A stretch of DNA of 63,645 nt, filler included, from Sphacelaria rigidula (Eukaryota): assembly GCA_964200075.2 (NCBI GenBank). It is 10 parts of 10 records of this genome, joined end to end, with 100 filler letters (N's around TTAATTAATTAA, not from the genome) between each part and the next. Parts side by side here need not be neighbours in the genome. Positions count along the whole stretch, not along the records: positions 12,751 to 19,025 come from CAXNAA020021070.1; 9 more parts are not named here. The stretch is one strand, 5' to 3'. Below, one piece after another: positions 1 through 63,645 of this stretch. Made by a program: the position numbers and the translations under genes. A model generated the notes under the pieces. The model worked only from the letters and a program-made list of their open reading frames with translations. It was not told where the DNA came from and did not search any database. Position 1 is the stretch's first letter. Each line of letters starts with the position of its first letter.

Positions 1-661
1 GTACACTCAGCACACTCAATACCCCGCACGCATGTACAGCCCCACCTACCCGTCACGTGTTTCATACATCCCCTTGGTTGTACTGCCAGTCAGTAGCTAC
101 TGACTCAACACGCATCGTCCCTTCCTCACGATGCAGCCCAGGAGCTCCCGTGCTCTCCATGACCCTCGCACACAAAGCCCCATTCGAATCACGATATTCT
201 TTGCCTGGGTATACCTCACATAGCAATACGCTGGGAGGCGCTCACACTGCTGATTAGCAGGTACTTAACCTCAATACTTCCCTGGTACTTGATCCCGGCC
301 CGTCTCCATACGTCTAGTAGCCCACCGGCGACCTTCACAGCGCACGAGCGCTACGGTCAGCAGACGCCTTGTCTCTTGTCAGTCCAGATGCCTACACCGC
401 AGCACTTAGGCGCCGGCCTTGAAAACGCGGCTCGCGACAACATCGCTGTTGCTTCGTTTTCTCCCCCCCCCCCTCCCCCGCCCCGCCGCCCGCCCCCGCC
501 CCGAGAAAACAAAACAAAACACAAGAAACAAACGAACAAACAAATGCACAGAGTGGTGCGCCGTACACGCCCACCCGACTTGCGGCCACCCATCTAATCT
601 CTACTTAGGCTAGCACAGCATCGGTTCCGATGCAACACAGCTCACGCCCGCCCGACCCCCT

Positions 662-882
662 GTGGACTGTACAGTACATAAAGCACCGTACACGCGCAGC
701 CCAGATAGCACCGATGAGTACATCATCACAAGTACACGGCAGGCGCGAGAGACTCCGTACACGTCCCGTTTGCCGTCGTGGACCGTACAGTACATAAAGC
801 ACCGTACACGCGCAGCCCAGATAGCACCGATGAGTACATCATCACAAGTACACGGCAGGCGCGGGAGGCTCCGTACATGTCC
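662..882. repeat. Tandem duplication, 116-bp period
   Basis: GTGGAC(T/C)GTACAGTACATAAAGCACCG...GGCAGGCGCG recurs near-identically at 662 and 778. Confidence 0.9.
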
Positions 883-2780
883 AGTGTACCGTCGCCCATC
901 CAGTACCGATTCGGGCCAAAACAGTATCGATTCGGATGCTGCATAGTTCACACCCGCCCGACCCCGTCGCCCGTACAGTACTTCCAGCACAGTCCACGCC
1001 CATCTGCCTCGGCCCTTTGCCGCCGGTACAGTACACTTGGAAGCGCAGCGCAGTACGAGCGCCGCCGAGATGCGGCACCGCACAAGTCCCCATAGCTTTT
1101 AGCCGCCTGTAGAGTACAGAGTAGGACCGGCACAAGTACACGTCCACCCAGTCCTTCGACGCCTACACAACACAGGTGGTGGCGTTAGCACAGTACATGT
1201 GCGGATGACGCGACGTACACGCCCGTACAGCCCTTACCATATAGTACACGCCCACTCGGCTCGTCCCCCTCCGCCGATACAGTACACTCCGGAGCGTAGC
1301 ACAGTACCAGTGCCACAGAATCGCGGCAGTGCACAAGCCCGCCTGGCCTTCAGCCGCCTGTCGAGTACAACCCGAGACCGGCACAAACACACACCAGCCC
1401 GGTTCTTTGCCGCCCACACAGTACAGGTGGGGGTATAACAGTACACATGGGATGACGCGAAGCACAGCACACGCTCGCTTTTACCTACGCAGCAGCACAG
1501 AGCCCTATGTTATGCCAGAAACCCGGCAAGCTAAAGTACGCTGAACCCCGACTCAATACTTGACGGTCCCATCACATACATGCCGCCCGCTCAGACGTGT
1601 TTCGTACTAGCCCAGTCAGCCCCTTTGTCCCAAGTCCGTGTGACACAGCTCATGCACAGTACTCAGCATTCGTACACGCGGCTTGTGAGCACACCAGCCC
1701 ACCACTTCTGCCACGTGAAAGCGAGGCCGCTCCAGCCTGAGCGTCCGACAGCACAACAGAATTGAAGTCTGATTTGTTAAGATAGTACAGGGTTACGACA
1801 CCCCGTTTGCGGTAGCTTCCGCCACAGGACGCTCGGGAACGCGCCGACTCTGGCCTGCACATGTCCTGTTTCATAGGTTAATAGGCGAGACATATCTTGC
1901 GTAACGTTTCCAAGAGATGGAATAAACATGAAACGAATACTGTTTGCTGCTCTGTTGCCCCGATGACGAGCTCGACTCGGGTTATTTGTACCACGCGACA
2001 CATGATGGAGCCCGGCTCGGCGACAGGCCGAACCCACCGCTGCATTGCAGCATACCCGAGCGGGAGTTTTACCTTTCCCCGCAACAGGCGAACATTGCAC
2101 ACTCTCCTCTCAAAACACCACACCCTGCGCAGCTTTCTTATGTCCTCTGTATCCTACATGTGTAGTGGAAAGAATACTAAGCCGCGCTAACCCAGTCCAC
2201 TACAGTTGACCCCAAAGTGTCATGTTCACCCTCAAGATGATCTGAGTGCCGGATGATCTGGAAAACGTCATCATCCGACATAACGCAGCCCCAATGCCCC
2301 GCCTGCAACCCTTTGAACCTTGCTTTCACTCGTGGCTTGGACGCTGATGCGCAGTGGGATACGTGGAAGCGCTCGCTTTGAGAAATATATATATATATAT
2401 ATATGTTGGATCCAAAATATCTATACATACACGACACGTCCGCCCAACGATTTTGCATTTGATTGTATGATACAGTACAGTATACGCGTCTACAGGACCA
2501 ACCAGGCCTGATAGCTTTTCTGGCAGAAAGATCCAGACGTACGAACGCGGTGCATACATAGTTTTGTACGGACCAAACGGATATACAAGGAAATCGAGCT
2601 TTCGCCCATGGCGAGTGCATGATCCAGGATCCCTCTGCGGACCAGATCCAGGAAGGCTGGGAATCAGGAGAACCACCCCAAGCCCCACGACAAGCCCCCG
2701 TGTACAGCGAGAAAGTCTTTGTTTCAGGACATCTGAGCACGGCAGTCCCGTTCTAGAAAGACGTTATTCTGAAGTACCAC

Positions 2781-4739
2781 ATGCAACCCGACTTGTTATT
2801 GTCGTGGATTAACGGTGTAGACCTACACACATTCGTCGACAAATCAACGACAGGAAGTTTCCAAGGACGCCCCTTTCACGGCGCCGACCTGACGGGTGTG
2901 GAGTTACCCAACCACTTGAACCCAGAACACGAACTGTTTGTCGACTGCGAGATCAGAAAACTTGTCGATAAAGGCTGCGCGGTGCGAGGGGCGGAGATAG
3001 CAGACGTTCACGCGCAACCCAAGCCACGCATGTCTCTCCCGCTTGGAGTAGAATTGTCGAAACCACGCTTAATATGGAACGGCCGTTGGCTGAACCTCAT
3101 GTGCAAGGATATGCCGTTCAAGATGGACGGGGTAGGAAAGGTGGCCCAGTGCTCGTGGCAAGGTGCTTACCAAGTTACGATGGACCACAAATCAGGTTTC
3201 CACCATGTACCCCTCGACCCCACATCATGGGAATACTTCGGTTTTCAGTGGGAGGGCGAATATCACGTCTGGACTGTCCTCTGTTTTGGTTGGTGCAGCT
3301 CCCCCTACATCTACCACACACTGAGCGAGGCGGTGGCACAGTACCTGCGATCCCGACAAGTACCAGTACTGGCATGGGTCGACGACTTCTGGCTGACGGG
3401 AGTCCGCTCGACCAAGCATGACCTACCTAACACGCATAAACAGGCAGCAAGTTCAGCAGCCCTCCTGGCGCTGTCAGTCTTCTATCATTGTGGATACTTC
3501 ATGTCCATCTCCAAATTCCAGCTAGAACCCACCACCAAAGTTGTCTTCTTGGGGGTTCTGTGCGACACAGACGAATGCCGATTTGAAGTCCCCGAAGATG
3601 AGCTCGCCAAGTTAGAGCGCATCTTAGACGATGCCCTCGCTACCGGAACCATCACGTTCACCATGCTTGAGAAGCTGGCGGGCAAGTGCACGAGTATGTC
3701 GGTTGCAGTACCAGCAGCCAGTTCGTACACGTTCCACATGTACAAACAGATCGCGGTATATAGAAAGACAGGAGGAAAACATATCACAGCTACGGTAGCG
3801 CTCTCTGCCAATGGTGGTCTTCGAAACGAGATAGCCACATGGCGGGAACTCCGAAACAAAATGAATGGGGCGGCACGGTACAGCCCCATTCACCACATCA
3901 TCGCCATAAACGGCGCGACAGACGCATCCTCACTGGCATGGGGGGGTATTGTTCGAGGCCCCTCTGGCGTCACCTTTACAGCGGCCGCCGACTTTCCCGC
4001 CGAATGGGTGACAGCGCACATCAATGTCAAGGAAATGTTCGCTCTACACGAAGTCCTTAGACTGTTCTGCTTAGAACAAGCTGATCAAGTGGCGGGGACT
4101 AGTCCGTCAATAGATGTCGACGACAAAACCATGTACCATGCCTTCAGAAAAAATAAAGCGAGGGACGAACGCATGCACACACTCATCCAACAGCTCTTCT
4201 GGATGCAAGTCAGACAAGACTTCACACTCACATTACGATGGGTAGACTCAAAGAGTAACTCAGAAGCAGACCGTCTTTCAAGACCAGGAGCCAACGAGCA
4301 CGTGCGACTGAGAGCAGAATATTTTGACCAGTTATGGTTCGAGTGGGGCGGGTTCGACATGGACTTGATGGCATCCACAGCGTCAGCCCAGAAGATTCCA
4401 TTGAATGCACCGGGTGGAGGAACTGCTCTGCCTTTTTACTCGAGATACCATACAGCAGGATCACACGGAGTGAACGTTCTTAGCTATGACGCTAGTCGCT
4501 CGTCATGTCGCACGCAGCAATGCTTCGGATTTTGTTCCCCCCCCCCAGTGACGGTTGAAGTAGTGCTTCAGCACATCGCAGATTGCTACGCCCGTGCGGT
4601 GGTAGTGGTTCCAGCGCGACCAGCGTTGTGGTATCCTATGCTTACTGAAGCAGCCGTACGTACCAAACTCGTCTCTAGAAAAGGGGAAAATAGGCAGTTT
4701 TTCGTACCCACCATCAACGAGGACAGGAAGCGTTCGTAA
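2781..4739 (+). CDS. DIRS pol: reverse transcriptase-RNase H-adenine methyltransferase-like domain
   Basis: RT motifs DHKSGFHH, LCFGWCSSP, AWVDDF. RNase H motifs TDAS, HINVKE, SNSEADRLSR. MT-like FDMDLMAS...FYSRY...FCSPP...VVVVP. The frame continues upstream (VFVSGHLSTAVPF*KDV) through a TAG at 2754-2756. Confidence 0.92.
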   Translation: MQPDLLLSWINGVDLHTFVDKSTTGSFQGRPFHGADLTGVELPNHLNPEHELFVDCEIRKLVDKGCAVRGAEIADVHAQPKPRMSLPLGVELSKPRLIWNGRWLNLMCKDMPFKMDGVGKVAQCSWQGAYQVTMDHKSGFHHVPLDPTSWEYFGFQWEGEYHVWTVLCFGWCSSPYIYHTLSEAVAQYLRSRQVPVLAWVDDFWLTGVRSTKHDLPNTHKQAASSAALLALSVFYHCGYFMSISKFQLEPTTKVVFLGVLCDTDECRFEVPEDELAKLERILDDALATGTITFTMLEKLAGKCTSMSVAVPAASSYTFHMYKQIAVYRKTGGKHITATVALSANGGLRNEIATWRELRNKMNGAARYSPIHHIIAINGATDASSLAWGGIVRGPSGVTFTAAADFPAEWVTAHINVKEMFALHEVLRLFCLEQADQVAGTSPSIDVDDKTMYHAFRKNKARDERMHTLIQQLFWMQVRQDFTLTLRWVDSKSNSEADRLSRPGANEHVRLRAEYFDQLWFEWGGFDMDLMASTASAQKIPLNAPGGGTALPFYSRYHTAGSHGVNVLSYDASRSSCRTQQCFGFCSPPPVTVEVVLQHIADCYARAVVVVPARPALWYPMLTEAAVRTKLVSRKGENRQFFVPTINEDRKRS

Positions 4740-5036
4740 GTCATGAATGGGACATGCACGCAGTTGAAGTAGATTTTCAAGCCTGATGAATTAATGATAT
4801 TCGGCCCGACTCTTCATTGCAACAGTTTCACAAGAGATGCTCTATCCTCCAAGACGGGAAATACCACACGACGAGTACCTGAGAACCACCTGACGCATGC
4901 TCTTATCGCGCGACCATTTCAACATATCCAGGCGCTCCCAATGCTCCGTGCTTTGGTGCAATCGTTACTAGCACGGATAACAACGATGCTCGCCCACCTA
5001 TGCCACAAGCGCAACCCGCCCAGCCACAGCTCGAGT

Positions 5037-6200
5037 ATGACTCGAGTCTCCGCCTCGCGAGCGAGAGTGCTATGTCCCGACTGCCATGGAGAGAACGACG
5101 AAGATTTTCAATACTGTCAATGGTGCGGCATAAGGAATTCGTTATTAGCTATGAGGGTAACGTAAGGGGTGGCTTTGAAAATCGACGAGGAGGCTATACA
5201 GAAACGATACACTCAGTTTACGCTCGCCATGGCAGCGTCAGCCTCAGTAAAGGGACAGGATTCCACAACAGAACTATTCAATAGATTATTAGCCTCACGA
5301 CACGGGCAGGGCCCCAAATACTGGACAGCAGCGCAACCGACCGACATCGTAGCCTTTTTGTGCTGGCTGGATGCATGTGGGAAAGGACGTACGCCAGTAC
5401 ATGCCAGACATTGCGCTGCAGTAGGTACCCCCGGACTCATCGACTGTTCAACGAAATAAGGAGAATGTACTTACAGATACGCACACGATTCCTTATGGAC
5501 GAATTATACGTCGAAACTAGCGACAGCCTTCGAGAACGAGCTCGGAACGAACTCAAACTGGAGCGATGTACTACGGATAGGAAACCCAATCCGCAGCAAC
5601 CTCGTTGCACAATATATGATGTTCACCAAGGAAGAACAGAAGAAAGCAGGAGTGCTAGTAAAACAAGCACCTTTTTTACTACACAGCCACCTCCTTGAAC
5701 TGATAACCCCACTGCGGTCAGCTCTACAATGTTCTAGAGATGCTACAGAACAGGTACTCCTGGCCCGGGACATCGCCCTGTTCACAGTAGCATTTAGCAC
5801 CACTAAACGCGGAGACGAGCTCACGAGGACCCTATCCAACGCATTCTCCGACTCTCCAACCACAGTGGTTTCATGTTCAACTTTCAATGGGGGAAAACAC
5901 TACGAGGAAGTGCAGACCATCTACTCACTGTACCGTACGATGAGCTCTACCCCGCGACATGCCCTGTCCGAGCAGTGGAGCAATGGGTGAAGGTAGGAAG
6001 ATCAATGGGCTGGAATATGACCCAAGGCTATCTCTTGGAAAAGGCTGAGCACGGCGTGGAGATATATGAGATTGATGAAAGTTGTAGATCCAGGAACAGT
6101 AGGAAACCGAATGGCCGAAGGTGTCTCCGAAGCACAGTACAGAGAAATTAACGAATTCCCATTGCAGGAACAGAGTAAAACAACAAATTGTGCGAATTGA
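5037..6200 (+). pseudogene. Zn ribbon-ALOG-tyrosine recombinase, disrupted
   Basis: CPDC..ND...YCQWCG; ALOG core FLCWLD..GKGRTPVH..HC...C...C.YRYAHDSL...GNPIRS..V.QY...EQKKAGV; YR RDIALF...KRGDEL, WGKTLR, WKRLSTAWRY. In-frame TAA at 5163 and 5457, frameshift near 5835, HxxR segment deleted near 6035. Confidence 0.88.
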
Positions 6201-6275
6201 GCTTTAACTTCGAGATGAGGTTCAAGCCTAATACAGTGATTACCCCACGCTCTCAGCGATGGTGCCCAATGACGT

Positions 6276-6375
6276 NNNNNNNNNNNNNNNNNNNNNNNNN
6301 NNNNNNNNNNNNNNNNNNNTTAATTAATTAANNNNNNNNNNNNNNNNNNNNNNNNNNNNNNNNNNNNNNNNNNNN
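6276..6375. other. Artificial contig spacer
   Basis: N44-TTAATTAATTAA-N44, stops in all six frames. Confidence 0.99.
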
Positions 6376-6455
6376 TGACCCCGGCTGATGCACCCACATA
6401 CACCGAAAGGTGTAGACTGGTGCCCAGAACAAATGGGACGACAACACACAACAAC
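6376..6455 (+). mobile_element. 3' end of a SINE-like repeat
   Basis: TGACCCCGGCTGATGCACCCACATACACCGAAAGGTGTAGACTGG...ACACACA matches 21870-21948 and the reverse complement of 52485-52566. Confidence 0.7.
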
Positions 6456-8101
6456 ATAAGGGTCAATAATAAAATCAATATACTACGAGCGGAGGCACTG
6501 AATGTACCATAGTAGTTTTCAACTAAAATAATGAGGACATTGTTGTAATCTTTTCGTAGTCGGCGGTTTTCAATGTTTTTCTCGCGTGCCACCGCTCATC
6601 TTAGCGAGCAGATAATCCCAACGTTTGGGAGTCGGGAGATACCAAGCATCCGCTCCACATTTCAAAACAAAAATCGTCCATGTGCTCAATATTGGACGAC
6701 TTCCGAGCTGAATTTTTAGGGGCATGTATTTTCGGCTCTAGCGCATTGGATAGGTGAACATATAAGATGAGGGATCATAAAATTATCCAAGAGAGTGATC
6801 GGATTGGTTCATCCCCGCCTGTGCCATGCAGAGCTCCGTTGGGTAATTTTCTCTTTTGGGTACTTTTGCGGATTTTCTCGTGTAACGGCTGTCCTTGGCG
6901 CTTAAAAGTCCTAGCGTCGATAGATATTGTGAAGAAAAGCGACTCGTCTTCGGAACACAACCCTCCATGACTGTTGTCGGGGTAATACGGCGAAAGTACC
7001 TTATTCATCAGGGGGGTGTTGTCGATCGTCATCGGTCCTAAAACACACACAGGTTTTCGCCTCTAGCGCCATGAGTAGGTAAGTATTAAAAACCGCAGTC
7101 CTTTTTATTTGTCCACGCAAAACAAATGGGATCGCTTCAATCGAGCAAAAATACTCAAGGGTCAGAACCTGGGGCCGGGTTGTCTCAGGACCCCCGAAAA
7201 CCGGTCAGCCCGTGAATCGTTCAATAATCAGCGCGGGTGTGATCTAATTTCGGAATGTGAAGGGGGAGCCTAGCATCTACCGATCGGCAAACTTTGCGAT
7301 CAAGAGTTTACTGGGATGAGCGGTGGCACGCGAAATGTTTTTCGAGTATCCCTCACTGCGAAAAAAATACGAAAATGTCCTACGAGTATATCAGACATTA
7401 ACTGATCTACACACGGCAGTCTTTGTTTGACGGAAATCCGTTTCGTATTGGACGTATCGCGGCCGCGTGCGCGTCACAAACAACCGGAAACGTGTCATTG
7501 CTGACCGTTTGTGCGCATTTGCTGTGCGCGCGTCTCACGCGAATCATCATTTCTCAATGTATTCTGAACAAATTTGAGCAAGGTCACGCACAACGTGCTC
7601 AGCTGATGAGCAGCTACGGCTCGAGCGACTTGTTCTTTGTTTGCGAGGGCACCAAGTTCCTCATCTTCAGCTCTGATTGTGCTGGGCTGTGTGGTAAGCT
7701 TTCGCGTGTTGACCCTGTCAACGGGAGATGTATCTTCCCCATCGAGGTGTCCGAAAATCCCCTTTTCAAAAGGGGATTTCAGCGAGTGTTTTGTTCACTT
7801 CCTGAAATTCCCCTTGGAAAGAGAACTTCTGGGCAGGTGTTTTGGAGGGTGATATCGAAGCGACCAATCAGCGGTCAATTCGCAAAAAGGGGATTGTGAA
7901 AAACGGCAAAATCCTCTTCGATAAATAAGACTGACTCTAATGGGAGCTGTCCAAATTTCATATTCCCAAAAGTTTCACCGGGTGGTAAGAATGACCACTT
8001 CTACCGAACAAAATTTCGATTTTGATCAGAAGTGACCCGCAAAATTCCGAACAGATCCTGAATTCCAGCCAAGCGTCGGAATCGGGAGACGACTCTACAC
8101 G

Positions 8102-8626
8102 CTTGAGGCCACTCCTTATCGTCAGAAAACGAACTCTCCGAGAACTGCCCTTGTTGAGCCTTGGGGGATTTTTCCCCCTCTGCAAGATGAGTTTTTTTTT
8201 TTCCGAGAGGATTCTAGCGCTTCTCTATTTTTCGGAAGGCCCAGTTTTACTTCTGGACGGATTCCTGATTTTTTTGGTCGCCCAAAAAATCGTCCAGGTT
8301 TCGAATAAAACACGTACCTTTCCCGACAACTCGAAGATTCTTGGGGCGACTGAAAACGTCGGGAATGCGGTGAAAAGTAGTACTTTTCTCGACAACTCAA
8401 AGATTTCCTGAGGCGACTCAAAAAACGGGAATCCGGCCAAAAGTAATCTAGGCTGACGAAAAACCGGTAAGGTGCGAGAGATTCCTTGTGGAAAACATGG
8501 CAAGTCTTCCAGAGTAGACCCAATCCGTCAAGGCCCGTATTCCGCCATATATCCGCGATGGAAGGCTCAAAAAGGGCAGGTCTCACTCAGAGAGTCCGTT
8601 CTCTCACAATAAGAAGCGGCCTGAGG
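8102..8626. mobile_element. Non-autonomous TIR element (about 60-bp imperfect inverted ends)
   Basis: GAGGCCACTCCTTATCGTCAGAAAACGAACTCT...GCCCTTGTTGAGCCTT is inverted to AAGGCTCAAAAAGGGCAG...AGAGTCCGTTCTCTCACAATAAGAAGCGGCC. Related sequence at 19140-19200. Confidence 0.6.
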
Positions 8627-8827
8627 ACCGGTCTAAAATTTGGCATAAGAGTCAAGATAAGGGACATGTCATGCGTTACTGTGCTACAGCACATACACAA
8701 CTTCATGCTGAAAAACTGTCTCTTTGATCCACGTTCGAAACCGCGGCAGACAAAAAACGGCGATAATTTTGTTTACTTATAAAACTTTGAACCGTGCCCC
8801 TCAGAGTTGGCCCAAGAAGGATCCTCG

Positions 8828-9075
8828 ACACTTTCTACGATAGCCCCCCCCCAACACCAGCATAGAACTGTGACGAAATAAATGGTCATAGAGCGCCCAA
8901 CATCCGGTTTCAGGTTGCGTAAAGCGCCTCATATGGACAACATGGACGTGAACGGACTTAAGCGTTGGAACTCTCATCTGCTCGTTGTGCCTTTCATTTT
9001 TCATTTCGATGTACATGTACTGTTTGCCTCCCAAAACCAGCCACGTTTTGTGGGGGGGTTATCGTAAAAAGTGTC
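8828..9075. mobile_element. MITE-like element
   Basis: GACACTTTCTACGATAGCCCCCCC is inverted to GGGGGGGTTATCGTAAAAAGTGTC. Confidence 0.6.
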
Positions 9076-10484
9076 CCTTATGCCCTGTTCATCCTCTGAA
9101 CCAAAATATGATTCCTTCATTTTGTCATGAGTTAACCCTTAGACAGCGAGTGTCGCCTCGGAACAGTTTCACAGGGTTGACAGTCCGGAGACATCCGGGG
9201 GTTTCCGGGGGGCAGGAAGGTTGGTTTTTGTGGGGGACGGGGGGGGGAGTCTATCCGCAGAGCCGTAAAGCTCACGAAGTCAACCATGTACGTTTGTAAA
9301 TTTCCCGCGGAGGATTCTAAGCCAGGAACGAGGCCTGAGAGGCGCGGCACGGCATGACTATTCTGTCCAATCACGGCTGTCATAATGGCCACTTTGTTCC
9401 CCCACAGGTGGACTTCATGTGGACTACTTCGCGTAGTCTAGTCGTATTTTCCACTTTGGTCATAGCAAGTCAATCATTGATTACATGGGCACGGACAACG
9501 TGCGTTTTACTCCGCCCCTGATGTGTGCCGCCGCTCTGACTCCCCCATGTGTTGTCAGCATAGTGTTGTAGTGGAACATTAAGTAGAGACACCGGCAGCA
9601 TGCAGTGGGCTGCTGTGTTCAGTGGAGAGTGATGACACGCTTACTGTTTCGTGTCGTTGTATCCAGCGAAGACATGCAAGCACGCATGCTCACTCTGCAC
9701 GCTACAGACTGCAGGGCCAGACATGGTAAGGTTGGGTACTGGCGCGGCCAGCCAGGATCCGGTATACTGGATCCGATCAGTACACTGGTGGCGCGGCGAA
9801 GCCGCGTGGTCGAGGGGCAGCCGCGCCCACCGCGCGCCCCCCCCCGGCTGGTGATGCGGCCCCGCTGTAGGCGCCCCGCCACCGGCGCTTTTTTTACGCG
9901 ATTTAGCTTTACAACAGCATCAAAACTGAGTGGTTTTTGACCAAGCTAAGACGCGATATTGCGGCAGAAAACGTCTTGTAGAACGCCCAAATTAATTGTT
10001 TTCAACTTGAGGAAAATGTCGAAATATAAGATAATAAATGTGCCACAAATGTTGCGATGCTCATCAACTCCAGCTTCGTGGTGAGGGTTATATTACCCAT
10101 TATTTGTTGCAATTGGAGTGTAAGGTGTGTCTTGAGTCAAAACAAGTACAGAGTACTTCGGACTTCCGAGTAAGAAATGGAGAGGGCGGGTCTGTAGTAG
10201 CTTTTGACGGCACAAGGCGTGAGCATCCTTCATTATTGAACATAGGACAGCGTCACACAAGAAGCAAAACGAAAGACACAGCAGCCCTGGACGTGTATCA
10301 ACACCGCATCTGCTGACACAGGCGGCGGGGTCTGCTGCCGGCGGACTGTCATACGCAAAAAAAAAAATGCATCGTTCTGATGGTCTCCGGCTGTGTGCTT
10401 TGTGTGGTGTGTGTGGTGTGTGTTCTCTCCTTTGAGGCGGCGTGGCGGCGTAACTTGGAAGGGTTTCTGCTGGTTTTGGAGGCG

Positions 10485-11048
10485 TATTGTGGGACGTACC
10501 GTAGTGGGCGGTCCAACGATTCATTTTGTGTAATTTTGTGATTTTTTCGTTATTGACGATTTTCTTGAACTCTTTTCGCTTGCTACAGCCTACCACATCG
10601 GGGATCTGAAGATACTTGTATCCGCTCCACATTCCAAGAAAAAAATAGTCTGTGCTCAACTTTGAGTAACTTACGGGCTGACCGGTCATCGGGGGTCCTG
10701 CCACGTTTCAGCCCAGATTCTTACTCTTCTGTATTTTCGGTCGATCGAGCCCGTCCTGATCATATTTGTAAAGAAATGTACAGTTTTAATTTTATAATTC
10801 CTGCCTACTCATCGCACTAGGGCCGATAAACTGTGCTTCACGGTCGATAACACCCTCCTGACGAACGGGGTATTTACTCGTTTCGCCTGATGACAACAAC
10901 ATGCACTGAATTGGGCACTGTGTTTCGAGGATGATCTATTGTGTTGTACCAAAATCTACCGACGCACGCAATTTCGACTTCTATCGGAGGGCAGTACGCG
11001 AGGAAAACCCCGAAACACGCCTGAATAGTTAGACCGCCTACTACTGTA
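10485..11048. repeat. Dispersed repeat of about 570 bp
   Basis: Colinear with 51645-52256 (for example ATCCGCTCCACATTCCAAG, GAACGGGGTATTTACTCGTTTCG). Sub-blocks also occur at 6590-7130. Confidence 0.85.
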
Positions 11049-11198
11049 CGTGAGTTGCGTATGTACTGGCGGTACTGGCTGCCCGTTTGCCAGTTCTTGG
11101 GAACTGGCCAGTTCCTACGAACTGACAATAGGTACTGGTTCAGTACCCAACCCTCAAGAAAAGTCCATGTGTTCTCCGAGACTATTTTCCAGGGATAT

Positions 11199-11425
11199 AC
11201 ACGTTACACGTTACACGTTTACGTTACGTTCATCACGTAAAACAAATTGACGTTCACGTTACGTTACGCATGTCACGTTAAAAAAATTGAAGGTTACGTT
11301 AACGTCTCAGTTGAAAATTCAGCGTTACGTTTTGCTGCATGTAACGCAATATGAAACGGTTCATGTAACGTGTAACGTCCAGTATAACGTCACGTTGACA
11401 CGTGTAACGTTCGAATGTTACGTTT
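11199..11425. repeat. Cluster of (C)ACGTTA/TAACGT motifs in both orientations
   Basis: Many ACGTTA copies followed by GTAACG copies, resembling transposon subterminal repeats. Confidence 0.7.
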
Positions 11426-11642
11426 CATTAGAGAGTTTCGGAAAGAAAAAAGCAGCCGGAAAAACTCAGGGTCAGGTTTTGGAAGTTGGGATTTAATGCC
11501 AGGATATGACGAATTCCCCTATTTAAACCGCGAAAACTGAACTCTGAGAAGAGACGTGCGCAGTAACTCAGGATTATTTTTTTATTTTTCCATTAAACCC
11601 TGAGTTGCTACAAGCTGGGCCAGCCTAGAGGTCCGCAGACCC

Positions 11643-11898
11643 ATGCGCCGGCCAACATTTGGAGATGAAGCGTATAATTTGGTATGGACAATGCATAGGG
11701 CATAAAAAAAATTACCTCGGTACCAAAGTTTTTTTTTTTTCATGAGTCAAGGGCATTTTACTGATGAAACTGGTTATTGGCCTTAACTCATGGAAAAAAT
11801 GAAGATCCTGCTTGTACCGACGTAAGTGTTTTTTTTATGCCCTATACATTGTCCAAACCAAATCTTACGCTTCAACTCTAAATATTGGCCGGCGCATT
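11643..11898. mobile_element. Foldback/MITE-like inverted repeat
   Basis: ATGCGCCGGCCAACATTTGGAG...ATAGGGCATAAAAAAAA is inverted to TTTTTTTTATGCCCTAT...AAATATTGGCCGGCGCAT; arms about 110 bp. Confidence 0.75.
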
Positions 11899-12650
11899 CG
11901 CCTTTTGAAAATCGGGTCGGTAGAAATTTGGAATAGTATTTCGCAGGCCACTCACCGGCCCACGTTTGGTTTTTGTGTATTGAATTATTGTGTGGGCCCT
12001 CGCTAGGGTATAATTAACAAAACACAGTGGGTCAGTTTTTGTTACTATTTTTTTTACTGCTTTAGGGCGTTCTAGTATGGTAAAGACCATTTATTCACGA
12101 GAACGCCCTAACCTTTATGGAACAAAAAAGAAAGCAGGCCCAAATTGTTTTTCGGCACATCTTCGTGGCTCTCCATGTTAAGTGCCAAATCACAATTCTA
12201 CATATTGAGCTGATACATTGAGATAAGGCCTGAGAGCAATGTTCATTTCTCCTCAAAACTCCACGAAAAACACGCAAAAAAATGAAAAAAAATGGGGGAA
12301 AAAGCACGCAAAAAAAGTAAGAGGCTGTTTCGTTTTTGTTATCATGCACGAGCAGATCACCCTATGAAATTTCATAGAACAACTTCACACCCTGGACAAT
12401 ACAATATGTAATATATATTGCCCGCTCAATATATCGACGCGTCGGGTGGTCAATATATATTGGGCGAGCAATATGAACACTGCATTCGTGAGATTCAGAG
12501 GGTAGTTTCAGATTCAGAGTGAGACCCGAAACAATCGACTTTGCCGTCGATTTTGACATCGCCACAGTTCGAGGAGTAACGCGCCCAGCCGGTGAAGCGG
12601 TGGCTTCAATGAAAGCTGTCACTTACACGACCAATGTGACACATCACTTG

Positions 12651-12750
12651 NNNNNNNNNNNNNNNNNNNNNNNNNNNNNNNNNNNNNNNNNNNNTTAATT
12701 AATTAANNNNNNNNNNNNNNNNNNNNNNNNNNNNNNNNNNNNNNNNNNNN
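12651..12750. other. Artificial contig spacer
   Basis: N44-TTAATTAATTAA-N44. Confidence 0.99.
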
Positions 12751-12938
12751 ATGTTGGGCGAAAGGAGCGTGGATCGTATCGCATCATGTCTGCTACATCG
12801 TTTCTACAACTGTGTTTCGCATGCACGTGGACGGAACACAGTGTCGCAGGACATCAACGGGACCCGGACTGGCACTATCAGAGGGAGTTCGGCTATCGGC
12901 CCTGCTTCCGCACACTAGGACGCGTTCAAGAGGCTCAC

Positions 12939-13010
12939 CGCTGAGCTGGTTGACGTTGAGGTTAAGAAGCCGCAGGTTCTTCAGTTTTCCCAGCGACGAC
13001 GGTATCTCGC
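12939..13010 (-). CDS. LRR exon GEIPSSLGKLKNLRLLNLNVNQLS (LRR receptor, possibly ROCO-type)
   Basis: CAG acceptor, GTGAG donor, 72 nt, phase 1/1, 24-aa plant-type LRR consensus. Confidence 0.93.
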
Positions 13011-13202
13011 CTGCATGTTGGGCGAAAGGAGCGTGGATCAAATCGCATCATGTCTGCTATATCGTTTCTACAACTGTGTTTCGCCTGCACGTGGACGGAA
13101 CACAGTGTCGCAGGACATCAACGGGACCCGAACTGGCACTATCAGAGGGAGTTCGAATATCGGCCCTGCTTCCGCACACTAGGACACGTTTGAGAGACTC
13201 AC

Positions 13203-13274
13203 CGCTGAGCTGGTTTTGGTTGAGAGAAAGCTTCTGCAGGTTCTCCAGTTGTCCCAGCGACGACGGTATCTCGC
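13203..13274 (-). CDS. LRR exon GEIPSSLGQLENLQKLSLNQNQLS
   Basis: CAG/GTGAG, 72 nt, phase 1/1. Confidence 0.93.
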
Positions 13275-13467
13275 CTGCATGTTGGGCGAAAGGAGCGTGG
13301 ATCATATCGCATCATGTCTGCTATATCGTTTCTACAACTGTGTTCCGCCTGCACGTGGATGGAACACAGTGCTCGCAGGACATCAACGGGACCCGGACTG
13401 GCACTATCAGAGGGAGTTCGGGTATCGGCCCTGCTTCCGCACACTAAGACGCGTTTGAGAGACTCAC

Positions 13468-13539
13468 CGCTGAGCTGGTTGTCCATGAGGTTAAGAAGCC
13501 GCAGGTTCTTCAGTTGTCCAAGCCACGACGGTATCTCGC
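13468..13539 (-). CDS. LRR exon GEIPSWLGQLKNLRLLNLMDNQLS
   Basis: CAG/GTGAG, 72 nt, phase 1/1. Confidence 0.93.
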
Positions 13540-13731
13540 CTGCATGTTGGGCGAAAGGAGCGTGGATCAAATCGCATCATGTCTGCTATATCGTCCCTAC
13601 AGCTGGGTTTCGCCTGCACGTGGACGGAACACAGTGTCGCAGGACATCAACGGGACCCGAACTGGCACTATCAGAGGGAGTTCGAACATCGGCCCTGCTT
13701 CCGCACACTAGGACGCGTTTGAGAGACTCAC

Positions 13732-13803
13732 CGCTGAGCTGGTTACCGCCGAGGGAAAGACGCTGCAGGTTCTCCAGTTGTCCCAGCGACGACGGTATCT
13801 CGC
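13732..13803 (-). CDS. LRR exon GEIPSSLGQLENLQRLSLGGNQLS
   Basis: CAG/GTGAG, 72 nt, phase 1/1. Confidence 0.93.
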
Positions 13804-13961
13804 CTGCGTGTTGGGCGAAAGGAGTGTGGATCATATCGCATCATGTCTGCTACATCGTTTCTACAGCTGTGTTCCGCCTGCACGTGGACGGAACACAGTG
13901 TCGCAGGACATCAACGGGACCCGGACTGGCACTATCAGAGGGAGTTTGGCTATCGGCCCTG

Positions 13962-14222
13962 TAATAGATAGCCTCATGCACCGGGTGCGTTGTAATACCT
14001 GGGAAAAACGCTCATACAAAATGACATGTCATAATCCCAGATTTTCGGCACGCAAAAAGGCGTGTGCCGCCACAGCAGATATGCACTGCAACCACTACAT
14101 AGGGTATACCTTAAATAACAGAATGATATCTTATTCGTATTTCCCCTGCACGTCATGATCCAATCTCCATATCTATTTCCTTCGTATGCAGGCAGATCCT
14201 GGAGCGTAAGTATAATCGATTA
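13962..14222. mobile_element. MITE inserted in an LRR-array intron
   Basis: Absent from sister introns. Flanked by duplicated CCCTG (13957-13961 and 14223-14227; a 3-bp CCT reading is also possible). Ends are TAATAGAT and ATCGATTA. Confidence 0.85.
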
Positions 14223-14261
14223 CCCTGCTTCCGCACACTAAGACGCGTTTGAGAGACTCAC

Positions 14262-14333
14262 CGCTGAGCTGGTTGAATACGAGGAAAAGATGCTGCAGGT
14301 TCTCCAGTTGTCCCAGCGAAGACGGTATCTCGC
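14262..14333 (-). CDS. LRR exon GEIPSSLGQLENLQHLFLVFNQLS
   Basis: CAG/GTGAG, 72 nt, phase 1/1. Confidence 0.93.
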
Positions 14334-14400
14334 CTGCATGTTGGGCGAAAGGAGCGTGGATCATATCGCATCATGTCTGCTATATCGTTTCTACAACTGT

Positions 14401-15145
14401 GTCCGTTTTAGGTGCAGGGTGCGCATTAGGTGGTGTGCATCTGACGTAGCAAGCAGTATGTGACGCAGTAGAAGGCTTCCTCCAAGATGCGGCGACCGAC
14501 GGGCCGCCCGTCACTCGTGGCTTTGGATGATACTATTGTCCACATCACCTTGTCATACAGCCCTTTGTGGTCGGGGCGGGCCGCCTTTCCCCGTTTGTTG
14601 CGTGTGGAAAATTCTCTTCGAAGGGTATCAGCGCTGCGGTGCGCATACATACAACAGAATAGTCAATGTTTTTCAACCCTTTTGGGGACCGAACCTCCAG
14701 AACGGCCAATGAGGCCGGTGAGGAATGGCGTGTCTCGCGTCTCAGCGAAACACGGAAATGTTGCTGAAAACCGGCGGATGTAACTGCAGGGTTACGACGA
14801 AGACCGAAAGTTTTATCCAGTCTGTTTCCAGGTGCAGGGTGCGCATTAGGTGGTGTACATCTCAAGTAACAAGCTTCCAACAAGATACACGACCGGCGGG
14901 CCGCCCGCAACTCGTGGCTTTGGACGATACTTTTGTCCCCATCACCTCGTCATACAGCCCTTTGCGGTCGGGGCGGGCCGCCATTGCCCCCTTCGTTGCA
15001 TGCGGCAGTTTCTCTTCGAAGGGTACCAGCGCTGCGGTGCGCATGCATACAACAGAATAGTACAGTACCCTGTGGTACGCCTCTCCGACTGAAGCAGCAG
15101 CTGCCGCTGCATACTACCTTGCACGTTTTGGGTAATTCTCAGCTA
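14401..15145. repeat. Dispersed repeat, partially tandem (about 420-bp period)
   Basis: AGGTGCAGGGTGCGCATTAGGT at 14410, 14830 and 30396, with colinear downstream sequence. Confidence 0.85.
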
Positions 15146-18100
15146 CCGATACTAGCTGCCTTTGTACCGCTTTCTCATCCCCGCCCATTGGTCAACTTAC
15201 GACGTCAAGGCTACTCAGAAGACAGCATAAAGTCGTAAGCCCACTTTTGCTGAAGCCACATGGCACCGGAGCCTCCTCCATGTCTTTCAGTGCACCAAAC
15301 CGTCCAAAAATGCGCGTCCGTTGTATCGGTAGCGGTGGGTGACGAACGGCGGTTTGTTTTCATTCCCTCTTGGAACACGATATCCCAGGAGTTCGATGAA
15401 AATCGTGCATATTCATGAAATGAAAAGGCATACCCATGGAACAACAAATACACCTGCACAGGGCGAGTCATTCATCCGCTAGAATTGTAGAACGATGGAC
15501 ATGACAAGAAAGTCGACCAACATCCGCCCAGCCAACATGACACACCCGGCGAATGTACTCCACTTGTCCGTGCAAGGACCGTCCTCTTCGTAGTTGATCA
15601 GTACATTTCGTTCTGTCGCTTATTGAGCATACGATTTTGTAAAAATGAATGGTTCAGCGTTCCCGTTTCAGGCGTTGGGCTACAAATAATCATGGTTCAT
15701 ATTACTCCGTTTGAATGTGTACAAGAAGTGGATTTCAAGTAGCACTGACAGTCCCGTGGGCTCCTCGTATGAGCAGAACGTGTTTTCGTTGAAATCCGCG
15801 CCACAGGCGTCCTATCCACAGCCGTCCTTGCCCGAGAGTTCTCGGTGTGCGTTGGGTTGGATCAACCCAACTAGCCTCCTGGCATTCCAGCGTATCGTGA
15901 GCATGGACGAAAAGCTACGCAGTGGCATCCAGCACATGTGGAACAACAACGGAAGTAACGGTAGGATTCTGTATATGAATTTTGGATCCATGTCGTTCTC
16001 TTCCGGTGACGTTGGGCATATTTTACCCGACGAGCCTGAATAAGCCCCAGAAGTCGATATGTTCGTTTTTTTTTTCGTGATTTTGGTCGTTGACACTTTT
16101 TTTGCCCAGTTTGGGGGTCAGGCGCACCCATAACTGTGTTCAAGTTTCAATACTTGCGGTGGGAAATGTTTTGTACCACTGAGACCATAGTACGGTTTTA
16201 CTGTTGTCTGTAGTACAAGTGTGCACATGTCTACTTGTGTTCGTTTGCATACTTCCATACTTGGAGACACTACAGTTGTTCTCGATGAAGGTCCACCATA
16301 TGCAGTAATCCTAGCTGCGGAAAGGCGAGAGGGGGAACGGAGGAACACCTGTCGACCGGGCCCGATACGACGTGCAAGGCCTGAAGTGCGCCACCCATGC
16401 AGCCGCTACGGCGATCTCGAACGAATGGCCACCCAACGGTGGTGTGACTGCGCGAGCTAACGCAAGCTTCACGTTAGGTTGCCAGTTCAAGTCCTCTTGG
16501 CAGCTGCTTGAGCGGCCGACTCACGCACTATCGCATCATCATGAGCCAGATCAACTGGTGTCTCGGCTTCCCCGTTCTCTTTTGAGTGTTGCTTGTAGTT
16601 ATGGGTCACCCTTGTGAACGAGCTGCCGTCACCAATGTCGTCACAGGTGTTCACGACATCCGCCACCGCCTCATTCATGATATTTGTTCTGTAACCTTGG
16701 TCGTTATAGGGCAGGGTGTCTAGTTCCGTTTCGTAGTCCCGAGTTTGACACCAGCGCTTTCGGATGTGTAGCACCTCCGGTTTTTTTTTCCAAGGAGGAA
16801 ATTAATCATGAGTTGCTGAGAATGTCTCTTCTCAGGGGTCAGTTTTCAGGGTTCATCCAAGGGGAATTCGTCACATCCTGGCCTTATTCCGAACTTTCTC
16901 GACAGTCCCCGAGTTTTTCCTCATCACCGAGATCTGATTTGTGTTTCCGAAACCCTCTTTTGTGATGCGGGGAGGACCGCGTGCACTCGAGACCGTTTCG
17001 GAATCATCACACACTAAGATCAAAATTTCCCAAGATCATCGGGGACAGTCCCCTCAGGACTCTGCCCCTGACTCTATCGCGCACCCCAACCCTCGACGGT
17101 GTTGAAACTTGGACGCGGTCTGAACAGCACACGGTCCTTCGGCCAACAGCACACGGCCAAGTCCTCCCGAGAGTAGTCATGGCAAAACAGATGAAACCGT
17201 CAATCACTTGGTGCCAGCTTTTCCCGTAGACTCCATCATCGCGACTTCATCAACCGCCTCCCAAACGAGTTTGATTGAAACAGTGACTGGTTTGTTCAAT
17301 ATATGTTCGTACCTACCAGCAACCTGTAATGCGCGGGGAACGTTACTCCCCGCTCTTTGATGGAAATCCGGGATTGGACGGATCGCGCACGCACCAAGCC
17401 ATATTTTTGGGTGAGCCTCGAATTCTCCCGTCGATATTCTGCCGGAGATTCCGTGGTGTCGGGCGGTTCATGTTCCCTCGCCCCCTCGCCCCCCTCTCTA
17501 CCCGCCCCTTTGTTGGCGGAATTCACTGGCCCCATGCAGACTGGACATCACAAGATGTGTACAACGTATTTCTTTGGAATGATCTTCAAACACATCACAC
17601 CCGTTCTGTACAGACAGGCACCACCACGCAAGCCCGATGACAAGCTATATCAAACTTTCCGGTACACCAGGGTACACGCTGAAATCGGAACACCGGCTTT
17701 ATCGGAAAGTTGTTCGATGGTACGGCTACAGACAAGTTGTACGACGTATTTGCGGCAGCGTCGCATCAGGCCCGCGAAGTGTAAGGTGGCCCCACCTAGG
17801 TGGCCCTGGATATCGCCCCGGGAGGGCCGCGGAAGTAGAATTTCGGGGATACAAGCAAATATTTCATTGGGAAATTACGTGACAGATAAGAGCACACGGT
17901 GAAATTGATGTCCATTTCACAGACCGCGCAGCTCGCCTGCGAGTAGTAGCTGTCGAAGGGTGGAAATGGGCGCTGGCGTCAAGAACAACCGTTACCTGGG
18001 TATTTGAATACATTCACCGTCAATATTTTGCCGGCGCAAACGCTCGACTACATCGTGTTCTGGATGGTGGAGGGGAAAATGATGTCCATCCAGTCGTCGA

Positions 18101-19025
18101 GACTCTGGGCGATTGTGGGCACTGCTCCGCCACGATAGCAATTATCTTCCTGTATGAAAAAGTCTTGGGAGCAACCCAAATTCCGGAATCACCACATGCT
18201 ATGTTGCTTAAAAAACAGCCGTGTTGAACAATACAACAGTAATATCAAAAGCTTTCAGCGGGGTTTATGCCCCTACATCATTTACCTTAGACTGCTACGA
18301 AGAGCGTTCGCAAGGCGCTGCGGCTTCCTCACCAACGCAGCAGAGTGAAGGGAGTACAAGGAGTATTACTGCTCTACGCTTCATCGCATGGCCCAAATCG
18401 AACGCAAAACTCAACACGACTTCAGTGCGGAAAAAAGAAGGGGGCCGGGGGGCAATATGCAAGGCGATTTCGTCGGAAAATGAAAAGAGAGGGCACTCGA
18501 ACACTAAAGTTCTTCTCACGAATTCGCCGGCTGCGTGCTGTGCGCTCAATAAGCGGAACCAGCAAGACTGAGGCTGTAGCGGAGAAAAATTGAAGAATTA
18601 GGGAACCCTCGGATGTTCCCGGGTTCTCAACTGACAGTACGCTGGAGTTAGACCCCGCGTTCTTTTCTTAGAGCGAGGAGACAGGGTACTGTTTCACTAT
18701 TCCTGTGAACTCACCTGTTGTGTGTCGTTCGGCGTGCTCGGCTACCCGGTCTTTTTCTCGCTGAAGAGAGGCAGTGCTCTGGCAGGTTATGCGTCCAGAC
18801 ACAGAGGACCTGGCGATAGACGATGAAACTTGATGTGTGTGTGTAGGTTGAAGCGCAGGTGTAAATATTACAACAGACGGTGACGGCGACCCAAGATGTT
18901 TTGAGCGTTGCGTGGGGTGAAAAAGGTAGTGGTGAACACAGGGCCGGTCAATTGAACACGGAACATTCAACATTCCTGCAATTTCCAATGACAATTATCG
19001 TAGAGTATACGATATCAAACGGGCG

Positions 19026-19125
19026 NNNNNNNNNNNNNNNNNNNNNNNNNNNNNNNNNNNNNNNNNNNNTTAATTAATTAANNNNNNNNNNNNNNNNNNN
19101 NNNNNNNNNNNNNNNNNNNNNNNNN
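19026..19125. other. Artificial contig spacer
   Basis: N44-TTAATTAATTAA-N44. Confidence 0.99.
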
Positions 19126-20179
19126 AAACGACGTAAAAGCTCCAAAAAGGCACTTTTCCGGGGTTTTATTTTTGTCTATTATAAGAAGCGGCCTTAGCAC
19201 ATTACTTTTCGATCGAAATTGTGCAGTGGAAAACAAAAATCCCGATCTGACCGGTCGTAATTTCAACCATCGTCGTTGATTTTTAAAATGGTTGAAATTC
19301 ACGACCTATCAGATCGGGATTTTTGTTTTCCACCGTACTTTTTCCATCGAAAAATGATGTGTCAAGACACGGCCTTATAAAATGGACTCGAAAACATGCG
19401 GTCGAATCGAATTGGTCGCGTCGAGGCCGTATCAGATACGTCGACGACATTTATGTTCTCAGATGGCTTCAAGTTCATTTTGAATTATCTGCGCGCGACG
19501 GGCAGAGTCAAAAACATAAAAGCTTAGCTTTGTCGAGCGAAACAAGCGGCGGAAATGAACGAAGCGGCACATGACTCTCATGTTGCAGACAACCATGCCA
19601 GATACCACCCTTTCACGGAACTATGCAAAACTTGCATGGTTCATTCGCAGCTACCAACTCAACTCTGCAGTATATTGTATACTGCAGTGAGAGGGAACCG
19701 ACACCACAAACCTTTTGGCATGACCTTTTTTTTTGTTGGCGAAAGCTTGGGCATCTAATATTGGGTGGGGTCCACTGACGGAGTTGCATGTTGGGGGAGG
19801 CGATCGTATTGCGAACAAGCTCATGGACAGTGGAGGCAGTGCAAAACTGCACGTGATTCAAACCTTCTTCGCTACCTCCTAAATGTAGAGTACAGACATG
19901 TCCTGCTGCCCGCTTCTTTTCCACATCGCGCCTGCATGCTGTACGAAACACACAACGCACGGTCAGCATGTACTGTCTGTACTTTCTGTAATGCTGTCTG
20001 TTTTGAATACAAGTGAACAAGTACCGCTTCACGAATTCGTTTAGCCTTTTCGATTCAAAGCGTGCACATTCACTCGGACACAAACACAGTAGAACGAAAC
20101 GAATCATTCCGCCGCACAAACTCGTTCGAGTTGAAAAATATTTGTCAAGACACGACCTCAGTCTTGCGCCAGAATAAAA

Positions 20180-21271
20180 GGGTCAATGGCGTAGAAAAGG
20201 TATGCCTTCTCGTATTTTGCCTGAGAAAGGTACGAAACATTACCAGAAACGCCAAAACAGCAACACACACAATCTAGACCGATTTCGCTGCGAATTTTTC
20301 ACGCACAGCAATCGTGGGCTCCTCGGCACCCAGGCCTAAAAAAAGCAGAAGAAAAACACTTTACTCGCGAGATATGGCTATGCGCAGAAGGACGTCTCGC
20401 CTCCAGAAACCACTTCCCCTTTCAAGGCCAAATTTCGGCCAGGTATACCTGATCTAGAGATCCTTCTTCAATCGTACCTCATCTGGGCCACCAGTCGGCC
20501 CAAAAAGTACCTGTCCTGGGCCATCGCTTCCCATACTGTACCTGATGCGGCATACTGAGGGCGAGGGAATCCACGCGCCAACTCCAACCATGGCGCCCAC
20601 ACATTCGTCTCTTTTTCCGCCCATTTGCCGTTCACGAACGCCATAACGACAACATGTTACTAACCCTAACGCCACAACCGTTAATACGGAACACAACACC
20701 AGCCCCAGATCGCAGCAGCACGATGTTACTTTATACTCCTCAAGCGCAAAAGAACGTCGCGTTGTAAGTTGTGAGTTCAGTTCTAGTGTCGATCGGAGAG
20801 ACTCGGGAACCATTTCCGGGGGGAAATGGGTGCGGTCGCTGTGGCGTTCGTAAACGGCAAATGGGCGGGAAAAGAGACGAATGTGTGGGCGCCATGGTTG
20901 GAGTTGGCGCGTGGATTCCCTTGCCGCATCAGGTACAGTATGGGAAGCGATGGCTCAGATAAGGTATGATTGAAGAACGATTACTAGATCAGGTATACCT
21001 GGCCGAAATTTGGCCTAGAAAGGGGGAGTGGTTTCTGGAGGCGAGACGATATTCTGCGCATAGCCATATCTCGCGAGTAGAATGTTTTTTCCTGTTTTTT
21101 TCCTGTTTTTTTCGAGACCCGGGTGCCGAGGTGCCCCAGCTTGCTGTGCGTGAAAAATTCGGAGCGAAATCGGTCTAGATTGTATGTGTTGCTGTTTTGG
21201 CGTTTCTGGTCATGTTACGTACGTGTCTTTGGCAAAATACGGGAAGGCATACCTTTCCTATGCCGTTGCCC
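20180..21271. mobile_element. Non-autonomous long-TIR element, Mutator-like
   Basis: Arms about 20180-20650 and 20835-21271 are inverted copies. Flanks AGAATAAAA and AGATGAAAA match 7/9, a candidate 9-bp TSD. Confidence 0.8.
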
Positions 21272-21664
21272 AGATGAAAATATATACGGGGTTACACGCA
21301 CTATGAGTGTAAAGGCCCGCACTTGGCCCACATACAAAAGTCGGAATTTTTTCGATGTACAGTACCAGAAGATAATTTAGTTGATTAAATTGGCGGGCGA
21401 AGCCCGCAACAAAGTGCATACCCCCGACACAGGGGGTAACTCAATCCGGTTTCATCGCGAAGCGCGATTTTGGCCGAGCTTTCAAAACCGGCACCCGGCC
21501 AATATTGAGGACCCGTTCAAAATCAGGCTCAGGACTAAAATCTGAGACATGTTGTGTGTTTGGACCTTGCGAATACGGTTTGATCTCCGCTGGCATTGCC
21601 TGAGCTGCTATATTGTCGTTGTATTCGTCTCTGTAGAAAGCAATGTTAGTCGGCACGTAATGCT

Positions 21665-21948
21665 GTCTACGCACTGACTGTCGAAAACCTCCTGGTGCGT
21701 TGGCTGTTTCGTCTTCCGTAAAACGAACAAGGCGCTGCCCGCTTCTGCGGTACTCTGTGTAGCTGGTGCTGTGCGTTGGGGCACTGTACTGTATGCACTG
21801 CAGAAGGAAGTTGGGGTATTAAAAACAAATGAAAAAAGAAAAAGCTCCTGTGTTGACCTTCCTCCTGTGTGACCCCGGTTGATGCGCCCACATATACCGA
21901 AAGGTGTAGACTGGCGCCCAGAAAAAATGGGACGACAACGCACACACT
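21665..21948 (+). mobile_element. SINE-like repeat (body and 3' end)
   Basis: Shares its 3' end with 6376-6455 and 52485-52640. Confidence 0.65.
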
Positions 21949-23892
21949 GCATTAATTATTGTGTTGTGTCGGAACGTGGACTATCTGCGTGATTGGCCAT
22001 GAGATTAGACTGCACGAACAGTAGGCTTTAGACTACTCTCCAAGTACTTTCCAGGTGGTTACCAAGTGAAACTGTCCCACTTGCTTTTCAGTTTCCCCCA
22101 AAATGAGGCCGCGGGTGCCCAAAGGGGCGAAGACGATGATAGATTTCGGCATGGTGGCTCGTTTGTGGTGGACAAAAAGAACGGTGATGGTTTTCTTGCA
22201 ACCCTTGTAACACCCATGCTTTCTGTTCCGAGATTTTTCCGCCCACAGCCCCGCGAGGTTTTGGAAGATGGCGTATGTAGGCGAAGATAGTGGTTGCTTA
22301 TACGGTAGAGGACATGCGCGCTTGACAGTAGTGTCGCGAGCTGTTGAGATTTAGCTCGTTGGCGTACGAACAGCCTTGGCCATGGCTGGGCGAGGAAACG
22401 GCGAGAGTGCTGAGATTTTCCGTGCATGTATTCATTATCCTGGTGCATTTGTTGTCATACGTCGTACATCCATCACGACATGTACAGTTGGCAAGATCGC
22501 CGCTGGTGTTTTGCTGTACTGAGGGCGCGACGTGCCCCTAGTCATGGCTTGTGCACGAAGAAGTATTACGCGCGGTATATGCGTGGCAACCGCCTGTTGT
22601 ACGCAGGCGTTGTCCCTTCCCCCCCAAAAAACAGCTGTTGTATCCCGAACCTCTTCAACGAACATGTCCGTTTAGCGCTCAACTTCTGTAGTATTTAAGA
22701 TTGAAGATGAAATATAGAACCATTCACATTTGTGCCGATATGATAAATAGTTATTACTACGACAAAATCACCCGAACATCCAGGCGAATGAGTTATTGCC
22801 TTTTCAAGAATTGTCTGATCTCTATCCAGTGTTACAGAGTATACTACTGTATCTGGCATGGCAGTCGACTGCAATCGTAAAATGATGTTCAATATTTGTG
22901 TTGACCGGTATCCGAGCTCTCATCTTGGTTTGGCGATGCGATGTGCTTGTGTGTGCGTGGATTTCAAACGCACGAGCATTCGGCACTGCAGTTTCTTTTT
23001 TTTAAACACACAGTTGTTGCACAGCATAGGCAGTGCAATCGTAGAGCGTGTGTGGGCAGACAAGTACATACGTGTTGAGTGCTCAGGATCATCAGCTCAA
23101 GCTCTCTGAAACAATGACTATAATTTTACATGCTCATCATTGCCTCTACGTGTTGCACAGTTGGCATTTTATTTATTACATACATGTGCTCCACCTGCAG
23201 ACACACATGCGACGAAACTCCATCCATCTGCGGGACGATACGCTATAACCATGTCCTGCAGTTGTTGCACAAGTCTCGCGGTGCTCTCCCTTGACATGTA
23301 TGTACAGTTTGAACTCTGGCATATATGCTCCTTCTCTTCCTAGCTCTCTCTCGTTCCCGTCCCTCTCAAGGCACGAACTGCTCTCTGCTGTTGGACTTTC
23401 AAGTGATTTCTGGGCGATGGTTTTGCTTTCTTGTCGGGGGGAGGGAGGTGGAGCGGGGGCAACGAGTGACTCAAGTTTGAAATTTTGGATTTTTCCTGGG
23501 GTAAAATAATACTGTACGATCAGGGACCAAAATCCGTCTTCTACGGGGGCAGGGGGGGGGGGGTGTAGTCATTATTGCTTGCCTTAGTCATTGACTATTG
23601 ACTACGCACTCCATTCGAGACGGAGCACCTTTCCTACTCCTTCAACATTTGGGCGCTCATTACGTTTCTTTCATACATTTCACGACAACCTTTAACATAC
23701 CTTATCCCCTTCTTGTTTCACACTCTGTGGCCACCAGCCATCTCCTAGTATGGCAATCGTTTTCTCGCTAGGGGGGGGGGGGGATAGCAACGAGTAGCCC
23801 AATCATGAAATTTGAGATATTTTTTGGCAAGAAAATCCTGTACGATCAGGGATCGAAAATCTTCTGGAGTATGACTGACGGTGACATATGAA

Positions 23893-24465
23893 GGGGGGGA
23901 GGGGGGGGGTACTCATGATCATGCATGCTATAGCCATCAGACCATTGTCCTCGCATCCCTACAAAGCCGGAACGGACCACGCCGGGTTTCCGCCGAACCA
24001 GGCTCGCTCTCAATCACCAAGCGCGAAGCGCCGTAGTGTGTTCAGCGAGTCGCATAAACGCCGAGCTGCATGCTGCTACGATTGTTCAGTCCGAAGCCTA
24101 CTGATTATCTTGCATTTGGATGACACCCTACAACGAGTTGATTTATTATATGGTATCGCGACTTCCAGAGACAGCCATGGCTTATACGCTGCCTCATGGG
24201 TGTCTCACCATTTGAACACTACGTGGTACGACCATCCCCATTGTGCGGAGTTGAAGTTCTCGCATGCCGCACAACATGCTCTAGCTCGACTACCGTCATG
24301 GTTACCGCAATAAAAACGCAAGCTCGCAAAAAAGATCGGTAAGCTTGTTGTCTAGCTTACGCAGTGAGTGTCGTGTTTTATGGCGTCATCACCAACCGAC
24401 GCCAACCCCATAGGGGGTTCGCCCCTACCAAGCCGGGACGGAGAATGCCGGGTTCTCGCCGGGGG
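23893..24465 (+). repeat. High-copy element of about 570 bp with a direct repeat near both ends
   Basis: Colinear with 55150-55672. Fragments at 23540, 25354, 25501, 31674, 31876, 38080, 44624, 46550, 50010 and 50842. Confidence 0.9.
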
Positions 24466-24883
24466 GGGGGGAGGGGTTGCAGACGGCACTCAGTTCGTAT
24501 CAATGATGTTGGGAACGAAGCACTCATCAATAAATGCTGCCATATTCAATTTCACGTTGCAGAGAATTATGTGAAAGGAAAAGCATGCGTGCGCACACGC
24601 TCACATGATCCTGCTTTCGACAATAGCTGGAGGGCGGCAGACTGTCGGTCCACAAGCCCGATAGTTCATTTGCAACAAGGCAGTGGAGAGCGTTTGTCGT
24701 TCACCTACATTTTTTTGTTTGTTCGTTCGGGACGGGGTGGACTAACAAGTTGGGAAGCTCCTTCCCCCTCCTCCCCCTGCTTTTCGAAGACGAATCTCTC
24801 GCGGGGTGTTCGCGGGAGATTAATTTTTGTCTGCTGCTGCTGCCGCTGCTGTCGCCGCTGTCTGAAACAACATTTCTGTGCAG

Positions 24884-24958
24884 CGGTGCCTGGTGACGGG
24901 TGCATCGTCTGGTTTGGGCATGCACTTCGCCAAGTCACTCGCCAAGCATGGAGCCAAG
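24884..24958 (+). CDS. Short-chain dehydrogenase/reductase exon RCLVTGASSGLGMHFAKSLAKHGAK
   Basis: TGxxxGxG Rossmann motif, CAG acceptor, AAG|GTGAG donor, 75 nt. Confidence 0.88.
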
Positions 24959-25147
24959 GTGAGAGAGTGTACATCCAGTCCTGGCTATCCCGATGAGAAA
25001 AAACACCAGAATGTCTTGCTACGACGCGATAATAACCACGGAGCCACTCATCCAGCGCTGACTGAGTGGCTCCGTAGTTATCCTGACGTCTCAATACATT
25101 TTACCCCTGGAAATTTTTTTTGTAGCTGACGCAGGTGTTGTTATTTA

Positions 25148-25205
<58 letters not shown>
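25148..25205. repeat. (GTT)n microsatellite
   Basis: Read directly. Confidence 0.95.
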
Positions 25206-25206
<1 letters not shown>

Positions 25207-25400
25207 TTTGCTACGTGCAGGTGCGTTTTTTGTTCAACGTCTACTTCGCGATACAAGAATCGACATTGTGCCAGTAGGTTTTTTTTTTCTGCTCCCTCAT
25301 TGCTCCCCGCTTTAAACTTTTGAAAGATTTCTCTGTTGTAAATAAAAATCACCCGGGGGGGGGGGGCGTTCTCATGTGTTGCTTGCCTTAGTCGTTTGAC

Positions 25401-25500
25401 NNNNNNNNNNNNNNNNNNNNNNNNNNNNNNNNNNNNNNNNNNNNTTAATTAATTAANNNNNNNNNNNNNNNNNNNNNNNNNNNNNNNNNNNNNNNNNNNN
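25401..25500. other. Artificial contig spacer
   Basis: N44-TTAATTAATTAA-N44. Confidence 0.99.
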
Positions 25501-26069
25501 CCCGGCTTTGTATGGATGCGAGGTCAATGGTCTGATGACTATGGCATGCAAGATCACGAGTACACCCCCACCCAGGTAGTCTCGAACTTGAAAGTATCCC
25601 TCTTCCTCATCTAGGTAGGGTCTTCCTCACCGAGCAAATCAACTTCAATGTCCCCCAGCTCGACCCTGTACACGAGTCACCCTAGCCATCCGGGCGTAGG
25701 TCCTCACTAGTATCGGCAATCGATACCCTATGTATCCACGAGTATTCATTGGGTACTGTACTCAAAATATCGTTAAACCCAGGGTATCTTTCTCAGGGTG
25801 CGAACCCTCTCCCAAGTACCTTGACTCTATTTGTGCGGTATCGCAGATTCCCACGACTCAAAACTCTCGCCCACCGCCGCAGTAGCAAACTTCATGTTCT
25901 CCGAATACTGTACCGAATATCCCGACAAGAAGACAGGACGACGCCCGATTTTCGCGCCAACGCCTCCTCCACACCTTGTCAACGCTAACACCACGAACCC
26001 CACCATTTGAACACTGATGCGTAGAATATTGTTCCACTGCATTGGCTCGTCTCTCCATGATGACTCCAG

Positions 26070-26384
26070 CATCCGCGGCGCCTCATGGACCATCATCAGG
26101 GCGGAGCCAGCAACGCGAAGAGCATCGTGATGATTCACAAGACGTGAAGAGTGGGGAAGATGGCGATTATGATGGTCGAGGCATTGACAAAGAATCACCG
26201 CTGCCACCGCTGCCACCACCGAGGACTACAGACGAGGAAGGACAACGGGCACCGCCGCTTGGTGACGAGGGAGGAAGCGAGGGTGCAGGGAGCGGCGAAG
26301 GGGAGGCCACGCGACGACGAGCGGCGCGGCACGCTGCGGTGGCAACCGCGGTTGAGGAGCGAGCGAAGATGGAGCGCTTCGAGG
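26070..26384 (+). CDS. Candidate low-complexity exon of an unknown gene
   Basis: GC-rich open frame (…EATRRRAARHAAVATAVEERAKMERFE) with CCAG acceptor and G|GTGGG donor. No recognisable domain. Confidence 0.35.
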
Positions 26385-27038
26385 GTGGGCTGGATGGGGG
26401 CGCCGGGGCGGATGGGACTAACTTTGAGTGTGAGCGCCACCCGCCGTAATGTTTGTGTGTGTACCACGTCAGTACGATGATGAGTGGTGATGGTTGTAAT
26501 GATAGTTGTAATAAACAGAGAGGAGGAGGAGGAGGAGGAAGACAATAGTGGTATGAGCTGGGCCAGCTGACACATCCTATCCTTTCTTGCACCCTTTTAG
26601 GGCTGTATTTTTCTTGCTACTTATTTCAGACCGATTATATGCGCTTGATACGGGGTTGTGCCTGTTGTTCTCGGAACGTTCTTTGTATTCTTCCCCTTCC
26701 CTTAACCCCGCCTTTTTGTGTCGAAACCCAAAATCCGGCCATAATGGAATGTGAAAATACTGCAGTATATTCTCTCTTGCACTCTTCGTCCTGTTAGTAT
26801 TGGGATGGAATGAGGTCTCCAGCCCCGCCGGCGACCTCACCCAGACTTCTTCACCGGCGCCCGGCGGCTCACCCACACTTCTTGGCTTGTACGTCTTCTT
26901 GTCTGTGCTCCTTCTTTTCTTTTTTTTGTACAAGTGCTACCGACCTTAATCTAGCCAGCTGTATCCCGCATCCCCACATTGCAAACGACTCTATGCATCC
27001 TTGCGTGTCCCTTGTCAGTGGACCCTCCCTCAGGCTCC

Positions 27039-28268
27039 TCATGGTACGTTAAAGAAACCAAATTCCGCCGGGTCGAGGCTTGCTACAAAAGTATTGGTAT
27101 CCGCGTAATCCTCTTCGGCGACCTCCTGTGTCTTACCCCTGTGTCGCTCCGGTCGCGTTGTTTGCCCAATATACCGACTCGCAACCCGGCTCGACTTCCA
27201 TCCAATCTGCGCCATGACTGTCGCCACATCCTGGCCCGCTATGGTGCGCGCTACCGCCGCCCCCACCCGGAATGAATGCATCGTAAAATTTCTATCCCCC
27301 AAACCCGCTCGCTGGGCATGCTCCTGCAGTCGCGCCGTCATCGCCCGCGGTGTCATCGCGGTATCACACTTTGCCAACTTAATATCACCTGTCCTCCGTA
27401 TCTCGGGGAAAAGGAAACCTTGGCTTACCTGCCAGCCGCATGACTTCATGGCCTGCGCATATACTTGTAGCGCCGCTACTGCACACGTGTCAGGCATATC
27501 CCTGTCTGGGGCTACGTGGCATACATGCCGCGAACCCTCCCTCAGCGTTTTGGTGAAACGGAAGTTTAAGACGATACCCTGATCCTCGGGCAGCCGTAAA
27601 ACACTTCCTGCCATCATTTGCGTCAAATCTCCTCCTCTACCCGCCGTACGCAAAGCCACCGTGAACAACGCCATATCCCTGACTAAAGCAATGGACTCCG
27701 CGGGGTTTTCAGTTCCTGCTAACTGTATTCTGATAGCTGCGACAATCGCGGCTAGGTCCGGCAGTAGCAGCGGCCTGGCTTGCTTTGTCGCCACACCCGC
27801 CTTCTGCTGCTCTGCGGCCGAGAATGCTAAGTATTCCGTCACTGGCACACTCTTGACCGGATTACCTCGGTGTTCTGTGACGGACCAGTCGTCGCTGTTA
27901 GCGAGGATCTCCGTATACGCACAGCGCAGTTTCGATATGTACTGTTTATTTAGCGAAGTATGTGCATACCGCTTCGCGCACCCGAGACCTAGCTCTTTGC
28001 ATTGTACCAAGCTGTCTGTGCCTATCTGTGGGCATTGCAGAACGTGCACTACCTTTGTACCCGTGCCCTGCGAGTCCTTGTATGCCAGGTAATTTACGAC
28101 TTGCTCTGGCGTGGCATTTTCCCATCCTACGGCGCCGCCCGAACGCTGTCGCATGAAACGGTCGAAATCATCTGCTACGACACTCTTACGCCTATGCCCC
28201 ACTTTAGCCGCTCTTGCTGCGGCAAACGCCGCCAGCCTGTCATTAAGCAAACTGTCGTTGATATGCAA
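27039..28268 (-). CDS. ALOG domain-tyrosine recombinase, uninterrupted
   Basis: ALOG: YLAYKDSQGTGTKVVH..QC...C...CAKRYAHTSL...ISKLR.AY...GNPVKS..V.EYL...EQQKAGV. YR catalytic set: R (AGRGGDL), K (FTKT), HSFR, W (IGWKS), Y (SRYI). Confidence 0.93.
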   Translation of the reverse strand: MHINDSLLNDRLAAFAAARAAKVGHRRKSVVADDFDRFMRQRSGGAVGWENATPEQVVNYLAYKDSQGTGTKVVHVLQCPQIGTDSLVQCKELGLGCAKRYAHTSLNKQYISKLRCAYTEILANSDDWSVTEHRGNPVKSVPVTEYLAFSAAEQQKAGVATKQARPLLLPDLAAIVAAIRIQLAGTENPAESIALVRDMALFTVALRTAGRGGDLTQMMAGSVLRLPEDQGIVLNFRFTKTLREGSRHVCHVAPDRDMPDTCAVAALQVYAQAMKSCGWQVSQGFLFPEIRRTGDIKLAKCDTAMTPRAMTARLQEHAQRAGLGDRNFTMHSFRVGAAVARTIAGQDVATVMAQIGWKSSRVASRYIGQTTRPERHRGKTQEVAEEDYADTNTFVASLDPAEFGFFNVP

Positions 28269-28304
28269 TTGGGCCTCCCCTTGCGGTCGCGGTGCCGGCC
28301 GCGT

Positions 28305-28514
28305 TTATTTGGCGGGCACACCGCAGCTCTGACAAAACCTGTAATTTCCATCATTATGCCCTAGGCATGCTCCGCACAGCACTCTAGGCACCCGATCTGC
28401 AATTCTGGTAGCGCCTTGGGGCACCCTTAGCGAGGCTGTTCCTGCCGTTATTCCTCCTCCGCTTTCTCCTATCGGCGCAAATGTCGCCACCCAGGTATCT
28501 GTGCCCTCCATCAC
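28305..28514 (-). CDS. Zn-ribbon peptide in frame with the downstream ALOG-YR
   Basis: CGAC..HND.NYRFCQSCG, homologous to 5072-5128. One TAA (28305-28307) separates it from the YR ORF. Confidence 0.7.
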   Translation of the reverse strand: MMEGTDTWVATFAPIGESGGGITAGTASLRVPQGATRIADRVPRVLCGACLGHNDGNYRFCQSCGVPAK

Positions 28515-28627
28515 CTAGCACAGCAGCACGGAGGACCATGAAGTGACAAAGGCATAACGGGCTGACTATGCCAGTCCAAAATTAAGCTCCACTGCTACCA
28601 TGTCCCATTTCTCAAATACAAACGGCC

Positions 28628-29899
28628 TTACACTCTTTGCATGGTGCTCCGAGAAGAAAGCATGCCGTCTCCTGCCTTTGCCACCAATTTCTCCTTGATA
28701 CGCGCACTCCTTAGCCTAGGATACCAAGCCCCTTTTGTCGCTGGTACCACGACCACTGCTCTTGCCCTGCATTCCTCCATTCGTTGCAACACCACCCCCA
28801 CCATACACACGGGCGGGAAAGAGAAATTAAAACCCTTCTCGCTCAAGCCCGGAATTAATGCAACATCTTGCGCTAGCACATCGATTGCCGCCGCTCCCGG
28901 ACATGCGTATCGCGCGCAAAACGGCAATCCACTGCCCTCTCTTGGTTGCCCTCGTGGCACCCGCTGCACTGAGACGTTTGTGGCCATGAGGTCTGCGTCA
29001 AATGCCCCGAAGAACATCCACAAATCCGCGAAAATCTCATGCCGTAACCTCACAAACTCCACCCTACCTGGTCGGGTAATAGCATCTGCTTCGCTATTTT
29101 GCGCGGATGGTACCCATTGCAACCTTAACCAAAAACCCTCTCTCCTCTGCAGGTTATATAGATCAAGCAACAGTGCATGTGTATTGGGGTTTCTCGATCT
29201 ACCTCGTGCAAACGCATCCACCACTGACGTATTGTCAACATCCACTAAAACCTGCGCTCCTCTAAGTCGCCCCGGCGCTCTCCTGCAAAATTCCCGCAAG
29301 ACCTTATTTAGTGCGAATGCCTCCTTGGCGTTGATGTGCTGCTGTATCCATACTGAGGAAAATTCTGCACCGGCTTGGAAAAGCTGACCGTCCACCCGCA
29401 TCACACCCCCCCATGCTGCTGACGAAGCATCTGTTGCGCCTCTCGTGACGGCCAGCGCATAGTGCTTGGCGGAATACCACGGACCCTGCTGCGAATGCTG
29501 CGTAACGCCTAACCATAGCTCTAACTCATCCCAGAGGCCGCTACCTTCCTGCGCTGGGATCTCCGTCAACCATTTCCCTTTAACTTTTTTTTCGAGCGCT
29601 TGTACACCCTTGAAAATAAAGTGCGTCCACGGAGACGCCGGCCGCACCGCTACCTTCATACTCATGCACTTTCCCGCGATCTTTTGCAGCGTAGTCGCAT
29701 CGACTGCCCTATTTTCCATCACCCTCCTAATCAAGGTGCCAAGTTTGTCCAGCTTGTCCTTCGGAACACGGTACGCCGCTCGTTCACTGTCACATAAAAT
29801 ACCTAAGTATCGCTGCACTCTCCGCGGGACAAGATCGCACTTTTTGATGCTCAAGTAAAACCCTGCCAAGAAGGAAACAGACACCGCCAGAGCTATCAC
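28628..29899 (-). CDS. DIRS pol, C-terminal part (end of RT, RNase H, MT-like)
   Basis: RYLGILCD, ATDASS, HINAKE, DVDN, QNSEADAITR, FDADLMAT, FSFPP, AVVVVP. Confidence 0.9.
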   Translation of the reverse strand: MIALAVSVSFLAGFYLSIKKCDLVPRRVQRYLGILCDSERAAYRVPKDKLDKLGTLIRRVMENRAVDATTLQKIAGKCMSMKVAVRPASPWTHFIFKGVQALEKKVKGKWLTEIPAQEGSGLWDELELWLGVTQHSQQGPWYSAKHYALAVTRGATDASSAAWGGVMRVDGQLFQAGAEFSSVWIQQHINAKEAFALNKVLREFCRRAPGRLRGAQVLVDVDNTSVVDAFARGRSRNPNTHALLLDLYNLQRREGFWLRLQWVPSAQNSEADAITRPGRVEFVRLRHEIFADLWMFFGAFDADLMATNVSVQRVPRGQPREGSGLPFCARYACPGAAAIDVLAQDVALIPGLSEKGFNFSFPPVCMVGVVLQRMEECRARAVVVVPATKGAWYPRLRSARIKEKLVAKAGDGMLSSRSTMQRV

Positions 29900-30234
29900 T
29901 GCTAGAGATTTTTGAACGAAGAGTGGAGATGCAATTGGTAACTCGAAGAGTTACGCGCTGAAATTTTGACACGACATTTTGATTATCAACCCGCGCAACT
30001 CTATTATGGGGTGCAGAGGAAGAAAGAAACAAAAAAACAGGGAGTTAGAGCGAGTTGAAATTTCAGCAAAAACAGGAAAAATGCGGTAACTATAACTTCC
30101 TTAAAGATCGATAAAGACGACGACAACGCTCCAACACATACGGACACTCGCGCCAACAACATTCTGGTAAAGTTTCGGCCAAAAATACCTCAAATTAGGC
30201 GCGGCATCGCAATTTTCGTGTGACACGGCTGCGG

Positions 30235-30725
30235 CCCTTGAACCCTTTTGGGACCGGGCCTCCAGAACGACCAGTGAGGCTGATTGGGAATGTCGTGTCT
30301 GGCGTCTGCACGAAACAGTGCTTCATGTTGCTGAAATCCGCGCATGTCACCGCAGGGTTATGAGGAAGACCGAAAGTTTCGTGCAATTTATTCTCAGGTG
30401 CAGGGTGCGCATTAGGTAGTGTGCATCTGATGTAGTAAGCAGTATGGGTCGCCGTTGAGAGCTTTCAACAGGATGCGGCGACTGGTGGGCCGCCCGCTAC
30501 TTGTGGCTTTGGATGATATTATTGTCCCCATCACCTTGCCACATAGCCCTTTGTGGTCGGGGTGGGCCGCGATTTTCCTCTTTGTTGTATGCGCCGAATT
30601 CTGTTCGAAGGGTATGAGCGTTGCGGCGCGCATACGTACAGTACAGTATAGTGCAGTACGCCTCTCCGACTGCAGCAACAGCTGCCGCTGCATACTCCCT
30701 TGCACGTTTTGGGCAGTTCTCAGTT
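30235..30725. repeat. Dispersed repeat, same family as 14401-15145
   Basis: Colinear similarity. Confidence 0.85.
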
Positions 30726-31261
30726 ACTCCGATCAACTGCCTATATACCGCTTCTTCATCCCCGCCCACTACATACATGTTGACTGCACACTGCAAGGCA
30801 TCGGCAGAGGGATAGGCAGAATTCATGACGATAGCTCCTTTTGTCTTTCCACGGCCCACGTGGGTCTATTGCCTCGTGAAAATGACTACATGGTAGCATG
30901 TACACTCCTCCCCCGTTTTTCCCACTCCACCCTGTGTTAGTGTAGTTGCTGCGTTTTATTATTGGCTGGTGACCCCAAAAAACTCCCGGGAACTCCTGGG
31001 AACGATAAGCTGTGCTCCGAGCATCCTGGCTTTGGAAACCTGCGAAGGCTTATCTGGGCCAGGAATAGGGCTCCCACACGATCTTTGCAGTGACATCACA
31101 CTCGGCAACAGTCCCCGCGCTGGTCGTTCGGGTCTGGTCGATAAATTTCGCCTCGACGTGATTGGGCAGGTCGCTCCCTGATTCATTTCTTACTATTTCA
31201 CGAAGACATGATCAACCCCGTGTTAGTGGGGGATCGGTCCCAAATGGGTTAATTCAAATGA

Positions 31262-31325
31262 TACATAAGACTCCAATTATGGAGGTCATGGGTTCGAATC
31301 CCGACAGATTCTCTTTTTTTTTTCC
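31262..31325 (+). other. tRNA-like 3' remnant (B box plus oligo-T), probably a SINE or pseudo-tRNA
   Basis: GAGGTCATGGGTTCGAATCCC followed by a T tract. No acceptor stem or D arm. Confidence 0.45.
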
Positions 31326-31775
31326 CGTCTATCGTTAAGCTCATATATATTATGAACTACATTTTTTTTTCATTTTTTTTCTACATTCAGCGGCGGTGCC
31401 ATGCGTTACCAGGTTTGTTCTGCAGTTCGCAGCGATGTGCTCAAGTCGCGCTGATTTGGAAAACTTGAGAAGTTATGGTGTGGAAAACGAATGCGGGATT
31501 TACTGCTGGCCCAGCTCGTAGTAGCACTGATTCCTTCTGCCCCATGAGTAAAAATGGTTGTGTTCGCGTGGGCCCTTACTTAACCGTATCCGGTTTGCTA
31601 CTCGTGGGTGGTGATGTTTTTGATACCTTCGACGTTTTTTTTAGTTGAAAGCTCCCCCCGCCCCTTTTTTTTTAGCCTGGTCCGGCGAGAACACGGCGTG
31701 CTCCGTCCAGGCTTTGTAGGGGCGGAAGCCCGATGGGGTTGGCGTGGGAGAGCGCTGGGGTGAAAGACGGCGCCA

Positions 31776-31875
31776 NNNNNNNNNNNNNNNNNNNNNNNNN
31801 NNNNNNNNNNNNNNNNNNNTTAATTAATTAANNNNNNNNNNNNNNNNNNNNNNNNNNNNNNNNNNNNNNNNNNNN
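31776..31875. other. Artificial contig spacer
   Basis: N44-TTAATTAATTAA-N44. Confidence 0.99.
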
Positions 31876-31985
31876 GTGCAACCCTGGTCCGGCGAAAATC
31901 CGTCGTGCTCCGTCCCGGCATGGTAGGGATGCGAGGTCAATGATCTGATGACTATGGCACGCATGATCATGACTACACCCCCCCT

Positions 31986-32834
31986 CCCGTAACCAAATAG
32001 AGACCCCCTCTCGACCACTTGGGACCGCTCTGTGAGTAGGGCGAAGCATCACTTGAAAAAAAAATGTCTGCAAGCCACGTTAATTTTTAACGATCCAACC
32101 ACCATGAAGAGTTGCTCTCAGTAAACACCATGTCCAAACAAATTCAGACGCGTAGCACCACCAAAAATGCAGAGAAGGGACAACTGGCGTATGAAGATGC
32201 GTTCAAGCGCGCGGGATTATCAAAGATTCAAACAATCCACAGCTTGTTTGTAGACATGGAACAGCTTGGGTATGTGATATCTTGTGTTGCTGCCTTGACA
32301 CACCAGCGGTTTTTGGTGAGAGGCGATGGAATGTGCTCGAAAACTGTTCAGCGGTGGTCGGCAGCAGCGAAGGTGTCGCCTTTGACGATGCGCTTCGCCC
32401 TGAAGGTCATAGATGCGAGAGTCCTTCGTCCGCACGAGCTGTGCTGCAAAGCAGATTGCCTCGATAACATGCAGAGGAGTTGATACGGCTGTGTTCTGTC
32501 TGGTCGCTCGGTGTCGATGCAGCGGCAAGTTGTATCGCCAACACCTGAGCTGTCCCATATCTGCACACAAGCTGTGGGTTGTTTAGATCTTCGATCATCC
32601 AGCGCGCTTGAACACATCTTACACGCCAGCTGTCTCTTCTTTGAATTTCTGGTTGTGCTGCACTTGTAAATTTGTTCGGACATGGCATGGTGTTTACCGA
32701 GTGCGACTTTCATGGTGTTCATGGCGTTAAAAAGTAACGTTGCTGGTGGTCGGACTTCCTACACGTGATGCTCCGATCGACTCTCGCAGCGCTTCTAAGT
32801 GGTCCAAATTGGGGATCTATTTGGTCAAATGGGT
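31986..32834. mobile_element. Old foldback/long-TIR element
   Basis: About 31986-32310 is a diverged inverted copy of 32503-32834 (ACCAAATAGA/TCTATTTGGT, GTAAACACCATG/CATGGTGTTTAC, TTCAAGCGCGC/GCGCGCTTGAA). Confidence 0.75.
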
Positions 32835-33207
32835 GGACAGTGATGGACAAAAGGGGGTCTACATTGACATCATCCAGCGCCGCGGCACTGTTATCGCCAA
32901 CAACGTGCCAGAGACTAGAAATAAGTTGGTGTCCATGCTCTGCATGGGCTGCGGGCGTCATACCAGCGCGTCAGAACTGAATTTGAGGCAGGTCGGGGTG
33001 CGCGCGGGCGTGCCGCGCAGACTTTTCTTCCTTACACCTACGTTTCGGCGGGAAAAGGGGTGGATGTATTATAGCGTTGCATGATGGCAGGATTACAAAC
33101 GAGAGGGTGTGAAAACAATGTCGATTCTCTCATGTGGGATTATAATCTGTTTCATATTTTTTTGGGATAATATGCTATATTCCTGTCTTTTTATTTCTTT
33201 GTGTGAT

Positions 33208-33223
33208 GTCGTTGTCGTTGTCG

Positions 33224-33255
<32 letters not shown>
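33208..33255. repeat. (GTT/GTC)n microsatellite
   Basis: Read directly. Confidence 0.9.
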
Positions 33256-33768
33256 ATCTCCTGTTTTGTTTTCCGCTGACTTCACAATTTGAGGATTTTT
33301 TTCACGGGATTGAGGTCGAAGACGATCCCGTCCGTCTGATTCGCGACTTGAGCTCAGATGTTGGTGTCTGTAGGGTAAATGATTACTCTTGACGAACTTG
33401 ACGTCGTAGTTGGGGGACATTGCCAACCAAAATGCATTGGTGTCGAATATACTCTTGATCTCGTTGGTGCCGGTTCTTCGTAGCTGTGACTCACACGAAT
33501 TGTTGAGGGTTATTATGGATTCGTGTTCGCCTCCTGTTTTCTCCTTTCTGGAGTTTTACATTCTCTTTCACTAATTGAATTTCGTGTTCCTTCCCCTCTT
33601 TTCTCAAGTGTAAATACTTTTTATCTCCCTTCTTGGTGTTCCTCTTCTCTCTGCGGTTGGTTTCTTCGAGCAAGGTCTTTGCGAGTATCTACATTGGAGC
33701 GTTTATCTTGTAAGGGCGGCTGTGACGAAGGAATTCATATTTATTTTGTGTGTGTTTTGTGTTGGCAG

Positions 33769-33923
33769 GCGGTTAACTCATTGAAGGATATCTTCCCGGA
33801 GCTGGTGGATGCCTCGAAGCGGGTGATGGACGTTCTTCAAGACGAAGAAATGACCTTCAACCGAACTCTCGACAAGGGATTGAAGGAGTTCAACAAGATC
33901 GCGGGGGGGCTCGGAGAGGTCAA
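33769..33923 (+). CDS. AARS: Alanyl-tRNA synthetase, internal exon
   Basis: AVNSLKDIFPEL...VLQDEEMTFNRTLDKGLKEF. CAG acceptor; the AA|GTGCGT donor gives phase 2, matching the next exon. Confidence 0.9.
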
Positions 33924-36083
33924 GTGCGTTGTTATGGAACTGTGTTCCTATAAAAACATGAAAGCCCCTTTGGCCGACTCCTTAAACCTCGCGGCATATA
34001 CCGGAACGTTCACTGCCATGAAAACCGAGAAAGCCGAGTGGGCAAACAAAATCACAACTGAGCTATCAAAGGTTGAGAATGTTGCACATGTGGCGCGTGG
34101 AAATCCCTTTTTGGCTTTATGACCAAAGAAAGGTGGGTAGGGTTGCGTTTCCACATGACCGAGGCAAGTCGGCTTGGAGCTCTTCTCCCCGGAGTGATAC
34201 AGTACCCTGCACTCCCCGCCGATTTTTTAGGTCACAATGCGGCATCGTCGTTGTTTCTGGGGACAAGAATATTTTCTCACAATTGTTTTCGAGCCTAAAA
34301 CAGATTTGTTTCAGTCCAGGCAGCGTTCAGGCATGTATAGTTTCATCTCTTCCGGATGATAAGATAGTACAGCCACGATGTCGTGGGAATAAAACAATAG
34401 CATGCGTAGCACCACCATTTCCCCCATCTGAAGATTTCATGGGTAAGGGTCTTGAAAAGTGTACCTTCTTGCCTCCTTGACACGATAGTCATGAAGCAGC
34501 CCCTCTTTATACATTTTCGGTGGTGTTTATGTTTAGCTCCCGCTCGTTTAGTGTTCGGGATTAATCCTTCATAGCTTCCAAGCGTAGCTTTGCCTTTTCA
34601 TACCCAAGTTATGGTTTCTAGATTTAAAAAAAAATGCCCTGTTTAGGCTTGAGCATAGATGAGTGCCTCTCGCATATGGCGGACTCAGCAAGAGCTCCTC
34701 ACGTAATGATCAGCTTTGATCAGCAGGGTGTGAAGTTGATCGCCGGACTGGAAAGTCATGGCATCATGCCGATACTCAAAAGCCATTTTGAGTCGGCGCC
34801 CACGTGACGCGAGACCAAACGCAACGGCGCGTACGTGGGGTTCTGAATATGATGCAGTAGGTGGACCGACATGAAATATCCCTTCATACAGGTGTAAGGT
34901 ATGTTTATTTTCCGGTACACCGAAACATGCCGATAGAGTGGTGCCATATGTCGGGTCCGTGAGAACGAAGTCTGGTAAGCGGTGTGAAAATGTGAAGTAT
35001 TATTTATTTCTGAATGCACCCCTGCCAAACTATACAAAGCTTCACCTTGTTTTGTTTTTGTCACACTTTTTACCCTCCCCCCCTTCCTCGGGAAGAGCCC
35101 ATGGTGGCAAGGGATCAACCCATCTCTCCCTGGTACACGCCTTGCATTCTGATCTCGCGGATTGGGTCATGACTATCAGCACTCTGGCACCGCGTCAACT
35201 CAGTCAACTACTTGATGTTTAGCCACGTTCTCACCCTTTCGAGAGTGGGGGTGAGATACTTGTACCAATTACCCAACGCATCAGGAATCAAACTCACACT
35301 CTCTCCACCCCGAAGGCGATAGTCGGACCATCACACCACCGACGCGCAGCTGTATGTTGGTGTATCCCCGACAGCAAGGGATTGTTGCGTTATCACTGCT
35401 TATTTAGGTTTTGACGCGTCACGGCAAGATGTGCCCATGTGCGATGTTAGTCGTGGCTCATAGTGGTGCATGACACATGTCATGGGCGTGGCACGGCTTT
35501 TTGATCCCCAACCCACTTCATTGCTATGTATCGTGCCCCCGGTACAAGTGCTCGTTGACCGTATGGTACGGCATCGTCTCCTGCTTGTGTGTTGCTTGCA
35601 CGAATACTCGAATGCTTTCCGGTAGAACGTCTCAAGTATTGCGGAAAAATGATGTGATGCGAGCCTTGAAAAACAGCTGATGATGGTAACAGTGCTGCGA
35701 TTTTTTAGGGAAGAAGGCGTTTTATCTATGCTGTCCCTCTCTGTTTCATACCTGGAACTCCTTCCGTTTCCCGGGGAGAATAATCGATAATCTCGAGGTG
35801 TCAGTCAACAGATGTCTTCACCGGTACCTGTGCTTGCCTGCTCTACTAGGGAACATGGGATGAGCACTTCGACAGCCGCTCGACTTTCACTCGCAATGTG
35901 TTGCCTGTGAAACGCTGGGGTAGAAACTTGCGCGTATTTTCCGCGAAGTATCGATCGCGGTTGGGCTGTACAGATCGCCATCGCCCAAATTCCATGTTCC
36001 CGGGAGAATGCTCTCCTCACTTATTTGTTCTATATCGGTGCGCATCACTCTGTGTGTGCGTCTTTGTGTCTCTCATATGGCAG

Positions 36084-36168
36084 GGTTTTCCCCGGAGCTG
36101 ATGCGTTCAATCTGTACTCTTCGATGGGGTTCCCGCTCGACCTGCTCACCCTCATGGCTGAGGAGAAG
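36084..36168 (+). CDS. AARS: Alanyl-tRNA synthetase, internal exon
   Basis: VFPGADAFNLYSSMGFPLDLLTLMAEEK matches the AF.LYDTYGFP.DL motif. CAG/GTAAT. Confidence 0.92.
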
Positions 36169-37376
36169 GTAATTTCACGCAGTAAACATCCCGCCCACGT
36201 GTTGTATGTACCCCATCCTGGTTGAACACCCCGCCTGTGCTCAATTTTAGTTCAACATTAATTGTTTGTGATGAGGCGCACTGGTGATTCACAAAATGTT
36301 TTTTTTACAGTGTTACCAGTTGCATATGTTGCGGTGATGAGCAAAACCAGCATAACTGTGTGCGCGATATGCGAAATTTCATCACCACATAGTACAAAAT
36401 GATCACGGGGTCATGGGCTGAGGAAAAAATATTGGACTTTTTGGATGCAATCGTTGTGTTCCGTAAACGAGATTTTCAATTTTTTGTGTCATGAACCCTT
36501 TCGGAAGCCATTGGCGATTTTTGCTTTTGTGAATCCGCATCATTTTCGGTCATTATCAAGTCAAAATGATCCCGATGCACGAAAATAAAAATCGTCAGTG
36601 GGTTCCAAAAGGGTTAGGTATGTACTTCTCTTGGTATAGAATGCAACAAGATGGTGTTGTGTGGCGACGGCCGAAAATTACCCGCCTGATTGAAGGTTTA
36701 CCACTGTTCTATATTCCACATTCCACTGCACGAGACAGTTTCGGGAAATGAAGGATGAAGTACAGCATGAGGTAACCAACCCACCAAGCAAGATCCCAAG
36801 GTTGTGTTCTGTATGGTATACTGGCTTGCATTCGGATATTCACACAAGTACTGCTCGTATTATTAGGGATACATTTTTCCGAGTAAATGCCCTTACAAAC
36901 TACATCAAAAGGTTCGGTACACATTAAGTAAGTCATGTTCGGTGTGCCAACCAAAAATCCCCCGTTTCTTGGAATACCCCGTAGAACATCACCTTTCAGA
37001 ATTCTCTTTTGTCTAGTCGATCGGTAAATACTTGCAAGAGTTTCCTGTTGTATATCAGTTCATCCATTAATTTGTTGTTAGATTAGTGTTGGTAATTGGT
37101 TCTAGGTTGTTGTTTTATGTTTTCACCTGCACTTCCGCAGGAAAGTCGAGTGTTTGTGGTTACAATATCACACTCCATGTCTAGCTAGCTGTACACCAAT
37201 GTATGTATGTATATATATGGTCTTGGCCCCCAATCGCCACTCGTTGCTTCCTTCACTCTCTTTTGCTTACCAGACACCCAAGTACTTGTCGTTGATCCCG
37301 ACGCAAACATGCGCCCGTTCGTCGTCGAATCAATTAGCCTCATTGTTTTGTCCCTTCCTCGTCTCTCGTTTTTCAG

Positions 37377-37499
37377 GGGTTGACCGTGGATGTGGAAGGA
37401 TTCGACGCGAAGATGAAGGAAGAAAAAATCAAAAGCGGACTTGCCCATGGGGCCAAGAAGGTTGCGGGGGGCAAGGCTATGATTCTAGAGCCAGAACAG
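37377..37499 (+). CDS. AARS: Alanyl-tRNA synthetase, internal exon
   Basis: GLTVDVEGFDAKMKEEK...MILEPEQ. TTTCAG/GTGAG, phase 0. Confidence 0.9.
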
Positions 37500-38149
37500 G
37501 TGAGGGCTAGTCTTACCCCTTTGGGCGCCAGACCTCTTTTCGGAACAAAATACCGGGTGATCTTTCGAGGGCAACAATCCCATACGCTACAGCTGAGCTC
37601 CTGCTCTCTGTCTGTTTGGAACACCGCTCCTGATGACAATGCTTCAAACACGCATACCGTGTTCGAATCATGCTCCATAACCCGTGATTTGATTGATCCG
37701 TGATATGGATAGTGGGACCAACGGATGTGTTTTCTCCATGTTTTTAGAGGTCGACGTAGAATCTGTTCGAAAGGAAAGGCACCCGAGGGATGAACAACGG
37801 AAAGTTTGAACCGTTCCTGTTTGTCTTCAAGTTTGTGTCGATTTTTTTCTCCCGCCTTCGCATGGTTTCCATGCGCACAATTTTCACGCGTCGTGATTCC
37901 TTGATTTGTTTTTCTAATTCCACACCTCCTCTTACCCTTGGACAGCGAGAGTACGTCATCTGTTGAGTCGGCATCAATTTCGCTTGAAAAAAGTATGCAT
38001 GATCCAGGTGGACTACGCTCGCGGTCTAAGGGTTGAGGCCATCGAACTTTTCGTTTCCGATTCAGAGAGTGAGCTTCCCCCCCTTTTGGTGACGCACCCA
38101 TAAGGCAGTGTAAAAGCCGTGGCTGTCTCTGGAAGTGGCGATACCAGAA

Positions 38150-38249
38150 NNNNNNNNNNNNNNNNNNNNNNNNNNNNNNNNNNNNNNNNNNNNTTAATTA
38201 ATTAANNNNNNNNNNNNNNNNNNNNNNNNNNNNNNNNNNNNNNNNNNNN
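38150..38249. other. Artificial contig spacer
   Basis: N44-TTAATTAATTAA-N44. Confidence 0.99.
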
Positions 38250-39788
38250 CGGCTAGGGCCTCGGGGATGTTGGACCGTCCTATACTAGGCTTTTCCTGGC
38301 ATTACCCCGAGCTGTCTAGTTACGTCGGCATTACAGGGTCCTCGGTGATCTGGTCCTTCCGGAACGCTCCTACCTTGTCCTTGCTTGCACTGGGTCTGTA
38401 TACATGGGTGACATCAGTGTCTGATATGTCACTGCAAAGAGATATCTCCCATAATTACTGTTTTTGTTTCATTGGCATTGATCATTAATGGTACATAGCA
38501 GCAGGCGTCGACGCGCCTGCTATCGCGTGGATTTCGGTCGCTCTCCTGTTGGATAGGTGTCAATTTAGCCTCGCTGCTTCTCATAACTGTTTTCGGGACG
38601 TAATCGTCTCTCTTGCTCCAACGGGTTAGCTGAGTCCCTAAGGGTGAGCTTTGATCGTGGGCGAAGACTTGTTCGTTTAGACTATGTTGCGTCACAATTG
38701 ATTTCTCCCATCGCTCCAAGCCATATTGAGGTGTTGGACACACATCTGTGTGTCCACATCGTGAAAGCCAACTACTACGAAGCAAAGCCCGGCCAAAGCC
38801 TCTGCTCTTGCGCACACCAAGACATCTTATTTCGATGTATTTATGGGCCTCTCTAGGGGGGAACCCCAATTTTCCATCACACCATCACACTATTTGTGAG
38901 CCTCTCTAAGCGAAAAGCCCATTTTTTTTATGACGCTATGTTGCAGAATACATGCGGAGATCGCTAGAAACAATCAAGAAGAACTTGTTCTAGTTCCATC
39001 GATATATCAATTGAGCCGTTCATGTCGGCAGTCATACTAGTGCCCATTCAACGATTTTGTCGACGTCAAACACCATGATTTGGCACGTACCACGAACAGC
39101 ACGCGTAGATGCGTACAGTTGTGTCGGACATATGAAGTGAAGAAGCCTATCCGGACGGCTACACAACAATACATACTATCACAAATAAAAACAAAAAACA
39201 GAGATTCGTGGCGCAGGATGGAGTAGGATGAAGTACCGCCCGTACTGCGAGTAGGCCTAGCATATATGGGTACTGTGCACGGACAAACCACTGTCTTGCC
39301 GCAGCCAGCCCTAGCTGCCTACATCTTATCAAGTTACAGAGTACGGTGGGTCTGTGAGCTGGATAACGTCGCGTGCACTGGACATGGTCGAAGATGAGCA
39401 GGTGTTGACAAGTGACGATAGAACCACACATGCACGCTTCAAGAATGTAAGGCTAGGAATACAAGCGTTTGATCCAGTTCTAGTATAACATTTCAGACAC
39501 TTTTGTGATGTCCTTTCTCATGGTCCCCCCCCCCCTCCCCCTATTGGAAAGGAGCCGTCTCCCAAGATGGGCTCCCAATATTTGTATCTTCCGACTGCGG
39601 AGGCCATTTTGGGTGCAGAATATGCATGAGGGGGATACTTGCAGGCGTGCACGAGGGTCGAAGAGGTTAACCATGGGGCCCTTGTGGGAAAATTGCTCAT
39701 ATCTGGGCGGGTGGGATGATGTGGCCACCGTACCATCTATTGATGCTGCCGCCACCTCCTTGAAAATACGCAAGTAGGCAATAAGAGA

Positions 39789-40261
39789 TTTTTGTCAAAG
39801 CCCATGGTAGAGCTGTCGCTCCCTTCGGCATTTCAATCTTGGTTTATATTATTTTCAGTGGTCATTTCCGCGCTATTGCTGTCTCGTTCCTCGTAAACTT
39901 CGTGAAAAGGACAGCATGATAACGAGAGCAAGGTATTTTGCGTCGTGGTTCTTGCGATATTTGTTTTGCGTCGTGGTTCTTGCGTTGCGGTTCTTGCGCT
40001 ATTATTTTTGCCAGATTTTTCCAGTCTAAAACCCTTATCGCTTTCGATTTTTTGAGGATAACTTCGTCAAACGGAAACTAAAGGCATCCTGCTCCAAGGG
40101 GCACCTGAACACACAGTTGGTTTTTGTCAAAGCCCATGGTAGAGCTGTCGCTCCCTTCGGCATTTCGATCTTGGTTTATATTATTTCCAGTGGTCATTTC
40201 CGCGCTATTGCTGTCTCGTTTCTGGTAAACTTCGTGAAAAGGACAGCATGATAATGAGAGC
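39789..40261. repeat. Direct repeat pair of about 140 bp (39789-39929, 40121-40261)
   Basis: TTTTTGTCAAAGCCCATGGTAGAGC...GGACAGCATGATAA occurs twice. Confidence 0.9.
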
Positions 40262-42977
40262 GCAGCATATTCGCGATTGGATCCTGGTTAATTTATTTCT
40301 CATTGCTCGCGTTCGTGAACGTTTCACACATAATTATCTCTGTACCACACTACGCCAGTGTGGTACATCAACGGTGTCTTCTGCGTTTTTCACGGACTGC
40401 CGTCGTGTTGATCGATGGTGTAAGGGCTTGGTCTTGAAGTTCACAAGGTGTCTCCGATCGCCCCGCGCTCGTTCGTGCGGTAGCATGAGTTGAGCACAAC
40501 TCAATGGGCTGTTGCGGTGAACACATATGTAGGACATATAGTTGTCCAGGAACTACTTGTATGACGCAAATCCTGTTTGTTGAGTTGTACATTACAATGA
40601 AACGGTCTGCTTTGATACTCATCCATGACACCAATGACCTGTAATGGTGGTCCCACCCCCTGGGAACGGTAGTTCGCCAGGTCTCCTGTGCGGAAGTGTA
40701 TCGAGACTCCAGGAAACTTGCCGTTCTGCCGCACAGAAGAAAATGTCATTATTCGCACGTCCCGGAATGGCGGGGCAAGAGAATAGGGGCGGCGCGCGAG
40801 AGATCAGTTCGCATCTAAAGCTAAGAGTGTGACAGGTTGAAGGATGCAGCTACACCCGACGTTCAACAGGCAGGCACACAAATGTTTCGCATACCATGAA
40901 AATGCTTGGACCGCGAGTACACCGAATGGCATTTTTGCCGTACACCCCAAGGGCTTTTGCAATTCTGGAGCAATGCTCTCGATCCGCCAAGCACGCCAAA
41001 ACGCTGCAAGTAGTTTCACTTCCGTATGTTGTGTGCTGACCAAACTACATGGATGCAGGCCATGGCGCTCGAAATCCCGCTCACCGATGTCGCCTTACTG
41101 TCTGTGCATGTTCATTCGGAAATATGTATCCACCGCAGTGTATACTTCAACGCGTTGTCCAGCTCCTGTTTTGCCATCTTGTACGTCAGCATTGTTCGGT
41201 TAGCTGTACAACTGACTGTACGGTACTCATCATTATCGGTATATCTGTAGTACAAATTTGTACGCGTGAACCTTACGCATGGCTGTTCAGCGCGTGGTGA
41301 ACAACTACTCGACTATTGAGGAAGCTGTTGTTGAGACGTCATGAGGTGCAACCGTGTTTTTCGATTCGACTGCGAAGAGATTGGGACATTCATTGCAACA
41401 ACATTTGTGGATTGAAGTCACGTCATGAAAGTTCTCATTGGCATATACGGACCGAATAACTACTTCGTTGTCAAAGAGTTGACTTCCTATGCGCTGCTTG
41501 GATGGTCAATATCTATGGCTGAGCGTGTCACTGATTCCATCAAAGTATGATCGCCCCCACAATAATCATTCAAATCATGTGCGCCCTTGCGGGGCGTTAC
41601 AGGCGCGTGCGGGTGTATGTCCTTGAATGTTCGAAAGCATGCTCACCATGATCTTCGAGCGCTGATCGCAGTAATCCTTCTTGAATTCAGGTCGTGCTCG
41701 GAACAAAAATCTCTCCTGCAGCGACCAAAAAGACACAAGAGAAAATATGATAGCAGAAAAACGTCAGGAGGACGACGGACCAAATGTTGAGGGAATGAGG
41801 AAGAGAGAGAAATGTCACGGATCATCGATATTGACCTGCAGTCACTTCTGGATGCGAAGTACAATGACCGAGGCCGTGATGAACTCGTAGCACTTCTCAA
41901 CACCAGAAATCCATGAAAACCGATATACTCTGGGTACTGTGCAGAACTTCAGCCCTAACAGAAGCGCAGGCCACGGTAGTTTGCAACGAACATGTTTGTT
42001 TTTTGGCAATATGTTACGCTCTATTGCACTCGAGAAAAAATGACGTGGTGGCGGGGCGAGTCAAGTTACTTCCAGACAGAAACTGAAAGAGATCCAGAAG
42101 CCCCTAGCTGCTATTGCACTCTCCGAGAAACGTGAACATATCTCTTGGTCTCGAGTGAAATCTGCGACAATCGATGATTCCATTCATCATGTGAGGGGCT
42201 CTTGCGTTGAAGTTCTGATCTACGCACAGTTTTGTTGCTTTGAACTTCTTTGGGAGTATACAAAATCGGTTATGTACTCAAGTTCTTAGAACAAAAAGGG
42301 GGTAGCGCACTTGTCGGTTAGGGGCGCAGTGCTGCACGCTGGCTGAGCACCTCTAAAACACGTTTCAGCAACTCAGCCCCATGCTCAAAATGCTTGGGCA
42401 GCATACCCAACATTTTTTTTGACACAAAGCAACCGGCGTATTAAGGGCACGGAGGAGGCGAGTTTACTAGAGCACCCTATTTTGTCAACCCACCAGCAGG
42501 GTACACCCGCATCTCAGCAAAAAGCAATGTGTGACAACCTCTGTGAACACATGAATACGCTTTCATGTTCTCGTGGATACCCTTTTTCGTTCTATGCTGG
42601 CGCGACCGCGGGCTCCACAGAGATTACGCTGTACTGTCCCAAACATACCCTTCACTCATAACGAAATAGGAAAGAAACCGGATCTGGATGTATTCACAGA
42701 AAGATTGATATAAAAACTGTGGTCCTCGGCGATGTGTGCGATACGAGTAATACATACGATCCCCCCACCCCCGAATCTCCCTGAAACTATTTTGGGGCTA
42801 AAAGCGTCCCACTTTTCACCCCAAAATCGAGGCCAAAATGGGTTTTCGCACATACCCTCTGCGGGAACCGAAGGCTACACCCCCCCCAAAATGGTTTCAG
42901 GGAGATCGGAGTGAATGAGGCCGTCCATATATGGAAGTAATATGCCACTACTTTAGGGCAACAAAGCACTGGTTGAA

Positions 42978-43094
42978 GTTGAACTTCATTTTAATGTTTA
43001 ACCTGGTTCAACCCCATTTCGCAGGATCCTCCGTTAAGAGTGGTGTATGGTCGGTGAGGTATCGTCGAACAGCCCGGACACTGTTCGAGGGCTG

Positions 43095-43133
<39 letters not shown>

Positions 43134-43838
43134 TCCTCCGTTTAGCATCCGTAACGGTCACGCGTACTCCCTTCTTTCATAGTGGTTACGTAAGTGCAGA
43201 GTCAGTACGTGTGCTGTGTGTCTTTGTTGGATATAACGGCAAGATACACTCAGCGTGCCATCGCTCTCACTGAACACAGTCTACTGCATACTGCTGTACC
43301 TCTGCTTATTCGAGGAAAACTCCGTATGTCCGTGGACTGTCAGCTTAGCAAACTGTTCCGAGGCGATGCTCGATGTCTAAGGGTTTTCATGACGCCCCTT
43401 GGTATTCAGACGCTACACATACACTTCCACAACTCTGACACATCCCGGTTCTTTAAGTGTTTTTCAAGCCTACCTTAAAACCTGCAATACCGCCTGAAAC
43501 AATTTCCAGGGGGGGTGCTGAAGGTATCTCAAACACGGGCTTCCCGGTATATTTGCCTGTAAATTAATGTGAAACATACCGCGAACCTTGAGTTTGAGAT
43601 ACTCCCCTGCTGATTATATGCATGAAAGTCATACGCCATAAGTTTAGGTTGGGAAAGTATTGTTCTAAAGTTGAATATTATTTTAGTGTTCAACCCCATT
43701 TCTCGGGATCCTCCGTCAAGAGAGGTCTCTGGGCGGTGTCGTGTGGTCGAACAGCCGGGGCACTTTTCGATGGAAATCATCCCCCCGTTTAGCATCCCTA
43801 ATGGTCACGCTTACTTTCTTCTTTTGTAGTAGTCACGG
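42978..43838. repeat. Diverged direct repeat pair (42978-43190, 43670-43838)
   Basis: GTTCAACCCCATTTC..GGATCCTCCGT...GTCGAACAGCC...CCGTTTAGCATCC occurs twice. Confidence 0.75.
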
Positions 43839-44523
43839 AGTTATCTGCTTAGATCTCCCTTTCCACATTTTCTACTCAGTTCGATCCGTCTGTGCCCGTT
43901 TTTCATTTGCTTTGATTCAATTATATTGGGTTAGAGATGGGTTGATCCCTTGAGACCACGGACTCATCCCGAGGAAGGGGAGGGCTTTCAAGCTCGACAA
44001 AAAAAAAACAAAGAGGGCGGCGAAGTGTAACCTTTCTCAGGGCACGTCCCGTGGTCAGCAAAACAAATCGGGAAAGTACTTTTTTTGCGGGCTTTTAAGG
44101 GTAAGCCTGAAAAACATTCGAAAAGGTGGAATTCCGGGATGTGTCAGCTGCATGAAGGTGTATGTGGCGTCTTGATAGGGAGGGCGTGACTTTTACACAC
44201 GATTTCACCGTGTCAAGGATGTAGTCTGAATCAAGCGTATCCAAAGAAAGGAGGAAACATGATACATGGTCGAAAAAATGTCCTCGGGCAGCCCAGACAC
44301 TTTTCGTAGTTTAGCAGCCCTCGGACTAGCACCTTATCTTGGGTTCGAAAGTCCTCCTCTGCTCATGCTAATAAATTATGGCTAAGGTCAGGATCACTTT
44401 TTGCTCTCGGCCATTTCTGTTCAAAGCCTCCACGTGTGTGAGACGCGTCATGTTGATACCTGCGGCGGTGCTGCCACGTGCGTCAGCCGTGGCTCACCAC
44501 TAGTTATTATTATTATTATTATT

Positions 44524-44623
44524 NNNNNNNNNNNNNNNNNNNNNNNNNNNNNNNNNNNNNNNNNNNNTTAATTAATTAANNNNNNNNNNNNNNNNNNNNN
44601 NNNNNNNNNNNNNNNNNNNNNNN
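44524..44623. other. Artificial contig spacer
   Basis: N44-TTAATTAATTAA-N44. Confidence 0.99.
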
Positions 44624-45574
44624 CGAAAGGGATGCGTGGGCAAGGGTCAAATGACTAAGGCAAGCAACAAATGAGTACGCCCCCCCCCCCCCAGTTCCAA
44701 ACCCAGTTCCTACCGAGCTGCGAGCTACATCTTCAACTTCCAATCGAACTTTAGATGCACCCACACTGTGACACGATCTTGTTGCGTTGAATATCTCTGG
44801 CGGCTGTTGTACTCGCGTGTGGTACCGATGACGGTCAATTTCAAATCAAGAGAGTCAAGAGAGTCAAGTTCTATGCGGAAAAGACATGCTCGCTACGCCA
44901 TAATTCCCCGGAAATAATAGATATGGGACGACAGTGTGCTGCGCTACAAGCAAGATCTACGCGTTCGGTTTCCCGAATTCGCGTACTCCTGGTTTGAGCC
45001 ACCGAAGGCAGTCATGGCTTCCACTTCTTCCCACGGTCGATCCAAGCTCGTCGCTGAAGCAGACGACGACAGGCAAGAGACAGCAGTCGGCCGCTTGCTT
45101 GATCGTGAGAAAAGTAGGCTACATGCGGTTGGACCATGCGTGTCCCTGCCTTGCGTTCGGTGCAGCAGTCAATAGTATGACCTTTCCTAATTATTGCACG
45201 AGGCACGTGTGTTTTATACTATTATATACTATCGGAGCATTCGGTGTTTTTCAAGCATATGTGCCGACTCATGCGGAATCGTAAGCTATCTTGGCTGTGA
45301 CAGCATTTCGTTTCATAGTCATCCTAAACCAATCACATGTAGTTCTCCCCGTGTACGGCTCGCACAGCGGCAAGCATGCCTAGAATCCGTCGCAGTCTCA
45401 GCTCGTTCCCCTCTTCCATTTGTGCAAACGACTATCCAGCAAAAAGTTTACGCTCAGCCATTTTCGGGGCGTGTTGCCCTCGCCCTCGTTCGCCTCACTA
45501 CCGCAACAACGGACACAAGCCGAGTCCGCAGTGAGTCGCTCACGATACGCCCGATTTCATACCGCGCGTGGCAG

Positions 45575-45707
45575 ATGGGGGTTGTACTACGGCGTGAAGG
45601 CGCTGGCCCGGGAGAGCGCAGAGGGGACAATCTTCTGGCACTTGCTGAATGAGAGCAACGGAGAGGATTACCTTACTTTCCTCGTGTACTGCCTAGCTAT
45701 CGTCGAG
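45575..45707 (+). CDS. Unknown protein, exon A (WGLYYGVKALARESAEGTIFWHLLNESNGEDYLTFLVYCLAIVE)
   Basis: GCAG acceptor, GAG|GTGC donor, phase consistent with exons B-D. Confidence 0.7.
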
Positions 45708-46028
45708 GTGCAGAAGGACGTTGTGTCTTGTACACCTCACTACACCGTAGCATGGTAGTTTTGCGATGCCGTAACAACCTATGGTCGGTCGTTACTCGTG
45801 ATATAGTAGTGATTCCGTGGATGGAGGCTTGAGCCTTGCCACCGGCACAATTTTTCACTCAACTATATTGAAACCGAGCAGAAGCGGCAACTCCGACGTT
45901 CTCGTGTGCTTCTCAACCATCGTAGTACATGCCACTTGTTCTTTTCACTATCGTCCGAGTGCGTTTTGTTGGTTTTCTCAGCAGGCGAAATAACGCCAAG
46001 CTCTCCTTGCTTGTGCTCTTTTCCCAAG

Positions 46029-46231
46029 GGAACCGTGGGGTCAATGCTACGAGAGCAATGGGGCATCAGCGCCACATGCACCGATCTCCATACACTCAAG
46101 CACCAAATACACGTGGCACGACAAGCCTCCTCGCAAGCCGCGCGTGTCGACCAGCACTGCAGTAGCGGGGGCAACACGGCGTTGAACGGTGAAGGAGAGG
46201 GAGGTGTAACGGAACCACTATCCAGCGGCAG
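46029..46231 (+). CDS. Unknown protein, exon B (GTVGSMLREQWG...EPLSSG)
   Basis: Pyrimidine tract plus AAG acceptor, CAG|GTGAG donor; phase 0 in, phase 2 out. Confidence 0.7.
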
Positions 46232-46937
46232 GTGAGCGTGAACACGCTAGAGTTCACCATTTTGGGACTTTCACCACGGTACCGCCCGACCCCGGTGGCC
46301 TAGCTGGTACTGGTGCGTCAACAGCCAGTTACGGTTAGGGTCGACGGTTGCGGGTCTTGACGAGCAGAATCTAGTTTCTCGTCGTCATTAGGAGCGTGAG
46401 AGCGCAAGTGACGGAGAATGTTGGACGAGAGCCAACGTGGTTCGGGACTCGATAATACAATATACGATACCGAAAAAAGTTAGACAAGTACCGGGGGAGA
46501 CAGGAGTTGATGCCTTGAAACTGCGTACTCGTCGCGAGGAAGTGAAGGAGGGGGGGTGTACTCATGACCATCCATGCCGTAGCCATATGGCCGTTGATCC
46601 CCCACTCCTACAAAGCCCGGACGGAGCACGCTGGGGTTTTGCCGGGCTCGTCCCGAGGAAGTGAAGGGAGGGGGGGGAGGATTGGAAGTGCGACAATCGC
46701 GAAGACTGCGTTGAAAACTAATACTTGTCAGTTGTAAATTTCGGCAAAATCTTCACTGCCCGTTTAGTGGACCTGTAGCTGTTGCCTACCATTTCGTATT
46801 CCAGGGTGTACATGGCTCACCTGTATCCAGTGGGTCGTCCCCTGTTCAGGCTCCAGAGAACTTACGGAATAGATACTGTCCCCTCCTGTACCCCGTATCT
46901 TTGATTTGCAAATAATGGCGCTTGTCTGATCTGGCAG

Positions 46938-47022
46938 GGACGTGGTGTGGCTGCTTTATGCGGATGCCATAGAGACGGTGGATCACGTGCTGCTCAAAGC
47001 GCTGGAGGATCAGAAGCGGAAG
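46938..47022 (+). CDS. Unknown protein, exon C (DVVWLLYADAIETVDHVLLKALEDQKRK)
   Basis: GCAG acceptor, AAG|GTCAG donor; phase 2 in, phase 0 out. Confidence 0.72.
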
Positions 47023-48366
47023 GTCAGATGGTCAGATGCAACATCCTACACGATACCTGTCTTAGGCCCAAGTTCCCTGTGGACGAAAACGTACCAAGGT
47101 TCGAGGCAAACGGCATGCGATAGATACACGGGTGGCCACTGGGGTGCATGTAACCTCAAATTTGGACGTTACAGACGTTGTACAACGCCTGTAACCTCCG
47201 AATTTGAGGTTACAGGGCACCCCAGTGGTCACCGGTGTAGCCTCATAAGTTCGACGGTCGTATGCAGGTAAAAGGCGAAAGGTTGAGGGAACTAGTATGA
47301 TGTGATCATAGCTCTTACTGTCCTATTAGGGTGAAAAAAGGAAAATACCATAGCAAGCAGAATGCCATCGCTACGCGGGTCTGGTGATCCGATTGCATGA
47401 AGGAGTGTCGATCGAAGCGCCGAGTGGTTGCCAACGAAGAGCCACGGCGAAATGCGTGCGACGATAAAGAACGTGATCGGTCTGATTGCCTTATGTACAT
47501 GAAGAGTAGAAGTCCAGAAGTAATACCTTGTGCCGTAGATAACTCGCACATATACAGCCAATTGCTATTCTAACCCGGAACAAGCGCAGGTTAAACACGT
47601 CGGTGTGTCTGTGTCGGCTTAACGGTGAGAACTCAGCTAGCTACGACGCACCCACCGACGTTGGTTGTACGATAGTGCTTCCTATTGCCAATTTGTGTCA
47701 ACCGAGCAGAGTCCACTCACAGGGGTCGAAACAGTAGACGAAAACGCGCGGGGGAGGGCGAAGGCGAACCGACGTCAAACTTGAGTAGGAGCAGTCGAAA
47801 CTTCGTAGTTGTGCAAAAGATCGCGGAAAGGCTCGACAACTTGCTTCGTAGGCGAGATTTTCGCTTTGAAGCAGCTTAGAGCATCTTGAACGCGGACGTA
47901 CGCCAGGATTTCCTGTAGTAATGAGGCCCGATGATAGAAACGAACATTTGATCCAAACCTTCGAAGGCGTTATGAAGTATAGTGCTCAGTGTGGAACATG
48001 TGTCCCCGCCCCCGCCCGTCAGAATTCCTCCTCATGTTTTTTACGCTTTAGTGATATCCTTTTGTTTTCTATGTTGTTCGGTGCTGTTCCCACGCCCGCG
48101 ATCACATCTGACCGGCCTAGTAGAGTATACTGAACAACGGCAGAGTTGTGTTTTCACATGGTTCAGTTGACTACCCCGTTTTTGTTTTATTTTAATTATT
48201 TTAAATTTTTCCCTTGCTCGAGTTTTCTTCAGCAAGTGGTCCCGTCTTGTTTACCTCGGGTACGCCAATCGTGTCACTACGACCGAATCTCTCGAGGACC
48301 AATCAATACGGGAAAGTGTGTTCAACCCAGTTCGTATCCGCAAACCCATGGTCGACATAATTTTAC

Positions 48367-48654
48367 TATAAACACTATATTCGTGAGATTCAGGTTTAGT
48401 TTCAGATTCAGAGTCAGGATTTTAAACGGAAGAACTATTTTCTTTGTGGTCGATTCTTATGCCAAACAGTTCGCGTCACTAATCAACCAATCCGAGTGAT
48501 GAACGTGCGTGTTTTCACAGCCTCCAATGTTGGTTGGTTAGTGACGCGAACTGCTTGGCATAAGAATCGACCACAAAGAAAATAGTTCTTCCGTTTGAAA
48601 TCCTGACTCTGAATCTGAAACTACACTCTGAATCTCACGAATATAGTGTTTATA
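48367..48654. mobile_element. Intronic near-perfect hairpin MITE
   Basis: Arms of about 125 bp (TATAAACACTATATTCGTGAGATTCAG... / ...CTGAATCTCACGAATATAGTGTTTATA). A related end lies at 12476-12525. Confidence 0.88.
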
Positions 48655-49157
48655 CTGCTAACCCTAACCCTAACCCCAACCCCAATTCAAACTAGACCGA
48701 GGGAAGGGATGCAAAGTGTGCCTGGAGCAAGAGGTGTATTGGAAGACCTTAAATCGGCGCCTGTGCCCCCGATTTGGAGAAAAGCGCGTCCTGTGCATGC
48801 TAGGAGCACTCCGGGCTGTCGGCTCCACTGAAGGTCCAAATATCGGTGTTCGCACTAAAATCAAGTATGCTTCAACCGTGCATTTGGGAATACGAACTGG
48901 AGTAGACTCCGGTGAATGCGGGAAATATGATTGAATCTCTTCATACCTCTATACCTCCAGGCCACGGACTCGTCCCGAGGGAGGGAGAAAGAGGAAAATA
49001 TGAAAATATGGAAACAAATCGATTCATCATCACTCGAAGGCTACTCTGTCTTTCTCTATCCCTCTCTCCACATCACGCGAAGGGTTCGACCAGGTACAGA
49101 CAGTGCATAACCGGATGATTGCCCACGCTTGGTGTACGTCATGTGATCACGTGGAAG

Positions 49158-49286
49158 GTGTTGGACGCCACCAAAGCAATCAGCGTGTCTTGCGAATCCC
49201 GACTGCCTGGTCACGACCCCTCGACCATGTGCGTGGATCTGTTCCTGTTCCTGCGCATCATGCTGCACTCTTTCAAGGAAGAGCAG
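49158..49286 (+). CDS. Unknown protein, exon D (VLDATKAISVSCESRLPGHDPSTMCVDLFLFLRIMLHSFKEEQ)
   Basis: AAG acceptor (start less certain), CAG|GTGA donor, phase 0. Confidence 0.65.
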
Positions 49287-50897
49287 GTGATATTTTTTAG
49301 ATTGAGAATTGAGAACTGTGACTGCTACTACTAACAAGAAACATCGTGTGATAGCCCTTTTACACTTCTGCTTTGAGATTTGCATGCTTTATCAATCCCT
49401 CAAAAACGAGTACTTGTGAACATATTGTGCAGTGTTTCATGAGTAATATATATATATATATATTCATCGTTTTATTGTATTGTATTTATTTGCTTTGTAC
49501 TTTCCTCTTCTTTTCCTCTGTCTTCTTTTTCGGTCGGCCATTTATTTCTGTGCTTCGCTTGTGTTGACTTTTTATTCCCTGTTTTTTTTGTCACGACGTA
49601 GTCTGCTATGTCGTTCTGTTCGACCCCTCTTTCTTCTTTTTTTTTCTTCTTCTGTTCCTGTTTTTTTGTTTTTCTTGAGCGAGTGTTTCAGTTTGGTTTT
49701 TGTCGGGTACGTCTATCATGACACCACGGCTGGATAATGACCCCTGGGGGGTTAGTTAAAGTGCGACAATCAATCAATCATTATGCTATTATCGTGCTTG
49801 GCTGTTGTATCGATTGATTTTACTCGCTGTAAACTCGTCTCCTCAGGAGTATTCTTACGCCCCACGGAATGGGTAAGCCACAGAAACAATACGCGTTAAC
49901 AGCCGGAGCGGCATCACACAAATCTCATCCTTGTTTGTCTCGGTGCTTGAAGGGTTAACGAAGAGACAACATCATCAACCAAGATCTATAGAAACACCCC
50001 CCCTCCGGTAGTGCTCCGTCTCGAAAGGGATGCGTGGTCAATGGTCAAAGGACTAAGGCAAGAAACACATGAGAACGCCCCCCCCCTCCGGTACCTGCGG
50101 AGCTACATTTCTTTTGTGCCAGTGTTTAACGTAGAAAGAGGGAGCAGAAAAGCCTCAACTCAAACAACGTGTCTTACGAACAGGCGTTGCGAGTCGGCTA
50201 GCCAGCAAGCGATTGTTTGCCAGTCTTGGCAGCCTTTATGGCAGGAACAAGTTGGATTTCAGTATCGCTTGTGGTGACAACCGTTCGCCCGTTGGAAATG
50301 GCCACCGTTCGGCCGTGTGGAGCAGTCGGTGATTTGTTCCCGCGGATGATTACCACGTGCGCCTGCGTACATGAGGTCTACTCTGTGTTTTATCCGAAGG
50401 CATCTCAGCATGGCATCAGGTGGAGAAGATGCATGCATTTCGCTCTTGTTTCGGGTCTCAGTCACCACGGGGTGCTGCTTGTTCATGACAACGCAGTAGC
50501 AGCACCAGAAACAGGCCTCGTCAACGCCAACGCACGGATGGGACTATGAAAGCAGTTCATCTCGTCTCCGTGACCTTACTTCGATGGTGTCACAAAGCTA
50601 TTGTGATATTGGCTGTGTTGAACGAGAAACGTCGAAGGCGCCAACGTTCCAAATCTGTAGTACCCGTTCTGAACGACGGCAGTTTACGACCATATGCAGC
50701 CCCGCGATATTCGAGAAAGTGGCTCGCTTGATCTTTGCCTAGGGACGAAGAAGGGAACGTGGGGGGGGGAAGGGGACAAGGAATTTGCTGCGACCCCTGT
50801 CCTCTTTTGTCGACCGTTGTCCACCACCGCCTCTCTCTCCAGTGCTCCGTCTCGAAAGGGATGCGTGGTCAATGGCCAAACGACCAAGGCAAGCAAC

Positions 50898-50997
50898 NNN
50901 NNNNNNNNNNNNNNNNNNNNNNNNNNNNNNNNNNNNNNNNNTTAATTAATTAANNNNNNNNNNNNNNNNNNNNNNNNNNNNNNNNNNNNNNNNNNNN
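50898..50997. other. Artificial contig spacer
   Basis: N44-TTAATTAATTAA-N44. Confidence 0.99.
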
Positions 50998-51644
50998 TGA
51001 CTACTTACGTAATTTAATTCAATGCGTTATATTTAATTCGATGCAGAGGTTACCCTTCGGGCTCGGAGCCCTTGTTCATCCCAGCCGACACTCCAACAGA
51101 CTTCCTCTGCTTGCAGCTTCTCTGTATTACTTCTTTTCCGCTTTCAGGCTCAACTCGCCAGGTGAGATTGATTACGTACCCATCACGTTCATGTTTGCAG
51201 CTGCGAAAGTAAAACAGGAATCACCAAACATGTCTGCATGCCGCCACGTACCTGGTCCAGCATGTATCAGTGAGGGATTCCACCTTGCACACAGCATGCT
51301 ACACTAGGGTTGTATACATCCGGGCGGCGCCATTCCTCTTGTATTTTGTTATCCACATCCCAGCCAACCTCCTCTCTTGTCCTTAATTATTATCCTAGAT
51401 CTAGAGCTACTGGTGGGCGATCATAGGCGGGTTTTGATCGGAAAGCGAGTACTGTACCTTGTCTTATGAAAACCCCATTTGAAAAAATAGCCGGTGATTG
51501 GTCGCTGCAATATCACCCCCCAGAGAAAATGAGCGAAAACATCTTCCTTTTCGCAAGAGAGACTTTGAGCCGAAGCTGCTAATAAGCTGGGCACGTTGTG
51601 CGTGACCTCTCTCAAATCTGTTGAAGATTCAATGAAAAGCGATC

Positions 51645-52256
51645 GTTTGTGTGGGACGTGCGGACGCGAACGTTCGGCAATGTACCTTTATTTTTGCGTT
51701 GTACAATAGTGGGCGGTCTAACTAACCATTTTGTGGCATTTTGTGATTTTTTCGTAATTGGCCATTTTCTTGGGCTTTTTTCGCTTGCCACCCCTTATCA
51801 CATCGGGGATCTGAAGATATTGGTATCCGCTCCACATTCCAAGGAGAAAAAAACATCTGTACTCAATATTGAGTGACTTACGGGCACACCGGTCATCGGG
51901 GGTCCTACCACGATTGAGCCCATGCTCTTACTCTTCTGTGTTTTCGGTCGATCGAGCCTGTCCCGATCATATTTTCAACGAAATGTACAGTTTTGTTGTT
52001 TTTTCATTTTGCCTACTCAGTGCACTAGGGCCGAAAAACTGTGTTTCACGGTCAATAACACCCTCCCGATGAACGGGGTATTTACTCGTTTCGTCTGTTA
52101 ACACCATCTAATACTGACTTGGGCACTGTGCTTCGAAGATGATCTGTTTTTCTATACCAAAATCTACCGACGCTAGCAATTTCGAGTTCTATCGAAGAGC
52201 AGTACGCGAAGAGAACCCCAAAACACCTCTAAATAGTTAGACCGCCCACTACTGTA
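51645..52256. repeat. Dispersed repeat, same family as 10485-11048
   Basis: Colinear similarity. Confidence 0.85.
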
Positions 52257-52484
52257 CAACAAGTCGACACGCATGCGACCGCTTTCGTCCAACACAGAAC
52301 GGATAGCCGTGAAAGAAAGACTGCCTTGTGTAGATGAGCAAAGGCAGGTGCTCGAGTGTATGCGCGTGAATAGTGGTTGTCTGTGGATGATTACTCGGGC
52401 CAATGTTTGCAGGCGCTGTGTTACTTTTTTGCGTATATAATAGTCTGTAGCAGCACAGACACGTTGGACCAACGACCGCGCCCA

Positions 52485-52841
52485 TGTGTGTGTGTTGACG
52501 TCCCATCGATTCTGGACGCCGGTCTACACCCTTCGGTATATGTGGGCACATCTGCCGGGGTCACCCAGGAAGACGGTCAACCCGAAGCTTTTTCGTCTGT
52601 TGTTTGTTCGTAGTACCCCACCTTCCTTCTGCGGTGCTTGCCTTTTTTTTTATCGCGAGAGGGGTTCAGTACTTCCTTTCCCTCGTCGACCGTTAAGTCG
52701 AGTTTTGTGTACCCACAACGTAGTCGCTCTCCACTGTTGACATTGTGTGAGAAAAAATCCCAGATCGCTCCGAGAATTAAACCCCCGACCCAACCGTCAG
52801 AAGGTTCCGAGGTTACCAACTGAGCCACCGGGGCGACCGGC
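52485..52841 (-). mobile_element. tRNA-derived SINE, apparently full length
   Basis: Head GCCGGTCGCCCCGGTGGCTCAGTTGGT (A box), degenerate B box GGTTTAATTC, shared 3' end with an (AC)n tail. Confidence 0.75.
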
Positions 52842-53672
52842 TATAGCCGCCGCATTTTTTAACCATTGTGCAGATCTGGGCTTTGACCGGTACAAGGGGT
52901 GTTTCACGACAAGACTGAAACTGGTCGTTGAGAGGGCAATATGTTATCCACGAGTAACTGTTAAAATAACCCCCCCCCCTTCAAAATATAAAAAAAGCCG
53001 TCAGGGTTCGTATAATCACTTGTCTACGGTCTCTGAGAAAAACTTTGTCGAAAAAATGACTGAAACAACGGTCAGCCTGACCCCAATCCGAGGCATACCG
53101 TGGACCCCCTCGGGTATGGGGGGTGCAGAGGATGCTCCAGACAAAATGTACCTTGGCAAAACTCAAACCGGGGCCTGCGGGGCCGATTTGGACCAGAACG
53201 CGTTCTGTGCACGCTAATGTAGGAGCACTTGGATCTGGCAGCCCCACGAACGATCCGAAGATGTGTCTACACGATGAAGCAAGGAGACCGTCCGCACTCA
53301 AGCTCAGTGAGCCCGAGTGTCGAGATATCTCTTTCAGCGTGACTGCACGTATACGTTAAATTTTGGAATCAGGCGTTAAAGTTCGTCGCTAGAAACGTTG
53401 CCGCCGCGCCCCGGCGGTGTGATGGCCCTACTGTTACTCGTGGAGCGGATATATCGTGCGTTCGATTCCCGATGCGTTGGGTGTTTTCTATGAAGCATGT
53501 GATATCCACCGCCGAACGCCTGAGTACGCCATTAGACAAGGAGTAGTTGACTGAGTTTGTTTGACGAGAATCGACGGGGTGCAGTAGTGCTGACCCAACC
53601 CGTGAGACCGAAACGCAAGGACGTGCACCGGGGAGATACAGGCTGGGCCGCCCAAGACGCGGACAGGGGTGT

Positions 53673-53944
53673 GAACACGCGATTTAGCAGCTCAAGTTAA
53701 GGTCGTTTTCTATGAAATTTTGACACAATGTTCAGGACGTATGTGCGAAGACGCCCCCATGTGTCCCGTATTGTTTTTTTCAGTGATTCACGATTTTGTT
53801 TCAAAAAAGCTGTTCTGAAATGTTTGGTCGCCGACAACTCACGGAGAAAAAAATGTACGGGGCGAATAAGTGCGTCTTTGCGCATACATCGTGTTAAAGT
53901 TTCATAGAAAACGACCTCAAATTGAGCTGCTAAATCGCGTGTTC
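53673..53944. mobile_element. MITE-like inverted repeat
   Basis: GAACACGCGATTTAGCAGCTCAA..AGGTCGTTTTCTATGAAA is inverted at 53870-53944. Related sequence at 29930-30230. Confidence 0.75.
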
Positions 53945-55149
53945 GTGTCCAAGACTGGTTTCTTTGTGGAGAATTACCAGCCACTAAAAATTGAAATGCG
54001 GTTATGTTGTTCAATTTCATGTATTTTTTCACGAAAGTTCGACACAAGGTGCACGAGAAGTATGCTGTGAAGTCCCTAATATCTCCTCTTGACATTTGGT
54101 TCTCAAGGAGCTGCCGACGCCTTCGTACCGGGGGAAATTGTTCCGAAATTTAGATCACCAATAACATACGAGGAAAACAAAAGAGGGTCAAACGGTAGGA
54201 GCTCCACACATACCCTATGCATATCGTGTCAGTATTTAATGAAAAGTAACTTCAAATTGAGCAGTGACATCGCGTATTTCTGTCGAGAACCGGTTCACTT
54301 GCTTTTGAAACACAATAACCTCAGCCGGGACTTTGACGTTTTCTACAAGCGCCACGCCTTGGCGCGCTGGAGGTCTCGTCCGCGTGCCATCTCAGACACT
54401 GCGCGCCTACAGCACGACATGCCTTGTTGTACAACCACGAATAGTGCAGCACCATCACTTTGCGTCCGCGGCACAATTGACTGTAACCGTAAATACGATT
54501 TCAGCCGTTTCCCCCCCCCCCCAATTCTGCCGCACATGCCATCCTCAAATCTCTACTCTTGGCAGCTGACTGCAGTTTGGTATTTCGTTTCATGGGAACT
54601 TGTCGGATCGCAGTGCTACGTGAAGTAAAAGACGCGTGTTGATGTGTCGATTGCCACGATATGTCATAGTAGGCACAACTCGCGATGGATCGTCAGTTAG
54701 AACCGGTCGAAGGAAAGTCCGCTTCTCAGGCGGCCCAGCCTGTATGCGTCGATCCCTCGAGACCACGGATTCGTCGCGAGGTGAGGGAGGGGTTCAGTGT
54801 GCGACTAGAAACAAGAAAAAATAAAAAATAAAGTCAGAGTGGAATGAATCTGAGCTCTAGTGTGTATAACGTCCTCACTCGAAAGTAAAGCCGAGAGATT
54901 TCATGTTCGCTTCTTCTGCTGAAAGGTTCGAGGATGCCGTGGTGTTTGAGGTTGTTGTTGGTAATCTAGGGCGTAATCTTACGTTGAAATGTTTCTCACG
55001 GTTTGCATTTTCGTGCGTTAACAGTGTATCGGAAAAGATATCATGTGAAAATGTGGCCGGGAAGCACTACCAAAAATGCTGACCGTTTCTTACGGTGCCA
55101 CAAAACGTTTCCGGGGGGTTCGAGATCGCGGTCAAAAGAGCGCGCGCGC

Positions 55150-55672
55150 GGGGGGGGGAGGGGAGGGGGGTGTACTCATGAATATGCATGCAATAGTCAT
55201 GTGACCATTGACGTCGCATCCCCAAGCCGGGATGGAGCACGCCGGGTTTTCGCCGGACCAGGCTCGCACTCAATCACTAAGCGCGAAGCGCAGTGGTGTG
55301 TTCGGTGAGTCACATGAAGGGTGAGCTGCATCCTGCTACGGTTGTTCGGCCCGAAGCCCACTAAGTATCTTGCAGTTGAATTACAGCCCACGATGCTTTG
55401 CTTTATTTTCTGGTATCGCCACTCCCAGAGACAGCCACGGCTTATACACGGCCTCAAAGGTGTCTCACCATCGAAACTCTACGCAGTATGATCACCCCCC
55501 ATTGTGCGAAGTTGAGGTTTCCTCCACTCCGCACATGATGATCTGGCTCGACTTCCATCATGGTTACCGCGAAAAATCTGCAACCGCGCAGAACAAAACG
55601 GTAAACTGGTTGCCTAGCTTACGCAGTGAGTGGCGTGTTTTATAACGTCATCGCAAACCGGCGCCAACGCCA
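55150..55672 (+). repeat. High-copy element, second long copy
   Basis: Colinear with 23893-24410. Confidence 0.9.
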
Positions 55673-57271
55673 TCAGGAGTGGGTATCAAGAGTGTGATCA
55701 GCGGGATTCAAAGGGGTGTGCACGCCAAGACCGGGCGCAAGATTTGAAAACTTCGCCGTGCCAAGATTCCTGCGTTGGTGTGCGAAGACGCGCAACGTGA
55801 GCCCCCCACCCGATAGCTGCTGGTCCAGCTCGTAATATGTACAAGCTGATATCTTCATCCTACTCTACGCGGAGTGGAAATCATATACTCCTCCATGTCA
55901 TTTGAATGCAGCCATTGGTCGTTGTATACTACTGTCTGCAAACTAACACCTGCATGCTATGCTGCTGTATGCGGCAGTACAGACATAACTTCACTTCCTA
56001 GTATTGTCTGCACTGCACGTTGTCCACATCATATCTAGTACAGCCCTTGTACGCCACTGGTGCAAACTGACATCTGCATCCTACTGTTGTATACGGTAGA
56101 ACAAGCCGTGTACGGTCTCAAAACTGCACGATGTACACATCATTTTCAGTGCAACCGCTGTATACTGCTGTGTGCAAACTGACGTCTTCGCCCTACTATT
56201 GGATGCGTTAGAGCAGACACTACAATACTGCCTAGTACTGTCTGTATTGCACGTTGTCGGCACCTTTCACCTTGCCCGTATCGCTTTTACTACAGCCGCT
56301 TTTGTGCTGTTGCGGGAAACCTGACACCTACATTTTATCACGTGGGGCAGCACAGAGAGTACAGTACTGTGTTGTCTGTGCAGCATGTTTTATACAGCAC
56401 AGTTGATGCCAACAGATCATCGACACCTGACGCCATCCCGCGTGCACCAGGATGGCGAGGTAAAGCCTGTTCCAGTGTGTAAACGGCGCTGGTGATGTTC
56501 GACATCGAGAACCCCGCAGATGAGGGAGAAGGGCACAAACATATTCCATGCTGATCTCCTGTAGGGTACGCTGGCAGGTGTATGCAAACGCGTCGTCTTG
56601 ATCGAAGAACACGATTGAAAAATACAACTCGATCTCGGCTTGTATTTTTGGAGAGTACGAGCCGGGAGTGCTAGTCTCGTAGAAGTTTCCTCCTGTCGTA
56701 TTTTCTCTCTGGGATTCTTGTGAAAATACGAACTGTAAGAAACGATCGATCTGGAAATCTGCTATTCGTGGGGCGTTTTTTCGTCCGCCATATTTGACTA
56801 CGGATTGAATCAAAAGATAGAGTGGTTCTTGCAGTAGTCGTTGGCACATTTTCGCGCTGGTGCAAGGAAGACGCGACAGGGAAACGCAACACGTACACTC
56901 CAACCCCCGAACAAATACTCAACAGCATCCGCCACAAACGCGTATCAGTCAGCTGTGTCGGACAATCGAATTCAGCGCGTGACCTCTTTACACGGAAGCA
57001 AACTGTGTAGAAAATTGTGAAGTATGGTTCGTGTTCAACGTCCTCACTTGGGAGCAAGCTGGAGCAAACATTTTCTTCGCCGGAGTTTCAGACTGGTTGA
57101 ATGTGCTTCATGCAGGGGCCATTGATGATTTAGTGGGTATCCTCTTCGATGGAAAATGGACACACGTAGCAGCAGTCGCTGTCCCCCCCCCCCCCCCCCC
57201 CCACCCCCCCCCCCCCCCCCCCCACCCCCACCCACACCACCCACCCCACACAGCACCCCCCCACCCCCCCC

Positions 57272-57371
57272 NNNNNNNNNNNNNNNNNNNNNNNNNNNNN
57301 NNNNNNNNNNNNNNNTTAATTAATTAANNNNNNNNNNNNNNNNNNNNNNNNNNNNNNNNNNNNNNNNNNNN
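57272..57371. other. Artificial contig spacer
   Basis: N44-TTAATTAATTAA-N44. Confidence 0.99.
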
Positions 57372-57555
57372 CCTGTTTTTGCTTCAACAGATCTCTCTTG
57401 CAAAAGAGGCTGTTTGATATTTGAGGCCAAAAGCGCCGATCTACACCATCTTGGTTTTACTACACTGCTCCTTGCAAGTAGCTTTACTGCTACAGTGCAA
57501 GCCTCTGCTTAACTGTCGAGTGAGACAGTGCCGTGTCAGCGAATAATTTCCAACA
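57372..57555 (+). repeat. 3' part of the 5' LTR
   Basis: Ends in CAACA immediately before the PBS. Confidence 0.75.
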
Positions 57556-57566
57556 GGTTATCAGCC
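57556..57566 (+). promoter_or_regulatory. Primer binding site, half-tRNA-iMet type
   Basis: GGTTATCAGCC is one mismatch from GGTTATGAGCC, the complement of the tRNA-iMet anticodon arm. Confidence 0.65.
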
Positions 57567-57784
57567 TCGGTTCGCGACCATATATGCCAACAGGTGCTAT
57601 CGATTCGCGACCACATAGGTCTTCAGGTCATCAGTCTTCGGTTTGAGACTACATCGGTCAGCACGAGCGAGGAGGAGTCACATCAAGGTTGCCACAGCAG
57701 CGACAATCAAGAGTCCAAGAACACTGATTTTCCCAAAATATCTGCAGGTGTGAGGAGGATAGTTTTATTAGTAACGTGAGGCGG

Positions 57785-60700
57785 ATGAATATGTCGGAAG
57801 AGCCATCTGCAACTCAGCTCATCAAGAGCATCAACGAGTTCGACGGTACAAAGTTCGTCGAGTGGATACCTCTACGCGCAGCTATCATTTCTTTAACTCA
57901 TCCGGGGATTGCGGATATCCTCAACGGGGTCGAACGCCCCGCGGAACTCGACGAAGACGTTTCTGAGGTAGATCTGCCACAACCAGCTGCCACAAGACCG
58001 AGCCCTGCTAGAAGTCGTTATCAAGCCGCCCGCCAGCAGTCGTCCGTTCGACCGCATTTCGCATCGGTGGAGGCAACCGCTGGTGACGATACGATCGCAG
58101 CGGTGGATGAGACTGGACCTACCGAGGAAGACCATCATTGCACATGAGAATACCGTTCTCCAAGCGTGGTGTCACATGTAAGGTAGATTTCTAACACGCG
58201 TGAGATGGAGAGTTGGGACCGGTGCAATCAACAATTGTTCGACGTTTTGCACCTATCTACAACCGCTCCTGCAGCGAGTTATTTGTTGCGTTTCCATCCG
58301 ACGGGTTCAGAGAGACCAAACGGCAGACGTGCATGGGGAGCTTTGATTTCCAAGTATCAAAATTCCTCGAAGCAGAGACTCAGGATCTTGATGAGAGAAC
58401 TCAACAACGTCTCTATGTCACTAGGGCAAGACCCTGATACTTTCTTGAGCAAAGTGTATCAGCGTCGGGACGACCTGGACAACGTTGGCGAGGCCATTTT
58501 CGAAGAAAGGCTGACTGACAGAATGATCGAAGGTTAAACAAGTGAGTATGACCTCATCAAGTACAATGCGGGGCGTGATCCAGATGTCAGTATTCAGAGC
58601 ATCGAAACAACAATGCGAAATATGTATGCTAATCGCATGGCGCGGAGATATACCTCCGGGAAATATCATGACCGCGATTCATCACTGCTGGTGACATCAC
58701 TGTCGAAATCTTCCAATCAACCCCAGAAATTCCGTGCAAATTGCTACACCTGCGGGAGACCAGGACATCAGGCCAGAGACTGTCGCTCCCAAATGCAGTC
58801 AAACAATGGGAACAGCCCTGTAAAATGGTGCAGTTTCCATCACACTGACAAGCATGACGGTACTGAGTGTAGATCTCAACAGAATCGCGGGAATGCGACC
58901 AACAACGCAAGAGACAACAACAATAACCATCATCGTCGTAGAAACCCCCGCCATCGAAATAACAACCATGACAACAGCAGCAACAACAACAGTAGGAGCA
59001 ACCACAACAGCAACATCGGCAGCAACAACTCCAACGGACATCAACGCCAAGCCAACACAGCCGTCGCCGATCCAGCTTCTACAACCGCACCATCGAACAA
59101 CAACGGTCTACAAACTTCTTCATCAACAGCTGCGACAGGGATACTGTAGATCAATCTTCACCACCAAACGGTATGGGATTTTATTTTCTTTCTGGTTCAT
59201 ATATCACTGATACATCCGATCAAATTTCTTTTCAGTTGACCGTGGATAGCGGCAGCACTGGACACTTTTGGGATGATCAGTTGCTACTCGATATCGAACG
59301 TGAAATGATCGAGCTGGTCAAACTCGATCCACCGATGACTATTTTAACAGCGGGACGACATCTGCTACATGGTACAGCAAAAGGAGTTCTGGACACCGTG
59401 GTCATTGACTCTGAGGGGTACCAACGTTCTGTACGGCTCCCAGCCGTAATTGTCCCAGGTTTGGGGAAGCATATGTTCCCCCCGTGTGCAAGCTCTTGCT
59501 AAGGAGGCTTCGAATATATATTTCTCACGAGGCTCATATCGACCTCGGAAAGTTTCAAGTGCCAATCAACAGTGACAGCAACGGAGCGTTACAGTACATC
59601 AGTGTGAGAATTTCTCGGAAACCAAGTAATATTAATAACAGCTCAGCATTTACAGCTACAATTATGTCGAGATCTATGGGGATCGGGTCAGCCGTTGTTG
59701 CAGAAGCCATTCACCACGACATGCCAGGAATTTCAGCAGCCATGTCTGCCACAGCGGGAGCAGAACCGACAGCTTTGTCTACCCCGACAGGAGCAAACAT
59801 TTGGCATAGGCGACTTGGACATCCCACGGAGCAGGTCATGCGCCGTCTACTGAATACTCCGGAATCAGGTGTGAACTTTGAGGGGTCACTGTCACCTTGT
59901 GTAACGTGCAAGCTTAATAAAAGTGTACAGCAGGACAACCCAAAGACCGTAGTCTCCACGAACATTTCGGAACGACTGCTACTGGTCAGCACTGACCTAA
60001 CAGGGCCAATTACGCCCATGGCGCAAGGGGGCTACCGCTACATGGCAAAATTTACAGCTCACTTCTCGCGTTTCAAGGTACTCAACTTCATCAAAACGAA
60101 GAATGAGACCCTAACTACTCTCTGCAGGTTCATCCAAGATTGGGCTATTCCTTTAGGACTCCGTGTACACCGACCGTGGGGGTGAATACATCGCGGATTA
60201 TTTTAAGAGGTACAGCAAGACTACGGGTATCCGTCAAGAATCCACCAGTCCATATACTCTTCAGCAGAATGGCATCAGTGAAAGAGACGGGCGGAGCATC
60301 TTGAGCGTTACGCGTTGTCTCCTGAACGAATCGAATTTGCCGAAAATTGTTTTGGGGGGAAATTGCTGCAACTGCGGTCTTTTTAATCAATCGCCTACCG
60401 CACACGAGCATCGACGGCGATACACCATATTTTCGGATCCTTCTCATGCAGCCGAAGCTATCATCCTTGCGGACAATCGGCTCGAGGGTGTTTGTGCACA
60501 GGGAGCGTCATCATAGTAAGTTAGAAGAAAAGACTTGGGAAGGAGTGCTAGTAGGGTATGAATCCGATTGTCCATCGTACCGCATTTACAACCGCTACTC
60601 GGGAAACATATCCAGCTCCAGGAACGTCACTTCCATCAAATAAGTAACAGGAGCTCCTTGCAGTGATGAAGAGTTTTCGACATTGGATATCCAGGCACCC

Positions 60701-61996
60701 GACGTATCTGCAGTTGATCAGGAACAGCATGACGACACGAACAACTTCAACATAAATATTTACGATGCTATAGCTCAGCTAGAGGACAACACCACGGAGG
60801 ACAATTCACCGATTACAGGGCCGCCTATCGCCCAAAGAAGGTTGCGTTCAGCTGGCGGTCCCAATCAACATCCTCCTGGACCTATTAACAACGGGCAAGC
60901 CAGCGAACTAAAGCGACTAGCCTTAATGTTTTCTGGGGGTCAGCATGCTGCAGCAACATTGGAAATGGTATGTCAGTACATATTCACTGTCGGAGTTGAA
61001 CAGGTTGCACCATCCGCGTCACTTACAGTACCCACCAACTATCGACAGGCATCGACTTCACTATACTCGAAGAAATGGAAAACAGCCATGCTGGAAAAAC
61101 TTCAAAGTATAAAAAATCATGATGTAGCCGATATCATCTCGGCCAGCTCTCTTCCCAGCAACAACAACATCATCGGTACAAGGTGGGTCTTTAAGGTCAA
61201 AGCAGACGGGCGTTTTAAAGCTCGGTTGGTGGTTCAAGGTTAGTCTCAGAGGCATGGACTCGACTGCGGGAGTACTTTCGCTCCAGTTTGCAGGTTAGAA
61301 AGTCAGCGATTGTTACTGGCAATTGCCACTGCGAAAAACTGGCCTGTTTTAGCCCTTGACGTACAAACTGCTTTCTTGAACGGCAAGCTACAGGAAACAG
61401 TATTCTGCAGACAACCGCCTGGCTTCGAGACGCTCGACCCAACGACAGGAGAAGCACAAGTGATGCGTCTTAAGCGCGCGCTCTACGGACTGCGCCAGAG
61501 TCCAAACGTGTCGAACGTTACAATGGATACGAAGCTGCGGAAAATGGGTTTTTCAGCCACGGCAAGTGACCCATGTGTCTACACGAAAGGATCCCATGAG
61601 GGATATATGATGCCCACTCTGTATGTAGATGATGTCTTGATGACAGGACCGTCAATCAGTATACTGCAACAGGTTCAGGATGCACCGAAGTCAAGATTCT
61701 CCATCCCCGAGCTAGGACCACTTTCTCTTACTCTTGGTATACAGGTCATCAGGGATGAAGCGCGAGGAACTCTCAAGTTGTCACAGCATAGGTACGTAGA
61801 ATCAATGCCCAAGAAATTCGGCATGGTGTCATCCAATCCAGTTCACACGCCGGGAACACCAGCTCAACTCGTCGGCGGCGCGCCTGAAGATGCCTTCCTG
61901 GAACCGTCAGAGAAAACTAAGTACCAAGCGATGGTCGGGGGCCTCATCTTCCTGGCTCAGAGCACAAGATTTGACATCGCATTTAGTGTCTCCCAG
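57785..61996 (+). pseudogene. Copia gag-pol with many stops and frameshifts, RNase H missing
   Basis: CYTCGRPGHQARDC knuckle; VDSGSTGH protease; WHRRLGH...CVTC; STDLTGP, TDRGGEY, QQNGISER integrase; FKARLVVQG, LDVQTAFLNG, ALYGLRQSP, LYVDD RT. Homology stops at RFDIAFSVSQ. Confidence 0.95.
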
Positions 61997-62218
61997 GATA
62001 TTTATCTTCAGCATCATCGTCAACGCTAAAACCTCGATCACCATCGCCAACGCTCAACTACTATCATCACCTTCGACGCTCAACTTCGTCGAGTGTTATC
62101 ACCCAAGCGACATCTCGTCCGTCCCAAGGGCACCACACTATATCAATTCTCAGCCCCTAACATTTTTTTTCCAAAATCCAACCTTCAGCATCCTCCATCT
62201 TCACCACTCACCATCAGA

Positions 62219-62557
62219 ATGAGCTACCGCGATAACACCCACCACAACGGAACCAGGAACGCACGCAGACACGTCGCACAAAACTCAGCATCCCATGGCC
62301 GCGCACACCGCACTACGCACCGCCATAGGCCACAATACGGGGTGACGCCCAATGCACGGGCCCGCCTGAGTAATCAACGACTACGACTCCAAGCACGCGC
62401 GACGACCTACATCGACTGGGGAGCGCGAGCTTCTATTTGTCTGGACATCCTCATCCCAGGACAGCAAACCGAGGAGCGTGCACGTATGGCGGACCCGTTC
62501 AGGACGTACGGGTTCACCGATGTTCAAGAGTACCCCAGTGATCTTGATTTGTTTTAG
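62219..62557 (+). CDS. Unknown 112-aa Arg/His-rich ORF in the copia 3' region
   Basis: ATG-initiated open frame with no recognisable homology. Confidence 0.3.
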   Translation: MSYRDNTHHNGTRNARRHVAQNSASHGRAHRTTHRHRPQYGVTPNARARLSNQRLRLQARATTYIDWGARASICLDILIPGQQTEERARMADPFRTYGFTDVQEYPSDLDLF

Positions 62558-63255
62558 GAGCCTACCACAGCTGTATCTACACAATTACTTGCTTTTTTTA
62601 TTGATGTTAGGATCTTTAATTTCTTAGCCAAAGCATGGCATATAGAATGCCCTTGGAATTCGACTTCCTTCTGTTGGGAAGGATATACGACGCTTTGATT
62701 GACACATTTTATGGGATCCGGTTGATTTCTCGTCCGAATCGACCAACAATCTACTGTAGAGACCCAAATGCGGTCACTGGAGTTTGAAGGATTCAATTTT
62801 TTTTCTGTCAAGAAATGTGATTGAGTAAAAGAACCCAAGTAGGTTTAAGATGCCTGTAATACTCGTACATCATATAGAACGCGCGGCAAAACTACCCGCG
62901 TTAGGTGACTTTGTTTTGATTGTTTTGTTTTATTCGAGTGCATTGTTTCAAGGTCCAGAGGAGCGTGCTAAAACCACAGTGCGCAGATCCCTGCATTTAT
63001 GATACAAGGCCCAGGAAACACGCTGTAGGAACAATGCGTGCAACGACCTCTAGGTTTGCGATGTTCTTTCCGTCCTTACCTACCTTGCCCCTTTTTTTTG
63101 GGGGGGGGGGGAGGACGTTTTTTATCGTGGGCGGAGAGAGAGAGTCGGGAGATATATTTGGCATCTGTAAGCTATCGTTGATTGCTACATCGTCACATGA
63201 TGAAGACATTTCGCGATTTGATGTTACCGCACAATTCTTCTTGTTTGCCTAATTC

Positions 63256-63333
63256 TTTTGTAGCTCATGGAAATCTGATGCACACACAAATATTTATTTT
63301 GTAGCTCATGGAAATCTGATGCACATACAAATA
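63256..63333. repeat. 41-bp tandem duplication
   Basis: TTTTGTAGCTCATGGAAATCTGATGCACA(C/T)ACAAATA occurs twice. Confidence 0.9.
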
Positions 63334-63569
63334 CATGCGCATGTGAGCGGAGATTTGCAACAGTGACTAGTGTCGTTTCTCATTATTTGATGTTGGTTAA
63401 GTCGTTTCTTTTTGATACAGTGTAGACACGTGAACGGTACAACAGTACAAGCACCTGGACGTTTGCCTTTGTGTACTGTCAGTACTACATAGTTCGACTG
63501 TTTGTATTCGCTTGCTACACATAGCGTGTAAGGTACACTATCTTTCTTTGATAGCGACATCTCACTCCT

Positions 63570-63645
63570 GGGGGGTGTTGCAAATTTAGACAGGGCAGTC
63601 TAAGTTCGTTGTGTGTGATTGAAATCGCTGCTACAAGATACTGTA
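63570..63645 (+). repeat. Short purine tract and start of the 3' LTR
   Basis: GGGGGG then TGTTGCAAATT, inverted to the 5' LTR end with one mismatch. Confidence 0.7.

Follow-up and report, generated by a model that had tools for sequence, protein, structure and literature searches.

A candidate brown-algal type I LRR exon array in Sphacelaria rigidula with variation concentrated at predicted binding positions

We analyzed a window of 63,645 nt (the whole stretch of DNA under study, filler included) from the Sphacelaria rigidula assembly GCA_964200075.2. On the minus strand of the piece that starts at position 12751, we identified an array of short exons, each encoding one LRR. We consider it probable, at roughly 0.6, that this region, with its five or more repeats, is the visible part of a gene of the brown-algal "type I LRR exon" kind, in which every module carries one LRR. 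Variation among the modules is concentrated in a short patch of each exon, the candidate binding patch, while the rest of the exon and the introns barely differ. Brown algae became multicellular independently of other lineages, and genes with one LRR per exon are the leading candidates for their immune receptors; that these genes might diversify in a manner resembling vertebrate antigen receptors is an idea dating from 2012. The locus is a very clean specimen. Its near-identical introns provide a neutral yardstick beside the variable patch, so that a comparison of populations or tissues here could separate selection, gene conversion and somatic change.

Array architecture

The window is composed of ten pieces of 6274-6275 nt, separated by the same 100-nt artificial linker (44 N, TTAATTAATTAA, 44 N), which recurs every 6374-6375 nt (n=9). 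One copy of this linker (12651..12750), which is not biology, cuts the array. A script search recovered five 72-nt exons on the minus strand, each preceded by CAG and followed by GTGAG, with introns of phase 1 and one 24-residue LRR per exon (5/5), in agreement with the five phase-1, one-LRR exons of 72 nt listed in the first-pass annotation. A 41-nt exon pattern allowing up to 3 mismatches matched four times in the array and never in 100 shuffles.

The exon nearest the linker, u1 (12939..13010, minus strand, phase 1-1, GEIPSSLGKLKNLRLLNLNVNQLS, type A), is followed by an intron that the piece boundary cuts after 188 nt (12751..12938, minus) and that aligns with the other unit introns until 4 nt short of their acceptor. 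Since this intron is cut at the 12750/12751 joint, the gene runs on downstream, beyond the window piece. The earlier statement that the contig lacks the remainder of the gene is therefore not supported, as it is the artificial linker that interrupts the array mid-intron, and this break says nothing about the real contig. Moving upstream along the minus strand, a 192-nt intron (13011..13202, GTGAGT...CAG) separates u1 from u2 (13203..13274, GEIPSSLGQLENLQKLSLNQNQLS, type B), and a 193-nt intron (13275..13467) separates u2 from u3 (13468..13539, GEIPSWLGQLKNLRLLNLMDNQLS, type A). Another 192-nt intron (13540..13731) leads to u4 (13732..13803, GEIPSSLGQLENLQRLSLGGNQLS, type B). A 458-nt intron (13804..14261), composed of a unit intron and a 261-nt insertion, leads to u5 (14262..14333, GEIPSSLGQLENLQHLFLVFNQLS, a type B exon). 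Upstream of u5 lie the last ~72 nt of a further unit intron, acceptor intact (14334..14405, minus), where the unit homology ends; within it, 14338-14402 is 96.9% identical to 12751-12815.

Tandem Repeats Finder reported a period of 264 nt, with 4.6 copies and 91% matches, over 12751-13961. The description of the array as 264-bp units thus holds for four exons, which are spaced at 264, 265 and 264 nt, and fails for the fifth, which is 530 nt away because of the insertion in its intron. All exons begin with GC and end with G (5/5), such that the codon split by each intron is always G plus GC (Gly). Consequently, any exon may follow any other with the same Gly codon restored, and exons may be gained or lost without a frameshift, in agreement with the earlier view of them as symmetric. 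The intron at 13540..13731 has no unusual RNA structure (fold z-score +0.68), and Rfam yielded no match on the array at E up to 1. On the whole piece, the sole Rfam match was a snoRNA-like sequence at 16631-16701, at chance level (E=0.99).

LRR identity of the exons

The plant-specific (PS) LRR is a 24-residue repeat with the full consensus LxxLxxLxLxxNxLsGxIPxxLgx, and the exon peptides fit this subfamily pattern, including GxIPxxL. All five exons share residues G1, P4, L7, L13, L16, L18, N21 and L23 without variation, and their register and 72-nt length also fit the published type I pattern GxxPxxLxxxxxLxxLxLxxNxLx. Pfam LRR_1/LRR_4 gave weak single-repeat matches among the ORFs of the piece, and the 23-residue peptide of u4 matched solved LRR proteins, including GSO1, FLS2 and ERL1, repeat by repeat. 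The exons are thus predicted to encode an LRR of the plant-specific type, a domain call made from single-exon evidence.

When an ORF spanning exon and intron was compared with longer proteins, 20 matches were obtained among 93 candidates, mostly generic bacterial or plant LRR proteins, and one of these 20, P0004, is a true relative of the unit; a search restricted to proteins of similar length returned no candidate. Between P0004 and the array unit, 18 of 19 scaffold residues are kept, compared with 25 of 48 residues in the translated intron (p=0.0007). Judging from these aligned residues, the difference reflects coding constraint over a longer timescale.

The repeats could in principle be a non-coding minisatellite or encode a repeat protein on the plus strand. 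The unit length of 264 is divisible by 3, and as a result two plus-strand frames run without a stop through ~2.8 units, reaching 246 codons. The best Pfam match of the plus-strand ORF, however, was Laminin_G_3, at 21.9 bits below the cut-off of 27.6, whereas in 5/5 units the minus strand holds a textbook LRR, exactly 72 nt long, between GT/AG borders. Moreover, each intron interrupts the LRR frame with a stop, as true introns should, and the variation sits at the exposed positions of the LRR. We rejected both the plus-strand ORF and the satellite on the basis of the minus-strand exons in all five units and the sub-threshold Pfam score, and regard either as extremely improbable.

Distribution of variation

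Translation of the exons returned precisely the beta-strand sequences listed in the first-pass annotation (RLLNLNV, QKLSLNQ, RLLNLMD, QRLSLGG and QHLFLVF), and its claim that variation is concentrated in the xxLxLxx strand was substantiated. Of the 21 columns in codons 14-20, 13 are variable, whereas the remaining exon has 5 variable columns among 51 and the introns have 23 among 188 (Fisher p=1.2e-6 for the patch against introns; p=1.2e-5 against the rest of the exon). The mean pairwise difference is 0.395 in codons 14-20, 0.043 in the rest of the exon and 0.059 in the introns, and the 21-nt sliding window with the most variation corresponds to exon nt 38-60. In the five variable codons, mean pN reaches 0.60 (introns, 0.059), while the scaffold shows pS of 0.054 and pN of 0.033. 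Conservation of the scaffold does not exceed that of the introns (Fisher p=0.81), and the five units alone therefore do not demonstrate purifying selection.

The variable positions 14, 15, 17, 19 and 20 overlap positions 15, 17, 19 and 20, for which positive selection was reported in Ectocarpus type I exons and mapped to the concave face (PMC3341825). The candidate binding patch is ~10x more diverged than the adjoining introns, a pattern that suggests homogenized flanks around a patch that is either protected or actively diversified. Within the variable codons, apparent synonymous divergence is also high (0.40, derived from about 3 sites), which fits an old patch with homogenized flanks, or replacement of the patch, better than simple selection on point mutations.

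Duplication history and diversification

Identity between units is 94.2% at an offset of 528 nt and 91.1% at an offset of 264 nt, exon and intron types alternate A/B along the array, and pairs of units differ at 6-15 intron sites. The 264-nt modules, each a 72-nt exon with an intron of ~192 nt, would have arisen by recent tandem duplication, partly in two-unit blocks of 528 nt. At the informative sites of the introns, u5 appears recombinant, as its type B exon is followed by an intron of the other type. We infer that unequal crossing-over or gene conversion probably maintained the similarity among modules. Meanwhile, five solvent-exposed beta-strand positions (14, 15, 17, 19 and 20), whose variation is observed directly, may have been kept or driven apart by selection. 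The outcome would be a solenoid whose scaffold stays constant while its concave face, the predicted binding surface, varies.

Tandem 264-nt units of 91-94% identity are hard to assemble, and paralogous LRR units that are not together in the genome might have been collapsed or joined into a chimera. In line with such an artefact, most or all covering contigs carry differences at 13029, 13041 and 13086, and no contig spans the array among the short assembled contigs of four runs. Yet the 6-15 intron differences per pair suffice to place the units, and the alternating pattern is regular. The summed depth of the array is ~1-11x that of the unique flank in run X1 and ~0.4-5x in run X3, in keeping with roughly five local copies, bearing in mind that depth is not copy number. 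We consider an assembly artefact very unlikely.

The youngest pair of units, u4 and u2, differs at 9 of the 21 nt in codons 14-20, including two complete codon replacements, compared with 6 of the 239 nt around the patch (binomial P ~9e-10). This excess is the reason for considering that the ~20-nt beta-strand patch was diversified by a dedicated process rather than by ordinary mutation and selection, a reading that we nevertheless regard as improbable. Such a process might be templated micro-conversion with other LRR exons as donors, or a use of cassettes, whether somatic or regulated, along the lines put forward by Zambounis 2012.

The first-pass annotation proposed a combinatorial repertoire, in which a single locus would yield many receptor variants by regulated exon skipping, alternative splicing or somatic recombination. 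Such use is mechanically possible, given that all exons are 72 nt long and phase 1-1, with the same junction codon and near-identical donors and acceptors. Ectocarpus ROCO genes are reported to have up to nine splice variants with differing sets of LRR exons (PMC11378527), and somatic recombination was proposed by Zambounis 2012 (PMC3341825). In that 2012 paper, however, somatic recombination stands as a hypothesis, and it is not known to have been demonstrated in brown algae; moreover, the A/B alternation with dimer duplication is the ordinary germline history of a tandem repeat. Combinatorial use of this array thus appears improbable, and its diversification would most simply be germline and evolutionary, not somatic.

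Comparison with known systems

The one-LRR-per-exon design was described in brown algae in 2012 (PMC3341825). According to that study, a type I LRR exon is a single 72-nt (24-aa) exon per LRR in the register given above, type II being offset. The array shares with the Ectocarpus type I loci this exon and register, the repetitive exon-intron structure, the brown-algal host and the hypervariable or selected concave-face positions. It differs in the unusual regularity of its modules, with introns of 192-193 nt, a mean difference of 0.059 and a single orientation. Inverted or inactivated intronic LRR exons are a published hallmark of shuffling, found in 19 ROCO and 13 other Ectocarpus loci but not throughout the type I loci (PMC3341825), whereas a six-frame motif scan of our whole window detected only the five minus-strand exons.

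The 72-bp LRR exons of ROCO genes in Saccharina, Undaria, Cladosiphon and Ectocarpus show diversifying selection and alternative splicing (Teng 2024, PMC11378527). That paper assigns them to "phase 2" and treats nt 3-71 as coding, so that the codon is split at the same point as in our array. It also reports LRR-only loci with such 72-bp exons. Unlike in the ROCO genes, no ROC-COR is visible for our locus. The LRR-ROCO background given in the first-pass annotation agrees with both papers. The array architecture, the selected positions, alternative splicing and the cassette or combinatorial hypothesis are already in print (PMC3341825, PMC11378527), and on present evidence the array does not extend the type I LRR exon concept. 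The ~10x contrast between patch and introns is a modest new angle beyond the published work.

Plant LRR receptor kinases and receptor-like proteins (FLS2, GSO1, ERL1) share the 24-residue GxIPxxLGxL...LxLxxNxLsG register with the array. In plant R-gene LRRs, the solvent-exposed xxLxLxx residues are hypervariable. Large exons encode most plant LRR ectodomains, where single repeats do not have exons of their own. In contrast to the plant receptors, the array piece offers no evidence for a signal peptide, transmembrane segment or kinase. The VLRs of lamprey and hagfish and insect Dscam provide only a loose functional analogy, that of frame-preserving modular repeats. In VLRs, flanking cassettes are added somatically to a germline gene that is incomplete, and in Dscam the splicing is mutually exclusive and uses RNA elements for docking and selection. 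Neither mechanism finds support at the array, whose intron lacks special structure.

Gene context

Besides ROCO genes, 5 LRR-kinases of Ectocarpus have type I exons, as do 46 of its 164 other LRR loci (PMC3341825). Estimating from Ectocarpus locus counts, we give close to an even chance that the LRRs of the array would be joined to a ROCO GTPase (LRR-ROC-COR) or its pseudogene. An LRR-only locus is possible, at somewhat under even odds, and an LRR-kinase would be very improbable. Pfam searches for Roc, COR and kinase domains gave no match among the 42 ORFs of this piece that reach 50 aa, although such a screen would miss short exons. They also gave none among 147 ORFs, each 95 aa or longer, from other parts of the window, the downstream side of the gene being cut at 12751. 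Even genuine brown-algal ROCOs are difficult cases for COR detection, with hmmsearch recovering the domain in 18 of 111 (Teng 2024, PMC11378527).

A search of sequencing runs for words sampled from the sequence gave 9 rows from 3 studies; each contained fewer than half of the words, none was recorded as RNA, and one partial DNA match is labelled "algae metagenome". Exon-exon joints were absent from the short assembled contigs of runs X1, X3, X5 and X7 (X5 being RNA by guess only), and one X5 contig covers an exon together with its intron. Two exact-pattern scans of JGI metagenomes, one for the exon end with the intron start and one for the intron core, returned 0 matches each. Exon peptide words had 0 occurrences in the supplements of PMC11378527 and in those of PMC3341825 other than its files 1 and 3.

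Insertions and repeats bounding the array

The 261-nt insertion in the u5-u4 intron (13962..14222) is a dispersed repeat flanked by a 5-nt CCCTG duplication, with no convincing terminal inverted repeats. Its summed depth in run X1 is 86573, compared with ~290-610 on the unique flank, and loose contig ends occur at 13962 and at 14224-14226 in several runs. The 5' side of the array borders on further dispersed repeats (14406..16950), with an internal duplication of ~400 nt and a copy at 30238-30768. Summed depth in X1 is mostly 50000-206000 at 14431-16110, ~1500-22000 at 16111-16950 and a few hundred at 16951-19025. The other 4.6 kb of the piece yielded no additional LRR exon and neither a start exon nor a different domain.

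Because the upstream side enters transposon debris, it remains a live reading that the array is orphaned or decaying. It would then be a pseudogene fragment or an LRR-only "reservoir", left by duplication and transposon insertion and not translated as a receptor. Unit homology stops 72 nt upstream of u5, at ~2.5 kb of high-copy repeats, a dispersed element lies inside one intron, the piece holds no other coding signal, and scaffold and introns are equally conserved within the array. Precedents exist in that at least half of the Ectocarpus ROCO loci are disrupted, with 20 pseudogenes beside 37 genes, and Saccharina has LRR-only loci with shuffling 72-bp exons, reported as a possible reservoir (PMC11378527). 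Nonetheless, all five exons are open with intact GT/AG borders and every LRR consensus residue, and the six-frame motif scan of the window found no noncoding-strand or inactivated LRR exons. In addition, nearly all changes alter amino acids at predicted binding positions, as reported for working type I exons, and transposons in long introns are compatible with a live gene. An orphan array is thus unlikely, though to be taken seriously, and we favor part of a type I LRR exon gene.

Elsewhere in the window, a reverse-transcriptase ORF (2757-4739) had 51 matches. The named ones came only from Ectocarpus sp. CCAP 1310/34, Undaria pinnatifida (Undpi1) and Sphacelaria rigidula, which bears out the brown-algal host.

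A regular array of single-repeat LRR exons

The array lies on the minus strand of the third piece (12751-19025, CAXNAA020021070.1) and consists of five exons, listed here from the 5' side: u5 (14333-14262), u4 (13803-13732), u3 (13539-13468), u2 (13274-13203), and u1 (13010-12939). Each is 72 nt long, as the first-pass annotation had proposed, and lies between an upstream CAG and a downstream GTGAG; the seven-residue strands it listed were exactly reproduced in the translated exon peptides, which read GEIPSSLG(Q/K)L(E/K)NL-xxLxLxx-NQLS. All five exons start with GC and end with G, so that the first codon of the LRR frame is completed by a base of the exon before it; every junction reads GGC, bearing out the intron phase 1 claimed for all exons. 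Each intron carries a stop codon in the LRR frame and therefore cannot be read through. Tandem Repeats Finder reported a period of 264 nt over 12751-13961 (4.6 copies, 91% matches).

Three introns measure 192, 193, and 192 nt, and the intron between u5 and u4 measures 458 nt because a 261-nt element (13962-14222) is inserted there, with a 5-nt CCCTG target duplication at its flanks and no clear terminal inverted repeats. This element is a high-copy dispersed repeat: its depth in sequencing run X1 was ~86,000, compared with a few hundred on the unique flank, and in several runs the contigs break off from the locus right where the element begins and ends (13962 and 14224-14226). On the minus-strand 5' side, unit homology ends at 14405, 72 nt upstream of u5. 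Beyond this point lie ~2.5 kb of dispersed repeats of very high depth and then unique sequence, in which none of 42 ORFs had a Pfam match. The repeat family bounding the array (14406-15187) has a copy in another piece (30238-30768, 78-83% identity) and contains a ~400-nt internal tandem duplication (14410-14663 versus 14830-15061, 82-91%).

The opposite end was shaped by the construction of the window. Its 63,645 nt comprise ten pieces of 6274-6275 nt, discontinuous in the genome and joined by nine copies of an identical, artificial 100-nt linker (44 N + TTAATTAATTAA + 44 N; 6276-6375, 12651-12750, 19026-19125, 25401-25500, 31776-31875, 38150-38249, 44524-44623, 50898-50997, and 57272-57371), and features touching piece ends are artificially cut. 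Since the array begins at base 1 of its piece, its lower-coordinate end is an artificial cut within an intron; it is no contig end and is uninformative on the gene.

Variation is concentrated in the xxLxLxx strand

Codons 14-20, which encode the xxLxLxx strand (hereafter, the patch), vary at 13 of 21 columns, with a mean pairwise difference of 0.395, compared with 5 of 51 columns (0.043) in the rest of the exon (the scaffold) and 23 of 188 (0.059) in the introns. The proposed concentration of variation in this strand is therefore far beyond chance (Fisher p=1.2e-6 versus introns, p=1.2e-5 versus scaffold); scaffold and intron variability did not differ (p=0.81). In codons 14, 15, 17, 19, and 20, mean pN was 0.60 (Nei-Gojobori count), and across the ten pairs it was 5 to 19 times the same-pair intron divergence. 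Synonymous divergence within the variable codons was apparently high as well (0.40), although this value was computed over only ~3 sites and multi-hit paths inflate it.

A single exon peptide gave sub-threshold matches to Pfam LRR_1/LRR_4, as the query is only one repeat, and aligned repeat by repeat with solved LRR proteins, among them Leptospira LRR proteins and the ectodomains of the plant receptors GSO1, FLS2, ERL1, and PEPR1. Its register (G1, P4, L7, L13, L16, L18, N21, L23) is the exact type I LRR exon pattern, defined in Ectocarpus as the 72-nt GxxPxxLxxxxxLxxLxLxxNxLx (Zambounis 2012, PMC3341825). Codon models applied to the Ectocarpus type I exons indicated positive selection at positions 15, 17, and 19 and, more weakly, at 20, with all selected sites on the concave face (PMC3341825); all four of these positions vary in our array.

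The array by itself does not prove purifying selection, because its scaffold is no better conserved than its introns. Among public proteins, a single close relative of the exon-intron module was found, P0004. This 164-residue ORF, called through both the exon and the intron of a public contig of 2,979 nt, has 63% identity over 72 residues, translated intron included. Compared with u4, P0004 keeps 18 of 19 scaffold residues and 25 of 48 translated-intron residues (p=0.0007), and its exon differences fall at positions 11, 15, 17, and 20. At greater divergence, then, constraint acts on the scaffold but not on the intron. A second module lies ~86 codons downstream in P0004; units of about this length are therefore not confined to our array. 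Intron motifs, such as one translating to GPVDV, are common to both P0004 modules and the array's five.

History of the array

The units fall into two types, A (u1 and u3; K11, R14, L15, N17) and B (u2, u4, and u5; E11, Q14, S/F17). The alternation is matched by the introns at several sites, and self-identity of the array is higher at an offset of 528 nt (94.2%) than at 264 nt (91.1%); hence, the array's history includes at least one duplication in which two units were copied together. In u5, a B exon is joined to the intron type found elsewhere after A exons, which makes this unit look recombinant.

The youngest pair, u4 and u2, shows 6 differences across 188 intron sites, none across 51 scaffold sites, and nine within codons 15-20, where two whole codons are replaced (binomial P ~9e-10). 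Simple point mutation with selection since the last duplication fits this patch divergence less well than a history, inferred from five units, in which the flanks would have been homogenised as tandem repeats while the patch was older, protected, or replaced. The most far-reaching interpretation compatible with the data is that a dedicated process, patch-diversifying or somatic, is at work; we consider this improbable, but its demonstration would be important.

Gene type and array integrity

No LRR exons besides u1-u5 were found on either strand of the entire window, and searches of 147 further ORFs (95 aa or longer) gave no match to Roc, COR, or kinase domains; the side on which ROC-COR would be expected lies beyond the cut. 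Type I exons have been described in Ectocarpus from 37 ROCO genes, 20 ROCO pseudogenes, 5 LRR-kinases, and 46 of 164 other LRR loci (PMC3341825), and Saccharina has LRR-only loci with 72-nt-type LRR exons (Teng 2024, PMC11378527). As a prior from these published counts rather than a result, the probability that the array belongs to a ROCO gene or pseudogene would be roughly 0.4-0.5.

Four sequencing runs were compared as short assembled contigs (95-99% identity), none of which spans the array. The unique flank was covered at ~0-4% difference per contig (the longest contig of run X3 has 9 differences in 769 nt, ~1.2%). No exon-exon joints were found in the contigs of the four runs, none of which is recorded as RNA. 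Summed array depth, which does not equal copy number, was ~1-11x that of the unique flank in X1 and ~0.4-5x in X3. These values fit a handful of copies, making a grossly collapsed array unlikely. Run X7 ("algae metagenome") had no cover on the unique flank at 16951-19025. Its summed depth was 10,000-16,000 on the LRR modules (12751-13800) and 19,000-85,000 on neighbouring transposons, a ratio far above that of X1; depth not being copy number, this hints at a related alga with many more copies of the module family.

Comparison with published brown-algal loci

The brown-algal background invoked by the first-pass annotation is well founded and its interpretation is supported in part; every element of its account was previously published: one LRR per symmetric 72-nt exon, concave-face diversifying selection, exon shuffling, alternative splicing of tandem LRR exons, and the idea of a cassette-like, adaptive-immunity-style repertoire (PMC3341825, PMC11378527). 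The "phase 2, nucleotides 3-71 coding" of Teng 2024 (PMC11378527) is the same arrangement as phase 1 here. According to a Phaeoexplorer preprint, ROCO orthogroups expanded as the brown algae diversified. Compared with published loci, our array is slightly unusual in the regularity of its modules and in lacking inverted or inactivated intronic exons, the hallmark of shuffling in published work. The near-constant introns set against a saturated 20-nt patch provide a useful yardstick, which does not appear in the covered parts of PMC3341825 and PMC11378527 and may exist in print.

Other elements in the window

Retroelement ORFs at 2757-5987 (+) and 27042-29950 (-) include a 660-residue reverse-transcriptase ORF, on a different piece from the array, and a 421-aa ORF. 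The former had 51 matches, most of them without an organism name, and those named by organism were exclusively from brown algae (Ectocarpus sp. CCAP 1310/34, Undaria pinnatifida, and Sphacelaria rigidula), identifying the host as a brown alga. The latter matched tyrosine-recombinase (Phage_integrase) and ALOG domains, at or just below Pfam cut-offs. The retroelement is presumably DIRS-type. A Ty1/copia-type retrotransposon (57728-62554, plus strand), split over several frames, carries gag, zinc knuckle, gag-pre-integrase, SH3-like, and RVT_2 (165 bits) domains. Two short plus-strand exons of an alanyl-tRNA synthetase (33733-33906 and ~36079-36171; tRNA-synt_2c profile 317-374 and 379-409), separated by a ~2.2 kb intron, exemplify the short-exon, long-intron genes of this genome. 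Finally, two C-rich runs were detected, one of 35 nt and perfect (43097-43131) and one of 89 nt with 71% matches (57183-57271), which ends exactly at a piece boundary.

Follow-up and report, generated by a model that had tools for sequence, protein, structure and literature searches.

A brown-algal-type array of leucine-rich-repeat exons combining near-identical introns with four hypervariable codons

A window of 63,645 nt, the whole stretch of DNA that we analyzed, contains five exons of 72 nt, each coding for one leucine-rich repeat (LRR) and separated by introns that are as alike as the exon framework. Variation is confined to codons 15, 17, 19, and 20, and these positions match the published variable sites of brown-algal type I LRR exons. 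We consider it probable, at roughly 0.7 for the two parts jointly, that the array belongs to the LRR domain of a candidate receptor gene of brown-algal type, made up of type I LRR exons, and that it was shaped by concerted evolution of intron-plus-exon units together with diversifying selection on four ligand-facing codons.

According to this explanation, units consisting of an upstream intron and its exon would increase in number and recombine through unequal crossing-over or gene conversion, with repeats paired out of register. Such exchange would keep introns and exon framework near-identical, as in concerted evolution or "high internal conservation," and diversifying selection would drive or retain amino acid substitutions at four residues (15, 17, 19, and 20), the x positions of LxxLxLxxN, which are predicted to line the concave, ligand-binding face of a presumptive receptor. 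We infer selection as the cause from five exons of one assembly, and likewise a germline rather than somatic timing and the origin of the new codons, whether in place or from paralogous exons.

Layout of the array and identity of its exons

The window consists of ten pieces of 6,274 to 6,275 nt each, connected by linkers of the form N44-TTAATTAATTAA-N44. Elsewhere in it lie exon pieces of an alanyl-tRNA synthetase, for which three of four matches are to Scytosiphon or Ectocarpus, with an identity of 26/32 in one exon part and ~34/47 in the other; the window pieces are assumed here to belong to one genome. The LRR array sits at the start of piece 3 (12751 to 19025), cut inside an intron where the N-linker ends at 12750. 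It runs from 12751 to 14402 (~1.65 kb) on the minus strand, with five 72-nt exons and introns of 192 or 193 nt. TRF describes 12751 to 13961 as a repeat with a period of 264, 4.6 copies, 91% matches, and a score of 2028, and a repeat search of the window gives spacings of 264, 265, 264, and 530, with an interrupted further copy of the 264-nt unit at 14222 to 14402. The fifth exon, at 14262 to 14333, was absent from the exons listed in an earlier note on this DNA. The features, in window coordinates, are as follows.

12751..12938, minus strand, intron I0, b-type, 188 of 192 nt present (cut by the piece start), from the intron alignment
12939..13010, minus strand, exon E1, A-type LRR (G)EIPSSLGKLKNLRLLNLNVNQLS, hypervariable patch 12952-12969
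13011..13202, minus strand, intron I1, a-type, 192 nt, from the intron alignment
13203..13274, minus strand, exon E2, B-type LRR (G)EIPSSLGQLENLQKLSLNQNQLS, hypervariable patch 13216-13233
13275..13467, minus strand, intron I2, b-type, 193 nt with one base extra, from the intron alignment
13468..13539, minus strand, exon E3, A-type LRR (G)EIPSWLGQLKNLRLLNLMDNQLS, hypervariable patch 13481-13498
13540..13731, minus strand, intron I3, a-type, 192 nt, from the intron alignment
13732..13803, minus strand, exon E4, B-type LRR (G)EIPSSLGQLENLQRLSLGGNQLS, hypervariable patch 13745-13762
13804..14261, minus strand, intron I4, b-type, with intron-like parts at 13804-13961 and 14222-14261, from alignment
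13962-14221, insert in I4, a ~260-nt piece of high-copy repeat, from contig depth
14262..14333, minus strand, exon E5, B-type LRR (G)EIPSSLGQLENLQHLFLVFNQLS, hypervariable patch 14275-14292, ending the A-B alternation
14334..14402, minus strand, remnant of intron I5, b-type, differing from I2 at 0 of 69 nt, with homology stopping at 14402
14403..15100, no strand given, dispersed high-copy repeat with an internal ~400-nt duplication, which terminates the recognizable array on its gene-upstream side, from depth and repeat search

Both repeats stand out in the contig depth of public sequencing runs. In two of these, X1 and X2, bins at 13951 to 14250 reach 2e4 to 9e4, compared with 1e2 to 8e3 in the LRR bins, and depth over the repeat at 14403 to 15100 reaches up to 5e5. 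The latter repeat also has copies of 76 to 83% at 30238 to 30681, in another piece of the window. A search for terminal inverted repeats around the I4 insert gave none that was convincing. Motif and six-frame scans of the whole window found no LRR exon on either strand beyond the five.

All five exons code for a 24-residue plant-type LRR, (G)EIPSSLGxLxNLxxLxLxxNQLS, and all five have the same GT-AG splice borders, with donor G/GTGAG and acceptor CAG/. Each starts with GC and ends with G, both from split GGC codons. Because the first two nucleotides and the last one fall in split Gly codons, the phase is symmetric (phase 2 in GFF terms) and any exon joins any other in frame. G1 (the split codon), P4, L7, L13, L16, L18, N21, and L23 are present throughout.

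This anatomy is that of a known exon class, which occurs in ROCO (LRR-Roc-COR) and other LRR genes of brown algae. For Ectocarpus, the article text of Zambounis 2012 (PMC3341825) describes a type I LRR exon of 72 nt that codes for one LRR, GxxPxxLxxxxxLxxLxLxxNxLx, with positive selection at concave-face residues 15, 17, 19, and 20 and an average omega of ~5.9 at selected sites. For four brown algae, the text of Teng 2024 (PMC11378527) gives a length of 72 bp, of which nt 3 to 71 code for 23 residues, and places positively selected sites at 14, 16, 18, and 19, counted from nt 3. Since that numbering begins at nt 3, these sites are residues 15, 17, 19, and 20 of the Ectocarpus study. The exons described here agree with this class in length, phase (nt 3 to 71), consensus, and variable residues. 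The host is apparently a brown alga or a close relative.

There are also differences from the published genes. LRR relics on the noncoding strand are a hallmark of shuffling in brown-algal type I LRR genes, as far as the published texts go, whereas the ~1.65-kb array has no such relics; no LRR exon, whether intact or inactivated, was found in its introns or on its noncoding strand as a sign of shuffling. Conversely, the introns of this array are 92 to 97% alike and form part of an A-B dimer, neither of which is discussed in the texts of the brown-algal papers. The terms "conversion," "unequal," and "homogeni" each occur 0 times in the text of Zambounis 2012 (PMC3341825), as does "gene conversion" in that of Teng 2024 (PMC11378527). 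Within the literature as openly published, to which subscription papers and supplements may add, we found no analysis of gene conversion, or of intron homogeneity against hypervariable codons, in brown-algal LRR exons. The strings NQLSGEIP, EIPSSLG, LGQLENL, and NQLSG are absent from the searchable supplements of PMC3341825 and PMC11378527.

The gene to which the array belongs can be followed only within piece 3. None of the 147 ORFs of at least 100 aa in the window contains a Roc, COR, kinase, or NB-ARC domain, and the gene-downstream side, where a ROCO GTPase would have its Roc-COR tandem, ends at 12751. The locus could be an LRR-only "reservoir," a role suggested for loci with such exons in the texts of both Zambounis 2012 (PMC3341825) and Teng 2024 (PMC11378527), or a fragment, as it is cut at 12751 and gives way to repeat from 14403. 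When an 84-aa read-through ORF was compared with longer proteins, the sole informative relative was P0002, a more distant copy represented by the read-through ORF of a public contig; several non-algal LRR proteins were also recovered, and proteins of near length gave no match. A search of the full protein library returned 17410 matches, ranked by repeat number; Roc and COR were found in none of the 18 top-ranked matches scanned, many of which have bacterial-type domains, and this result is uninformative on ROCO membership.

Coding on the plus strand was considered and rejected. ORFs of 231 to 246 aa on that strand give a summed Laminin_G_3 E of 2.4e-9, but no stretch passes alone. We take these ORFs to be a by-product of a stop-free frame in the 264-nt (88-codon) unit, broken by the 1-nt indel in I2.

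Hypervariable codons on a homogenized scaffold

The contrast between codons and scaffold is clearest in E2 and E4. An earlier note had counted nine differing nucleotides inside 18 nt of these exons, and the count stands; all nine lie at coding nt 42 to 59, and they can be assigned more narrowly to codons 15, 17, 19, and 20. Nine differences thus fall in the 12 hypervariable (HV) nucleotides, compared with 14 in the other 450 aligned nucleotides of the 529-nt unit (Fisher p = 7e-11). In every one of the ten exon pairs, the same codons differ at 3 to 10 of 12 nt, while the interleaved Leu16 (CTT in all five exons) and Leu18 (CTC in all five) differ at 0 of 6 nt in any pair. Over the remaining 54 exon nucleotides there are 0 to 5 differences across the ten pairs, and 0 to 1 among the three B-type exons.

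The scaffold outside the exons behaves like the exon framework. Units U1 to U5 were compared over 181 nt, comprising 40 nt on the left, the exon, and 69 nt on the right, which leaves a non-HV segment of 169 nt once the 12 HV nucleotides are removed. This segment differs at 4 to 12 of 169 nt (2.4 to 7.1%) over the ten unit pairs, and the contrast between HV codons and the rest has a Fisher p of 1e-5 to 8e-12 in nine pairs and of 0.054 in the tenth, U1-U3. Among B-type units, the HV codons differ at 7 to 10 of 12 nt and the non-HV segment at 2.4 to 4.1%. The ratio of transitions to transversions is 23:54 inside the HV codons, about that of unrelated sequences, and 64:26 outside them, these being pairwise counts that are not independent; of 16 biallelic intron sites, 13 are transitions and 3 transversions. 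The four HV codons are at or near saturation, and change took place at codon scale, on a young scaffold.

These figures bear on how the patches arose. The suggestion that neutral point mutation of the ordinary kind, acting after a recent duplication, does not account for the packed substitutions is borne out, with the HV codons near saturation on flanks that differ by 2.4 to 7.1%. The HV contrast and the untouched Leu16 and Leu18 also argue against reading the patches simply as old haplotypes that escaped homogenization. Invariance of the two Leu codons has a chance probability of 0.029 under the exons' own Leu usage, which makes room for a process at codon scale; such change can also result from strong selection that follows duplication. 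"Very strong selection" was one of the options raised at the outset, and it gains from being the published explanation for the same positions in brown-algal type I LRR exons. The extremity of the contrast, set against the omega of ~5.9 in Ectocarpus, counts against selection in that it would need to have been very strong or to have been aided by the import of ready-made variants.

Introns and exons vary in step. The exon types alternate as first described, with KNLRLLNL in E1 and E3 and ENLQxLxL in E2 and E4, and E5 is again of B-type, so that the typed units read b(I0)-A-B-A-B-B in plus-strand order. Alignment of the introns reproduces the reported alternation of I1 and I3, which carry GGATCAAATC/CCCGAACT, with I2 and I4, which carry GGATCATATC/CCCGGACT; I0 has GGATCGTATC. 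The intron type pairs with the exon on its plus-strand left, making it the intron upstream of its exon in gene orientation. Between I1 (13011 to 13202) and I3 (13540 to 13731), 6 of 192 nt differ, as previously counted.

Evidence for a single recent duplication of ~529 bp is more equivocal. Unit identity over 230 to 264 nt ranges from 89.1 to 95.5%, with 95.5% and 93.0% for the pairs two apart and 89.1 to 92.4% for others. The case for one event is weakened by U5, which is as close to U2 as U4 is (4 of 169 differences for U2-U5, the flanks contributing 3/40 on the left and 0/69 on the right, and 5 of 169 for U2-U4). Nor are U1 and U3, at 11 of 169, any closer in the non-HV segment than cross-type pairs (8 to 12 of 169). 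The seven informative intron sites include three that are fully and one that is partly diagnostic of I1 and I3 versus I0, I2, and I4, and three that conflict with this division. With two equiprobable types, five typed units would alternate by chance with a probability of 0.06. We read the A-B-A-B order as a local dimer pattern from unit duplications and not as proof of a single 529-bp event. Repeated exchange at the level of units fits the sequence better than one clean duplication, and mosaic relationships of the kind seen, with three of seven intron sites in conflict with the A/B division and U2 as near to U5 as to U4, are what exchange would be expected to leave.

The likeness of the introns does not appear to reflect constraint. 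In P0002, the exon-coded part is identical at 20 of 25 positions, with differences at residues 11, 15, 17, 19, and 20, and the intron-coded part is about half identical by hand count on the alignments. Searched against Rfam at E up to 1, the intron gave no match, and its fold is not unusual (z = -0.10). The divergence of the intron in this distant copy, the lack of an Rfam match, and the ordinary fold together indicate that intron likeness in the array reflects recency or homogenization.

Alternative sources of the variable patches

Independent sequence data provide a partial check on the assembly. Words of the array recur in sixteen public runs, 0.30 of the sampled words being present in the best of them, and four (X1 to X4), with short contigs, were aligned at a likeness of at least 90%; X1 and X2 are DNA-like, and X3 and X4 are RNA by guess only. 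Contigs from independent runs reproduce the E4/I4 junction over 13779 to 13863 (85 nt) and 13781 to 13900 (120 nt), with 0 differences. No contig of X1 to X4 bridges a whole unit, so the order of the exons rests on this assembly. None of the runs is listed as RNA, and bins such as 13501 to 13575 have no cover in X1 to X3, two observations to which we give no weight.

It is conceivable that the array is an artifact, in which near-identical 264-nt units were assembled in chimeric order, or that it is a dead fragment broken up by repeats. The unbridged units invite this explanation, as do the high-copy repeats that flank the array (from 14403) and interrupt it (13962 to 14221) and the fact that piece 3 has no other receptor domain. 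However, misassembly reorders units and cannot create a contrast between HV codons and scaffold inside single 72-nt exons, and the E4/I4 junction is exact in contigs from independent runs. A dead fragment is likewise hard to reconcile with an open frame, consensus residues, and splice sites that are intact in all five exons. We regard artifact or decay as quite unlikely.

Depth over the exons hints, weakly, at splicing and expression of exons of this family. In X3 and X4, depth is highest in exon bins and falls roughly a hundredfold in the neighboring intron bins; the exon bin at 13201 to 13275 has a depth of 14091 and 10233, respectively, compared with 18 to 82 in flanking intron bins, but the exon contrast is inconsistent in X1 and X2, where the same bin has 2380 and 5150 compared with 292 to 3289. 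One contig of 98 nt carries an A-type exon only, its ends having no match in the introns. Neither metagenome contigs nor viral contigs contain a locus with the pattern of the exon ends (0 in each). The 58 metagenome loci recovered with a looser pattern, an 18-nt exon end plus splice donor, were dismissed as chance, BLAST aligning only 21 to 32 nt around the pattern.

The runs also reveal relatives of the units. In a related organism (organism A) the unit is multicopy, and at one exon site as many as 16 distinct contigs have a different letter. Of seven variant sites listed in E2 and E4, five are in codons 15, 17, 19, and 20, and the other two are third bases, of Leu18 and of codon 9, respectively.

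Such a pool of copies could supply templates, and the main source of the patches might then be micro-conversion, in which tracts of 6 to 18 nt are copied from other type I LRR exons acting as a cassette reservoir. The patch is decoupled from its flanks, differing among B-type units at 7 to 10 of 12 nt when the flanks differ by 2.4 to 4.1%, and there are half-patch mosaics: E1 and E3 share codons 15 to 18 and differ in 19 and 20 only, and E4 and E5 differ at 2 nt in codons 15 to 17 and at 5 of 6 nt in codons 19 and 20. The many variant copies in organism A are compatible with micro-conversion, as are the intergenic recombination described, and the LRR-only reservoir loci proposed, in the text of Zambounis 2012 (PMC3341825). 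On the other hand, no donor with up to two mismatches exists in the window for any 18-nt patch, a weak test with five such exons, and 9-nt subpatches have extra matches at chance level, except for the codon 15-to-17 stretch common to E1 and E3. The paralogue contigs near E2 and E4, moreover, differ by single-base steps at codons 15, 17, 19, and 20, as stepwise substitution would also give. Tracts so short and so regularly bordered by codons are not a known property of meiotic or mitotic gene conversion. As the main source of the patches, we consider templated copying unlikely.

A further proposal is programmed mutagenesis targeted to the four codons, possibly somatic, in the manner of a diversifier in adaptive immunity. 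The limitation of change to four codons, with the Leu codons between them unaltered even at synonymous sites, is what such a process might leave. A somatic diversifier in brown algae was hypothesized in 2012 in the text of Zambounis (PMC3341825), and that of Teng 2024 (PMC11378527) treats it as unreported rather than disproved, although it also states that somatic recombinant loci, recombinases, and clonal immune cells are unreported. The differences themselves carry no mutational signature, being near random in the HV codons (transitions to transversions, 23:54), and we know of no mechanism that spares alternate codons. Adenine-specific change, like that of diversity-generating retroelements, fails with E2 as template: adenines account for only 6 of 9 differences from E2 to E4, 5 of 10 from E2 to E5, and at most 2 of 6 between E1 and E3. 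Of somatic change a single assembly can show nothing. Targeted mutagenesis seems to us highly improbable.

A bolder proposal gives brown algae a diversifier dedicated to codons 15, 17, 19, and 20 of type I LRR exons, which would rewrite these alone and spare even the synonymous sites of the interleaved Leu codons. It could operate through short templated patches from a genome-wide LRR pool or through codon-targeted mutagenesis, perhaps somatically. If this were true, the array, with scaffolds 93 to 98% alike and codons randomized, would be the diversifier's footprint, but we rate this as quite unlikely. Concerted evolution of units with diversifying selection on the four codons is the explanation that we carry forward.

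Relation to known systems

Brown algae represent an independent origin of complex multicellularity, and their recognition of pathogens is still inferred from genomes only. The locus adds no new mechanism by itself; its architecture and variable sites are already known from brown-algal type I LRR exons, and the array is a further case of these. It is nonetheless a compact example of a candidate receptor, with five exons in 1.4 kb and introns as alike as the exon framework, and its homogenized scaffold and four randomized codons form a sharper contrast than published averages. The array would be a convenient amplicon for the somatic-diversification hypothesis of 2012, and it ties the brown-algal case to the "high internal conservation" (HIC) paradigm of fungal NLRs.

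Diversity-generating retroelements change sequence only at template adenines and have an adjacent reverse transcriptase. They resemble the array in that few binding-surface codons vary, and the A-rich codons AAC, AAG, and CAA of E2 are all changed in E4. They differ in host, which here is a eukaryote, and piece 3 contains neither a template repeat nor a reverse transcriptase, the sole RVT_1 ORF being in another piece of the window.

Variable lymphocyte receptors (VLRs) of lampreys are assembled somatically from LRR cassettes by a process like gene conversion, with an incomplete germline gene and flanking cassettes. LRR modules, a conserved framework, variable concave-face residues, and the idea of a donor reservoir are common to both systems. 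The array, in contrast, is a germline array of ordinary spliced exons with intact GT-AG borders and has no incomplete gene or cassette architecture. The VLR cassettes were cited as an analogy in the text of Zambounis 2012 (PMC3341825).

LRRs of plant R genes share the LRR subtype, NxLSGxIPxxLG, and have hypervariable, solvent-exposed residues in xxLxLxx. In the coffee SH3-CNL cluster (PMC3113787), Ka/Ks exceeds 1 only at the x positions of xxLxLxx, and conversion occurs between paralogues. Plant LRRs, however, are mostly not encoded as one repeat per exon, and repeats within a plant gene are far more diverged than the 93 to 98% likeness seen here.

The HIC repeats of fungal NLRs, such as the WD40 repeats of Podospora HNWD, offer another parallel. 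The text of PMC13449251 describes them as 80 to 100% identical with four hypervariable positions, explains HIC by unequal crossing-over and concerted evolution, ectopic conversion, and selection, and sees "a sort of weak HIC" in the receptors of brown algae. Measured against its definition, at least ~80% nucleotide identity with few hypervariable surface positions, the array has unit identities of 89.1 to 95.5% and four variable codons. Both systems have near-identical repeats with four hypervariable positions per repeat, those of the fungi being, according to the same text, on the binding surface, under diversifying selection, and in repeats that are gained, lost, and shuffled. They belong to different kingdoms, and the fungal repeats are WD40, ANK, or TPR instead of LRR. 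RIP is a proposed mutator in fungi and is not known in brown algae. Most distinctively, fungal repeats lie inside one exon, whereas the brown-algal-type array has an exon for each repeat, and its homogenized unit includes a 192-nt intron.

High-copy repeats at the leucine-rich-repeat array

Two repeats lie in or against introns of the array, a series of five 72-nt leucine-rich-repeat (LRR) exons on the minus strand:

13962-14221, insertion of ~260 nt inside intron I4, belonging to a repeat present in very many copies in organism A
14403-15100, extremely high-copy dispersed element with an internal ~400-nt duplication, found also at 30238-30681 in another piece

In the contigs of organism A, the related organism compared with the array, depth over the I4 insertion reaches 2e4-9e4, and the loose contig ends at 13993 and 14226 are the points at which other copies of this repeat diverge. 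A search for its terminal inverted repeats found no clear ones. The dispersed element, at 14403-15100, begins exactly where homology of the intron remnant I5 ends. Contigs from further members of the family link LRR-intron sequence to the element at different points, 13079>14564 and 13897>14774, junctions with short sides that carry low weight. This high-copy element may often be inserted in LRR introns of this kind.

Antisense frames through the array

Two open reading frames run antisense to the exons and introns of the array:

12752-13444, plus strand, ORF of 231 aa
13224-13961, plus strand, ORF of 246 aa

Their summed Laminin_G_3 scores correspond to E values of 2.4e-9 and 2e-4, respectively, with no single stretch in either ORF passing alone for this domain. 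These ORFs, Laminin_G_3 score included, are probably a by-product of the 88-codon repeat unit being stop-free in one frame, a frame that is interrupted by the 1-nt indel in intron I2.

Piece boundaries, C runs and a tRNA synthetase gene

Linkers of the form N44-TTAATTAATTAA-N44 join the ten separate pieces of 6274-6275 nt that make up the window. No reading across them is possible, and features at piece edges, the LRR array included, are cut.

6276-6375, 12651-12750, 19026-19125, then every ~6375 nt, linkers
43097-43131, run of 35 C
57183-57271, C-rich run of 89 nt, ending at a piece edge
33490-34119 and 35911-36222, plus strand, two exon pieces of an alanyl-tRNA synthetase gene

Of the four matches to the synthetase pieces three carry a species name, and these three are all from brown algae (Scytosiphon, Ectocarpus). 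Identity over the exon parts is about 34/47 and 26/32, which points to a brown alga distinct from these two genera.

Retroelements and a possible tyrosine-recombinase element

2757-4736, plus strand, open frame of 660 aa with a reverse-transcriptase domain (RVT_1, E 3e-9)
58187-62554, plus strand, Ty1/copia-type retrotransposon spread across several frames
27042-28304, minus strand, open frame of 421 aa with tyrosine-recombinase (Phage_integrase) and ALOG domains

Given its RVT_1 domain, the 660-aa frame is a retroelement. Domain matches in the Ty1/copia-type element comprise gag, a zinc knuckle, gag-pre-integrase, an SH3-like domain and RVT_2 (E 2e-48). Both the Phage_integrase and the ALOG matches of the 421-aa frame are close to the Pfam cut-off; the pairing of a tyrosine recombinase with ALOG is typical of DIRS/Crypton-like elements.
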